A DNA stretch of 64,000 bases from assembly GCA_051294375.1 (NCBI GenBank), contig CM119267.1, positions 12,657,081 to 12,721,080 on the forward strand, in the 5' to 3' direction. Below are positions 1-64,000 of the stretch, piece after piece. Source of the DNA: Paraspadella gotoi. Lineage: Eukaryota; Animalia; Chaetognatha. The stretch's first letter is position 1. Each line of letters begins with the position of its first letter. The notes below the pieces were generated by a model. That model saw nothing but the letters and a program-made list of their open reading frames with translations. It had not been told where the DNA came from and did no database searches. The translations under genes and the position numbers were made by a program.

Positions 1-340
1 ATAATGTTTTTAACAAATAAAATTTCTAGCTTCTACTAATTTTTTTGTAAACTGTAACGTGTAATGTTTTCGTATTTTGGAATAACTATTTCACTGAAGC
101 CATTTTTTTCTGCCATTGTGGACATCGCCACGATAAGTGGGTGACGACCACAAAAGCGACGGCGCTGGCGAAAACGATTATGACCTCGATGATCTTGAAT
201 GATGATAAACGAAGACCACGACGACGGCGGACGACGACTACAACGACGATAACGACGACGACCGAAGACGAGGCGCCTAAAAATTCGCGAAACTTGGACG
301 AAAATGTTTTTTCACCTGACCTAAAACGTTACCAAATTTT

Positions 341-2650
341 TTTTAGTCGGATCTGCTTATCAGCTGATTTCCGACTCTATAATCCACTTTGTCGGTTCTT
401 GGCCCCCCTTAAATCTTGTCGGGCACTCACTTAGATCATCGTCAGAACTAGGGTTCCGTTAACGCGCTAATTTTTAAAGAACTTCGCTTAAGCTTCGGTT
501 AACCGTTAAATCGGGTTAATTTTATAATTTAACTTTAAATTTAAAATATTAAATATTTAAAACTAATTAAAGTATTTAATGGTATTTTCTCCTTAACTCC
601 GGCTCCTGAATCGTCTTTATCTTCTATTTCAGATAGATGAGGTACACATTATAGTTGATAAATGAGAAAATTAGGTTTTGAAAAACTATCTTGAATCTAC
701 CCAATCAGCTAATCAAATAAAGCATTATATATAAATCTTTCTTTTGACTCGTAGCATAATAAAAATATGAAAAAAGACAATGAAATAAAATGCATAATGT
801 AATTCTAATTATGAATATTTTGTTTTCCTCTTTTTTCTCTTTCTTTCTTATCGCTTTTCGCTTTTTTTTCGCCTATTTCTGTTCCTCATTATTTTTATAA
901 GTTGTTAGTTTCTTGAAAGCATGTTTTCCTGTTTTAGTCGTTTCATAACAATGACCATAATATATATTATAATTATGAATATTGTGTTAACTGTTAAGAC
1001 TTTCTTTTCGTTGCGTTTATAGATAAGTGAAATGCAAAGTTATTTGTTAACAAACAACGGGTTTTTAATTTAAAAAAAACTGACATGTTTCGAGCTCTCG
1101 ACGCGCTGATTGTGCCTCGGAAAAACTAGAGTTGAAACATCTCCGTTTTTTGTAAAGAAATAAACTTTGTTTTCTCCTTAAATTATGAATATCAAATTTA
1201 TTAATTTAATGGTTTGAAGATCGATTGATCAAAAGAGTTATTAATTTAATAAATATTTTTTTAATTTTAATTAAAGTAAAGTATATCATCATTGAAAGAT
1301 AGTTTTAGTTAGCCTTAATGTCTTTTCAAATATTTATTCCATCTATTGTTCATTTTTTATATGTTTTCTAATAATTTTTTTTATTTTAAGTTTTTTTTTA
1401 ATTTATTCGGTTTTATTTATTTACTTCCTTGTTCATTTTAAAAAGGGAAAAAAAAGTGAAAAAAAAGCTAAAATTAGAAAGATTATTTATTTTTATTAGC
1501 TAAAATAGAATATTATTACTATGTAAAAATTTATTTGCAAGAAAATATATGCAGAATGCATATCATATTTCAAAATATTCATTTGATGTAAATGTATAAA
1601 ATTAGCATGAGAAGGAAAACGAAAAGGAAGAGCGAGAAAGTAAAAAAAAAATACTGAAAGGGCAAAAAAAATGATAAGAGATTAGGATATAAAAAAGTTT
1701 ATAAAGGGTTGAAAATAACAAATGGAAAAAAAGGAAAAAATGTAGAAGAAACAGGGGGAAAAATATAGTGAGAGAGGGAGAGGAGGATAAGAGAAGACAG
1801 GAAAAAAAACTTTCTCTCTAAATCAAGAGTTTTCATAACACAAAATAACAAAAATCATACTATGAAAATTAAACCGAATTTACCTGTTAAAATAAATTAT
1901 ATTAACGGTTAAGTTAAAATTATTTTTAACCGTTAATAACCGTTTACTGTTAACGGTTATCGGAACTCTAGTCAGAACATCGAATATGATAAGTTGTGCA
2001 AAAAAATATCCGTCCGTCCGTCAGTCTGAAAGTCCCCTCCCACCTTTTCATTAAACTCCAATTACCCGTGATTGGATGGATGGATTGAATATAAAATTTT
2101 GTGTGTGGGTGGGAAAGTGTGTGAATAAGCTGGCATATAAAGTAGGACTGGAAAGAGTTTAAATTAGAAAAGCAAAAGACACATTTATTTGAATTTTTAA
2201 AAGTTTACCATTTCTCTATCCCTTTGATTTATCTATTGTTTGATCAAATTAATGCCAGTTGATAAAATTATGCCAGTTGACGTCTGTAATGTTAATGCAA
2301 CTTGATTAAATTATGTAAGTTATTCAAATTATGCAAGTTAATCAAATTATACAAATTAACCAAATTATGCAAAATTACCTAAATTATGCAAAATTACCAA
2401 ATTTATGCTAAGTTAACTAAATATGCAAGTTGGTATTGGCGCAGCTACTGGTAATGATTGATACATCAATTGAATTTATAGATTTTTTCATATATTTTAA
2501 TATATATATATATTTTCATATATTTTTCATATATGTTAAGATCACAAATTGAAAAGTCAGAAAATATTACCGTGAATTTATCATCGGATTAGCTTATTAC
2601 CGCTTAATTATCATAGGCAGATCCGACGTCGTTTGCTCAAACTTTTTTTT
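341..2650 (+). mobile_element. DINE-1/Helentron-associated (HINE-like) non-autonomous element, interrupted by a hAT MITE
   Basis: 5' T-run plus subterminal GTCGGATCTGC (~346-356); (GTCC)n microsatellite near 2010; inverse GCAGATCCGAC (~2617-2627) followed by a GTTTG-CT-CAAAC hairpin and T-run. The same end motifs recur at ~17894-17925, ~20730-20761 (minus) and ~23970-24250. Confidence 0.6.
449..1970. mobile_element. Non-autonomous hAT-type DNA transposon
   Basis: Imperfect TIRs TAGGGTTCCGTTAAC...GTTATCGGAACTCTA; 8-bp TSD GTCAGAAC at 441-448 and 1971-1978. The empty site is visible in the paralogous host repeat near 24080 (GATGTCAGAACATCGAA). Confidence 0.85.
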
Positions 2651-3164
2651 TTAATCTTTGACTGTTGGTTCTGTTTTATTTGGTTTATTTTTCATTTCAC
2701 ACACAATCTCTGATTTGAAATCCAATAAGTATAACACTAAGGCTTCTAAGGCACTATAGCCTGCCTAATGGCCTATTGTCCAAATCAGGGGCACGATATT
2801 AGTAAGTTTTTTGAAAATCAATAAATAATTTTCTAATGGTTTGTACTAATTTCATTTTTGTCATCTACTTGTATTTGGATGCTAGTGCCGAGTATATTAA
2901 AGTAATCCCCGATCTGCTAACTTTAAAGAGTGACGCTTTTATCCAACCGGAAACAGTTCAAAAAATATTATACGAATTAATTGAAAGGGTTTGGTTGTTA
3001 ATGAACGAGACTAGACCTTAATGGTCTTAAAGCGAGACTGCGAGAAAGTCTTGTAAAAGAGGATGGCGTCATTACCCAGCCAATATTAATGGATAATTTT
3101 AATATAGGTTGTACCAATTTCATTTGATCTGAATCCTGATGTGATAACCCTTTCGTTTTTCGTT

Positions 3165-3375
3165 GTTATTAGGATTTAGAGAAAAACAAGTTTTTTAAAT
3201 TGTGGTAGCAACGAATTTAATTGGAGATACGGACAGTGTTTCGGCTCACATTTCGAGCCTTCGATCAGCGTTGAAGGCTCGAAATGTGAGCCGAAACATG
3301 TCGTATCTCAATTAAGATCGCGTGTAACCACAATTAAAAAGGGCGTTTGTTTTTCTCTAGATCTGAATCCTAAAA
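3165..3375. repeat. Inverted repeat with back-to-back degenerate minimal hammerhead motifs; Penelope-like pLTR remnant
   Basis: Perfect 25-bp arms at 3238-3262 and 3273-3297 within ~100-bp imperfect arms. Each arm reads ...GAAGGCTC-GAAATGT-GAGCC-GAAACA(T/CT)GTC. The minus arm has a CTGAT(C)GA core. Confidence 0.6.
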
Positions 3376-3687
3376 AGAATCTTTTTTAAAATTATTCATT
3401 CCAGAACGCTCGCCGCGACCCGTGCACCTCCCTTTGCAGCAGTTTAAGGAGAGAAGGAGAAAGAGAGAGAGAGAGAGAGATAGGATGAGAATAGCATAAG
3501 AGAAATGGGTGATTTTTTTTTCTGAGGAAAGCTGCGAGTCTCGCGCTTCGGAGCGACGACGAAAATACTCGTCTTAATCGTTCTTGATTTGAAACTTTTT
3601 TATATCTTCTCTCTTCTTTAAAAAGTTTCAAAGAGAAAAAAGATGATCACCTCAGTCTTTCTCGCGCATTCTCATCCTGACTGGATG

Positions 3688-3692
<5 letters not shown>

Positions 3693-3746
<54 letters not shown>
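3693..3746. repeat. (AG)n microsatellite (others at ~15263-15300, ~19930-19980, ~21915-21980)
   Basis: Direct reading of the sequence. Confidence 0.95.
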
Positions 3747-4800
3747 AAAACTTGCCATTTCGTCACTTCTTCGGTCATTGACCTTATAACTCGAATGACA
3801 AACGGCTGAAAAAGAAAAGAGAAGAGCTGTCTGATGTTAATTCTCTTTTTTCATTACTTCTTCACTTACTTCCATCACGTTTTCGCATCATGACCCGGCG
3901 GAGACTTTTTGCCCCGAACTGACTTTTTGACTTTCGTCGTCCTAATCGTCTTAATCGTCGTCGCTATTGTCGCTTTCGTCCGTCGTAGTCATCGTCTTCG
4001 TCGTCTTGCATAGTCCGCCAGCGTCTTTGTCGTCTGTCATCTCCGTCACTTTCGTCTTCGTTGTCGTCGCTTTCGTCGACAATCGTTTTCGACGTCGTTG
4101 TCATCGTCGGCCTTGGCGTCGACTCCATAATTTCCGTTAAGTTAATGAGCGTGAGTCGTTAAGCGTGAGTCGCCGCTTATGGTTGTTTCCGTCGTTGTCC
4201 GTCGTTGTCGTCGTTTTCTCTCTTTTTATTTATCTCCTCCTTCCGTTCACGCTTTTTTTTTTTGGACGAGAACGTCTTTTTTTTGTCGCAAATTCCTTTA
4301 ACCGAGATCAATAAATTATTTTTTACGTTTCTGACTGTTGGATTTGTTTCGTCTTTCTTGTTTCCGTCTTCCTTTTGTTAGAAATAGTGTAGTATGTAAT
4401 ATGTATTAAAATTCTATTTTCTTTTAACTCATTAATTCGCTCTCTGATTTTTTTTGAATTGTTTTCTTGATTATTTTTACTCTCACCTCAAAACACGGAC
4501 TCAGTAGCCCTGCATTGAATATTTTTACTGCGGCTGAATCAACTTTCGGTGAACTTTACTGTGCTCCCTATTTGACAGGGATACGAAGAATCACGCCGGC
4601 AGCAGCAAAAATTACGGGGATCAAAAAAACTATGTCCTACTTCAAAAAATAATCATAAACGAAATACTATACTAATTCAAAAATACATTCGAAACTCATC
4701 CGCGAGACTTTATATCAACAACGTGTGTTAAATTTTATTCTGCCGATGACATAAAAGTCAAAGTTTTAGAAAGTCGGCAAATACTCAGACCGCGTGCATT

Positions 4801-7800
4801 AAATTATGTATCTCAGCAAAAGAAGAGTTGCCTGTCTACAAGTTTCACGTAACACAAAATGGCCGTGCCTCATGATGGCAGAGGAAAACCTATCAATAAA
4901 TTGTGTTCTTTCTGCACTAAAAAAAATGGAAAAAACTATTTCTTTTCCCTCACGTAATCCTTTTCCTCTGCTACAAAATAATTTTTTTGCAAAATCGTTG
5001 GTGTCCTTTAAGGTCAGGGATCAGTCAAATTTAAACATTACGAGAACTTTATATACTATATAAATACCCCCTTCCATCTCTCTGCGTAAGTATTCCAGAA
5101 AAAACTGGTTTTTCCGCCGAAATTTTTTTTCTCAGTAAGACCGTGATTTTTGCGAGTAAAGACTGATTCTATGGAGAAAATTCTGAGTTGCAATGACGTC
5201 ATCGCACATCTCGACTATGATGTTTGTGCATCTCGCTAAAGTCAAAAGTACAGAGTGAAGAGACAGTTAATTATTGTTATGTGTTAGTGACAGAAACAAT
5301 TGGAATATAAGCAGTCCCTGAGCTTCGGAATCAGGCTGTAAGCACCGTGTTACATGCGGGTTAAGCGCCCTGTCCCTCTTAACTGCAAGGCGACCACTGG
5401 GCTAGAACCCCGACCTTTGGGTTGGGAGGCGAATGACTTGCCTCCGCGCCACCAATGGCCACTGATGAACGCTTTGGTCGATTTTTAGTCCACCAATACA
5501 TCCCCCTCCCGAGGGAGAAGTCTGTTGGCGTCTCTTCAGTGAATTGTTGTTGTTGGTGAAAAAGTTTGTCACACAAGTTGAGGCATGTCGACCTGAATGT
5601 GTTTGTTGGCGAAAGTGCATCGCCAGGTTGAGGCATGTCGCCTGAAAGTGTTTGTTGTTCTGTTGTGTTCGGAAGTCAGGCTCACGCAATGAGATGACAG
5701 TAATTATATGTTATGTACATAAAATTAGTATACTCTTAAGATATATGAATTTTTTAAAAAGATATAGATAAACAAATATTATAATTATAATAATGTGGTT
5801 AGTAATGAAAAGGATTTAAAGTATTTTCCTTCCACGTAATTCAGGTAAAAATTAAGTGTTTTTGTTCATAGCACTGCTCTCCATAGTGAAATTACAATTA
5901 ATACTTTAAGTATTATTAAAATTTTAGCACAGGTCTGGGAAGATTCTTTTCTAAAACTAAGAAAATGATAAAAGAAAATAGTTATGGCTTTTTACCTAAA
6001 AAAAGGGTATGTCTATAAGTTACTTTTACATAAACAATTTCATGATTATTACCAGAAAACCTTTTATAACTATTTGGAGTCAACAATCAGATAATTCTTT
6101 TATCTTTGTAAAAATATATTGCGCTTGGTAACCCTCTTAGTCAATTTTAAACCAGTATGTTATGGTCTTTTTATTTTAACTTACATTTATAATATTTTAA
6201 AATTAAGTCATGAACGATTCACTGAAACGATTAACTTTTGACGAAAAAAAATCTTAAAAGACTTGGATCGAGCCTCCCTTCAAATGAATAACCAAATATT
6301 GATGCGATGATACCAAATGATTGATGCGAGTGATAACCTAGGAAGCCGCTATAGAAAAAAGAAGCCAGTAACTTTTTTCTATATTTGTATCGATAGATGT
6401 GGAATGACGGGAATATTGTAAATCTCAAGTTTTCGCTTAATCGGAGCCTCACATTGTGGAAAAATCTTAGGAAACCCCAACAAAATTTCACCCCTTTTTT
6501 CAACATTCTCGCCTTTAAGATTTTCGCCGAGTTCTAATTTCCTCTTACAACTTATAAAATTCCGCAATAGTTAATTTTTTTTTACTTAAACGAGCGAAGG
6601 GAATCCACAACTTTCTGTTATTTTATGATTTCTGGGTAAAAAAATATAATAAATTACATTAACATTGGAATATTATGAAAGTATAAGTCTTGTGAAGCCT
6701 GTGAGAGTTAAATAATTAAAAAATTCGCCTATTTTATTAATTGAAAAATGACAAGTAAAGTTGAAGAAGTTGAATGTCTTCCGAGCTCATTTCAGTAACA
6801 CATCCTGTTTCTCTAGCATAAAATACATGTTTACTTTTTGCTGTGGAAAAGAAAGATAAATACTTAGGCTGTGATGGGGTGAATAATATTTTGAATTGTA
6901 AGAGCTGTAAAACACAATATAGTGACAAAAATACATTTTCTTTATCCAAAAACTTTAAAGTTTTAACTAGAGTACAATTTAGCCTTTTTTCTTCAGAAAT
7001 CATTAATAAGAATTAAATTTTCATTTATTCTTATAGGGTGTCATTAGTTTTAAAATTCATTATAATTTTGACTTAGTTTGACACTCATCCCTGTAAGGAG
7101 GTTTCAGCATAAGTAATTCTAAAATTGTATCTTGTATGTGCCCTATGATTATGGCTTCATTTTGGTAGCTAATTACATCCGCTTTTATCTTTATTTTTCA
7201 AAAGATATTAGGAAAATCAGTTTTTTCTCACCTTCCTTTTAATTTCTTTTTAATAAAAATTCGGCGATTCAAACAACCGGACTATTTCATTATGTCAAAA
7301 TCATTATAAAGAAAAAAATGACCTACACAAGTACAGAATCGCGAAATTCGAAGTCGCTCATGTAACAGGAACATATAGGCAATCCCGTTTGCAATTTAAG
7401 TTTGTAAACTTTCCCTTTCATTTCTATAGTAAAATGAGGTTTGAATATTCTCCGGAGATGAGTAGTGGATTTCCCCTGGCCTTGTTTGATATTAAATCCT
7501 TTATCAAATGCCATAAACGAATAGGACAAGCTCTTCAGATGTAACACTCTCGGAATCGTGCGTTTTTACGAAGTGTTTTTTAAACGAATTTCTGGCAAAC
7601 GCGTTTGCAATTTGGGTAGTCAGATTTGAACGGAAATTCTCTATTAGAAAAGATGTTGAATTTTTTTTAAGGCGAAGATTCTCGTCCGAGATAAACCAAA
7701 GTATTGATGCGATGATAACCAATAATCGATGCGATGATAACCAAATGATTGATGTGATAATAACCAAATGATTGATGTGATAATAACCAAATGGTTGATG

Positions 7801-10800
7801 CGATGATAGTGCCATTCATTGATAGTGATGATATTGTAACGAATAGTTCGTCTAAGCGCTAGGTTGGTGTAAAGCATAACGACGTTTGTTTACACGCGTT
7901 ACCAGGGAATAAGAAACGCGTTTAGTCTGACTTGTTGAATGAAGCGAGGAGACGGCAATGGGAATAATTAAAATGGCAGTTTTCCGTGTTTTCGATCAAT
8001 GCTCACTTGGCCTGACTAGTGAGTATTTAAATGAAATGATCATTAAAATGATAATTGATGATATTTAACATGAATTGCATTGTTCAAGGTTTGAACTTTC
8101 ACAATACAATACTTGTAACGTTCTAACACTGGCATTGTGACTTGAACGACAGACATTTAAATAAGTTCTCGAAAAATAGCCTTTTTAACTTTAATAATAA
8201 TCCATTCATTGATACGATGATAGTCATTCATTGATGCGATGTAGTCCATTCATTGACGCAATAAATCATTCATTCATAAATAAAAACAAACAAATGTGTG
8301 AATGAGTGAAAGAGAGAGAGGAAAGAGAGAGAGAAAGAGAGAGAAAGAAAGAGAATAAATCCAACGAAAATTCTCGGATGTAAATTTGGGATTTTGCATT
8401 GAAAAAAAAAGCGCGGAATAAATGGCGATAATAAAAGTTTTTAAAATGAAAAAAAAATCAAAATTTTTCAAAAAACGATCACGCAAAAAAGATTGTACAG
8501 AGAGAGAGAGAGAGAAAGCTGGACAGCCGCTGGAAGGCAGNNNNNNNNNNNNNNNNNNNNNNNNNTAAAGAGATTTTAAATTATGTATCTCAGCAAAAGA
8601 AGAGTTGCCTGTCTACGTTTCACGTAAACAAATGGCGTGCCTCATGATGCAGAGGAAACCTATCAATAAATTGTGTTCTTTCTGCACTAAAAAAAATGGA
8701 AAAAACTATTTTTTTCCTCACGTAATCTTTTCCTCTGCTACAAAATAATTTTTGGCAAAATCGTTGGTGTCCCTTTAAGGTCAGGGATCAGTCAATTTAA
8801 ACATTACGAGAACTTTATATACTATATTAAATACCCCTTCGCATCTCTCTCGTAAGTATTCCAGAAAAAATGGTTTTTCCCCCAAATTTTTTTTCTCAGT
8901 AAACCGTGATTTTCGGAGTAAAGCACTGAATTCTATGGAGAAAATTCTGAGTTGCAATGACGTCATCGCACATCTCGACTATGATGTTGTGCATCTCAAA
9001 AAAGTCAAAAGTACAGAGTGAAGAGACAGTAATTATTGTTATGTGTTAGTGACAGAACCATTGAATATAAGCAGTCCCTGAGCTTGCGATCAGGCTGTAA
9101 CACCGTGTTACATGCGGTTAAGCGCCCTGTCCCTCTAACTGCGCAAGGCGACCACTGGGCTAGAACCCCGGACCTTTGGGTTGGGAGCGAATGACTTGCC
9201 TCCGGCACCAATGGCCACTGATGAACGCTTGGTCGATTTTAGTCCACCATCACATCCCCCCTCCCGTAGGGAGAAGTCTGTTGCGTCTCTTCAGTGAATT
9301 GTTGTTGTTGGTGAAAAGTTTGTCACCAAGTTGAGGCATGTCGCCTGATGTGTTGTTGGCGGAAAGTGCATCGCCAGGTTGAGGCATGTCGCCTGAAAGT
9401 GTTGTTGTTGGCTGTTGTGTTCGGAAGTCAGGCCTCACCAATGAAGAGACAGTAATATTGTTATGTACATAAAATTAGTAACTCTTAAGATATAATGATT
9501 TTTTAAAAGGATATAGATAAACAAATAATTATAAATTATAATGTTTAGTAGTATGTTCCTTCACGTAATTCAGGAAAAATTAAGTGTTTTTGTTCATGCA
9601 CTGCCTCTCCATGTGAAATTACAATTAATACTTTAAGTATTATAAAATTTTAGCACAGGTCTGGGAAGATTCTATTTCTAAAACTAAGAAAATGATAAAA
9701 GAAAATAGTTATGGTTTTTAAACTAAAAGGGAATGTACTATAAGTTATTTTACATAAACAATTTCATGATTATTTTACAGAAAACCTTTTATAACTATTG
9801 CAGTCAACAATCAGATAATTCTTTATCTTTGTAAAAACAATATATATTGCCTTGTAACCCTCTAGTCAATTTTAACCAGTATGTTATGGTCTTATTTTAA
9901 CTTACATTTTATATATTTTCAAAATTAGTCATGAACGATTTATAATATTATTTTTGACGAAAAAAAATCTTAAGACTAGGATCGAGCCTCCCTTCAATGA
10001 TAACCAAATATTGGATGCGATGATACCAATGAATTAGAGGATTACTAGGAAGCCGCTATAGAAAAAGAAGTAAATTTCTTATATTTTTGTATCGATAGAT
10101 TGGAATGACGGGAATATTGTAAATCTCAAGTTTCGCTTTAATCGGACCTCACATTGTGGAAAAATCTTAAGGAAACCCAACAAAATTTCACCCTTTTTTT
10201 TCAACATTCTCGCCTTTTAAGATTTTCGCCGATTCTAACTTCCTTCTTACAAACTTATAATTCCGCTAGTTAATTTTTTTTTCTTAAACGAGCGAAAGGG
10301 AATCCAACATTCCTGTTATTTTATGATTTCTGGGTAAAAAATATAATAAATTACATTAACATTGGAATATTATGAAAGTATAATGTCTTGTGAAGCCTGT
10401 GAGAGTTAAAATAATTTAAAAAATTCGCCTATTTTATTATTGAAAATGACAGTAAAGTGGAAGAAGTTGAATGTCTTCCGGCTCATTTCAGTAAACATCC
10501 CTGTTCTCTAGCATAAAAATAATGTTTACTTTTTGCTGGTGGAAAAAAAGATAAATACTTTAGGCTGTGATGGGTGAATAATATTTTGTAGAATTTTGTA
10601 AGCATGCTTGTAAAATCAGCAAGCAAATATTTAAGTGACAAAAATTAACATTTTCTTTATCAAAAAACTTTAAAGTTTTAACTAGAGTACAATTTAGCCT
10701 TTTTTCTATTCAGAATCATTAATAAGAATTAAATTTTCATTTACTTATAGGGTGTCATTAGTTTTAAAATTCATTATAATTTTGACTTAGTTTGAGACCT

Positions 10801-12220
10801 CACCCTGTAAGGAGGTTCAGCATAAGTAATTCTAAAATTGTATCTTGTATGTGCCCTATGATTATGGCTTCATTTTGGTACTATTACCATCCCTTTATCT
10901 TTATTTTTTCAAAAGATATTAGGAAAAATCAGTTTTTTCTCAACCTTCCTTTTAATTTCTTTTAAATAAAAAATTCGCGATTCAAAACGCGGACTAACTT
11001 TCATTAATGTCAAAATCATTATAAAGCTATCAGAATCGCGAAATTCGAAGTCGCTCATGTAACAGGAACATATAGCAATCCCGTTTGCAATTTTAAGTTT
11101 GTAAACTTTCCCTTCATTTCTATAGTAAAAATGAGGTTTGAATATTCTCCGGAGATGAGTAGTGCATTTCCCCTGGTTGTTTGATATTAAATCCTTTATC
11201 AAATGCCATAAACGAATAGGACAAACTCTTCAGATGTAACACTCTCGGAATCGTGCGTTTTTTACATAGTGTTTTTAAACCGAATTTCTGGCAAACGCGT
11301 TTGCAATTTGGGTAGTCAGATTTGAACGGAATTCTCTATTAGAAAAATGTTGAATTTTTTTTAAAGCGAGATTCTCGTCGAGATAAAACCAATATTGATG
11401 CGATGATAACCAATAATCGATGCGATGATAACCAAATGATTGATTGATAATAACCAATGATTGATGTGATAATAACCAAATGGTTGATGCGATGATAGTC
11501 ATTCATTGATGTGATGATAATTGTAACGAATAGTCGTCTAAGCGCTACGGTCGGCGTGTTTAAAGCATAACGACGTTTGTTTACACGCGTTACCAGGGAG
11601 ATAGAAAACGCGTTTAGTCTGACTTGTTGATGAAGCGAGGAGACGGCATGGGAATAATTAAAATGCAGTTTCGTGTTTTCGATCAATGCTCACTTGCCTG
11701 ACTAGTGATATTTAAATGAAATGATCATTAAATGATAATTGATATATTTAACATGAATTGACATTGTTCAAGGTTTTGAACTTTCAACAATACAATACTT
11801 GTACGTTTCATAACACTGGCATTGTGACTTGAACGACAGACATTTAAATTAAGTTCTCAAAAATAGCCTTTTTACTTTATAATAATCATTCATTGATACG
11901 ATGATAGTCATTCATTGATGCGATGATATCATTCATTGACGCAATAAATCATTCATCATAAATAAAACAAACAAATGTGTGAATGAGTGAAAGAGAGAGA
12001 GAAAGAGAGAGAGAAAAGAGAGAGAAAGAAAGAGAATAAATCCACGAAAATCTCGGATGTAAATTTGGGATTTTGCATTGAAAAAAAAACGCGGAATAAA
12101 TGGCGATAATAAAAGTTTTTAAAATGAAAAAAAAATCAAAATTTTTCAAAAAACGATCACGCAAAAAAGATTGTACAGAGAGAGAGAGAGAGAAAGCATG
12201 GACAGCCGCTGAAGGCAGCT
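4801..12220. repeat. ~3.7-kb tandem duplication (about 4801-8540 and 8578-12220) separated by an N gap
   Basis: The copies are collinear throughout and differ mostly by 1-bp indels; the gap lies at 8541-8565. Probably an uncollapsed assembly duplicate. Confidence 0.85.
5255..5495 (-). mobile_element. tRNA-derived SINE-like element, copy 1 (duplicate at ~9020-9249)
   Basis: Minus strand has A-box-like TGGCGCGGAGG, B-box-like GGTTCTAGCC and CCATTGG/CCAGTGG acceptor-like pairing. Homologous to the TSD-flanked copy at 18923-19149. Confidence 0.55.
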
Positions 12221-12291
12221 GAACAGTCACTGCAGAGCATAACTCGTTTTTAAAGGGTTCAGAAAGGCAGCAACAGACAAAAATTTTAATT

Positions 12292-14324
12292 TAGACATTC
12301 GCCTAAGGAATAACATGCGACGCTCCGGGCTGTTTTGCGCTGAGAAAGTAACTCTGGCCGAACGATCAGCTGGGGGTGCAAATCCTTCCGCTTGGCTCTC
12401 AGAGCTCTGCCTCGGCGCATTGGCTATCGTGTTTGCCAATGGTCGTGCTAAAGTCGCTGCTGCTGCATGGCGGCGGTCGACTCTGCCGTCGGCGCGGTCT
12501 CACGATTTGCTTCCTCTTGAGCTCTTAATTGTATTCTCTGCAGGGCTGTCCGCTGAGCAATATTGCGTCTTTCTGTCGCGCTCCCTATCCGAGCTGCGCG
12601 GTTCCGCTGAATTCGTTCCAGTTCTTGGGAATATTCTTCCTCTGCAGTGTCTACTCTCGTTGTATGTAGCTCAAGAGCTCGTTGCAGCACTTCATCCCTC
12701 CCTCTCCTGGTCTGCTGTAGGACTAACGAGTGGGAGTTGTGTCTATAAAGACTGACTGCGTCGGGGCCAGTGGTTGTCCTAAGCTATTGTGGTCGTCGAT
12801 GTTGTTGCTGTGTGGCGGTTCTCCGCTCGTTGCCTGTGTTGAGGTCAGAGGTTTCTGGAATGCTGAAGTATGCTGCGGGGGTGTGGGTGCCGGGGAGATG
12901 GTCTCACGACATTGATTACGTCCAGTTGTAGCTATCGTGGAAGGGTCAAGGAAAGCTGTAGTTGGATGCGGAATGTCGACGCGGAGGATCTGGTTCTAGA
13001 TGCAATTGGTTCATCATACAACCGCATTGCCCCCCCACCGTCGGTATTATCCGTCCACCCATCCCTCGTATCGCAGGTCTTCCAAAGCTGGGGCGTATCA
13101 TACCTCCAAAGGGATGTGGCAAGGTCTCGGAGTCCCGCCACAAGCGTGACGAAGAGGCGTGGCAACAATTGAGTCACAGTCCAAAGATCTTCGACGCCAA
13201 GATAATCATCTCTTGGAACATATGATTGCAGGGAAAGTGTGACGATGGAACCGAATTGATTGGTGATTAAATTTAATTGTCTCAATGAGTTTTTATCATC
13301 AGGAGATAATGTATTAATTACATTAGATGATCGAGTAAAAACGTTGTTTTAATAGCATAATAAAACATGTATTTTCCACATGAGATAAAAGCCAGACTGA
13401 ATTTAAATCAGTAAACAATTCATTAAGTAAACAATAGATTCAATACCAATGAGACATCTTCTGTTGAATGAGTTTGATTACTTAAAAACAAAAGGTTCAT
13501 TATCATATTAAGTTCTTTATCTTGATGTTTGTAGAAGAGGATCTTGTGTCGTCTGGTGGCCCAAGATTGGGAATCTTGGTGCTCCAAATGGCCGAGGGGG
13601 TTCAATCCCGATCCTGTCTCATAAGCTCGGGTTCAATCCCCGATGCCTTCTCTAGTGACCATAGGGAGAGGGGGTACGACGTGGCTGATCTACAATAGTG
13701 GTTGGTATGTTTAAATCGTTTCCAACTCCGTCGACTGTGAATTGCATGAGGGTGGTTGCCGGGTATCGAGGTTTCTCTTGGAGACCCTCCTGGGTCCTTT
13801 CCATCGCCGCAGTCAGATTTGGGGTTGGCCTGTGCCCACTGCTGGCGGTTTTTCGCCTTGCTTTTTGAAGCTTTGCTTCCAATGCTTCCCTCATGCTGTT
13901 GGCGGAGGTGCGGTCTGGTGGCGATCCGGTCTCCTCGTATTTGTCGTAAAGACGCTGAAAGGTCCGTAGGAGACCTCCAGTTGCTCCGCAAACTCCGTCG
14001 GGTTCGCAACTTCCTCATCTTCCTGGGGAAAGCCATCCTTCTCCAGGGTAGAAGCCATTATGAGGGGGTTCAAAGGAAAAGAAGCATTAAATATAAATGT
14101 TCACACAAAGGAATATCTAATTATTCTGTCTCTATGCATCCATATCTGCAATATACTCTATAATATTTCTAATCATATATAAAGGAGACTTATCGGCTTT
14201 TTACTGTAAACGAAACGAGTAACGAACTAGTCTCAGTGGACCTCACCTCGTCCGTTGACCCGTCAGGCTGTGACTGGGTGACGCCGTCGTCCACTCGCCT
14301 CGTCTTTGCTGGAAGTGGGCGCGG
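12292..14324 (-). mobile_element. gag: Truncated BEL/Pao copy: diverged U5 fragment (14205-14324), PBS, leader and 5' gag
   Basis: Reverse complement of 27240-28630 plus 41239-41305 (MASTLEKDGFPQ..., MREALEAKLQ..., MANTIANAPR...). It spans the Gypsy insertion point as an empty site (CAGCTGATCGTTCGGCCAGAG). Confidence 0.85.
13115..13660. mobile_element. ~540-bp insertion within the gag copy, with a tRNA-like segment
   Basis: Absent from the paralogues near 25100 and 27870. The plus strand has TGGTGGCCCAAGATTGG followed by two GGTTCAATCCC B-box-like motifs (~13598 and ~13630). Confidence 0.5.
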
Positions 14325-14785
14325 TTTTTTATTGATTCAAAGATTTGTTTATGAATTTCATCTTCAATATTATTTACTGCAATATGTAAATTAGATTAAA
14401 GCATTTCTATATACTAATTTGGATATTATAATGAGTACTATAATCTCATTTGCATATTGCAGTAAATAATAATGAAGTGAAAATTCAAACAAAAATACTT
14501 GAATCCAAATGTAATATAAAAATTTCAGAGCTATTTCAAGATGAGAAGCCATATCTAAATTTTTAACTTACTATGATAGCACACTTTTATAAAACTTCAT
14601 TGTAATTTATAATAATTTTTATTTAAAAAAAAACAGTAAGTCCCAGTCAAAACTATAAAAGCGTAGTAGTTTTTATAAAAATTCGTGACGCCGACGACGA
14701 CGACGACGACGACGACTACGTCACAAAGAAGCTCACCCGAATCAATATCGAACCTGAACCGGCTTCGCCGGTAGGCTCGATAATA
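14325..14785 (-). mobile_element. Helentron/DINE-like dispersed repeat fragment
   Basis: 14325-14550 recurs inverted at ~21420-21645 and 14450-14785 resembles ~22545-22870. Terminal palindrome TATCGAACCTGAACCGGC-TTC-GCCGGTAGGCTCGATA. Confidence 0.45.
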
Positions 14786-15259
14786 AAGTTTTGTCTTATT
14801 TCTATGAATATATAGAAATGATCTCGTAATTAGTTAAAATTAAAATTAAATCAATTAAATCAATAAATTAATTAACATCCAGCGCCATCCACCTCAAACT
14901 GAGTTTCGCCTCGAGATGCTGAAAAGTAACAACGACAACGCAAAAAAAAAACAACAACAACGACGACGATTCCCAACCTCGACCTTCGCGATTCCATCTC
15001 CGACTTTCGGTTCCATCGAGATGATTTGTGGTCAAGCGGCGTCGGGAAGCGTTACGGACCGCGGATCAGACGCCGCGCTCGAGCGCCTCCATTCCAGGGA
15101 CGGTCGGTGATTAAATGGGGAGTGGGTCAGTTGGGGTTGGGGGATTCTGGATGAAGGCATAGAACGGGAAATCAGAGGATATATTTTCAGTGTCCAGTAC
15201 AAAAGAAGAAAACAACAAAAAGGCGCAAAAAACTATAGCGGGCTTCAAAACTATATAAG

Positions 15260-15310
<51 letters not shown>

Positions 15311-15321
15311 AACGATAATTA

Positions 15322-16207
15322 CAAGGTGACACACGACAGCCTGCCGCTAAAAATGATCATTTGAAAAATTGTTAAGATTTTTGTAATCTGAAAAATTTTT
15401 TTGTAGTAAAAACCTAAATCATTTATATATTCAAATTTCATATTGATTTGTTTTGATTTGACTTGGCAATGAGCAGAGAAAAGTTGTCTTCAAAATCGTG
15501 TTTCATTTTAAAACTCCATTTTTTTTTCTTCAATCTGTTTGTTTAACTTTTTAATCATTTTTTAAAAATTTTATATAACAAGGTATCAATTTTAATCTCT
15601 TCTGAAATCTCTTAAAAATATGAAGAGAATGGCATAACTAAAAATACTTTAATATAAAAATTAGCCTATCCAGCTTTAAATAAAAAAGGTAATCAAAATT
15701 AAGATAATTATTAAATTAAAATTTCTTAAAGAGCAGTTTTAGAATAATTATTAAATTATTGTTAGCTATTTTATATAAACAATAATTGGTCAGTGAAAAT
15801 AGATCAGATATTTGAAAAAATATATTTTAAGATTTTATTATTTTAATTTGGATTATCTTGATTAAAATGCTGATGAGGCTAATTTTTATGTTACAATATT
15901 CTTAAATATGTCATTTTCTTCAAATTTTCAAGAGCTCTCAAAAGATATTGATACGTTTTTATGTAAAAATTATTTAAAAAATGTTCATAAAGTTAGACAA
16001 ATAGATTGAAAAAAAATATTTATTTTAAAATGAAATACAATTTTTAAAGCAACTTTTTCCCTGTCAAGTCAAATCATAACCAATCAATATAAAATTTTGA
16101 TATATAAATGATTTAGGTTTTTACTATAGAAAAAAAATTTTCAGATTAAAAAAATCTTTACAAGTTTGACGATTTTTTTTAGCGGCGGGCTCTCGTGTGT
16201 CACCTTG
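15322..16207. mobile_element. Fold-back MITE with TA target duplication (Tc1/mariner-type)
   Basis: TA|CAAGGTGACACACGA...TCGTGTGTCACCTTG|TA; inverted similarity extends several hundred bp inward. Confidence 0.85.
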
Positions 16208-16926
16208 TATCTAAGAAATCTCAAAACAAATGTTAGGGCGGGAGAAAAAGGAAAATAAAAAGTACTATGAATTGTTAATACTTATAAATAAATAAAAAAG
16301 TTATAAGGGGAGAAGGGTATGAAGGGAGCTAAGATCGAAATCGAGGCTGAAAACGACCGCTGCGACGCCCATCGAGCATCGGAATTTGAGCCGCATAAAA
16401 ATTCTGATCTGAATGCGAAAGAGGGGATTTTTATGAGGCGCCATATCTGGTCGAATCTCGAGGAATAGCGAATTTCGGAAGGGAAGTTCGAGATGCTTTG
16501 ACCGCATATTTTGATCGCATATTTAATATTTGATATTAGATTGAATTTTTGACTGCACTTTTTCCGTAATGTTTTTAGTGCACTGACGAAAATTGTTTAC
16601 ATATTAAGGTGCGACTTATGTGCGACTTATGACTTAAGCACGGTAAAGCAAAAATGCCCACCTGAGAATAAGTGCAAAAAACTTTACGCAAACGCATACA
16701 GGCAAGTCAGTCAGTCAGTCAGTTTCCATATATTCGCTCATTCGCTTAAGGTCGCGACGGCAAAGATGTCCATCGGCAGCAATAGGCAAGTTCCATCTCC
16801 TTTGCCCTCTCCCAGACTCCCCGTTCTCCACTCCTCTGCCCTCCCTCCTCCCCCCCCGCGCCACTCCAACGTTAACGGTTTTCCTCTTCTGCAAAATCGT
16901 TGGCTTTTTCGCGGAAACGACGTCAT

Positions 16927-17046
16927 TCTTATTCTTCTTCTTCTTCTTCTTCTTCTTCTTCTTCTTCTTTTTCTTTTTCTTTTTCTTTTTCTTTTTCTTT
17001 TTCTTTTTCTTTTTCTTTTTTGTCGTCGTCGTCGTCGTCGTCGTCG
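16927..17046. repeat. Compound microsatellite (CTT)n-(CTTTTT)n-(GTC)n
   Basis: Direct reading; explains the spurious poly-K/poly-S/poly-L ORFs. Confidence 0.95.
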
Positions 17047-18922
17047 GTGTTATCGTCGTTGTCGTATTTGTCGTCGCCGTCACCTTTGTATCATCAACGT
17101 CGTCGACGTCATAAACTCTGTCGTATGTTCTCGAGAATATAAACGTTAAACGGGTTGTGTGGCCTTTCGTGAACGGGTTTTGCCACGGGGATAGCTCGTA
17201 ACAGACTTTGTCACGTTGGCATCTCGTAATGGGCTTTGCCACGTTGGCATCTCGAAATGGGATGTGCCACGGGGGCAATCCTAACGAGCTTTGCTACGTT
17301 GGCTGAATGGATCCAGAGAATTTCTTTGACCCATGAGCGACTGTTTCATCTCAATGTATCTACGTTCTCACCTTCTTTCAATTCATCCATTTACTCTCTT
17401 CTTCTGATAATTCCAATTACTTGTGATTGAATGGATGGATTGGAATGAAATTTGGTGTGTGGGTAGGGAAGTGTATGATTGACCTGGATATGATGGAATC
17501 GTCCGAGTGGAAATGAGTTTAAATGGAAAAAAACAAAAAAATATATTTTACTATTGAGTGGATGTGGCGATTGACTTGAAATTTTGTATGTTGGTAGGAA
17601 AGTGTGTGATTAAGCTGGAAATCAAGTTTCGATGGAATCGTTTGAGTGGAAATGAGTTTAAATGGAAAAAACAAAAAACTAGTTTCACTAATTGATTATG
17701 CTTCTTTTCTTTTTATATTAAATGTAAATGCAAGATGTAATTTAATCAAAACTTAAAGTTTATTAATCAATTAGTCAATTAATTGATCAATAAATAATTA
17801 ATCAGTCAACTAATCAATCAAAACAAACATTTCGGATCAAATTAACTTGAATTAATTGATTATTAATTAATTGATTACCGATAATGATCGAGGGCAGATC
17901 CGACATTGTTTGCTCAAACTTGTTTTAAAACTTATTTTCACGGATAGTTCATTTTGGCCTATTTCCCTTTTGGCCTCCACTCTCCTCAATTTCCTCTGAC
18001 AAATTCCGTTCTGTTTCGCCTCGGATCTGTCCGTACAGAAATCCGTCCATTCGTCCATTCTCGATTTCCGTCCACCCATGAAACTTCGACGCTATTTTGG
18101 AAGTGAAACGCGCGACAACTAACCACGACCGAGAAGCGTAATCGAGCGGATTGAGGGTTTAACGAGATCGTGACGAGAAACCGATGTTTACGGACCGACG
18201 TCATGCATGAAACGTCGCAAGCGCTCTCGAAACGCACGCTTTTAAAAACGCGGCCGAACGAAAAAAAACAAAAAAACCCAAATATCGCGCAAATCCCAGT
18301 CCGCTTATATCTCGTCGCAAAATTACCTTCGTGGTTCAAAAGCCCGGGTAAAAAAAGGAACATCCAGACAGATTGATAGAAAGCCGGTTGAAAAAAAATA
18401 TACCCTTTTTTCCCGCTTCCCACTTCCTCATCCCGCTTTTTCTTCCTACCCCTACCCCCAACCTCGATTCTTTCCGCCACACCCCCCGACGCCTCCCACC
18501 CACACAACACCGGTGGCCCACTATAAAATTGAGGTTGACTCGACGGGAGTTCGACCTTTATTGGTTTCGAGCGCCTTTCATTTTTGACTTTCCTTCCGCC
18601 TTTGACGAGATCGGAAAAAAAAACGAGCCTCGCTTCTCTCTCTTTTTTTGTCCTGGTCTTTTTCACTCCAACAACAACAACAACAACAACTCCAGGTTTT
18701 TTTTCATTTATCGATAAAAGGAACTCTTGCAAAGAGAGAAAACGGTGGAAGAAATACATAAGAAAAAATCTTGTGCATGGTGACAATTTTACAAGCGCCG
18801 GTAAAAAAACGCTGTCATTTGCAAACCAGTGGTTATCTCATTGATATTAAAAATTAATTGAGTAGAAAATGTTAAAGTAAATTATGTGTTCAAATTTTAT
18901 GTTGATCACTTAAGATATGCCT

Positions 18923-19149
18923 GAGGAGACAGTAATTATTGATATATGTTAGTGACAGAACCGTTCAATATAAGCAGTCCCTGAGCTTCGGATCAGGTGT
19001 AACACCGTGTTACAGGCGGGTGAAGCGCCCCTTCCCTCTTAACTGCTAGGCGGCCACCCGGCTAGAACCCCGGACCTTTGGGTTGGGAGGCGAATGACTT
19101 GCCTCGCACCAATGGCGCTTGATGAACTGTTGGTGGATTTTAGTCCACC
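18923..19149 (-). mobile_element. tRNA-derived SINE-like element with 8-bp TSD
   Basis: TSD ATATGCCT at 18915-18922 and 19150-19157. The opposite MITE arm (~20560) shows the empty site. Homologous to the 5255-5495 copy. Confidence 0.7.
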
Positions 19150-19924
19150 ATATGCCTTAAAAATGAGTGGAGAAAGTTGGCTTGCAAAATCGGGTTTCAT
19201 TTTCCAACTCACTGTTCTTAAATTAAATTTTTTTTCAACCTTTAGCACTTGTTTAAAATATTAACAATATTACTATCCTCAGAAAGCCCTTTAAAAATGA
19301 AGAGAATGATATACTTACGAAAGCTCTTACATAAAAATTAAGCTGCCCAGCGTTGGTTCAATTAAGAGAGTCAAAAGTGAATTATGTAAAATTTTAAATC
19401 TTTTTTATTGTGTATAAACTATCAATTTCGTTGCGTTTTGAAATTTAGGAGGAGGGAGAGGAGTCTGTATCTCCTGCACCAAAGCAGGCAAGAACAGGCA
19501 ATCGCCCACCTCACCGTCAGGTGAGAGGAGGACCGTCGGGAGGCCTATCAGGCCAGAGAGATATTCGAGTGGCGTTAGGCATTTTCCCAGGAGGATCACT
19601 ACCAGGTCCCGAAATGTCACACTCCACACTCAGTCCACAGTCATATCTTCTCAGCCAGTGACAAGCCAATGACCCGAGCCTATCGCAAACGTCCCACCTT
19701 TGCCCGCCCGGGGGGGGGGCAGCTCATTTTGAGCTCTTTCTCTCAACTTAATTTCACTAACTCTTTACTTACCTATCCCTCATCACTTATTCTTCTATTT
19801 CAATTTCGACTTCTTAAACTCATTAATTTATTTTTCAATGTTACTATTAGTTTAACTCTTAAGTTTGTTATTTTATTTCTCTATCATTGTTATACATTAC
19901 AAAAAATGTAAAGATTTTCTCTTA

Positions 19925-19988
<64 letters not shown>

Positions 19989-20030
19989 CTAACCTAATGT
20001 TAAAGAGTAAAAAATTATTGATTGTCATAA

Positions 20031-20062
20031 CTGATGAAGACTCTAAAACTCGAAACATGTAT
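20031..20062 (+). ncRNA. Degenerate minimal hammerhead ribozyme motif (Penelope type)
   Basis: CTGATGA-AGACTCTAAAACTC-GAAA-CATG-T. Stem II has a mismatch. The downstream TTTGTTTTTTTCTCCTAAATC tail resembles that after the 3165-3375 repeat. Confidence 0.4.
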
Positions 20063-21819
20063 TAACAACAATACAATTCGTTGATAAAAACAAATAAATT
20101 GTTTGTTTTTTTCTCCTAAATCTTTTTTAAAATATATGACCTGTTTAAATTATTATAACATAATAATAATAATAATAATAATAATAATTTTTATATTGGT
20201 TGTACCAATTTCATAAAATATTATTGTTTATTTAAGTTTCATGAAAGAGCCTGAAAAAAGAAGATTTAAGATAGCCAATCACAATTTGATATAAATCTTA
20301 AATTTACCCTCCAGTTATTGATTTTTGGAAAGATGTCTCATTTTTGAGTATCCTTATTAGATTAAAGATGGGCCGGTTAAATTATATACTACAGTTATTT
20401 AGATTTGAAAGGGCTTTCAGAACATAATAATATTATTATTATTTTATTTCAAATTTCTTCAGAAAACTTACTGAAAGTAAGAGAAAACAATTGAATCTAA
20501 AAAAATCGAGTTGGAAAATGAAACGCGATTTTACAAGCCAACTTTCTCCACTCACTGTCAAGGCATATCTTAACTGATCTATATAAAATTTGAACACATA
20601 AATTATTTTATTTTAAAATAAATGAAATAACCACTGGTTTGCAAATGACAGCGTTTTTTTACCGGCGCTTGTAAAATTGTCACCATGTAAATAGTGATCT
20701 CGCCAGACGAGAGGAGGAAATACAGAAATAAACAAGTTTGAGCAAACTATGTCGGATCTGCCCACGATCATTAGCGGTAATTAATTAATTAAAATAATAA
20801 TTGTTATTATTGTCGTCGTCGCCATCATCGTCGTTGCTTTTGTCATGGTCAGTGACGGAAAGACCTAAAAACAAACATTTAAGATCAAATAAATTAGTTT
20901 ATTAATTAAATTATTATTTTAGTTTATATATTTATATTAATATTCATATTAATTAATTAATTAAAATGTTGCTTTTTAGGTCTTTTCATCACTGATCACG
21001 ACAAAAGCAACGACAACGATGATGGCAACGATGACAATAATGCCGATAACGATTGACATGATTGACTGATTGATTGATTAAATAATTAATTAATTTATAA
21101 ATAAATTCATTGAATAATTAAATAATAGATAACTAAATAATTTGTTTAATTGAATAATTAATTGATAAATTAATTGACCAATTAATTAATTATTTATTAA
21201 TTTATTGATTAAATAATTAACTGATTAATTATTTGATTAATTAATACATCTTGCATTTACATTTAATATAAAAAGAAAAAGAAGCATAATCAATTAGTGA
21301 AAAAGGTTTTTTGTTTTTTTCCATTTAAACTCATTTCCAATAAGACGATTCCATCGAAACTTGATTTCCAGCTTAATCACACACTTTCCTACCCACATGC
21401 AAAATTTCAAGTCAATCTTCTTCTCATCTTGAAATAGCTCTGAAATTTTCATATTACATTTGGATTCAATATGTTTTGTTTGAATTTCCACTTTATTATG
21501 ATTTACTGCAATATGCAAATGAGATTATAGTACTCATTATAATATCCAAATTAGTATATAGAAATGCTTTAATCTAATTTACATATTGCAGTAAATAATA
21601 TTGAAGATAAAATTCATAAACAAATCTTTGAATCAATAAAAAACATGTGAAATCAAAAGACCTTTTTAATGAGGAGCTATATCTTAATTTTAATACAAAT
21701 AAAAATAAAATCTTTTACAAGCTATGATTGAAAAAAATTGTAAAAATTTCCAATTGTAAAAAATTGTAACATTTTTTTCCTTTCTTTTATTTCTTTAAAT
21801 TATATATACATTTTTCTTC

Positions 21820-22101
21820 TAATTTTTGTCAGTTGCTGCCTTTTCTGAACCCTTTAAAAACGAGTTCAGGCTCTGCAGTGACTGTTCAGCTGCCTTCCAG
21901 CGGCTGTCAAGCTTTCTCTCTCTGTCTCTGTCTCTCTCTGTCTCTCTCTGTCTCTCTCTGTCTCTCTCTCTCTCTCTCTGTACGATCTCTTGCGTGATCG
22001 TTTTTTGAAATTTTTTTTTCCTTTTAAAAACTTTTATTATCGCCATTTATTCCGCGATTTTTCTCAATGCAAAATCCCAAATTTACATCCGAGATTTTCT
22101 T

Positions 22102-22133
<32 letters not shown>

Positions 22134-22440
22134 ACTCATACACGCATTTGTTTGTATTATTTATGATGAATGATTCATTGCGTCAATGAATGACTATTAT
22201 CGCATTAATGAATGACTATCATCGTATCAATCATTTGGTTATTATCACATAAATCATTTGGTTATCATCACATCGATCATTTGGTTATCATCGCATCAAT
22301 TATTGGTTATCATCCCATCAATATGTGGTTATCATCGCATCAATCATTTGGTTATCATCGCATCAATCCTTTGGTTATCATCGCATCAATATTTGGTTAT
22401 CATTGAAGGTTGGCTCGATCCTATTCTTTTAAGATTTTTT
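21820..22440 (-). repeat. Inverted dispersed copy of the repeat at ~11380-12285 / ~7700-8540, including the 22-bp TTGATGCGATGATAACCAAATG-type minisatellite
   Basis: Reverse-complement identity (GAACCCTTTAAAAACGAGTT..., CAGCTGCCTTCCAGCGGCTGTC..., GGTTATCATCGCATCAAT arrays). Confidence 0.8.
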
Positions 22441-23967
22441 TTATTAGCTTCTCTTTCTGTTGATTTGCGTGCTTATATATATATATTGATTATAGATTGT
22501 TATTTCTAATAATAGCATTGTGGTCCCTCTGTGGAATGTAATTTGCTTATTGCAGTATATCTTAATGCAAAAAAAATTAAAACAAAAATATTTGATTCCA
22601 TATGAAACATGAAAATTGCAAAGAACTTAAAAATTAGAAACCATATGTAAACTTTTAACTTATTATGATCGCACACTTTTATAAAAATCCATCATAATTC
22701 GTAGTAGTTTTTATTAAAAAAAAAAACAAAATTGTAAGCCCCAGACAAAACTATATAAGAAAAAAGCGTGACGCCAACGATAATGACGACGGCGACGACG
22801 TCACAAAGAAGCTGAGCTTTCGCTTAATCTCGCCAAGACGGGCTTTGGCCCGTCTAGCGAGATAATAAAATATATCGATGCCGATTTGTGGAGAAAACGA
22901 AAGAACATTGAAAGCGGGCTGCTGGCGGCGACGGAGGCGGAGGCAGCGACGGCGGCAGAACTTATGTATATTTTATGTGTGTATCGTAAAAACCACAACC
23001 ACTCCTTATAATTTTTGATTACTTCCAGTACCACCGACATGCTTGCCGTTTCACAATGACGACAAATCCTACAAAAGACATTTTTTGCTGTTGCACGTTT
23101 CTGCTGCAACTCATTTAAATATTCAGTAACTTAAGAGTGGCTGAAAATTTGTTGAATTCGTAGGTAGCGCACAAATAGGATGTGTATTGTTTAATCTCAT
23201 AAAGACTCTTACTAAGACAACCACGACGATGAAGGGGACAGCGACGACGACGACAAGGAAGGGAATAAAAAAAAAAGCCGGTTCGTAAAAAAGCGGGAAA
23301 GTTTAATGGAGCGCAGGGAATTAACTTACCAACTCACCAACACCATCAGTAATAAGCTAGAGTTTTTTAATAGAATTTCTTCGGCTGATTATTTCTGAGA
23401 TATCGTCGTCCTTTTCGCGCAATTTCTCACGTGCAGAGTTTGTTTTTGCTTCTTGTAGCGATCACTCTTATGTCATAACGCCTCAAGTAAAACCAGTGTT
23501 TTCGCTGTTGACTTTTCATATTTTCAATTTCCACGGTTCACTCGAATCCACTTAAATTTCCATTGGTCATTTTCCATATTTCAATTTTCATCTAATATCA
23601 GTAAAAACAAATATCAAAACTCTCAAACTTCACGAAATCTAAAATTCACTATTTCTCTAGAACAGCCTTTCACTCCCCTAGACAATGCCAAGTGTTCACC
23701 CCTACTCTCTCTCCATTCTCTCACTGCTTTCCGACAGTAACAATACAGAGACTTCAATCTACACTGATACGAAAAAAATTTTTTCACACTAATAGAAAAA
23801 TACTTGACTTATTTTCCCACCAATTCGTAACATTCTCGCTAGGATAGTTTCTATGTTATAAACATTTTCATCAGAGTGTAAATTTCTGAAGAAGCATATG
23901 CTACTTTGAAATTTTTACTTTGAAATGGGATCTTACTATCAATCCTTCAGTTCCCATTAAAACAATT

Positions 23968-24465
23968 GATTTTTAGTCGGATCTGCTTATCTGCTTATCA
24001 GCAGATCCAGACTCTATAATTCACTTTGTCGGTCCGTCGGTCCGCCCCCTCAATCTTGTCCGGCATTCACTTATATGATGTCAGAACATCGAATTATGAT
24101 AAATATGCAATAAAAATGATGTCCGACCGTCCGTCCGTCGTCCGTCCGTCCATCGTCCATCTCTCTCCGTCCGTCCGTCCGTCGTCCGTCCCGTCCGTCC
24201 GTCCGTCCGTCCGTCCGTCCGTCCGTCCGTCCGTCCGTCCGTCCGTCCATCAATAATCAATAATTAATTACTCAGTCAATAAATAATCAATTAATTATTC
24301 AATCAATCAATATATTTATTAATTAATTATTCAATCAATCTATTTATTTATCGATTTATTTAATCAATCAATCAATCAAATCAATCGTTATTGGCATTAT
24401 TGTCGTCGTCGCCATCATCGTCGTCGTTGCTTTTGTCGTGGTCAGTGACGAAAAGACCTAAAAAC
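23968..24465 (+). mobile_element. HINE/DINE-1-like element, 5' portion with (GTCC)n
   Basis: TTTTTAGTCGGATCTGC...GCAGATCCAGACTCTATAATTCACTTTGTCGGTCCG, then a long GTCC microsatellite; paralogue of 341-448 plus 1979-2020. Confidence 0.6.
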
Positions 24466-24836
24466 CTAACCCGGGCCTCAAGTTCAACTCCATGCCACTC
24501 CCCTTACCCTAACCCGGGTCCGGACCTCCCATACATCTCCGTGCCTCAACCCTAACACTAACCGCTTTCGACACGTCACCAACGGGCCTCTCTCCCAACC
24601 CTAACCATAAACAGGGCATCCCGTTCAACTCCATACCTCTCTCCCAACTATGGGTCTTGACAGGAAGGATCATTCACCATAACAATGCGTAATCATTGAT
24701 GTATTAGACCTAATACATCGAGAAATACATTATAGTNNNNNNNNNNNNNNNNNNNNNNNNNNNNNNNNNNNNNNNNNNNNNNNNNNNNNNNNNNNNNNNN
24801 NNNNNNNNNNNNNNNNNNNNNNNNNNNNNNNNNNNN

Positions 24837-26101
24837 AGGAGACCGGATCGCCACCAGACCGCACCTCCGCCAACAGTATGAGGGAAGCATTGGAAGCAAA
24901 GCTTCAAACAGCAAGACGAATAACCGCCAGCAGTGGGCACAGGCCAACCCCAAATCTGACTTCGGCGATGGAACGGACCCAGGAGGGTCTCCGAGAGAAA
25001 CCTCGATACCCGGCAACCACCCTCACGCAATTTACAATCGAAGGAGTTGGAAACGTTTTGAACATACCGACCACTATTGTAGATCAGCCACGCCGTACCC
25101 CCTCACCCTTTGGAGGTATGATGCGCCCCAACTTCGGAAGATCTACGATACGAGGGATGGGTGGACGGATAACACCGACGGTTGGGGGGGCTATGCGGTT
25201 GGATGATGAACCAATTGCATCTAGAACNNNNNNNNNNNNNNNNNNNNNNNNNNNNNNNNNNNNNNNNNNNNNNNNNNNNNNNNNNNNNNNNNNNNNNNNN
25301 NNNNNNNNNNNNNNNNNNNNNNNNNNNNNNNNNNNNNNNNNNCCGCAACATACTTTGGCATTCCAGAACCCTCCGACCTCAATACAGGCAACGAGCGGAG
25401 AACCGCCAACTGCAACAACATCGACGTCGACGACCACAATAGCCGTAGGATNNNNNNNNNNNNNNNNNNNNNNNNNNNNNNNNNNNNNNNNNNNNNNNNN
25501 NNNNNNNNNNNNNNNNNNNNNNNNNNNNNNNNNNNNNNNNNNNNNNNNNNNNNNNNNNNNNNNNNNNNNNNNNNNNNNNNNNNNNNNNNNNNNNNNNNNN
25601 NNNNNNNNNNNNNNNNNNNNNNNNNNNNNNNNNNNNNNNNNNNNNNNNNNNNNNNNNNNNNNNNNNNNNNNNNNNNNNNNNNNNNNNNNNNNNNNNNNNN
25701 NNNNNNNNNNNNNNNNNNNNNNNNNNNNNNNNNNNNNNNNNNNNNNNNNNNNNNNNNNNNNNNNNNNNNNNNNNNNNNNNNNNNNNNNNNNNNNNNNNNN
25801 NNNNNNNNNNNNNNNNNNNNNNNNNNNNNNNNNNNNNNNNNNNNNNNNNNNNNNNNNNNNNNNNNNNNNNNNNNNNNNNNNNNNNNNNNNNNNNNNNNNN
25901 NNNNAGCACGACCATTGGCAAACACGATAGCCAATGCGCCGAGGGAGAGCTCTGAGAGTCAAGCGGAAGGATTTGTACCCCCAGCTGATNNNNNNNNNNG
26001 AGTTACTTTCTCAGCGCAAAACAGCCCGTCGGCATCGCATGTTACTTCCTTAGGCGAATGCCTTTCGGCCATTGAAACCTTTACTCAACGACAAAATCAG
26101 G
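24837..26101 (+). pseudogene. gag: Gapped fragment of BEL/Pao 5' gag (third copy)
   Basis: MREALEAKLQTARRITASSGHRPTPN... and MANTIANAPRESSESQAEGF... match 27615-28630 and 41239-41343; N gaps interrupt it. Confidence 0.8.
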
Positions 26102-26869
26102 NNNNNNNNNNNNNNNNNNNNNNNNNAAGACCGAGAAGAAGCCTCCGCCTTCGAAGGGCAACATGTCTCCGATTCGACGAAGGCGTGATGCGAAAATCCG
26201 TTACTACGAGGCGTGATTGAGCGTCAAGCGCAGATGGTTGGAAAGGCTCAAATCTTCTACCAAAGACTCCAATGGGGAACTCGTTCTTGCAGCGAAACGC
26301 GACGCGTTGTCGGCGGAAAAGAAAAAGTGGGTTTTGCTTTTTTGATCTCTTCAACTTTAATCATTATCCTTTGGGAATTGAGTCGCCATTCTCGATTACA
26401 GGTCGCCGAGGAGGCACTGTGCCTCGCCAAGAGAGGCTCAAAATCAAGAAGAGCGGTTGTCGGCTGATGGCGGGAGTTCGATCGCCGAGACGGCCGTCGC
26501 CCGGGTGCTGCTGCTCCTCGGTTTCTCAAACTCAAAAGATAGTATATATTCTCTTTTTGACATTTTATAGTAGTTTAAGAATTTTATCGTTAGCACATTC
26601 CAATCGTGTCTTATTTATTTGTGTTCGTCTACACCGATATTTTTCTCCTTTTTTTTTTTTACCAAAAAGGAAAAAAGAGGCTTTTGGTAATATGTTGCAA
26701 TCTGGTTTTTTTTTTTTTTTACCCGTTTTTGTTGTTTTATTAGTTTTATATCTCAAAACTTTCATAAAGAATCTAAATATTTGTCATTTCGGACTCGGAT
26801 GAAAAAAAATTAGGTAGAAAGAAAAAACGTAGATAGTTTTACTCATTTTAATATACGTACGATAAAAAC

Positions 26870-27352
26870 TGATGAAGATGCCTCCCCTTTTTCTTCATTT
26901 TATTTCATTGTTTCTCTTATTCATTGTACTATATTTCTTTTACTTTAGTGCTTTCGTGTATGCTTTTCTTTTTACTTTAGTTTAATAGTTTACCGGACCC
27001 CGTCTCTAAACGGCTTTTTACGGGCTATGAGCCCCGGCCTTTTCATATCATACACCTTGTCGCCACTTTTAGATACCACGAGCTTAGGGCCATGACCCAC
27101 AAGCACTGTCTGATGATAGACTCGTTGACTCTTGCAAGACGGTGCAACAGGTCTTGACACCCTCAACTTCGACGCTTCAGTCTTCATCACCATCATTACG
27201 GGTCGCGGAGACCGCGGCGTTCCCGGAGGACGTCGACTAGCCGCGCCACTTCCGGCGGAGCGAGGGGAGAGGCTAGGGGCCCACCCAGTACCGGCTGACG
27301 GTCGTCGCAAAGGAGACGTCTCAGGGATCAGGTTCGATACCTATCCGCGACA
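26870..27352 (+). repeat. BEL 5' LTR
   Basis: TGATGAAGATGCCTCCCC...CTATCCGCGACA; direct repeat of 50753-51253. Confidence 0.9.
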
Positions 27353-27363
27353 GTAAAAAGCCG
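27353..27363 (+). promoter_or_regulatory. Non-tRNA primer-binding site complementary to LTR nt 27011-27021 (candidate self-priming PBS)
   Basis: GTAAAAAGCCG directly follows the LTR's terminal CA. Its exact complement CGGCTTTTTAC is at 27011-27021 and 50897-50907. The same 11-mer follows the diverged LTR end at 14194-14204 (minus). Confidence 0.7.
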
Positions 27364-27494
27364 ATAGTCTCCGTTTATATATGATTAGAAATATTATAGA
27401 GTATATTACAGATATGGATGCATGAGATAGAATAATAGATATTCCTTCGTTGGAACATTTATATTTAAAGCTTCTTTTCCTTTGAATCCTCATA

Positions 27495-28630
27495 ATGGTT
27501 CCGCCTTGGAGAACGATGGCTTTCCCCAGAAGAGGAGGAAGTGGCGAACCGACGGAGTTTGCGAGCAACTGAGAGTTCTCTACGGACCTTTCATCGTCTT
27601 TACGACAAAGCCGAGGAGACCGGATCGCCACCAGACCCACCTCCGCAACAGTATGAGGAAGCATTGGAAGCAAAGCTTCAAACGCAAGACGAATAACGCA
27701 GCAGTGGGCACAGGCCAACCCCAATCTGACTTCGGCGATGGAACGGACCCAAAGGCGTCTCCGAGAGAAACCTCGATACCCGGCAACCACCCTCACGCAA
27801 TTTACAATCGAAGGAGTTGAAACGTTTTGAACATACCGACCACTATTGTAGATCAGACCACGCCGTACCCCTCACCCTTTGGAGTATGATGCGCCCCAAC
27901 ATCGGAAGATCTACGATACGAGGGATGGTGGACGGATAACACGACGGTTGGGGGGGCTATGCGGTTGGATGATGAACAATTGCATCTAGGAACCCGATCT
28001 TCTGCGTCGACAGTTCCGCATCCACTACAGCTTTCCTTGACCTTCCACGATAGCTACAATGGACGAGAATCCAAATGTCGTGGGATCATTTCCCCCGGCA
28101 CCACACACCGCAACATACTTGGCATTCCAGAACCCTCCGACCTCACACAGGCAACGAGCGGAGAACCGCCAACAGCAACAACATCGCGTCGACGACCACA
28201 ATAGCCAGAGGATCAACCACGGCCCGACGCCGTCAGTCTTTATAGATACATTCCTACCTCGTTAGTCTTACAGCAGACCCAGGAGAGGGAGGGGAGAAAG
28301 TGCTACAACGAGCTCTTGAGCTACACACAACGAGAGTAGACACTGCAGAGGAAGAATATTCCCTAGAACTGGAACGAATCAGCGGAACCGCGCAGCTCGG
28401 ATAGCGAGCGCGACGGAAAGACGCAATATTGCTCACGGACAGCCGCTGCAGAGGACATGCAATTAAGAGCTCTAGAGGGAGTAAATCGTGAGACCGCGCC
28501 GACCGCAGAGTCGACTGCGCTATGCAGGCAGCAGCGACTTAGCACGACCATGGCAGACACGATAGGCCAATGCGCCGATAGGGAAGAGGCTCTGAGAGCT
28601 AAGCGGAAGATTTGTACCCCCAGCTGATCG
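27495..28630 (+). pseudogene. gag: BEL gag N-terminal part (frameshifted; interrupted by Gypsy)
   Basis: ATG at 27495 is homologous to MASTLEKDGFPQ of the minus copy; the sequence resumes at 41239 after the Gypsy and runs into the gag ORFs. Confidence 0.75.
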
Positions 28631-29010
28631 TGTTGGAGGGATTTTATGTGGATCGCCCAGCGGGCGAAGTGGCTCACGTCAAGGGGAGCTGGAACGCTAT
28701 CGGGATCTCCAGGGCGCCCACCAATCAGGGCTGCAAGCGGACGGCGCTATCGACAGATGCTAAAGTCCTTACTGTATGGATCTGAGAAGATACAGAGGCA
28801 CACAATATGAATGAGGGAGACGCGGACCAAGAACCGTATATTCTGACACATATCATTTATTAATATAGCACGATACTCTTTTCAATAAAAGGAACAGATT
28901 AATAATGATAAGTAATGAAATCAATAAAGATTATTTATAACTGAATGAGTTTAAAAATGTTCGTAGTTTCCATCGAGTCCATCGGCGTCCACGCGAATCC
29001 GTCTCCAACA
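28631..29010 (-). repeat. Gypsy 3' LTR
   Basis: Direct repeat of 40821-41234; TGTTGG/CCAACA termini. Confidence 0.9.
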
Positions 29011-29026
29011 TTCCTTCCCCTTTTCT
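29011..29026 (-). promoter_or_regulatory. Gypsy polypurine tract
   Basis: Minus strand AGAAAAGGGGAAGGAA lies immediately before the 3' LTR TG. Confidence 0.85.
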
Positions 29027-29049
29027 AAATTGGTCGACCCGACCATACA

Positions 29050-32000
29050 CATCAGCGCGAAAAGCGCGCGCAGAATTTAAAGATTACAGGGCCATGATTG
29101 ACCTGTGGAAAAGGGCCGTTGACGGGGGTTGCGCATTTTCCTTGGAAAGTGCAGACCTAACGGACCAAAATGCGCCTCCGGTAACCTTTCTCGAATAGTC
29201 TCCACTGACGCCTCCCAACCGTGTTCCTCGCAACTGTCTCCGCGTCGACACAATTCGTCGGATACCAAGAGAATTCTCGGCGAAGAAGTCGAAAAAGAGG
29301 AACCTTTTTGGAACGTGAAAAAAACGGCGATGCGGAGCAGTATCAAGCATTTTGATCATTTCTGTGTAACGGCGCGATCTTTGTCGGGGAGCGAGTGGAA
29401 ACTTGATAATCGCAAAGAACGGATAGGAAATCGACCGCTCCGTCTTCTCTAAGCCTGGTAACGGGCGATGATACGCGATCGCAAATTCTTCTGCTTTAGG
29501 AGAGCGTTATGGAACTTTTTTCAATTCGGTATTGTTCGTCACTAACCAGACCGGTCGAATCTTTTCCCTCGCAGCCGAACGGGAAGATCGTGAAGCTCTC
29601 GTTGAAGGGAGTGCTGCACGATGGAACGAAGGGAATCAAATTCCGCTGCAGGAAACGTCTTACTAGAAGCACCACGAAGTTCAAAAAGATGTGAGGCGAG
29701 CGGCGAGTGAACTCTGCACTCGCGAAGCGCAGGTTTGGAAAAGTTCATTCTCTCCATCGCAATCGCCTTCATGAGAAATAAACATGTCGTTTGTATCTAT
29801 TTCGCCGCGCAAGAATGAATCCTTAAATGTCGGTACGAGATTTTGCAGATAATACGAAAATAATACCGAGTACAATGGTATTTTGCTGCTTTGAGCAAGT
29901 TCTAATAAAGCGCCAATTCGGTAATTAGAGAACTTTTTCCTAAAAATCGTCCGATGTCGTCATCGAAGATAGAAACCCGTTCCGCGTAATTTCTCAATTA
30001 CTCGGTCCTTTCGTTATACAGAGGGAGATGAATCCGACAACCGAAGCGATTTCCGCTGGTCGAACTGTTGAGCTGCAGCCTTGAGCATATGCGTCTTCGT
30101 CGCTTTCAAGAAATAATCCAGCAAAATCATTGGAGAGCAAGAAAGTATTTGAGCTGAACAGCGAATGCAGGCGGCCGGAACCAAACACTTTCTTGTCGAG
30201 AATGGCCAACATGAATTCGTTCAGGCGTTGGCTTAAAGAAACGCATCATCGCGCGTGCTAGGAAATAGCTTTATGTCGGTATCTGTTTCCTCATGGGGAT
30301 ATACAGAGGATATCGGCCCATTCTTCGATCTTTTTGTAATAGTTAGGGCCTGTTCTTCTTGAGGAACTGGTGAAAATCACGAAAGTGCATTTTCGTTATT
30401 GCACGAGCGCGTCAAGGCCCAAACCGACGCGAAGTCCCTGTCGCATGCCGAGCATGGGGCGGGGTCTCTTCGATCCACTACCTTTCTTTTCTGCTATCGC
30501 TTTGGTTTTTGACATCACAGGGATTTGTTGCGTCTCCGACACATGAGATGGCGATGAATCCAAAGGCTGCTGCTTCATGGCCTTCGCGGTGTCCCGTCAG
30601 GTCGGAATTAGCGTGTTCATCGACCTGAGGAGAGGAAGCAGGCTGGGCAGCGGCAACCATCGTAGGGGAGGCATCAACTCGTCGACCCTGGACTGCGGGA
30701 AAATGAAGATACAACAAGCTCGTGACGTCGATGGCTGAATCGTCCTCGACAAACACGATATCGATCTTCTTCCCCGTACGGATCTCCTTTTAACTTAATG
30801 CGGGATGGCTATCTTATGTTTCTTCAACCGACGAACCATTTCTTCTTTCAGCGTCGGTTATACGCATTTTGAAGAAGGTTCGCCATTCGTTTAGTGCGGC
30901 AATGCCAGTTTCTTCTCGCTTACTACGTGGCTTATTGTCCTCGTACGCCTTCGCAATGTCGAGAATGCAGCCGTTGATTGGGAAGCGGCGTCGCCGATTT
31001 CTCGCGCAAGGGTGCTTGGACGAAATCCAAGCATTCCAACAGGAATGTGACGGCGTCCCGAGATGCTCGTGCGTCGAGTGCAGCATAGAGAGTTGGCGAT
31101 GGACAATGAGGTATCGTCTTCTGCGAGTCGGATCTGATGATCTCTATGGAAGCTTCTTTTATCCAGAAAACGATCCTGAACACAAAATTGAAGAAGTACG
31201 CCAATGAGACCTGGAAATCCTTCAACCCATTGGCCTGTTTGGACGAACGACGAAGTTCGCAGGGGCCTTCCAGCAAGGCTCTGACAGAAGCCATAAAGGT
31301 CTGTTACTCAAGGTATTTTATCCTTTCTGCCTGGAGGGAGAGTTTTTGGCATAACTCTAACATGTCATCTTACGTTCTTGTATAAATATGATATGCAGCA
31401 GAATTTCGCGCAAAAGTTGGGACACCATCGCCACAGGCAAGATTTACCGACTGAACCGACTTAACTGGTAAACGACATTCAGTTCATCATTACCTACTTT
31501 AGCCGACAATGGACAGTCCGCTGCGCTCCCTTCTGTTGTCGAATCCATGATTATGGGCGATCGGTCTGGTAAGGAACGTGTCGAAGCAAACGCACCTACC
31601 TTTTGTCGTCGCCATGACTTCGGACATGAATAATACTCGACGAGGACATACTCTCAAGTTGAGGATTTTCTGCATCTCCTCGAATTCGTAGTCTGATAAC
31701 GAGCTTTATCGGTTGTAATTGTAGTGGCACGTGTTTTTCAACGGCCGGAATGTCGTCCGATATTCACCGACAGCTCTCTAAGATCGACATTATCCGCACC
31801 ATTATCTTCCGCACTTCTGCATCCAGCGATTGAGTGTGACTACCGGAATGGAGATGAGGGGAGAATGAATGAGATCTCAGGGCCGGCCAAGTCGTCGTTT
31901 TCTCGGATCTGGGCCGGTAGACAGCAGGAAATCCAGAGGATTTCCTGAGGCGGCAGAGCAGCAGGAAATCTGGGAAGATTTTCCGCTGATGGGTTTCTTC

Positions 32001-32090
32001 GCGAGCTCACGAGCCAGGGCGTACCAGACACTGCGTAGTTGTCTTTCTCTTGCCATATTTGCCACAACACTTTAAAACTGTATCTGAGTA
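29050..32090 (-). other. Gypsy 3' accessory region with fragmented protein-like ORFs of unknown function
   Basis: GC-richer ~3 kb between pol and the PPT, with a chain of minus-strand ORF fragments (30814-31086, 30478-30756, 29994-30212, 29681-29875, 29542-29772). No domain recognised. Confidence 0.45.
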
Positions 32091-32359
32091 AAATGTTCAA
32101 AGAAGGATTGTTAGATTAAATAGCCTCATATCTCATAAATAAGAAATCACTAACAGCAGAACCTAACAAGCTATAAAGCATTGGTTTATAACCAAGAAAA
32201 ACGAATAAGAAGGATAGAAAGCCTGCAGACTTTAGTTTTAATTCGCATTAATTATTCATAAGCACTTACAAATAATTCATACTTCAACAAAAGAAATAAA
32301 GAAAAAAAACAGAAAAACATTCATACCAACATACATATAGAGGTAAAGATTCCTTTTCA

Positions 32360-35300
32360 TTAGCTCACTTGCCAATGTGTAGTTGTTTCGAGATTCGCAA
32401 ATTAGCTTGGTTTTGAGCTTATGACGTATTGACTGGATCCAATCCTATAGGGTTTGATGCTAAAATCATATCTACTCTGTTCTTAAATCTAGAGCTTAAA
32501 ACTATGTCTGTGATTATTGGATTATCGTATAGAACTGTTTAAACTATATTCACGTTTACTCCTTGTTTTTGGGGAGTACTTGCTAGGCAAAGGGGTTGCT
32601 TAGGTTTTGATCTGATTCTCTCACTTCTTCTTGAAAGTCATGATTTCGGAACTACCTGAATTCAGGTATCCTTTGTACTTCGTTTCTACCTAATGGGATA
32701 GGTGGGGTTGTGTCATCCTTCATGGCTATTCGTTGAAATAAATCTTCTTACTGTAATATATCCTCATTCACGAGTCATTATTCGGTGAAGGGCGAGAAAA
32801 CTTCGTCAAATGATCCCTGTTCGGTTTCTTGAGGGAATCAATAGTAATTGTTTCCTTAATGAGAATCGCATAATTATTTTTCAGAGCGTTTCTAATCTTA
32901 TCATAGCATGAGAATAGTTTGATTGGCTTCACCCAGTACTTTTGCTTTTAGTTTTTGTTATTTTCTCCTAATTCCAATAAGTTGCGGCGTAGAGGTAGAC
33001 GTCTATTTCAGCATGAGCTTAAACCTACGGTTTCACGGCGTTTTCTTCTACATGGTTTGGCTGTTTTCATTCATTTCATTCTGGAGTCGTGTAGCTCTAT
33101 ACTTCCAAGAGTATTATATCAGGATTCGTCCAAAGGTACGGCTTCTGGTGCAGGATCCATAACTCTGTCCAGGGTTCCTCAGGCAGAAACCCACGTAACC
33201 TTGCTGTTTGCAGCCCGAAGGCGCTTGCCACAGCATCCTCCAGGTTTTCTGGAGGGGAAGTCTCGTCCTGCTTCTGTCGGTTGAGTTGGATAACTTCTCA
33301 GCAGACTGGCTCCGGTTGGTATAGGGAAATCTGAGCTCGTGCTTTGAATGCGGTTAATAACTGCAAACCAACTGACTCGGTAATTAACTTCTCTTTCCTT
33401 TGAAGTGAATTTTCATTAGTCATTATATTTCTGCGATTAACGATTTTCAGATTGGTTCCCGATTCTCTACGCATTTCTTCCAATGGTAGTTCTTCCACAA
33501 ACATAGGAAGGTTTCCAGGGCCTCCTCTGGGATTAGACTGCAATACTTTCGTTTAACGGTTAAGGACCACGCCATCTTGGCTCAGTTTATTACGCCTTTC
33601 CTTCTAGGAGAACTCGTTCATACACTCTGATCCTCCAACTTCAAGGTGAGGTCTTTAGCTTTTCTATCTGTAAGTTACTCTCCTTCTTTTGTTCTTCTTT
33701 TCCTTCTCTTCTTGATGCAAGCTCTTTAACTTCGGTTCACCTTTTTTCGCATATTTTGGACATAACTCGCTTCAGGGTCCCGTGGTTTAACTTATAACTT
33801 CGCCAACCAATCGATAATTGTGGCAAAGGAGGTGGTCCTTTCCAAAGAAGAGCAAAAGGTGTCATATCATTTTTTGCAAATTGGTGTGTGGTGTTGTAGA
33901 TCCTGTCGACTAAGGCAGGATGATCTGTCCAGATTGCCATACTGTTTGAGGCGTTTGGTAAGATCTTTTATCGAGAGTTCGGGTTTTGTCTCTCAACATT
34001 GGCCTGAGATTCTGGGCGTATAAGCGGACACTTGTCTTTTCTTTGTGCCGAGGACCTTACATGTAGCGTCCATACTCAGAGACAAAACTCTCCACCCATC
34101 ATCTGATGTCAAGCGTATTAGGCGGCCTGCGAAGCAGACTAGATTCCTCGAACGCTTTCGCAATGCCTATTGATTTTTGTTTTTTAAGTTGTACAATCAT
34201 TGATATATCCAGAAAAACACATCTTTGATACCAACACGATGTTTGAAGTTTCCAGGGGCAACTGGCCCAGTTGCACCAAATCGCAGATCACGTGGTCAAA
34301 CACGTTATCGGGCAATATATAGGTTGTAACATTGCTTTTCTTGAAACCTCTTGGTTTGCGGTTCTCGTAATTTGTCACCAATTGCACAATTTCTGGTAAA
34401 TCTGAAACATTCTCGGCCAATAGTGGGCCAGACTTAGCATATCGTTTATTTTATCTTGCATCCTAGTTAATTGCTTGCATTGTCCAGACATCATAGAACC
34501 ATGAGAATCCTGAAGAAGCTTCTTTGCACACAGGCCTGCTTCGGGTAATACAAGCCTGCAGCACAGGAGAATAATACCTTTATGAAGCCTTTGCTGGTAC
34601 AAAGCACTTGAGCAAGATGAAATCTATTAAAATTTCTCAAAAACCCTTTTCAGAAAGAAATGAATTTCGTGTCTCTCTTCTCATCCCTGAACAAATTCCA
34701 TAACCTTAGAAATTATTAGATCGGGCTTTCTTGTCTCTGTTTTCAAACAAAGCTTTCGGCATCTAAGCGTGACAACATTAGGATTATCTAATCGCATCAT
34801 GCCTAAAAAGAGCCCACTTCAGTTTGTCGCTTTATACTCCTTTGTGCGTAATCGTCTTATTCGCAAGGTCTGCGTTTTTCACCTCTCCTGCTCAATTGCA
34901 TCTGCAATCAGAATGTATTTTGCCTTTGATTTATGTAGGAGCTCGCATCATATTGATTCACAGCTCTGATAGGCCATCTGGCTCCTTCTTCCAGCTAGCT
35001 ACACTCTTAGCGCATCTAACCCCCTTTTTTTCTTCTTTTCCAAAGAAAGATAAAGGCTCATGGCTTCTGTTATTGCGATAAATCTGCCTGTACTCAAATA
35101 ACTGAGTTGGCGCGAAATCGCACATAGAGAGCAAAAATCTCGATCATAGGTGGTACCATTTTTGTTGAGGTTTTGACATTTTCTTTGAACCATAAGAAAT
35201 GAACCTTTTCTCTTTCCCATCTATCTTCTGGGTTAGCACATTAACCCAACAGCCAGGAAGAGAGTGCCTCACTTTTAACAATACAAGTGTTTTTCAAAAT

Positions 35301-38300
35301 TAGGATAAGACATGATTTTGATACTTGAGATACAAATTATGATCTGAGTTGTTCAAAGCTTTTGATGTACATCTTTCCAGACCATCAACACCATCAGGGT
35401 AAGGTCTAGAGAGTGGTTGAGCAATTACTTACTGTCAATCTTTAACATAATGGCGGATAGTATCCCGTAAGCCCAAGAAACGTATTTACAGGCGTTCTAC
35501 GTCTTCAGGGGCTTTCACTATGTAACGGACTTTTTTCCACATTGGCAGGATCCTGGGGCTTATTCCGTTCTTCGAGAAAGGTTATACTGTCCAAGACATA
35601 CCACAGTTCCTGCCGCAAATTTGCACTTTGAAGGCTCTGAGCATTAAGACCCAGCACCTTCCAAGGCAGTCAGCACCTGATCCAAGTGTTTTGAGGTGAA
35701 TTCCTCCTGTTGTTGTCATGGCCAACCAGAATATCATCATGTAACTGAATGATATTTGTTTGTGGGGCGCAACCCGACGCAGCACGAGCTGCATGAGTGA
35801 GCTAAGGCCAGCTTGGGGAAATTTTTAGCAACCCATTGAGCAACTTGCATCTCAATGCCTTGATTCGGTTGAGAAAGCAAAAAATTTGCGGGTCGTCGCG
35901 GGCGTGAATAGGCATTCTGCCCAAAACCCTTTGGTTAAAGTCCAGAGCATGTGAAGATTTTTAGAGGCGTGTCGAGGCGCTGAATGAGTCTTTCAATCCT
36001 TGGGCAACGGTATAACACCTTATTGCATCTTTCGTTCAACTTTCTTCTAAAATCGGTAGAACAGAAATCTCCAACCACCAGACTTTCATCTTAATCAACA
36101 AGATAGGAGCTGAATACTGCGGCTGGTTTGAATGACTAATTCAAGGTCCAGTCAGCAATCATCTCGAATGCCTTGTTTGTTGATCACATCACGCATCTCT
36201 GTCTTGTACGGCGTTATGGAGGCAACAGCCAATGGGTGGAGACATCTCTATCTTTGGATTAGCTCGGTATATGTATATAGATTTGTCCTCCCATTAATCC
36301 CTGTTATGTTTAGAGGAATGCTTCATCTCGTCATTTTACTTTCAAAAGTTTGAAGTCTTCTTGTTTTAATAGGGGAGCGCCTCCTTAGCCATATTTTTGT
36401 ATCGATAGACACACTTTCTTGGCGTCCTGGTGGAATAATTTATCTATCCACTTCTTTGGTGAAGCTTTGGGTGAAGCTTCTGCTTTTCTTTAAAGAATCC
36501 TGAGGAGGATCCACATTCAACCCCTCTTCTAAGTCAGTCTTTCGATTCCAGATTGCTTCATCTTACGCCAATTTCATAGGCGGAGTCTCCACTATGAGTA
36601 GAGCAGAGCATATCACGTTTCAAAGAAAAATATGTCAAACGTCTCACTCATCCGTAAACTTCGGCACTAACCAGAGATATGTCCAGCCCCTCAGTTTTCA
36701 TACTGACCTGGACCCAATGATTGAGTTAGTCCATCGAATCTGCCCCCATCAACGTAGGCACATGCTCTACCAGCCCACACGTGGACCTCCATGAATTGAG
36801 AAATGGGTCCAGTGACAATTGTTTTTTGTCGCTCGGGGGCATGACACTGTCAAGCTTAAGTTCTTGGCATCGAGTGAATCTTGATAACGGCCGGGATAAC
36901 TGTCTCGCGGCACATTGGTTGACAGAAGCAGGTCCAGAAATACGATGAGATACCTCTATTAATGGATGACCGAGCTGGTTTCCGTAGAAACCCGTACGTC
37001 GTCCTTCAGAGGGCCACAAAGATCTGAAATTACAGAAAAAAGTCCCACCAAAGAATAACTGGCTGAACCTAGGCCCTACTACTTACAATTTCATTCAAGA
37101 TCACGTATTATCTTATTTCTAAACTTATACGTTAACTATGCCACTGTAATGTACACGCGTTCCATTGATTGGCTTTGCCCTTAGAGAAGGATATGTTTGC
37201 GGAAAGCTACGATCCTTATATGGGCGGGATTTGTCTCTTAAGAAATTTCCTCACTAGTCTGCAACTCTTTGTACAGCCGGATATCAGCCTAAGCTGTGGC
37301 GACCTTCTTACCATCTATTTTATCCAAAACTCAGCTTTCCATTTAGGTTTTTATATCTAGGTTCTCATCAATTTCGATCTCTGCTTGAAGCCCATAGCAA
37401 GGATCGCTTCCTTACGTCTTCGATGACAGTTTCGGAATGGAGGAGGATTCTTTTTCTGCCTTTTCTGGCCTTTCTCCGATTCACTCAGAAATTGCGCCTG
37501 AGGCCTCTTCTCTACTTTGGTTTTCACGCCTGTCTTCATCTGAAGTGTTGGCTGTACGCATATCTCTTCACGATTACGGGTCATATCACAGATCGTCTCT
37601 GACGATTTACTCGATTCCCTTTGCCGATAATCCTGTTTTTTCGGTCACTCGACGAATCATCACGCAGGCGACTGCCCCAGATTCGCGATCACACGTACCG
37701 GTATATAGCCGACGTTTCATTTCACGGCCATAATTGATCAACGGCTGCGACTGTCACGACTATCGTACGCTACTTGCTATCCTACTAACCAACTTCTTTC
37801 CCAAGATGATGACTTTCGTTTACGACCACGTCGGTCTGCTCTCGACTACTAGGAATTAGAAGAACAGCAGAGGAGTCGCGGCGCTAGGAGAATACGTCTC
37901 TACTACCACGACTCTCTATCCCTATCTTTCTCTTCTCCTACGATCTTGCTTGAGCGGTCCGAAGCCTAGGTTCTTCAAATTTTGTAGACAAACAGCGACG
38001 GCATACGCTCGGATTCGCAAGGCGGTCGTACCGACCTTGGCAAGCTTCCAGTAAAGGCTACAGGAATCTTTCAAAGGTTTCTGATACACCCAGAATCTAC
38101 CTTCCTTGAGTGATCTGAACACGCCAGGCGCTCACTTTTTCGCTGCCATTAATTGTGCGTGAATCCTTCATTCACAGCGACCTAAGTCAATAGCAATTCC
38201 CGGTAGGCTTAGCAGAGCTCTCCGAAAATCTGACAAGAAACAGCTCCCGGGGCTCTCGCATGCGCCAACCTACAATCCTTTCTACGTATTTGTTGACTTT

Positions 38301-38676
38301 TCTTAATAATCCTCTGCAGCCAATGATGCATGGACTCTCTGCCATCCCATTCAACTGTAGATTTCTTGGCTTGCAACGGTATGCCTCTTTGGAGGCATAT
38401 TTAATACAGGTAATCATTTTGGCTTTAATTGAGCATAAGTTCTGTCTGAGATCATCTTTAAAGACCTCACGAGCTGATCGTCCAGCTTTCAGCGGCAGCC
38501 ATTGGAAAAAGGCATCAATCATGTTATTCTGTCTTCAACGCGGCTGAATGTAGCCAACAGCAACAGCTTCTCAAAGAGCTCTATCATTCCATCGAAATCA
38601 TGCGTCTCAGAATCAAACTGTCCACAGGAAGGGACGAAGCTGCTTTCTCACGAATTCGGTAAATAGCCAGGCCCAT
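32360..38676 (-). pseudogene. pol: Gypsy gag-pol (gag, protease, RT, RNase H, integrase), frameshifted
   Basis: Gag fragment WLPLKAGRSAREVFK (38187-38522); RT YM(D)DIL-like at ~35740; RNase H TYDRDF at ~35150; integrase H-C/C region and VFDHVICDLVQL at 34184-34600. The 3' end is approximate. Confidence 0.85.
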
Positions 38677-38779
38677 ATTGAAGGGTTTACATAAAATTAA
38701 TAAGTAAGTGGCAAAAATCAAGGCAACAAGAAACAATCCAAAGAGCACAAAATTTAATGTGTTCTTGAAGGGAAGAGGT

Positions 38780-40450
38780 CACTCAAGCTCTGTCAAACCA
38801 GAGGATGAGTCATACGGGAACATCTGTAATATCGTCACTATGAAAGGAGTGAAGTGTCTTGGGCGGACCCTCAGTAATATGTTTAAGGCAACATCTCATG
38901 AAGGTTAGTTTGCATATTGGGCATTTAAAGCGACACTCTCGATACTTCTTGATGATATAATTATTAGTTATCCAACGAGTTTGGGGCTTGTCAAAGGAAA
39001 GCAGGGCCCAATTTTTGAAGCTAAGCGACTAAAGATATCAGAGTTATTTAGTGTAAAGGATGTTAGATTCCAACTCAGCCTCAGGATGATCAAAAAGAGA
39101 ACACTCGATTCTTGAGACACAAACCTGAGCCAAAGACACACTTTGTATTCAGAAACTTTTGAACGGCAAACAATTAGGTTTCCACTTGTCGAAGAAGAGT
39201 GTTCAGTCACCTGGCTGACACCGATAAATCAATTCGTAGACAGGATATTGGCCAGTTGAAAGTTAATGTCATCGAGATTGACCTCAAATGAAGTAATTTT
39301 GAAAGTTCAGGATAAGAGGGATTGTTTCTCGATAAAATCGATCAATTCTCCCATCTGGTTCGACGCAATTAGCATAATGATCAACCAATCGCACTCTTGA
39401 TTCCACATATCCAAGACCCATGGTATATAAAGTTTACCTTGGTCGTCAATGGTTCCTCTATGTGCGAGGGAATGTATTTAGTCATTTTCTCTAATATTTT
39501 CGTAAATCTAATTTTCGCATTTGAATCGCCTCGTGAAATTTGAGGTATGGTCCGGGGCTTGGTGCTTATTTCTCGATTGACCCCCAAAAAAAAAACCAGC
39601 AAGGGTTTGTAAATCTATCCAAGTCTCTCATCGCTTTCCTAAGAGCATCCAGCCAAATCGGCGTAGATAACTCATTGGGCTTTCTCTTCTTCCTCTTTGG
39701 GCTTTTCTTGCCGTTCTGCCTTTCGTTCTTGATCTTATCTTTTCTTCCCATTTTTATTACATGATCGAGGCAGTGACGACAGTCATCTCGTATTGCAACA
39801 GTGCATGAGGTACAAAATGGTAAAAATATTTGGGCAATGCCACGATTAGTGTTCCCAAAATAACATAAAAATAGCAAAGATTTTTGTGAGAGAGGTTGCA
39901 TATTAAAAACGTTCGCAAATTGAGTAATTTGTAGAAATAAAACGTTGTTTAAAAAAAAAATTTGGATTTTTTTTATAAAATGATTGTAGAAGATATAAAG
40001 TTTGATATGTTGATTAAAAACAGTTCATGTTAAATGACAGCCGGTGTCAGCACTATAGGTTCAGCACTTTCTTGCGTATTCGAAGAGAAAGCGACATTTA
40101 AAAGAACACCAATCGTCCATGGAACTTCCAGACGGATTGTAAAATCCGTTGTCCTGATATCCGCAGGGAGCCAGGCAAGCCTACCCCTTGTCTATGTCAC
40201 TTTGGAAGTGGGTGTGAAATCGATCGGCAAGGCATGTTCCACGAAACTTTGGAGTGAAAAATAATGATATGGCAATGATGGGGTTATTCGGAGCCACCGT
40301 GCTATATGTAGAGGCGGACTTGACAAAGAGCGTTGGGTCGGTGCCACGGAAGAGCATGTGCTGGCCAGCCAACTCTTCCGACTTCTTAAGACAGGGACGT
40401 CCTGTTGCGTCCTGTAGTTGCAAGTTATCCAGATAATACCACGCCGACAA
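38780..40450 (-). pseudogene. Gypsy extra ORF(s) upstream of gag (ORF0)
   Basis: 38780-39440 is homologous to the open 198-aa ORF at 51279-51875. Further fragments lie at 39566-39901 (CTSC...CRHC and a basic stretch) and 40181-40450. Confidence 0.6.
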
Positions 40451-40805
40451 CTGTTACTGGCAATCGCAGAGGCCTGCCGTCTCTACGTCGAAGCGGTTTG
40501 GACTGCGCGAAGGACCCAAAAAGGCCAAACAAGTCTCAGCGCCAGCAGATCTGCTCCCAGGACCAAGGCTCGATCGAAATCACGGAGAAAATTGAATTGA
40601 GTTAGAAAGAACAATAACTTCACAGTCTGCTGAACACAAGGCTATCAAAACCAGCAGGACTGCTGATGGAAAAACAGTCTCCAATCCACATGCCTCAGAG
40701 TTGACCCGAAAGTCCTATGGGTAACGGAAGCACGCTATCCAGAGAAAAGTAAGCTGTCTGTGCAACTGTCGACGGTGCATGGTTACTCCACAAAGAGTGG
40801 ATATA

Positions 40806-40818
40806 GGACGATGCACCA
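40806..40818 (-). promoter_or_regulatory. Gypsy PBS, tRNA-Gly-like
   Basis: TGGTGCATCGTCC two nt after the 5' LTR; resembles the complement of the tRNA-Gly 3' end (...GGCCGATGCACCA) with one mismatch. Confidence 0.7.
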
Positions 40819-40820
40819 CT

Positions 40821-41234
40821 AGTTGGAGGAGATCTTTATGTGGATCGCCGCGGTACCGGAGCGCCTTCCCGTTCTCACGCGAGGTGGTCACGTCAAGGGG
40901 GGAGCTGGGAACGCATCGCGATCTTCCAACGGCGCCCACAATCAGGGCTGCAATGCGGCCGTGTGTCGACCAGATGCTAAAGTCTTACTTGATGGATCTG
41001 AGAGAGTACAGAGGCACACAATATGAATGAGGGCAGACGGCGACCAAGAACGTATATTTCTGGACACATATCAATTTTTAATATCACGATACTCTTTTCA
41101 CTAAAAGGAAACAGATTAATAAAGCTAAGTAATTGACAATCAATAAAGATTATTTTATTAACTGAAATGAGTTATAAATGTTCGTAGTTTCCGATCGAGT
41201 CATCGGCGGTCACGCGAGATCACGTCTTCCAACA
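40821..41234 (-). repeat. Gypsy 5' LTR
   Basis: Direct repeat of 28631-29010; one terminal base differs (AGTTGG). Confidence 0.9.
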
Positions 41235-41238
41235 ATCG

Positions 41239-43281
41239 TTCGCGCAGAGTCACTTTTCAGCGCCAAACGCCCGTCGGCGTCGCATGTTTTCCTTAGGCGA
41301 ATGTCTTTCGGCCATTGAAACCTTACTCAACGCACAAATCAGGTGCTAGAAAGCAGAGAGAGGAGAAGAGAGACGTCGTGAGAAAGAACAGATGATTAGG
41401 ATTCTCAATGAACAGAATCAAGAAAGAGAACGAATGACACAGTATTTTCTTGAACAAGAAAGAGAGAGACAACGGATGGCGACGACTCTTAATCAGGTGG
41501 CCACGGCGGTAGAGAGGATCACCCTCAATTCGGCAGGACAACCGCCACCGCCGCCACCAGGGCCTCACCGCCGTACATCGGCGTTTGATGCACCCCCTAC
41601 AGAATCAATGCCTCTTAGACAAAGTGCGGAGCCGCCGCCGGCAATGTCCGACCCANNNNNNNNNNNNNNNNNNNNNNNNNGGGGGAAGGGTCTAGTGAAA
41701 GCAGGTACGGCTCAGGATTTTCTCCCCAACCTCCCGTTACACTGGCGACTCAAACCTATGGCTAATCCTCAGTTTGAAAGATATCTATTTTCCGCAATCG
41801 GCTGAATCTACGATTCGGATGTTGAAAAAGACTCCGCCCAGAGGAGGTCTTCATGAGTGCAGGATTCAAAAAAAAAGTGGGTGTTCGAGATCACATGCAA
41901 CAATGGGAATCGGTGATGTCACAACCTGCGCGTTACCGACCAAATGCGGCATCAAGAATTACGCTTTTGGTTTGGAGCGCTTGCAAGGTTAAGTTACAGA
42001 AATATTTTCACCGTCGTGATTATGCCGCTGCCGGTCTCGAAGCGATAGAAATGTTACGACGAGAGTGTCGGTTCGCCGGACGCTTCACCTTCTGAAATGC
42101 TGCGAGATTGTCTTGCTGGAGGTAAAGTGACGGAAGCTACTGATATTGACGAGACAATTACCCGGTTGGAGAACATTGTAGGGATAGCAGAGGCAAAAGG
42201 TCGTATTCGTGATTTGAACAGGGATACGGTAATTGCCGAGATCCTAGAAACAAAATTTCCTCAGTGGAAAGAAAAATTTGCAGAGGAGAACTCGCAATGT
42301 TTGTATCTGACCAACCGAAAAAGAACAATCTATGAATTTATTCAATTTTTAAAAATACACCTTTTAGCGGTTAAGTCCGTTTATCATAAAAAAAAGAAAA
42401 CGTCAACGGCCTCGGTAGCGGCGGTGATAGCATTGAATGCTCCCCCCGCGATGCAAAACGGTGGGGGCCCATCCGGAATTCCAGGTGGAGATCAATCTAA
42501 CGAATCATTTGACTCCTTGGACGATACCGACCCAACACAGCCACCCCCAAAACCGAGAAGACGAAGACGACGACGGAGCAAGGAACAAGTGCCGAGATCG
42601 GCCTTGCCGGCACCGACAGTGGATACTGGTTGCGGCTATGTCGCAGCACAGCAAGCAACACCGCAGGCGAATCCTATGTTGCCACAATCTGTTCAGTCGA
42701 CGCAGATTGTCGGGCGACCACAGACACAAGCCATTGCACCAACAATGAATCCAGGCGCCCCAATGTACGCATCAACGCCGGTCCGGCCTGCAACGCCGCA
42801 TTGTCACTTCTGCGGCCAAGCTCACATGGTTTGGGAATGTGCCGGATACTTAGCGCTTGGAATCCAGGCAAGAGCTGATCTTATTCTAGGCAGAAGGATT
42901 TGTTTTAAATGTTTGAATGGTAACCACTTAGCGAGTAAATGTAGGTTTGGAGTTTTGTGCTCTTTATGTAGAGGTAACCATCACCAGACCTTACATGGGA
43001 TGGCGCCAGTGCGTCGATCCAACCCCCCGATAACAAATGCACAATATCAGCCAACAACGACATATGTACAACCCCCATCTTATGCCACTCCCGCTTTCAC
43101 CCCACCCACTGTCCCTTCTTACTCCCCTGCGTCAATGCCCCAGCCCCTCTATCAGGCGCCAACGGCGGCCAACAACACATCGACGGTGAATAGCGGAATA
43201 CCGGATCTGAATCAGACAATTCCTATGAGTTTAGCGTCCGNNNNNNNNNNNNNNNNNNNNNNNNGTACGGCGTCAAGTTGA
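41239..43281 (+). CDS. gag: BEL gag, central and C-terminal parts (frameshifts and gaps)
   Basis: ORFs 41392-41805, 41853-42095 and 42097-43281. Triple zinc knuckle CHFCGQAHMVWEC, CFKCLNGNHLASKC, CSLCRGNHHQTLH is diagnostic of BEL/Pao. Confidence 0.88.
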
Positions 43282-43326
43282 CTGGCGGTTGCGTCCGCCC
43301 CAGGCGAGTCGACCTTTCGTCCAGTT

Positions 43327-45853
43327 GTGCCGGTTGTCGTAGAAACGGGCGGACGCAAGCGCACAACTTACGCCATGATAGACTCAGGATGTAATCGATG
43401 TGTTTTGAAACAAAATATCGCTGACGAATTAAAATTAGACGTTAATGCGCATTCCCATGAGAATCAGGACCCTCGATTGCGACCAGACGATGCATCGAGA
43501 AGTGACCGATTTCAATGTGGAACCACTCGATGGAACTTTCTCAATTTCTGTACGCCGCGCAATAGTGGGAAAACTGCTGACGTCGGAGGATGACCTCCCC
43601 CCTTCCAATGAAGATGTGGCCGGAAAACCACACCTAGAAGGGGTTTCCTTTCCCAACCTCCCAGACAAGGAGGTTGGACTGCTCCTCCCAGCAGGGTTCG
43701 CTTATACCTGGATAGGCGGCGAAGTTCGACGTGGCCCCGCAGATCAGCCAATTGCATTAATGACCGATTTTGGCTGGACGCTTGTTGGACCGCGGCCCGG
43801 TATGAGCAGCAATGATATACATTGTGCCCGCATAACAGCGGAATATGTCGAAGAAGATGAGAAGAAAATCCAAGAAGACATTCGACGTCTGTTTCATCGC
43901 GATTTCGTCCCGGCGCCTAGTGCTAAGAAGCTGGCGTCGGTTGAAGACGAATACGCGGTAAAACAACTTGAAGACACAATACGATTTGACGAGAAAGAAG
44001 GTCATTATTTTGTCGGTTTACCCTGGATGAGAGGTAGGGAAAAGGCGGCAGAAATATTGAATAGTAGAGATTCTGCCACAATGGCATTAAACCGGTTACA
44101 ATCTCTTATGCGAAAACTCAATAGATATCCCGCTGATAAAAAAAGGGTAAATGAAGAAATGAAAAAATTCGTCGAAGAAGGTCATGCTCGTAGAGTTGAC
44201 ACCGACGATGTCCCACCCGGTAAACCAATCTGGAACCTTCCCGTCCACGTTGTCGTACGACGAGACAAAGACAAAGTACGAATTTGCCACGACGCACGTG
44301 CCAACGTGAGAGGTAAATGTTTAAATGACGAATTACTCACTGGACCCGACTACATGACGAATATGCTGGGCGTTATGCTCCGATTTCGTCGTCATAGGGT
44401 GGCACTGGCCGCGGATATCCGCGGCTTCTTCCATCAAGTATTTGTCGATGAAAATGATATTCATTGCTTTCGTTATTGGTGGTTCGAGGATGATACTTGT
44501 ACCAAACCTGTTCTCTTCGAACTTAGAGTGCACATTTTTGGCGCAAAGAGTTCACCGTTGGTCGCAAATTACACCCTCAAGACNNNNNNNNNNACGTTGG
44601 AAGGGAAGCTTCCAATGGAAGTCGTCGAAGCCATTATCCGACAGTTCTATGTCGATGATTTCCTCGGTTCTACCCCAAATGAGGAAACTGCGCGTGAGTT
44701 GAAGAAGGGCCTCGTCGAAGCCCTCCGCCTTGGCGGCTTTGAGTTGACAAAATGGAAATGTTCAGTTCCCGATGTCCTGGAAGATGAACCGGACAAATCA
44801 GCAGATCTAAAAAAGACCTTTACAGATGGGAATGACGACGACACCAAAGATGAGCGCCCAAGAGATAAAGTATTGGGTGTTGCTTTCTCATTTTTTGATG
44901 ATTATTTTTCCCCTTGTGTTAACCAGGATAAAGTCATGAAACGTTGTATCACTAAAAGACAAATTCTATCCCTAACAGCCAGCTTGTACGACCCATTGGG
45001 AATCGTCTCACCATTTACATTGAAAGGACGTAATTACTTTCAACGCGCGAATGAAGCGACAACGGACTGGGATTCACCTCTTCCGGATGACCTCGTACAG
45101 GACTTCAACACCTGGCGAATACAGATGCCAGAACTGGAGTCCATCAAGCTGCCGCGATGGATCGCCACAAGAGAAACAACAGAAGATCCCGCGGAACTGC
45201 ATGTATTTTCTGATGCCAGCCATGATGGCTATGGTGTAGTAGTGTATCGCAGAACTGTACCACAAAATCAAGGGAAATCTCATGTTGCATTTATTATGTC
45301 TAGGTCCCGAGTAACGCCCGTTGATTCCTCCAAAGCATCTCATCACAATTCAATCCCGAGACTGGAGTTGACAGCGGCATGCCTCGGTGCGGAAATCCGA
45401 CATACGGTGGTTGAAGAGATGACCAACGATCATTACGAAAAGGTAGTTATGTGGACTGATTCAGAGACTGTTTTGAAACAAATTTTTGATCGTAAATCTA
45501 AATTTGCAGCTTTTTTCAAAAACCGCTTGTCTCGAATCAGGGAATTAACCGATGTGGCAGAATGGCGCTACGTTGCCACAGATGACAACCCTGCAGATGA
45601 CTGTAGCCGCGGATTACCGTCTGGCGATCCAAAATGGCGACGCTTCCACCAAGGCCCCGAATTTTTGTGGCGCCCGGAAGAAGAGTGGCCCGAACAAAAA
45701 TATCTCCAAAGCCATTCCCCGCGGATATCCTCGCGATGGAATATAAAGATGCCGAATCGTCCAAAGGAAAACGTACAAAAGATTCGGACATTGAACACTG
45801 GTCGCTGCGAATCGCGCGGCAGTGCTCAAACTCCCACAAAAAACTTCGTCTGA
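43327..45853 (+). CDS. pol: BEL pol: aspartic protease, reverse transcriptase, RNase H
   Basis: YAMIDSGC protease motif (frameshift near 43450); KVRICHDA, FGAKSSP, FYVDDF (RT); HVFSDAS, SIPRLEL, WTDS, NPAD (Pao RNase H). Confidence 0.95.
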
Positions 45854-47331
45854 TCGCGACGATAAAATCCGTGATCATGAATTGGATAGAGTGGAGGAAA
45901 GCATTGCGCCATGACGTAGATGCTAAACCAAAAAAGATGAAATGGTTAAACCTAAACGACTTAAAAAACGCTGAACTCATCCAATGTCGAGCGTTGCAAA
46001 AGCGCTATTTTTCGGATGAGTACCGCCAACTTTGGGATAAAGAAGTTCGATCCCCAGATGCGCGGGCAGAGCTGACGCAGACGAGATCCCCGCTGCGTCA
46101 ACTCAACCCCTTCCTAGATTCATCAGACGTTATTCGAATAGGCGGTCGAATCGGAAAAGCGGACTTGGACTACGAGACCCGACATCCGATCGCGCTACCA
46201 AAAAACGATCAAATTGTCCGCGATTATATTCGGCATGTACATGAAAAGGAAGCGCACGCAGGCGTAGAGCACACCCTCGCAAATATCCGACGCCGATTTC
46301 ATATACCTTCAGCGCGTCAGGTTGTGAGATCCGTCATAAAGCGTTGTGTTAGTTGTCAGAAAAATTTTCGCGCGCCAGCCACCCAAAAGATGAGTGATCT
46401 TCCCGAGGATCGACTCACTATCGGAGTTCCTTTTGGAGTGACAGGCGTGGACATTTTTGGCCCCTTCAATGTCGTCCACGGAGGTAGAGGCAGCACCAAA
46501 CGATGGGTGGCCTTATATACGTGTTTTAAATCCAGAGCTGTCCATCTTGAGGTTTTGCATGACCTATCCTCTTCCTCATTTATTAATTCAATAATCCGGT
46601 TCAATTCCCGCCGTCCCGGAACGAAAAAATTTTATAGCGACAATGGGACGAACTTACGTGGAGCGGATACGGAATTGAAAGCGGCAGTAGGAAGATGGAG
46701 GGAAGAACAGGTTCATAAGAAAATGGTTGAATATGGGGTCGAATGGGTTTTTGGTCCTCCCCACGCCCCGCAATGGGGCGGAGTATGGGAGAGACTCGTA
46801 CAATCTACAAAAAAACATTTAACCGCAATTCTGAAAAAAGATAAATTACAACTTGAAGTTTTGACCACAGCTTTAGCTTCCGTTGAAAGCATACTTAACC
46901 GCCGTCCGTTAACACGAATTGGCGAAGACCCACGTGACATGGAAGCTCTGACGCCAGCCACAATCCTCTACCCGAGTGTCTATGCCCCTTCGAGAGCAAT
47001 AATCGTGCCCCCAGAATCCGTCGATGGCGATGCCCTAAGGAGCACGTGGAAACAGGCAAGACGTTTGAGCGAAGAGTTTTGGGATCGATGGAAACATGAA
47101 TATGTGGTTACCCTTCAACAGCGCCAAAAATGGCAAACTACACAGGAGAACTTAAAAGAAAATCAACTGGTTTTAATGGTAGATGAATTAAAATCACGCG
47201 ACCAATGGAGATTGGCGCAGATCATTGATGCCGGCGACGGCACGCACGTGAGGCGTGTGCGTGTGCGTACAGCGGACGACAAAATTTTTGAACGCGATCG
47301 TAATAAACTTGTGCCACTTGAATGTGATTAA
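45634..47331 (+). CDS. pol: BEL integrase (continues pol after a frameshift near 45720)
   Basis: HEKEAHAG...CVSC zinc finger; GVDIFGP, SDNGTN, GGVWERLV DDE core; FWDRWKHEY C-terminal motif. Confidence 0.95.
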   Translation: MATLPPRPRIFVAPGRRVARTKISPKPFPADILAMEYKDAESSKGKRTKDSDIEHWSLRIARQCSNSHKKLRLIATIKSVIMNWIEWRKALRHDVDAKPKKMKWLNLNDLKNAELIQCRALQKRYFSDEYRQLWDKEVRSPDARAELTQTRSPLRQLNPFLDSSDVIRIGGRIGKADLDYETRHPIALPKNDQIVRDYIRHVHEKEAHAGVEHTLANIRRRFHIPSARQVVRSVIKRCVSCQKNFRAPATQKMSDLPEDRLTIGVPFGVTGVDIFGPFNVVHGGRGSTKRWVALYTCFKSRAVHLEVLHDLSSSSFINSIIRFNSRRPGTKKFYSDNGTNLRGADTELKAAVGRWREEQVHKKMVEYGVEWVFGPPHAPQWGGVWERLVQSTKKHLTAILKKDKLQLEVLTTALASVESILNRRPLTRIGEDPRDMEALTPATILYPSVYAPSRAIIVPPESVDGDALRSTWKQARRLSEEFWDRWKHEYVVTLQQRQKWQTTQENLKENQLVLMVDELKSRDQWRLAQIIDAGDGTHVRRVRVRTADDKIFERDRNKLVPLECD

Positions 47332-47641
47332 CCATATATCTGGACTTTACTATAGAACTATTATTTGTACATTTCGTAAAGATATATATACCCCCTTTAC
47401 CTTTTTTTAATAACTCGAACTCGAATTATGAAAACTGGTCTCCAGCTTATCATTATTTTTATTTTTATCTATTTATTTTTTTTTTTTTTTCTTTTTTTTT
47501 TTTCTCTTCTCGTTGTTGTAAACTCACTGCAATGAAATAAATATTTGCTTGCTTTAATGCCAATCTCTGGATTTCCAAAGAAATAGTTATTAAATTTTTT
47601 TTTATGTTTACTTAATCCAGAGTTTCTTTGCTGATAACAAA

Positions 47642-49736
47642 ATGGCTCATTTTCCAAACTCTCATGCCTTTCAATTGAATATGCCGGGAACTGGAACTAC
47701 AGTAGTCACGTTCCATCCGATGGCTATCGGTCCGGCATCCGCATGGATAGCCTATGGTAGGCGACGCAATGCATTATCCGTCTACACGATTCTTGAGTCG
47801 ATGAGTTCCGACTCTATGATACGTGAACTTCGCTCTTGGGCAGAGGCCGGAGATTTGACCGCCCTGTTCCCCCCCCCTGGAACGGCCAATATCATCTGGG
47901 ACCTTCACACAGCAACAAGACGACCCGTTAGTATCGTCGCTCGGGCCGAATGGCCAAACGGAAGACCGATTAACCCCGGACCGGACTCAGTTGTAACCAC
48001 ATTACAAAGTGGCATTTATGTCAACCTAGAGGAAGCCCGACATCGTCTTTCCTCTATTCTCAATCAAAGAGACAGGCCCGCACGCCGATCCCTGAGTGTT
48101 GAGCGACCCGCTCCACCCAGATCTGCATCATTACGTCCCCCTCCACGTACATCAACCCTTCCTCCTCCCCCTCTGATGCCGCCGGTTCAACCGGCGTTGA
48201 ATCCAGAGGGAAGGGTGGAGGCAACTCCAGAAAACGTCGAAACCAAATCTAAGCAGAAGCGCACTGGCAGACGACTTGAGAGAAGCCAATTAAGGATGCA
48301 AAAATTCTTGCTAAAGGTGAAGCCAACGGAAACCGAGTCGGCCCCAGTCCCAACTAAAAGTTATCCTTCATCGACGAATCCTCAACCAGCACCCACGGAC
48401 CAAAACCCAAAAGATCCCTTCAATTTACATCTTATTGCAACCCCCACACTCGAGTCTGGATGTTCCGACTCTTCTGACGCTCTTGTTTACCACCCCATTT
48501 CAACCAAAAGCTGGTCCGACCAAGTCGAGGAGGTAGACCGAGAGAACCGAAGAAGGAAAAGAGATACAGAGATCGAGCACGATCTCTCGACCGGTGTCTT
48601 GGGTCACATACCAATGCACACGCCGGAAGCTACGTCGACGCCAATACTTGTCCCGACTACATCCACGGAATCTGGAGATCAGAGGTTTTTTCGTAACATG
48701 ATGAATGATAATAAGAAGAATAAATTGGTTAAAAATTAACTATTAATTATAAAATGATTTATTTTGTCTTTCATTTCTTTACCTTTTCCTCTTGATGTAA
48801 TCTTTTTTTATTTTTACTCTTTACATCAGGCGTGTTACCTTCAGAACCCCCACCAACGAAACGGAGCCCGTCATCTCCGTATCCCTTCGCGAAGTTCCAG
48901 AGGGATGGCTGGAAAACACCATCAACGAGAGGCGAAAGCGCGACTTTACATCGGAATCCGACTCTGGAGCGGAAAACGTCACTCCCGTCCAATCGCAACC
49001 GCCCCAGCCAGCTGCCTCCAAAGAACCCATTCAATGGGGCTTGCCACCAGCAGAGAGAAAGGAAGCCCTGGACAAATACAACAAGGAACAGGAGAGCCGC
49101 TTCAAGTCGGGCAGAATGACAAAGAAAGATAAAGAAAGGTGGCAAAACTACAAAATATGGGACAAAGAAAATGAAGCCACCACCTTCAAACGTCCACAGC
49201 CCCTTCCCCCCCGTAAGAAGAAAATGTCCCTTCCTTCACACCGCGGACGTCCGCAGTCTACTCCCTCTACTATTGATAACGACGGATTCCGTTGTCGAGA
49301 TGTAAGAGAGGAGTATAGAGCTACCGCCATTAAATTTACTGAATCTTCGACCCTTCAAGAGGCGGAACCCCAATTCGACGAGTCTGCGACCGCGGTTAGT
49401 GAGGATACGGTCACCCCTCCCCCCAACGTCGAGGTTGTCCCGACGGAAACCCCCGATGTCCTTTTTCCCTCTACTGTCTCGTCCCTCAATTCCTCGTTCA
49501 CCACTTCAGCTTCAACGACGAATTTTGCAGAGACCGCGACGGAGGCAACGATTCAGTCCTCCGCCAATGATTCTTTCAGTTCCGCTTGTTCAACATGCCT
49601 TCATCCGCCATACGAGATGCCCAGATTGGAGAGGATTGCGTCGCTCCCCCTCATGCACATTACTCCGGAATGCGAACGCGCTTTACTCGGCGAGGATGAG
49701 GACGAGCGAATGGACGACGACAGCGACGATCTATAA
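47642..49736 (+). CDS. BEL post-integrase accessory gene, predicted two exons (47642-48684, 48830-49736; 649 aa), unknown function
   Basis: A 365-aa ORF and a frame open from 48831 to 49736 are separated by an AT-rich segment that starts AG|GTTTTT and ends in a polypyrimidine tract plus CAG. Splicing joins them in frame. Confidence 0.65.
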
Positions 49737-50734
49737 GATAGCGTCACAGTCTAGTGAACTGTAACAGCGTGACGCTCCTTCAGACCCGGAAAATGTTAAA
49801 GGACTTGATTTTTGAAAATGGACTTGTTCTTATGCGTGAATTTTCTCGACGACTTTACAAGCTACGGAGTTCCGCTATGGTCGGAACTCCGACCTTCCGG
49901 ACTTTCCAGGAATACCGGCGTCGCTTGTAAAGCAGGTATTATTCTTGGTTTCTGTAATAAGTTAATAAGATATAATTTGGTGACATTTTATTCAAAATGT
50001 AAAATAACGTCTATTGAATTCATGGTAATTTCGTGGCATTACGTTTCGTCATAAATTTTTTCCCTTTTTTTCTTTCCTTCCTTTAGTTTAAATTTTAGTT
50101 ACATTTCACTTTCGAATTTTGTTTAAATTTGCCATTTACGTAACGGAATTCCGACGTTTGTTTTTTAAATTTAGTCACGTTTCATAATTTGGTAAAAAAA
50201 AAAAAAAAAAAAATTCTTTTTTTTATTACGGATTTCCGTTAAAACTGTTTAATTTTTTGGCGTTTACGTAACGGTTGTCCGACGTTTTATTGTTACAAGA
50301 ATTAAGTATATGTTACACTGATAAAACGTTGCTTTGTAGAATTAAGTTTAGTTTCAAAGACGTACATTATTTCGTAGGATTTTCATTCACACATGTTCCT
50401 TTTTTTTTCTCTCTCTTTGATCATGTAACAAAGTAAGAATTGAAATTGAAATCATGATTATTAATTGTTACGATAGAGAAACATAGGTTTTTTTTTTTTT
50501 TTTTTTACGTCATGTCATTACGTTTAAAGACGGGCTAAAAAGAAAATTATAATTAGACTTATTTCATTTTTCTTTTCATTCTCTTTTCTCTCTCCTTTTT
50601 TTTTTTACTTTTTTTCTTTCCCCTCTCCTGCTTTATTCTCGTCATATCTTCTTCTCCTTTTCTTTTCTATTTCACCTTTACCTTTCTCTACTCACCTTCC
50701 TCTGATAGAGGGCAAATATGGCCGTTTTCCCTCC

Positions 50735-50752
50735 GGGAAATCGGAGTGGGGG
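50735..50752 (+). promoter_or_regulatory. BEL polypurine tract
   Basis: GGGAAATCGGAGTGGGGG immediately before the 3' LTR TG. Confidence 0.8.
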
Positions 50753-51253
50753 TGATGAGAGATGCCTCCCCTTTTTCTCATTTTATTCATTGTTCTCTTA
50801 TTTCATTGTACTATGATTCTCTTTTACTTTAGTGCTTTCGTGTATGCCTTTCTTTTTTACTTTTAGGTTACATAGTTTACCGGACCCGTCTCTAAACGGC
50901 TTTTTACGGGCTATGAGCCCCGGCCTTTCATATCATACACCTTGTCGCCAACTTTTAGATACCACGACTTAGGGCCATGAGCCCACAAGACTGTCTGATG
51001 ATAGACTCGTGACTCTTGCAAGACGGTGCGAACAGGCGTCTTGACACCCTCAACTTCGACGCTTCAGTTTTCATCACCATCATTACGGGGTCGCGGAGAC
51101 CGCGGCGTTCCCGGAGCGGACGTCGACTTAGCCGCGCCCATCTCCGGCGGAGACGAGGGGAGAAGGCTAGGGGCCCACCCAGTACCGGCCTGACGGGTCG
51201 TCGACAAAGGAGACGTCTCAGGGGAGTCAGGTTCGGATCCCTATTCCGCGACA
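50753..51253 (+). repeat. BEL 3' LTR
   Basis: TGATGAGAGATGCCTCCCC...CTATTCCGCGACA; direct repeat of 26870-27352. Confidence 0.9.
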
Positions 51254-51278
51254 AGTACAACTTTATAATCAGTGGGTC

Positions 51279-51875
51279 TTGGATAGTGGAATTAAATGCG
51301 ATTGGGCAGATCATTACGCTAAATTGCGTCAACCAGATGGAGAATTGATCGACTTTATCGAGAAACACATTCCTCTTTATCCTGACTTCAAAATTACTTC
51401 ATTTGTGGTCAATCTTGAAGACATAACCTTTAGCTGCAACATTCCTGTCTACGAATTGGACTATCGTGTCAGCCAGGTGACTGAACAATTCCTTCGACAA
51501 GTGGAAACTTATTGTTGCCCTAAAAGTTTCATACAAAGTGTGTCTTGCTCAGCCTGTGTCTCTAGATCGAGTGTTTCTCTCTTTGATCACCCTGAAGCAG
51601 ATTTTGAATCTAACACCTTCACTCTTAACAATTCCGAGATCTTCAAGTCCTTTAGCTCAAAATTGGGCCCTGCCTTCTTCGATCACCCCAAAACTCGTCT
51701 GGAAATTAACAATTATATTATAAGAAGTACCGAATCGCTTTATGCCCAATATGCAAACTATCTTCATGAGATGTTGCCATACATAATCACTCAGGGTCCG
51801 CCCAAGACACTTTCACTCCTTTCATACGACATTACAGATTTCCCGATGACTCATCCTCTGTTTGACAGAGCTTGA
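51279..51875 (+). CDS. Gypsy ORF0 C-terminal part, unknown function
   Basis: Open 198-aa globular-looking frame ending ~100 bp before the gag ATG; conserved in the minus copy. Confidence 0.65.
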   Translation: MDSGIKCDWADHYAKLRQPDGELIDFIEKHIPLYPDFKITSFVVNLEDITFSCNIPVYELDYRVSQVTEQFLRQVETYCCPKSFIQSVSCSACVSRSSVSLFDHPEADFESNTFTLNNSEIFKSFSSKLGPAFFDHPKTRLEINNYIIRSTESLYAQYANYLHEMLPYIITQGPPKTLSLLSYDITDFPMTHPLFDRA

Positions 51876-51972
51876 GTGATTTGTTCCCTTCAAAATATAC
51901 CAATTCGCCTTTGTTTCTGTTCGCTTCGATTGTTTGTTACCACATACCTCTCACCTTTTACATAACCTCAAC

Positions 51973-53416
51973 ATGGCCACCGCTAGTACCATTCGTGAGA
52001 AAGCAGCTTCGTCCCTTCCTGTGGACAAGTTTGATTCCGAGAACGATGATTTCGAGGAATGGATTGAGCTCTTTGAGAAAGCTGTTGCTTTGGCTACGTC
52101 AGCCTCTACTGAAGTTAGAAAGCATGAATTATGCCTTCATTGGCTGCCTTTGAAGTTGGATGATCCAGCTCGCGAAGTATTTAAAATGATTCCTGATAGA
52201 ACTTATGATCAGGTTAAAACCAAAAATGATTACCTTATTAAACGATCCTCAAGAGGCATATCGTTGGCAAGCTAAGAAATCTACAGTCGAATGGGATGGC
52301 AAAGAGTCCATGCATCATTTGGCTGCAAGGATTATTAAGAAAGTCAATAAATACGAAAAAGACTTGGGTGTAGATGCGAGATCCCGGGAGCTGTTTTTCA
52401 GATTCCGGAGAGCTCTGCCTAAGCCATACCGGGATGCCATTGATTTAGGATGTAATGAAGATTCGCGCACAATCAATGCAGCAAAAAGTATTGCCCTGCG
52501 TGTCCAAATTACTCAAGAAGAGGATTCTGATAACTCAAAATCTGAAAAATCTGTAGCCTTTACTGGAGCCACCATGTCAGACGACCGCCTTGCCGAAGTT
52601 GAGCGTGCCGTCGCTGGTTTGTCTACAAAATTTGAGAATTTAGCTTCGGACCTCAAACAAGATCGTAGGAAAAGAGAAGATAGAGATAGAGCTCGTGGTA
52701 GCAGAGATTATTCTCCAAGATCCCGCGACTCATCTGTTTCTTCCAACTCCAGTAGTCGTGACAACCGACGTGGTCGTGATAATCGTCGATCTTGGGGACG
52801 AAGTGGCTATAGAGATAGTAGTAGTTACAATAGCCGCGACAGTCGCAGCCGTGATAATTACGACCGCGACAGGAATCGCCGCTATAGCCGATTTGGCGAT
52901 CGCGATCGCAATAGGCCTCGCGATAGCCGCCGTAGTGACCGACAGGATTATCGTAAAGGAAATCGCGATATTCGCAACAACGATCGCGATAGACGTAATC
53001 GTGACAGATACCGGGTAGCCAATACTTCGGATGAAGACAGTGGTGAAAACCAAAGTGAAGAAGAAGCTGTCAGGAAATTTCTGAGTGACCGGAGGAAAGC
53101 CAAAAAGGCAGCAAAGAAGAACCCTCCTCCATCCGAAACGTCATCAGAAAAACTAAGGAGCGATCCTGCTATGGGTCAAGCAGAGGTCGAAGTTGATGAG
53201 ACCCTAGACGTAAGACCTAAGTGGAAAGCAGAGTTCATGATAAGAGTCGATGGGAAAAAAGTCGCCACCTTAGGCGATACTGGGTGTACTAAAAGTTGCA
53301 TTAGTGAAGAATTCTTAAGAGACAATCCTGCTATTAAAGATCGCAGCTTTCGCCCCTTTTCCTCTAAGGGCAAAGCCATTAATGGAACTCGTGTTCTTAC
53401 AGTTGGTATAGTTAAT
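51973..53416 (+). CDS. gag: Gypsy gag plus protease N-terminal half (one frameshift near 52220)
   Basis: MATASTIREK...KFDSENDDFEEWIELFE...LHWLPLKLDDPAREVF; Arg/Ser/Asp-rich C-terminus; LGDTGCTKSCIS protease active site. Confidence 0.88.
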
Positions 53417-54977
53417 TAGATTCCTCCATAAATTTTTAAATTTGTCAGAACGTTTTTCTCTTTTTTTCCATATTTTTTTGACACGCTAAACGTTTCTCTG
53501 ATTACGCAAAATTTCATGAAAAAAATAAAAAAATAATAGTACCAATAGTTAGTGTTATGTCTCGAATAGATGGAAAAAAAACCTCGTTTAAAAATTCGAT
53601 CGGGAAGTGGGGTAACTAAGGCTTACCAATGGCATCCTCCACGCCAATCGTTCTCTCAAATAATTTTTTTTATTTAATACATTTGAAAGGGAAAAAAAGA
53701 AAATTCAGAATGCAGGTTGCAGAAAGGGTACAGATAATATGGACATACTGACATGATAATCATGACCTTTTATGTCTTGTGAAAGGGGGGCAGTAAAGAA
53801 ACCTAAAAAATTCGATCATTAAGTCAGTCAATGAACCCTTTCCAATGGGCTATTCCGCGAAATTTTTTTCTTAATTTAAACGGATGATAAGTAATAAAAT
53901 TAAATTCCTTGTATAAAGGTTGTTATATTTAAAAGAAAATTATCAATACAAATAAACACAATGATGTCTTGCTTTGTCAAATATGTCACCAGCTATGTAA
54001 TTTTTTAAAATTTTATTATGATAAACAAGCAGCGTGTCAAGCTTTTTGTTTGCAGTTGAAGATAATGGAAAATGACAATTTTTTTTTCACAGACAAGAAG
54101 GTAGATGTCCAGACTGTTTATATCAATCTGAAAATATTTTTGTATTTATCATTTTTCATATTTAAAAAAACATTTTATCCAGCTACTTCATAAATTTTTG
54201 CTTGTTTTTTTACTTTAACTAAAAAATACAAGCAAATTTATAGAGTAGAGCAATTTAATGGTAATCAAAATGTAATTTAGTCTTTCCTTTTTCAAATTAC
54301 AAAAGAAGCAAAAAAATTTCACATGTCTTCATTGAAATTTTTAATGCAAAAAACTGTTATACTTTTAACTCTGATTTAAATAAAAGCTGTGTAAAGATTT
54401 ATGGATAAAATTTAATAAAACTATTTCAGAGAGGTGTCCCATGATTAGGGCTTTAATTTAATACCTCACCCACTTTCCTACCTCTTTTCTTTCCAAAGTT
54501 ATTCAAGAAAATAACTTTTTTTACCGTGAGAGAACTAAGAATTTGAACTACGCAGTACAAATCTTTGTTAAATAAAAATTTCGGCAAAGCGGGAGTATCT
54601 CAATTTATCCTATTGGTACAATACCTAAATTTTAAAATAAAACTTAAAGAAAAATTTTCCGTCCTCTTGAGACATGTCACTTTCAGGTTTACCTATCGTC
54701 TTACACATTTATGGATTATGCTGGAAGAAATCAGCAAAACGTTTTCTCTTTTTTTTAAATAGTTTGTACTAGCGCGTCAGAAATCTAAGAAGAAACTCGA
54801 AAATTTTATTCTGACAAATTTTGCCTTTCAAGGCTGATGTTTATGACTATATCTCGGAAACCATTGTAGGAATTTAAAAACGGTTTTTTGCAAGTGAACA
54901 TTGATATCATCCTCCAGGGATCGGCATAAAAATATATAAAAAAATAAACTAATATTGGCTGTCGAGTGAGGTATCTA
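53417..54977. mobile_element. Non-autonomous TIR element, TAG...CTA ends, 7-bp TSD
   Basis: TAGATTCCTC...GAGGTATCTA; TSD AGTTAAT at 53410-53416 and 54978-54984 (also readable as 5-bp GTTAA). The protease sequence resumes after it. Confidence 0.8.
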
Positions 54978-55032
54978 AGTTAATGTTAAAGTTTAGAATA
55001 GACAATACTTACCTTAGAATGAACTGTAGAGT

Positions 55033-55754
55033 TAGGAGTTTACGTTGTTCTTAGAAATCGAGGAAGACTTTTTCAATGGAGATTTTCGTTAAAATCTGAC
55101 TACCAAATAATGTCAACGCTCCTGGGAAAAATTCAGGTAAAAAATAGATGTAAAACACTCGATTCCGATCCTGTTGCATCTGAAGGGCTCGCATTTTTTT
55201 TCTCTTGACAAATAACCATCATTTTGACATCAAACTATCAGATTCAAATGACTGGTCTGCTCGGGAAAATATTTCGACGCAATTTTTATATATAAAATAA
55301 AGGGATTTCTCAACTTCAATACAATGTCAACGCATTTAACATATGTTGTAATTTTACAATAAACTTCAAAATTCAGGAATCCGATAGCATATGTCTGAAG
55401 GGCTCTCAAAATTTTTCTTTACATTTTATATGGTTATTTTGATATGAATACGATCATGGGAAAGTGAATTAGTCCATTTTGGTGAAATTTTTATTTAAAG
55501 TAAAAGTAAAAGAGGAGCTAACGATCGGAATTCTAAGAGTTTTCAACCGGGAGTCAGATTCGGGAAAAAATCTTCTATGGCGAAAATCTTCCAAAGAAGG
55601 GGTGGATTTTCCGAAGATTTTGGTTAATATTTTCTATATTTATGGTAGGATTTTTTTGAAACTTAATATTAACAATATTGCCATCATTCTACCTTGGCCG
55701 GTATAAGAATATATTAAAAAAACCTCTGGCTTTGTTCGTCAGAGCTTAGTCCTA
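55033..55754. mobile_element. Non-autonomous element, TAGGA...TCCTA ends, 7-bp TSD
   Basis: TSD GTAGAGT at 55026-55032 and 55755-55761; removal restores protease ...MNCRVVKGLVQPIILG. Confidence 0.8.
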
Positions 55755-57994
55755 GTAGAGTAGTTAAAGGCCTAGTCCAGCCAATTATCTTGGCTGGACT
55801 TTTTCTGTAAATATTCAGCATCATTATGCCCTTCTGAAGGACGACTCAGGTTTCTCGGAAACCAGTCAGTCTCATTAATAGAGGATTCCCATCGCATTAC
55901 TGGATGCTATTATCAAGTGCCGGAAGACACGGTTATCCCGGCCTTATCCAAGATTCATCTTGATGCCGAGCTCAAGCTCGACAGTGACCATGCTCCACGA
56001 GCAACAAAAACAATTGTCACTGACCCATTTATAAATCATGGAGGTCATGTGTGGGCTTGTAGAGCATGTGCGTATGTTGATGAGGGCAGATTCATGACTG
56101 AACTCATCAATTGTAGTCCAGTTAGCATGAAATTGGAGGCTGGACATATCCTTGGATACGCCGAGTTTACGGATGATGAGACGTTTGATAAACTTTTCTG
56201 TGGAAACTGATATGCTTTGCTCTTACTCAAGTGGAGATTCCGCTTACGAATCTGGCGAAGAAGAGCAAACTGGAATCGAAAGTGACTTAGAAGAGGTTGA
56301 AGTGGATCCTCCTCAGGATTCTGTTAAAGGAAAAGCAGAAGCTTCACCTAAAGCCTCACCCAAGGTGGAAGACAATATTTCACCAGGCGCTAAAAAGTTG
56401 TCTATAGAATATAAGGGCATGGCTAAGGAGGCTCTCCCCTACAAAGACAAACTTAAACACCTCCTTGAAGTTAAGCATGAGAAGGCATTCTCTAAACATA
56501 ATAGGGATTATGGAAGGACAAACTTAATACAATACCGAGCCAATCTCAAAGATAGAGATGCTCCACCTATTGCCGTCGCCCCATACCGCACAAGACCAGA
56601 GATGCGTGATGTGATTAACAAGCAAGCATTCGAGATGATAGCTGATGGACTTATTAGTCATTCAACCAGCCCATATTCAGCTCCTATTTTGCTTGTCAGA
56701 ATGAAATCTGGTGGATGGAGATTCCTCACCGATTTTAGAAGAGTGAACGAAAGATGCAATAAGGTTGTCTACCCACTACCAAGGATTGAAGATTTCAATT
56801 CAGCGCCTTGACAACCCCAAAATCTTCACTTCTCTGGATCTAACAAAAGGTTTTTGGCAAATCCCAATTCATCCCGACGACCGCAAATTTTTTGCTTTCT
56901 CAACTGAATCGATGCATTTGGAGTACCAAGTTGCCCCAATGGGTGCCAAAAATTCCCCAAGCTGCCTTAGCTCACTCATGCAGCTTGTACTGCGTGGGTT
57001 GCCCCCACAACATATCATCAGCTACATGGATGATATTTTGGTTGCAGACAACAATATGGAGGATCACCTCAAACACCTGGATCAGGTGCTGACTGCCTTG
57101 GAAGGTGCTGGGCTTAAGCTCAACCCGTCAAAGTGCAAATTTGCGCAGGAGACTGTGGTATGTCTTGGACATAAACTCTCTCGAGACGGAATTGCCCCAG
57201 ATCCTGCCAATGTGGAAAAAATCCGTTCATGGAAGCCCCTGAAAAACGTCAAACGCCTTAAAACATTCCTTGGCCTAACGGGTTACTACCGCCATTACGT
57301 TAAGGATTACAGCAAAATTGCTCAACCACTTTCAGATCTCACCCATGATGGTGTTGAATGGTCTTGGAAAGATATACATCAAAAAGCATTTGAAGAACTC
57401 AGACATATTTTGATCTCAGATCAAATCATGTCTTATCCCAATTTTGAAAAACCCTTTATTGTTAAAGTGATGCCTCACTTCTGGCTGTTGGCTACGTTCT
57501 AACCCAGAAGATAAACGGCAAGGAAAAGTCATTTCTTATGGTTCAAAGAAATTGTCAAAGCCTCAACAAAAATGGTCCACCTATGATCGCGAATTTTTTG
57601 CCCTTTTATGCGCAATTCGCGCTAATTCCCATTACTTGAGACATGCGCCATTTATTGCTATAACAGACCATAGGCCCTTACTTTCTTGGAAGAAAGTAGA
57701 TCCCAAGAAGGACGCCACTGGAAGAAGGACCAGATGGGCTATTGAGCTTGATCAATACGAATTCGAGCTTTGACATAAACAAGGCAAAATACACTCTGAC
57801 GCAGATGCGATGAGTAGGAGAGGTGAAGAAGATGAAGACCCTTGCGAAGAAGACGATTATGCCCTAGGTGAATATGACAACGAGTGGGCTCTTTAGGCAT
57901 TGATGCGATAGATGAATCCAATGCCGTCACCTTAATGCCGAAAGCTCTCGCCTAAAGCAAAAGCAAGAAGCCGATTCTATCATATCTGAAGTTA
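55755..57994 (+). pseudogene. pol: Gypsy pol: protease C-terminus, spacer, RT, RNase H (frameshifted)
   Basis: SPYSAPILLV, WRFLTDFRRVN, SLDLTKGFWQI, PMGAKNSP, SYMDDIL, FLGLTGYYR, WSTYDREFFA, ITDHRPL. Confidence 0.92.
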
Positions 57995-59827
57995 NNNNNN
58001 NNNNNNNNNNNNNNNNNNNNNNNNNNNNNNNNNNNNNNNNNNNNNNNNNNNNNNNNNNNNNNNNNNNNNNNNNNNNNNNNNNNNNNNNNNNNNNGGCACT
58101 GAAGATCTTTCCGGCGAAATACTTAGATGGTAGATGGTAGACTTAGATACGGAGATGGTCAACCAAGTTGCAGACTCGCGGCGCTGGCACAGCCTCGCCG
58201 TTGCCCGGCGTCAAGGGAATCCGCGACGGGCTATCGGCGGATGAGTGCCCTGACTATGGCGCGGCCTCGGCAGCCGGCATGAATATGTGCTCTTACCAGC
58301 GCAAGTACGGTGAAGGGGCGCGGCGAGGCAAACTGCCTACTGCCGAAACAATTTCAGTGAGTTTCAAACTAAAACTAAAGTGANNNNNNNNNNNNNNNNN
58401 NNNNNNNNNNNNNNNNNNNNNNNNNNNNNNNNNNNNNNNNNNNNNNNNNNNNNNNNNNNNNNNNNNNNNNNNNNNNNNNNNNNNNNNNNNNNNNNNNNNN
58501 NNNNNNNNNNNNNNNNNNNNNNNNNNNNNNNNNCGATCCCGGAGTTGAATACGCTCTGGAGGCTTATGGGAAAGCGAAGAGAAAGAAAAAGAAAAAATAA
58601 AGTTCGTTTTTTTACAGAAAAAAATNNNNNNNNNNNNNNNNNNNNNNNNNNNNNNNNNNNNNNNNNNNNNNNNNNNNNNNNNNNNNNNNNNNNNNNNNNN
58701 NNNNNNNNNNNNNNNNNNNNNNNNNNNNNNNNNNNNNNNNNNNNNNNNNNNNNNNNNNNNNNNNNNNNNNNNNNNNNNNNNNNNNNNNNNNNNNNNNNNN
58801 NNNNNNNNNNNNNNNNNNNNNNNNNNNNNNNNNNNNNNNNNNNNNNNNNNNNNNNNNNNNNNNNNNNNNNNNNNNNNNNNNNNNNNNAACCACGATCATT
58901 TAATAATTTGGATATGTTTTGGTTATTATTTTTTAAACCTTCATCAGCCAGTTTTAATAAATATTTGGATACTAATTTTGAGAGATAGAGAAGCAATTTT
59001 AACCCTTGATATCTTTCTCTCTCTCTCCGAATTATTAAATGATTATTGTAATCGTAAATAAAAACTCTGTTATTTTGTAAATATTATTATTATATTTTTT
59101 ATTAATTTATTAATATTTAAATATTATTTTTTGAAAAATTAAATTATTGTATGCTTAAGCCGAAACTTAATTTTAAATTTAACTCTAATTTACCCTTAAC
59201 CCAAACTTACCTCTACTTACCTTTAACCCTAACTTATTTTTAACCTTAACTTATTTTTCTAATTAACTTACTCTTATTCTTAATCTATTTTTAACCATAA
59301 TTTAATGTGACCTTAATTTTTACCCAAATATATATTGGTTGTACCAAATTTCATATAATAAAAATAAAAAAAATATTAAAAGAAAAATTATGATATCTGA
59401 ATTCCTTTTTTTTCCCAAAACGTTATCCTCTTCCGTTCCATTTCGTTCCTGTTCTTTTTTCCGTTAATTCTTTAAGAAAAACTTTGCTCTTCGTAGGTTC
59501 CAGAGGGCATTGATCTCCAAGAATGCCAATTATCCATTCATTTAATAAATAATGTAATAATGTTTGCTTTGTTCAATTTTTAAAATTTAGGTATACTATG
59601 AAATGGATCATACTTGTTATTATTATTATCATATTATTATTATTTATTATAAATTTAGGTATCCTATGAAATGGATCATACTTGTTATTATTATTATATT
59701 ATATTTATCATACTTGATTATTATTTAAAGATCTGGGCCAATCCAGTTATCCAAATATCCAGTATATTTTTTTTAAAAAATCACTGCTCATAAATGGATT
59801 TAAATTTATCATTTTCCATCACAGGAG

Positions 59828-59956
59828 ATACAGAGCTGGAACCGGATCAGAAGCTCGAGGAGAAATCACCGAAATGGAATCGAGCCTTCTGATACAGAGA
59901 TGGAACCGGATCGGAGGCTCGGAAAGAAATTACCAAAATGGAATCGAGCTCTCTGA
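59828..59956. repeat. Two-unit tandem repeat of about 62 bp
   Basis: GATACAGAG(C/A)TGGAACCGGATC...ATGGAATCGAGC..CTGA occurs twice. Confidence 0.7.
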
Positions 59957-60160
59957 TTGGCCGAGACTCAAAGGGAAGCGGCCAATGAGCGAAGAGGCTG
60001 TAAAATTTACCAATGTCTCTGATCCACTTGCTCTGTATAAATAGATGTAGAATTTGTAGTTGATCATTCTGTCCAAAATTGACACCGTCTTCGTATCTGT
60101 TTTTATATCAATAAATTCCACTTTGGTTTCACGTTCAAACCCTGTCTATTTACTTAAATG

Positions 60161-60193
60161 TGGTGGCAGCGGTGGGATTCGAACCCACGCCTC
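60161..60193 (-). pseudogene. 3' fragment of tRNA-Leu including CCA
   Basis: Minus strand GAGGCGTGGGTTCGAATCCCACCGCTGCCA-CCA matches the T arm and acceptor 3' strand of eukaryotic tRNA-Leu(AAG/TAG). No 5' half is present. Confidence 0.8.
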
Positions 60194-61801
60194 TATAAAC
60201 TTTAAAATTTAAATATTTTAAATTTATAGGATAATTTTTAAAGTCTGAAATAAAGTGGCGCGATTTTGACTGTATAATCCCAAATTATTTGCCAGACCTT
60301 TTTTAAACCTCTTTCCCAGAACAGTGGGCGTGGCCAAATTCGTCAACTCCTTTGGTCTCCTCAAAAATTTCTGCTACCAGACGTTGAGCCCAAACTTTCA
60401 AACCCTGGTGGCTGATCCCAGTCAAGACTGCAAAAGGGCTTGGTGGCAATCTTTAGCAACAACATACCGTTGACCTTATTTTACCTGCCCTATCATTTAT
60501 TTTCAGTTTGTTCAATATTGTTATTTAATATCATTTCTGCGTTTCCTTTAAATTACTTCGATAATAAATTGTTTTTGCTTTCCAATCTTTAAAAATGCAT
60601 AAAATTTCTCTTTAAAAATTCAAATGATAGTCAGCTGTTACAGTTTTAGATTTTAATTAATAAGCTTTTAATTAGAGACCAGTATCACCGGGTAAAGAAA
60701 AATAGACCCGAAACCCACCTTATCAAAACAAAGGAGATTGTGTGTGTTGCGCCGCAGTGACTTATTACGTTTATTTCCATGTTCGACAAGCACTGCATTT
60801 AATTTTTAGTTGCGCCTCGAGTACTCTCGAGCAACTGTCACTTGTCAGTCCGTTGGTCTGACCCATTTAAAAAAATGTATATAATTTGTTTATATTTGGT
60901 TGCTTTTTTGTTAAGACAAGAAACTCAGGAAATCCTAAAACAAAGGAATAAAAGATGGAATTTTTATGCAGTGCATGTCATATTGTCATAAATACATGGG
61001 CTGTGAAAGTTATTGTAGTTATGTTATGTTACATAATTTCATGTCACGATAAGGCAGTTACTGCGGCGCAACACATTTGATATGCCGTTCTTGTTTTTAT
61101 AATTTATAGGATTTGTTTACTCATAAACAATAATACTAGTAATCAAATAAAGTATGATTTTTCTCCGGTTTGTAACATTTTCTGCGGAGATATCTCCGAG
61201 TCCCTTCACCCTATAGACTTAAATTGTAGCTCATTTTGTAGCCAGCCATCTGGTATCAATTTTTATATAATTTAAATGTTACATTTTTATAACCTCATTT
61301 TTATTTTTTATTAAATTTAAAATGCTTTTTAAACATCTGAAATAAATCGAGGGGGGGGGTGGGGGGAAACGAATTGAGGTGTCAAATTTGGCCTCTTAAT
61401 AATCAGTAAATTAATAAGGAAGACTCATTACAATGTTATATTACGCATAGGAAATGCCAAACCGAGACATTCTAATCCGACTATCAGTAATTTATATAAA
61501 TTTTACAGTTGCATAGATATACTTGGTCAAGGTCAGTCTTCTTGTCGCAGTCGTAGATGTTGCCGCTACAATATATATTAGTATTATTAAATTATAATTA
61601 AATGAATGAGTTTGCTTAAATCCTTCTCCAAGTATTAATTCGGTTTATATATTAAAAGTTTTTTACCGCTGACAGTGGAGAGCTATGGTAGTCGTTATCC
61701 AATTGTAGTAAACTATAATTAAATTATAAGACGGTGTCAGAATTTGAGTCCATCTGTCTCAAATTGAGACAGTTGGATTCAATACAAAATGGTCAAAGTT
61801 A

Positions 61802-62545
61802 TGGCAACAGCTGGGTTGCCTGTGATGCCCATTGGGATGGGGCATCCACTGTTGGCTTTGGGGGCTTCCGACCCTCAGTGACGCCTCCAGTCACTGGCGC
61901 GGTTACCCTAGGACGGTCGTCCGCTTTGCAACGCCAGAGGGAAGTCGTTAGGACTGTGGATGGAACACTACGCCTGGGATGGTGTGTTCCCCTCTGAGCC
62001 AATGGATTTGGCTGACGGATGGTGGACGTGAGCGGTGTGAATATACCGCCACAGGAATCCCCGGGCCAAGAATCTAACTAGGTTCCTCAAGCCTGAGAGG
62101 TGTCCTGACAAGACTGTTTACCATAGTGGGAGAGAGAGAGAGAGCGACGAGTTGTGGGGCATAGGCGTTTGTCGTAGCGTACCCCAGGGGCATAGGCGTT
62201 TGTCGTAGCGTACCCGAAGTCGGCAGGGCATAGGCGTTTGTCGTAGCGTACCCTGGAAGAAGGTTGCGTGTTCGATAGTAGGGCTCACCACTTATGCAAC
62301 AGCTGGGTTGCCTGTGATGCCCATTGGGATGGGGCATCTCACTGTTGGCTTTGGGGGCTTCCGACCCTCAGTGACGCCTCCAGTCACTGGCGCGGTTACC
62401 CTAGGACGGTCTCGCTTTGCCAACGCAGAGGGAAGTCGTTAGGACTGTGGATGGAACACTACGCCTGGGATGGTGTGTTCCCCTCTGAGCCAATGGATTT
62501 GGCTGACGGATGGTGGACGTGAGGCGGTGTGAATATACCGCCACA
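61802..62545 (-). mobile_element. TRIM-like miniature LTR element
   Basis: Near-identical ~250-bp direct repeats 61802-62053 and 62295-62545 with TG...CA ends; PBS-like TGGTGAGCCC (62281-62290, minus); ~240-bp non-coding interior; flanks AAGTTA / AAGTA. Confidence 0.75.
62157..62253. repeat. Three copies of 28-bp GGGCATAGGCGTTTGTCGTAGCGTACCC
   Basis: Direct reading, inside the TRIM interior. Confidence 0.9.
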
Positions 62546-63287
62546 AAGTATTTATATCCTACAATCGGATCATCGACACGGGCTCGTTTCCGATGACATG
62601 GCATGGTCCGTTTCGAAAATGATTAATCCAATCAGTCCTCGCGGATTTCATTCGTTTTCTATTTGGCCCGGAACGAGGATTCGGTTTTACCCGTCGATTC
62701 CGTCGGACTAATGATTAGTACTACGTAGTTCAAATCTTATGTAGCCCACTTTTTCGCTCGTTAAGCAACGAAAAGTTGATCCCCCGGAACGCGGCTTTTT
62801 TGGTTCGTTTTTTGGCGATTACTTTTGAACGCGTGGACCGATTTTAATGAAATTTTAAACTAAGAAACTTGAGGGAATTTGCTATCGATCGATACCAAAT
62901 TTATTGAAAACGAGTCACGGGAAATAAAAGATAGTGTCTTGCTCATTTTCAGAATCGCCAGGAGCTCAGCTTCTTGAATCCATTTTGGGCTATTTTGAAG
63001 TTGATTTGAATGACTCTTTTTCTTAACCGATTAACGGTTAACTGTTAATCACCGATAAAAAATAATTTTAACTGATCGATTTGGTAATTTGGTAAAATTA
63101 ACCGGTTAATTTTAAAATTTATTAATTGAAATTTTTATTTGTTTTAAGTGTTATGGTTTTCCTTTGCAAGGCTTTTAACTATTTCTCAAAACTTTTTTCC
63201 CTAATTTCCCTATTAGATTATATATGTAAGTATTAAAAGTGAAAAATAATTTTTAATTTCACTATGAATTTATTTTAATTTTAAAAA

Positions 63288-63321
63288 AACATGTTTCGGC
63301 GAGGTTGTTAGCCTTCTTCAG
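63288..63321 (-). ncRNA. Minimal hammerhead ribozyme motif (Penelope type)
   Basis: Minus strand CTGAAGA-A-GGC-TAACAACCTC-GCC-GAAA-CATG-TT: intact CUGANGA and GAAA boxes, 3-bp stem II and palindromic CATG loop. Cleavage triplet and stem I unclear. Confidence 0.5.
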
Positions 63322-64000
63322 TGCAAATTTGGTTTGTGAAATTTCCCAATATATGATAATGAGAGAGAGAGAAATAGAGCTCTTTGTAGTGGTACATAAT
63401 AACATGTATTGAAGAGACAGTAATAATGCATAACAGAGAGAGACGTTAATGATAAAAGGTTGTGAGAAGAGACTGACGAGAGAGAGAGAGCCAATGACCA
63501 AGTAAAGAGAGAGAGAAAGAGAGAGAGTGAGAGAGAGAGTGAGACTGGTCAGTAACCGGCTTCTCTCGCGACCCTACAACATAGTGACCAACTAGGGTCA
63601 ACCCCGTGGTGGCGAAACCTTCGTCGCCATATCTTTCTTCTTATTATAATTTTACCATATTAAAAAAAAATAAACTATCAACTTAATATTTTCACCTTCA
63701 CTAACCCTAAACTACTCAACCATAACCTTAAGTACTACCAACTCAACCCTAACCCTAAACCACCTCAACCCGAACCCTAATCTGAGTTTAATTTAGGCAA
63801 AATCGCCATAACTAGAACGCTAGATGTAGTTCACAGCTAAATCGCCAAATGGCGAGGATGTCACGGCGATTTGGCAATTTAAGCACTTGGCCACGAAAAC
63901 ACTTTTGTGTATAAGTGATTGGAACTTGTTCTTAATGAATTCCCTAACCTCCCGACGTCATTTTGTTTTTCATAATGTATCCAACAGCCATTGTCGGCAT

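Follow-up and report, generated by a model that had tools for sequence, protein, structure and literature searches.

How does an LTR retrotransposon begin minus-strand DNA synthesis when no tRNA-type primer-binding site follows its 5' LTR? The question was raised by an element in 64,000 nt of the chaetognath Paraspadella gotoi (contig CM119267.1, positions 12,657,081 to 12,721,080, forward strand; hereafter the window), for which a first-pass annotation had proposed a BEL/Pao element that primes itself with a short piece of its own transcript. Features are collected in Table 1, with positions counted from the first letter of the window. On the evidence given below, minus-strand DNA is probably primed in the manner of Tf1 by the predicted 5' end of the element's own RNA. 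That this BEL/Pao lineage does without a host tRNA and is primed by its own RNA, by whatever route, is very probable.

Table 1. Coordinates of the BEL/Pao element, its candidate priming features and related sequences in the window.
Feature	Positions	Strand	Remarks
5' LTR (TG...CA)	26870..27352	+	483 nt as assembled; ends CGCGACA
32-nt block kept in diverged sister families	26999..27030	+	12 nt upstream, 11-mer, 9 nt downstream
Candidate self-primer, predicted RNA 5' end	27011..27021	+	CGGCTTTTTAC, exact complement of 27353-27363
Segment after primer	27022..27028	+	pairs with leader 27364-27370 (7 bp, 2 G-U) or forms hairpin 27022-27034
LTR segment, candidate pretzel side helix	27202..27209	+	8 bp with U5 end 27344-27351; 72/2,000 shuffles
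Candidate non-tRNA primer-binding site	27353..27363	+	GTAAAAAGCCG, directly after LTR
5' region ahead of gag	27493..28630	+	frame-broken reading frame, no known family
Nested Gypsy-type LTR element	28631..41234	-	LTRs 28631-29010 and 40820-41234; 4-bp duplication ATCG
gag	41350..43281	+	three Cys-His knuckles; interrupted by frame changes and N gaps
pol	43265..47331	+	protease (DSG), RT, RNase H, integrase, DUF5641; three frames as assembled
Extra Pro/Ser/Thr-rich ORFs 3' of integrase	47594..49764	+	
3' UTR 14-mer	50521..50534	+	complements first 14 nt of block, 13/14
Polypurine tract	50743..50752	+	adjoins 3' LTR
3' LTR	50753..51253	+	501 nt; 11-mer copy 50897-50907; AGTAC after
Second BEL copy, partial	12293..14324	-	U5 14205-14324, binding site 14194-14204; without nested Gypsy

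The element was classified by its pol, which delimits the BEL/Pao family (a tRNA site is a listed trait). Profile searches returned PF05380 (E = 1.8e-42), PF18701 (E = 2.5e-21), PF17921 (E = 9.2e-13) and PF00078, and both the Pao-type RT/RNase H region and the DUF5641 integrase tail are present. The RT motif YVDD lies at 44648, and RNase H shows four acidic motifs (45203, 45359, 45452 and 45587). The gag with its three knuckles comes first and is followed by PR-RT-RH-IN; a triple Cys-His knuckle is named for Sinbad in excerpts of PMC554778. The BEL/Pao identity first proposed was borne out by the PF05380, PF18701 and PF17921 matches, and no chromodomain was found by profile search, so the element belongs to BEL/Pao and has no Tf1/sushi membership. 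Its length is ~11.8 kb after subtraction of the nested Gypsy (28631-41234). The best of 21 protein matches was unnamed and 46% identical; 17 of the 21 were unnamed, and no named subclade member occurred among those read in 10 protein clusters. The region ahead of gag (27493-28630) is common to the second copy and to a third, N-gapped fragment at 24837-26101. The extra ORFs 3' of integrase gave no family match, no atlas match and no membrane segment, and an env identity was rejected for them (no family or atlas match; best 19-residue hydropathy <1.0). Similar low-complexity ORFs, again with no family and no membrane segment, lie 3' of integrase in a distant marine-metagenome relative (L002, 2969-4807).

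The position of the LTR ends decides what counts as the primer-binding site. The 509-column alignment of the 5' and 3' LTRs has 469 matches, 6 substitutions and 34 gap columns; given 6 substitutions against 34 gap columns (~7%), the assembly is indel-rich. Nine of the 11 runs listed carry the stretch, all as contigs and from three studies, with no RNA carrier in the list; four runs were aligned, of which the best-matching may be the window's source sample. Taken together, run contigs and window show AAAAC, AGTAC or the polypurine tract directly before the TG start of the LTR, and the binding site, AGTAC or TTTAT directly after its CA end; these three different flanks per side fix the LTR ends. 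The junction of LTR and binding site is covered by contigs in 3/4 runs, with no substitution in either 11-mer among the differences listed. The sequence confirmed that the 5' LTR ends CGCGACA at 27352 and is followed by the 11-mer without a spacer. No TGG occurs in either LTR (0 TGG and 8 CCA on the LTR + strand) and the first one downstream lies at 27415, 62 nt from the binding site, as expected from the earlier claim that a TGG-type site is lacking. An LTR that extends to a conventional TGG site, the outcome which the first-pass annotation had held against its own reading, was ruled out by the LTR ends in the run contigs and by the TGG scan.

The BEL copy in the window is flanked by AAAAC on the left and AGTAC on the right, which do not form a target-site duplication. 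AGTAC, the right flank in the window, stands to the left of an LTR in one run contig; since a sister Gypsy runs through the AGTAC site uninterrupted, AGTAC resembles a 5-bp target word within a Gypsy. Because its two flanks differ, the window copy is either the product of recombination between two insertions or a join made in assembly. The flanks from run contigs were absent from the window at up to 2 mismatches. The sister Gypsy (51254-57946, + strand), ~79% identical to the nested one, hosts the insertion of the BEL 3' end, and its 5' part is absent from the window. The nested Gypsy measures 12.6 kb, sits in the BEL 5' region and has 5.7 kb (29011-34750) between its pol remnant and its 3' LTR. 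With a Gypsy inside BEL and the BEL 3' end inside the sister Gypsy, each family is nested in the other. A reading of the window as a junction of two BEL halves at 28664-29017 and 40879-41241 was rejected, those segments being the nested Gypsy LTRs. Farther upstream, a 3.7-kb tandem duplication (4799-8540 and 8576-12218) lies around an N gap, differs mainly by indels and is possibly an assembly duplicate. Palindromic MITE-like repeats occur at 15320-16209, 14334-14505, 21463-21634 and 20806-21041, and one of these repeats starts where the LTR of the second BEL copy breaks off (14324).

The binding site was compared with the LTR that precedes it. Exact search of the window placed the primer-side 11-mer at 27011-27021 and 50897-50907, confirming the complement described earlier, and the binding-site form at 27353-27363 (+) and 14194-14204 (-). 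The pairing is exactly 11 nt and was the longest among 50 start offsets tested around the LTR end, at offset 0, in agreement with the earlier statement that it ends at the LTR boundary. Complementarity of at least 11 nt at offset 0 was reached by 34/20,000 dinucleotide shuffles of the LTR (19/20,000 in a repeat run), and a match falling inside the conserved 32-nt block by 0/20,000. The self-complementarity of LTR and binding site is real and non-random. A published screen for self-primers, as given in excerpts of PMC6317226, calls for at least 10 bp beginning 0-5 bp after the LTR; the BEL element has 11 bp at offset 0. The nested Gypsy served as a control and has a TGG-type site at 40818, after one spacer base; its complementarity to its own LTR does not exceed 5 nt.

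A real pairing might still be structural (for packaging, dimer formation or a translation switch), or the match might be a coincidence of a promoter block, with priming achieved in some other way; this is quite improbable. The looser rule (at least 10 nt, offsets 0-5) was met by 256/20,000 shuffles (1.3%) and very many elements were scanned, and elements that lack both a tRNA site and a self-match do exist, namely Skipper (PMC5006619), SM-Tcn1 (PMC2864245) and fungal GalEa (PMC5445492), as described in excerpts of these papers. However, the strict and in-block null rates are far below the lax one, and there is no reason for a structural helix to end with the base that immediately follows CA, where the 3' end of a primer must sit.

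A host RNA was considered as the primer, either a Pol III-type RNA with a U-run end and a 2-nt spacer or a tRNA half produced by a cut in a Lys(UUU)-type anticodon loop, in which case the LTR match would be due to chance or secondary. The ICTV profile assigns host-tRNA priming to the family (PMC8742986), and half-tRNA primers are known in Copia lineages (passages of PMC6317226 and PMC5445492). Against this, a host RNA demands an independent exact match within the conserved block, which no shuffle produced, and the polypurine tract adjoins the 3' LTR, in agreement with blunt ends without a spacer. The element lacks the 18-nt site that would pair with a host tRNA's 3' end, one of the traits listed for BEL/Pao. 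No tRNA or Rfam family was detected in the window, and a search of the LTR for a tRNA- or ncRNA-like piece gave two sub-threshold Rfam matches and nothing else. The usual anticodon arm of animal cytosolic tRNA-Lys would differ from the BEL 11-mer, which also counts against a host RNA. Priming by a host RNA is highly improbable.

Evidence absent from the first-pass annotation was obtained from sister families, which were taken from the contigs of four runs and compared by their LTR segments. In these contigs the 32-nt block is kept while the LTR flanks drift. Sister type 1 (3/4 runs; contigs of 328, 776 and 4,091 nt) matches 26999-27030 alone, at 30/32 letters, of which the 2 differences could fall inside the 11-mer; its flanks of 30 nt each match the 3' LTR copy at 16/30 and 11/30 letters (by eye, ungapped). 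Sister type 2 (2/4 runs) matches 26999-27095 with 7 differences, 6 of them listed at 27040-27062 and the seventh, unlisted, such that it could fall inside the 11-mer. Sister type 3 (1 run, 742 nt) matches 27014-27035 and also the beginning of the 5' frame, a loose contig end being tied to the main match through the 22-letter side. The 12 nt ahead of the primer are unchanged in this type, the primer's first three letters CGG are replaced by CTGC, and a TATA run lies 26 to 19 nt upstream of where the primer starts. Only 8 bp of pairing would be left in type 3 if its binding site is unchanged, and this type could strengthen or weaken the case for self-priming.

In the 3' LTR of the main family, a non-canonical TATA word (TACATA, 50869) lies 28 nt upstream of the 11-mer. 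In animal core promoters the start site is expected at this distance from TATA. The 11-mer lies in the sole LTR segment that these families share, at start-site distance from a TATA-position word. Conservation of the block in these contigs adds support to self-priming, and promoter function alone could account for part of this conservation. A promoter-like word resembling GTTA-A-AGTT (26982-26991 and 50869-50878) precedes the block by a constant distance in three families and is exchanged for a TATA run in a fourth. LTR-bearing relatives were found neither in viral contigs nor in genome contigs; metagenome contigs yielded 4 related loci at 37-42% identity, with no block and no evident LTR in any.

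The second BEL copy had been cited for its clearly diverged U5 beside an identical 11-mer. Both observations are true: the U5 differs from that of the main copy at 27/110 aligned letters and the binding site is unchanged. The argument built on them, however, carries no weight. Of its LTR this copy has just 120 nt of U5, followed by the binding site, and its LTR-side 11-mer and block (the pairing partner) are absent from the 64-kb window. Over binding site and leader it departs from the main copy at only 6/127 aligned letters (95% identical). At this divergence the 11-mer would stay unchanged in about half of cases, and the second copy is therefore no evidence for the pairing. A stem ending at the LTR terminal AC is possible in both 27301-27351 and 14206-14258 (-), with different letters in both arms; this comparison is a two-sequence hint, with fold z-scores that are not significant.

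For Tf1-like priming, transcription would start within a few nt of 27011, and the first ~11 nt of the RNA would fold back onto 27353-27363, steadied by side helices. RNA folding was predicted over a range of start and end points. The 11-bp helix was present in both the minimum-energy and the centroid fold of 27011-27420 (z -2.68), and its mean pair probability was at least 0.93 in 54/54 folds whose start was 27012 or earlier and whose end fell at 27380-27500. It ranged from 0.25 to 0.98 in 18 folds ending at 27600 and was at most 0.5 in 8 folds starting at 27015. Tf1 requires a three-helix pretzel (excerpts of PMC10085805), and Tf1-like side helices are possible in the model of the BEL leader. 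Besides the U5-end helix (Table 1), several segments can pair on the leader side (candidates of 7-8 bp), the best of which was reached in 590/2,000 shuffles; each side helix is weak by itself, and the U5-end and leader side helices jointly were reached in 21/2,000. The pairing of 27022-27028 with 27364-27370, chosen after the fact, was reached in 13/2,000 shuffles.

After folding, the RNase H of the element would cleave after 27021, and RT would extend the primer's 3' C, copying TGT... and leaving a blunt CA end. Such blunt ends, without a spacer, agree with a polypurine tract that adjoins the 3' LTR. Strong-stop DNA would end at 27022 and move to the 3' repeat, where the 11-mer would be recopied, and plus-strand copying of the primer would maintain the match between primer and binding site. 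The steps beyond the sequence match are all modelled on Tf1, whose first 11 bases pair and whose RNase H cuts between bases 11 and 12 (excerpts of PMC7175516).

A primer could also be derived from the element by another route, which seems unlikely: an upstream RNA start, splicing or trans-splicing would give a tailed primer, and the 3' LTR copy or a short LTR RNA could serve instead. Splicing would use an acceptor ~30 nt upstream, and the 5' tail of a tailed primer may pair with the 3' UTR; the short LTR RNA would end at a T run. Conservation of the 12 nt ahead of the primer equals that of the primer itself, upstream RNA starts fold equally well, and neither LTR contains AATAAA or ATTAAA. Two pyrimidine-run-AG words occur in U3 of the LTR, and a pyrimidine run plus AG stands directly before 50867. 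This acceptor nevertheless failed a strict pattern, and only ~7-16 nt separate the TATA-position words from the start of the block, too little for transcription to begin there. A splice-made primer is also unneeded, the 11-mer being contiguous in the LTR with no AG before it.

The possible pairing of such a tail was followed to the 3' UTR. Over its first 14 nt the block matches 50521-50534 at 13/14, the only match of this quality between the LTR and the 11.5 kb of internal sequence, and one reached in 2/1,500 UTR shuffles. It was, however, found post hoc; about one 13/14 match is expected by our estimate between a 500-nt LTR and 11.5 kb, and the pairing (-17.4 kcal/mol) has a probability of ~0.9 that falls to 0.24 in a longer fold. 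A bipartite self-made primer, with its 5' tail on the 3' UTR 14-mer and its last 11 nt on the binding site, is held to be distinctly unlikely; if true, it would bridge both genome ends for strand transfer.

The preferred reading, priming by the RNA 5' end as in Tf1, was set beside known systems. The BEL element resembles Tf1/Tf2 (S. pombe), Tj1, Tosmo1-3 and Tcry1 (Tf1/sushi and Tcn1 groups of Ty3/Gypsy) in having an 11-nt primer candidate in the LTR that is complementary to a binding site after the LTR, no tRNA site and possible side helices at both flanks of the binding site. It differs from them in its BEL/Pao polymerase and gag, the absence of a detected chromodomain, its extra ORFs, its length and the candidate pairing with the 3' UTR. 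With BEL/Pao it shares the triple Cys-His gag, PR-RT-RH-IN, PF05380 and PF18701, TG...CA LTRs within 0.2-1.2 kb, a ~10-nt polypurine tract and an apparent 5-bp target word. The ICTV profile of Belpaoviridae (Semotivirus) gives an 18-nt tRNA-Arg or tRNA-Gly site and 4.2-10 kb (PMC8742986), unlike the 11-nt self-complementary site and 11.8 kb found here.

Self-priming is described for Tf1/sushi, and excerpts of PMC6317226 predict it for Tcn1 and for the TAR lineage of plant Ty1/Copia (Houba, Osr-1), where the prediction, in another superfamily and another kingdom, draws on the same kind of complementarity between LTR and binding site; excerpts of PMC4600332 predict it for Tj1 too. No report of self-priming in BEL/Pao was found in the literature searched, which excluded subscription journals, Repbase, GyDB and supplements. 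None is made in the accessible text of PMC3601003, PMC6317226, PMC5445492, PMC7175516, PMC5006619, PMC2864245 or PMC5443660; that of PMC3118150 has no passage on primers, and those of PMC554778 and PMC3286476 add nothing on BEL/Pao self-priming. The initial self-priming reading stands in its BEL/Pao assignment, the missing TGG, the LTR boundary and the non-random match; its second-copy argument fell, and its confinement of self-priming to Tf1/sushi was overstated, given the predictions for Copia TAR and Tcn1. Cer7 is said to encode its own primer RNA, for which the literature searched gave no support.

Self-priming in this element would give an annotation rule for LTR elements without a tRNA site. 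If self-priming is true here, BEL/Pao would be the third LTR superfamily with this ability, after Tf1/sushi Gypsy (shown) and TAR Copia (predicted), and cleavage of an RNA duplex by the element's RNase H would be an easily regained ability. It would also bear on the order in which tRNA priming and self-priming originated, a question raised in excerpts of PMC3601003.

Follow-up and report, generated by a model that had tools for sequence, protein, structure and literature searches.

The window, which is the whole 64,000-nucleotide stretch of DNA that was analysed, is eukaryotic and transposon-rich, contains scaffold gaps and has an overall GC content of 40%, with coding islands of 45-55% GC in an AT-rich background. 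No host gene was recognised within the window, and Rfam and tRNA scans over its whole length returned nothing. On the + strand, a BEL block runs from about 41350 to 47331 between two head-to-head Ty3/gypsy-like copies; beyond it, on the same strand, are a spacer and then two long open frames, the predicted exons 1 and 2 of a single gene, which are separated by an intron-like block. The Ty3/gypsy-like copies themselves (34751-39445 on the - strand and 51249-57946 on the + strand) are around 80% identical, with RVT_1 and RT_RNaseH_2 domains at 56747-57499. Also present in the window is a tandem duplication of about 3.7 kb (4799-8540 and 8576-12218), with 91% identity and a gap of 25 N between its two copies.

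Three public runs were compared with the window at 90% and 80% likeness: run X1, as contigs, and runs X2 and X3, which come from other organisms in the same study. Run X1, the only one among public runs to contain the locus, is most likely DNA, with a depth of about 9; a search for RNA runs over 47300-50000 gave none.

The BEL/Pao gag-pol block and its limits

The block begins on the + strand with several open frames (41350-43281), called gag-like from their position only, which are interrupted by N gaps at 41656-41680 and 43241-43264 and have no Pfam match. Pol follows, also on the + strand, in two frames. The first of these (43439-45853) carries a reverse transcriptase (Pfam PF00078, E 2.4e-7) and a Pao-type Peptidase_A17 (PF05380, E 1.8e-42), and the second (45607-47331) carries an integrase zinc finger and DUF5641 (PF17921, PF09337, PF18701). 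The BEL/Pao domain set is thus present in pol by Pfam: reverse transcriptase, Peptidase_A17, an integrase with an H2C2 finger (Integrase_H2C2, zf-H2C2) and a C-terminal DUF5641. The two frames overlap at 45607-45853 in different reading frames, a frame break in the assembly, and inside this overlap the X1 contig and the window disagree by one letter in length, so that the break could reflect either the assembly or allelic variation. The DUF5641 profile was matched through its last position, at residue 571 of the 574 in the second frame, and the closest relatives of pol in the protein collection, pol proteins of 1320-1444 amino acids with 37-46% identity, carry the same four domains. Therefore, pol ends naturally at 47331.

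No LTR pair was found in the window; direct-repeat searches at several settings and BLAST with 7-base words gave only low complexity or A/T runs, and a local alignment of the 5' against the 3' flank scored 34, compared to a shuffle maximum of 31, through A/T runs only. When applied as a positive control to two distant BEL loci, L002 and L006, this repeat tool detected LTRs that start 23 and around 80 nucleotides after pol. Since the 3' LTR lies within 23-80 nucleotides of pol in those loci, and here a complete pol is followed not by an LTR but by a long frame on the same strand, an extra internal gene fits the arrangement. The 3' flank of the gene (49737-49960, + strand, 44.6% GC) is of normal composition and is followed by AT-rich DNA; it contains no LTR start and no clear polypurine tract or other convincing purine run, and there is no TGG-type PBS in 41150-41350, the LTR ends being unplaced in both searches. 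The preliminary description had put the gene between the integrase and the PPT. That placement was not confirmed, as no PPT, LTR or PBS was identified; the gene is on the same strand as a complete pol and 310 nucleotides after it.

An LTR-like segment of around 505 nucleotides (50745-51257) precedes the right-hand Ty3/gypsy-like copy and recurs at 26870-27355 (92%); the left-hand copy is without one. This segment was considered as the 3' LTR of the BEL element and rejected: it has its own ends, it abuts the right-hand gypsy-like element and its other copy is the one at 26870-27355. A repeat at 40822-41343 ends just before gag, the place expected for the end of a 5' LTR, but has no partner downstream of either pol or the gene. 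This repeat recurs at 28632-29017, 26000-26101 and 12293-12366, has AATAAA motifs near 41110-41150, and in run X1 its depth is 2- to 6-fold above that of the element body.

The two open frames and the block between them

Between pol and the first frame is an AT-/T-rich spacer of 310 nucleotides (47332-47641, + strand, 25% GC) with no N gap in it; it contains a candidate 3' splice site (T-run ... CAG) that ends at 47620, 21 nucleotides before the ATG. Predicted exon 1 (47642-48684, + strand) starts with the ATG at 47642 and comprises 347 codons and 2 bases; without splicing, its frame would run on past 48684 to a TAA at 48737-48739. Predicted exon 2 (48830-49736, + strand) comprises 1 base, 301 codons and the stop, a TAA at 49734-49736. 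Both exons are predicted from the open frames and from a codon model, and they have a GC content of 52.2% and 53.3%, respectively.

The openness of the two frames is far beyond chance. In dinucleotide-preserving shuffles (2000 per frame), 0/2000 were stop-free for each frame and none matched the observed open length; the mean number of in-frame stops in the shuffles was 11.7 for the first frame and 9.2 for the second, compared to zero in the actual sequence. Under a codon model trained on the gag-pol of the element, the proposed frame comes out ahead in each part (log-likelihood ratios +36/+28 and +35/+34), and both alternative offsets were negative. Codon-position periodicity is only weak in exon 1, and the region of exon 2 has a low density of stops in two of its three frames (2 stops in the +1 frame). 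In the exon 2 frame the first methionine is found only at residue 96, and yet the frame is open right up to the acceptor; the chance of such an open stretch before the first methionine is around 0.05, by arithmetic from the stop density of the shuffles. Therefore, entry into this frame by splicing is favoured over independent initiation.

The block between the frames (48685-48829, + strand), a predicted intron of 145 nucleotides and 20.7% GC, begins with GT and ends with ...TTTACATCAG. Its excision would join AG (48683-84) to G (48830) to give an AGG codon and a single reading frame of 347 + 1 + 301 = 649 codons. Among the GT/AG pairs near the block, GT at 48685 and AG at 48829 are the only pair that both keeps the frame and coincides with the switch in base composition. 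Upstream of the acceptor the nearest AG is at 48717, which leaves the 110 nucleotides ahead of the acceptor free of AG, and the 3' half is 79% pyrimidine. The block thus has the features of a spliceosomal intron, namely GT...AG borders, a pyrimidine tract, an AG-free zone and a frame that is kept on excision. It looks like a spliceosomal intron, and from these features it is predicted to be spliced out. The donor, GAG|GTTTTT, matches the general U1 consensus only at -2, -1, +1, +2 and +6, although the preferences of this host may differ. Two long sense frames split by a 145-nucleotide AT-rich block, their in-frame fusion into 649 amino acids (phase 2, AG+G) and a weak donor had all been described beforehand from the letters; the coordinates and frames hold, the fused frame continues through the AGG codon to the TAA, and we agree that GTTTTT is weak.

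The block was also considered as an insertion with a 5-base flanking repeat, ATCAG, and this was rejected, as the excision of such an insertion would not keep the long frame. It is not a repeat within the window. The predicted RNA fold of the intron is unremarkable (z -2.1), as is that of the 3' flank (z -1.5). The two candidate 3' splice sites, at 47593-47620 in the spacer and at 48799-48829 in the block, resemble each other (T-run, TTTAC, CAG; 18/20 bases), a likeness that is not significant taken alone (E 0.06-0.14).

The predicted protein and its relatives

The predicted product of exon 1 starts with around 140 less biased residues, which are followed by Pro/Ser/Thr-rich and basic tracts (RRRKR), and that of exon 2 is mostly disordered, with the basic runs RRKR and RKKK and an acidic C-terminus. 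Pro, Ser and Thr make up around 30% of the residues, and there are only 5 cysteines. Neither a signal peptide nor a membrane helix is present: Kyte-Doolittle means over 19 residues peak at 0.98 in the first frame and 0.65 in the second, compared to a usual threshold for a membrane helix of around 1.6. These results bear out the preliminary description in its reading of Pro/Ser/Thr-rich, basic and acidic tracts after an N-terminus of around 140 residues and in its failure to see a signal peptide or transmembrane helix; with no membrane segments and no match to a glycoprotein family, its impression that the protein does not look like an envelope was likewise sound.

Single-sequence structure models were of low confidence overall for both parts. 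Residues 1-160, modelled with AlphaFold, gave a mean pLDDT of 41. The only confidently modelled part is a helical hairpin formed by residues 73-118 of exon 2 (49047-49184), where the pLDDT of the block is 77-91. Three basic runs that resemble nuclear localisation signals, together with the acidic tail and this hairpin, are what suggests that the protein may act in the nucleus.

Relatives of the protein were sought in several collections. Exon 1 had none by word search or in the Atlas, metagenome contigs or viral contigs, and exon 2 had none by word search or in the Atlas or PDB; exon 1 resembles neither exon 2 nor gag. No Pfam family was found for the product at E values up to 10, except for a meaningless match to DUF4744 (E 3.2), and no PDB sequence matched either exon with an E value better than 3.9. 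A HMMER search with exon 1 over 1.84 billion representatives gave one match only, to P0003, a fibronectin-III-like repeat protein (E 4.4e-5); this match is weak, covering only residues 76-125 and with an E value summed over three repeats. A fibronectin type III-like fold is thus an unconfirmed lead, Pfam giving it no support and the model of this region being of low confidence (pLDDT 41).

Queries with the integrase found nothing in metagenome or viral contigs. Six distant BEL loci (L001-L006) lie in records filed as bacterial, and the gene has no relative in any of them. These records, L002 and L006 (Wolbachia endosymbiont chromosome) and L001 and L003-L005 (MAGs), include BEL/Pao elements that are complete and bounded by LTRs, as well as fragments of BEL integrase, all most simply explained as host DNA in those assemblies.

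Origin of the gene and comparison with known systems

In run X1, exon 1, the block and exon 2 form one contiguous stretch, which shows no joint and retains the block. Its depth is equal, at 8-11, over gag, pol and both exons, and the contig that contains exon 2 extends at equal depth to 49895; the 3' flank of the gene leads on into AT-rich DNA of low depth. The X1 contigs end at 47383 and restart at 47595, with 47443-47519 skipped as a repeat; the linkage of pol to the gene therefore comes from the present assembly only. Neither a spliced or intron-less form of the gene nor a paralogue of it was found in X1, X2 or X3 at 90% and 80% likeness, and in X2 and X3 only pieces of 37-38 bases matched. 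At 80% likeness, 4 short paralogous contigs of X1 match the integrase region, whereas no such contig matches the gene. Among the differences listed between X1 and the window, the gene has 1, which is synonymous, and 13 of the 17 in pol (43440-46161) and 1 of the 5 in gag are synonymous, 19 further differences being present. The pattern in pol is compatible with a family under purifying selection and is uninformative on the gene. At around 47570-47637 one X1 contig matches the AT-rich bases before the ATG of the gene and then diverges, again showing the start context ATGGCTCA; this contig could stem from a diverged paralogue, or the match could be due to chance in low-complexity DNA.

We tentatively favour an element-borne origin, in which the two frames are a spliced, non-envelope accessory gene of the BEL/Pao copy, 310 bases behind pol. 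The complete pol, the common strand, the distance of 310 nucleotides, the equal depth and the orphan, disordered nature of the protein all count for its membership of the element; the missing LTRs, the AT-rich spacer, intron and 3' flank, which are like the background, the lack of gene paralogues in X1 and a linkage seen in one assembly count against it. The two-exon gene would then encode a 649-residue, largely disordered, non-envelope protein as the element's own accessory product. This protein would be expressed from spliced RNA, with the unspliced RNA serving as genome and as gag-pol message, and the gene would be transcribed either with the element, via the candidate acceptor ending at 47620, or from a promoter of its own in the spacer. 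Alternatively, and in our judgement somewhat unlikely, what stands beside an LTR-less BEL gag-pol remnant is a two-exon, lineage-specific gene of the host, or one that belongs to a different mobile element; the intron would then be a normal host intron and the adjacency coincidental. No enclosing LTRs were found, AT-/T-rich DNA like that of the window background lies on both sides of the gene and in its intron, and the X1 paralogous contigs cover the integrase region and not the gene. Furthermore, an internal intron is a common feature of host genes and seldom found in the ORF3s of retroelements. However, such an origin would require pol to have been cut exactly after its natural stop, leaving the host gene on the same strand, only 310 nucleotides away and at an X1 depth equal to that of gag-pol, and it would be unusual for a host gene to have only one weak, repeat-boosted match among 1.84 billion representatives.

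It is distinctly unlikely that there is no splicing here, so that the first frame yields only a readthrough product of 365 residues or both frames are the decaying remains of a once-continuous ORF3 or env. The second frame has zero stops in 301 codons where 9.2 would be expected, and is open for 95 codons before its first methionine, up to the AG; GT and AG lie exactly at the switch in composition and keep the frame, a pyrimidine tract and an AG-free zone are present, and the codon model favours the frame. What speaks for the absence of splicing is the weak GTTTTT donor, the DNA contig of X1, which keeps the block and in which no spliced form was seen, the low stop density of the exon 2 region in two of three frames, the weak periodicity of exon 1 and the lack of relatives, and hence of any sign of selection. 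Very improbable, finally, is an assembly chimera in which the scaffold, within the long T-runs at 47443-47519, passes wrongly from a contig with the BEL pol to a gene unrelated to it. Such a misjoin would coincide with the break in the X1 contigs between 47383 and 47595 and with the stretch skipped as a repeat; the element also has three N gaps and several indel differences from X1, and one X1 contig shares the bases before 47637 and then differs. Against this, there is no N gap in 47332-47641, the depth is equal on both sides, and pol and the gene share a strand at a plausible spacing.

The element-borne reading can be compared with several known systems. Unspliced RNA is packaged by retroviruses and by several LTR retrotransposons, in which some of the RNA is spliced to express accessory genes, and complex retroviruses have multi-exon accessory genes (tat, rev), the introns of which persist in the packaged genome; tat and rev differ from the present gene in belonging to vertebrate retroviruses and in having overlapping frames. 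Intron-containing LTR retrotransposons of plants are said to have been the subject of work by Steinbauerova et al. in 2008. In Ogre and EVADE of plants a sense-strand intron is kept in the genomic copies, the unspliced RNA is the template for replication and splicing yields a subgenomic message (PMC12786077). Unlike the element described here, these are Ty3/gypsy and Ty1/copia elements of plants, and their introns serve the expression of gag and pol and not that of an accessory gene (PMC12786077).

A further close parallel is with CERV of Cer1, a Ty3/gypsy element of Caenorhabditis elegans. CERV is not an envelope protein, and the frame in the env position makes up its C-terminal half; it is made from a 5-exon mRNA, only via splicing, and is needed for the export of the unspliced genomic RNA, which stays the genome (PMC10309623). 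Its structured domains, a helix hairpin among them, are described as connected by flexible linkers, and it carries a putative nuclear localisation signal (PMC10309623). The present gene is like it in being a predicted spliced, non-envelope gene in the env position with a helical hairpin and basic runs that resemble nuclear localisation signals, and unlike it in that the element here is BEL/Pao, and in that the first exons of CERV are shared with gag whereas the gene here starts at an ATG of its own and has its predicted intron within the frame in the env position (PMC10309623). No match to CERV was obtained in the HMMER search of exon 1 over the 1.84 billion representatives or in the word searches of both exons, libraries that may not include CERV. 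If the gene belongs to the element, its protein might act in the nucleus on the element RNA, as CERV does for Cer1. With retroviruses, Cer1 CERV, Ogre and EVADE as precedents, the earlier view that a retained sense intron is in itself remarkable was overstated.

Like the envelope genes of BEL/Pao elements, the gene is downstream of pol and on the same strand; unlike them, its product lacks both a signal peptide and a membrane helix, contains just 5 cysteines and matches neither a glycoprotein family nor a solved structure. Cer7 and Tas are reportedly BEL/Pao elements with envelope genes, as set out by Malik et al. in 2000. The third genes known from BEL/Pao elements are glycoproteins of viral type, F-like in Roo and glycoprotein B-like or Chuviridae-like in mosquito BEL elements (PMC13524379). 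Non-envelope third genes are found in the LTR retrotransposons of bdelloid rotifers, where family-specific ORF3s follow pol and are said to be expressed from spliced messages; many of these have no assignable function, and the product of a retroelement ORF3 is usually an orphan and disordered (PMC5408684). The bdelloid ORF3s differ from the present gene in belonging to the Juno, Vesta, TelKA and Mag clades and in that several are enzymes (GDSL, DEDDy), and the word 'intron' is absent from the main text of that account (PMC5408684). A literature search for a BEL/Pao element with a non-envelope ORF3 that contains an intron came back empty, a weak negative since the slash makes 'BEL/Pao' poorly searchable.

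The case is built on one copy in a draft assembly, and if the gene is that of a neighbouring host locus the finding is an ordinary one. If it is element-borne and spliced, complex expression control, with regulated splicing, packaged RNA that keeps an intron and a dedicated accessory protein that is not an envelope, would extend to BEL/Pao; such control has so far been documented in retroviruses, in Cer1 of the Ty3/gypsy group and in a few plant elements. The protein would then also be a new orphan, and a candidate for functions in RNA export or on chromatin. We consider it unlikely that a BEL/Pao lineage has gone as far as to acquire a Rev/CERV-like nuclear accessory gene with its own internal intron, in which case the element must control both the splicing and the export of its intron-containing genomic RNA; if this were true, it would be the first such gene in BEL/Pao and an independent origin of 'complex retrovirus' expression among invertebrate retrotransposons.
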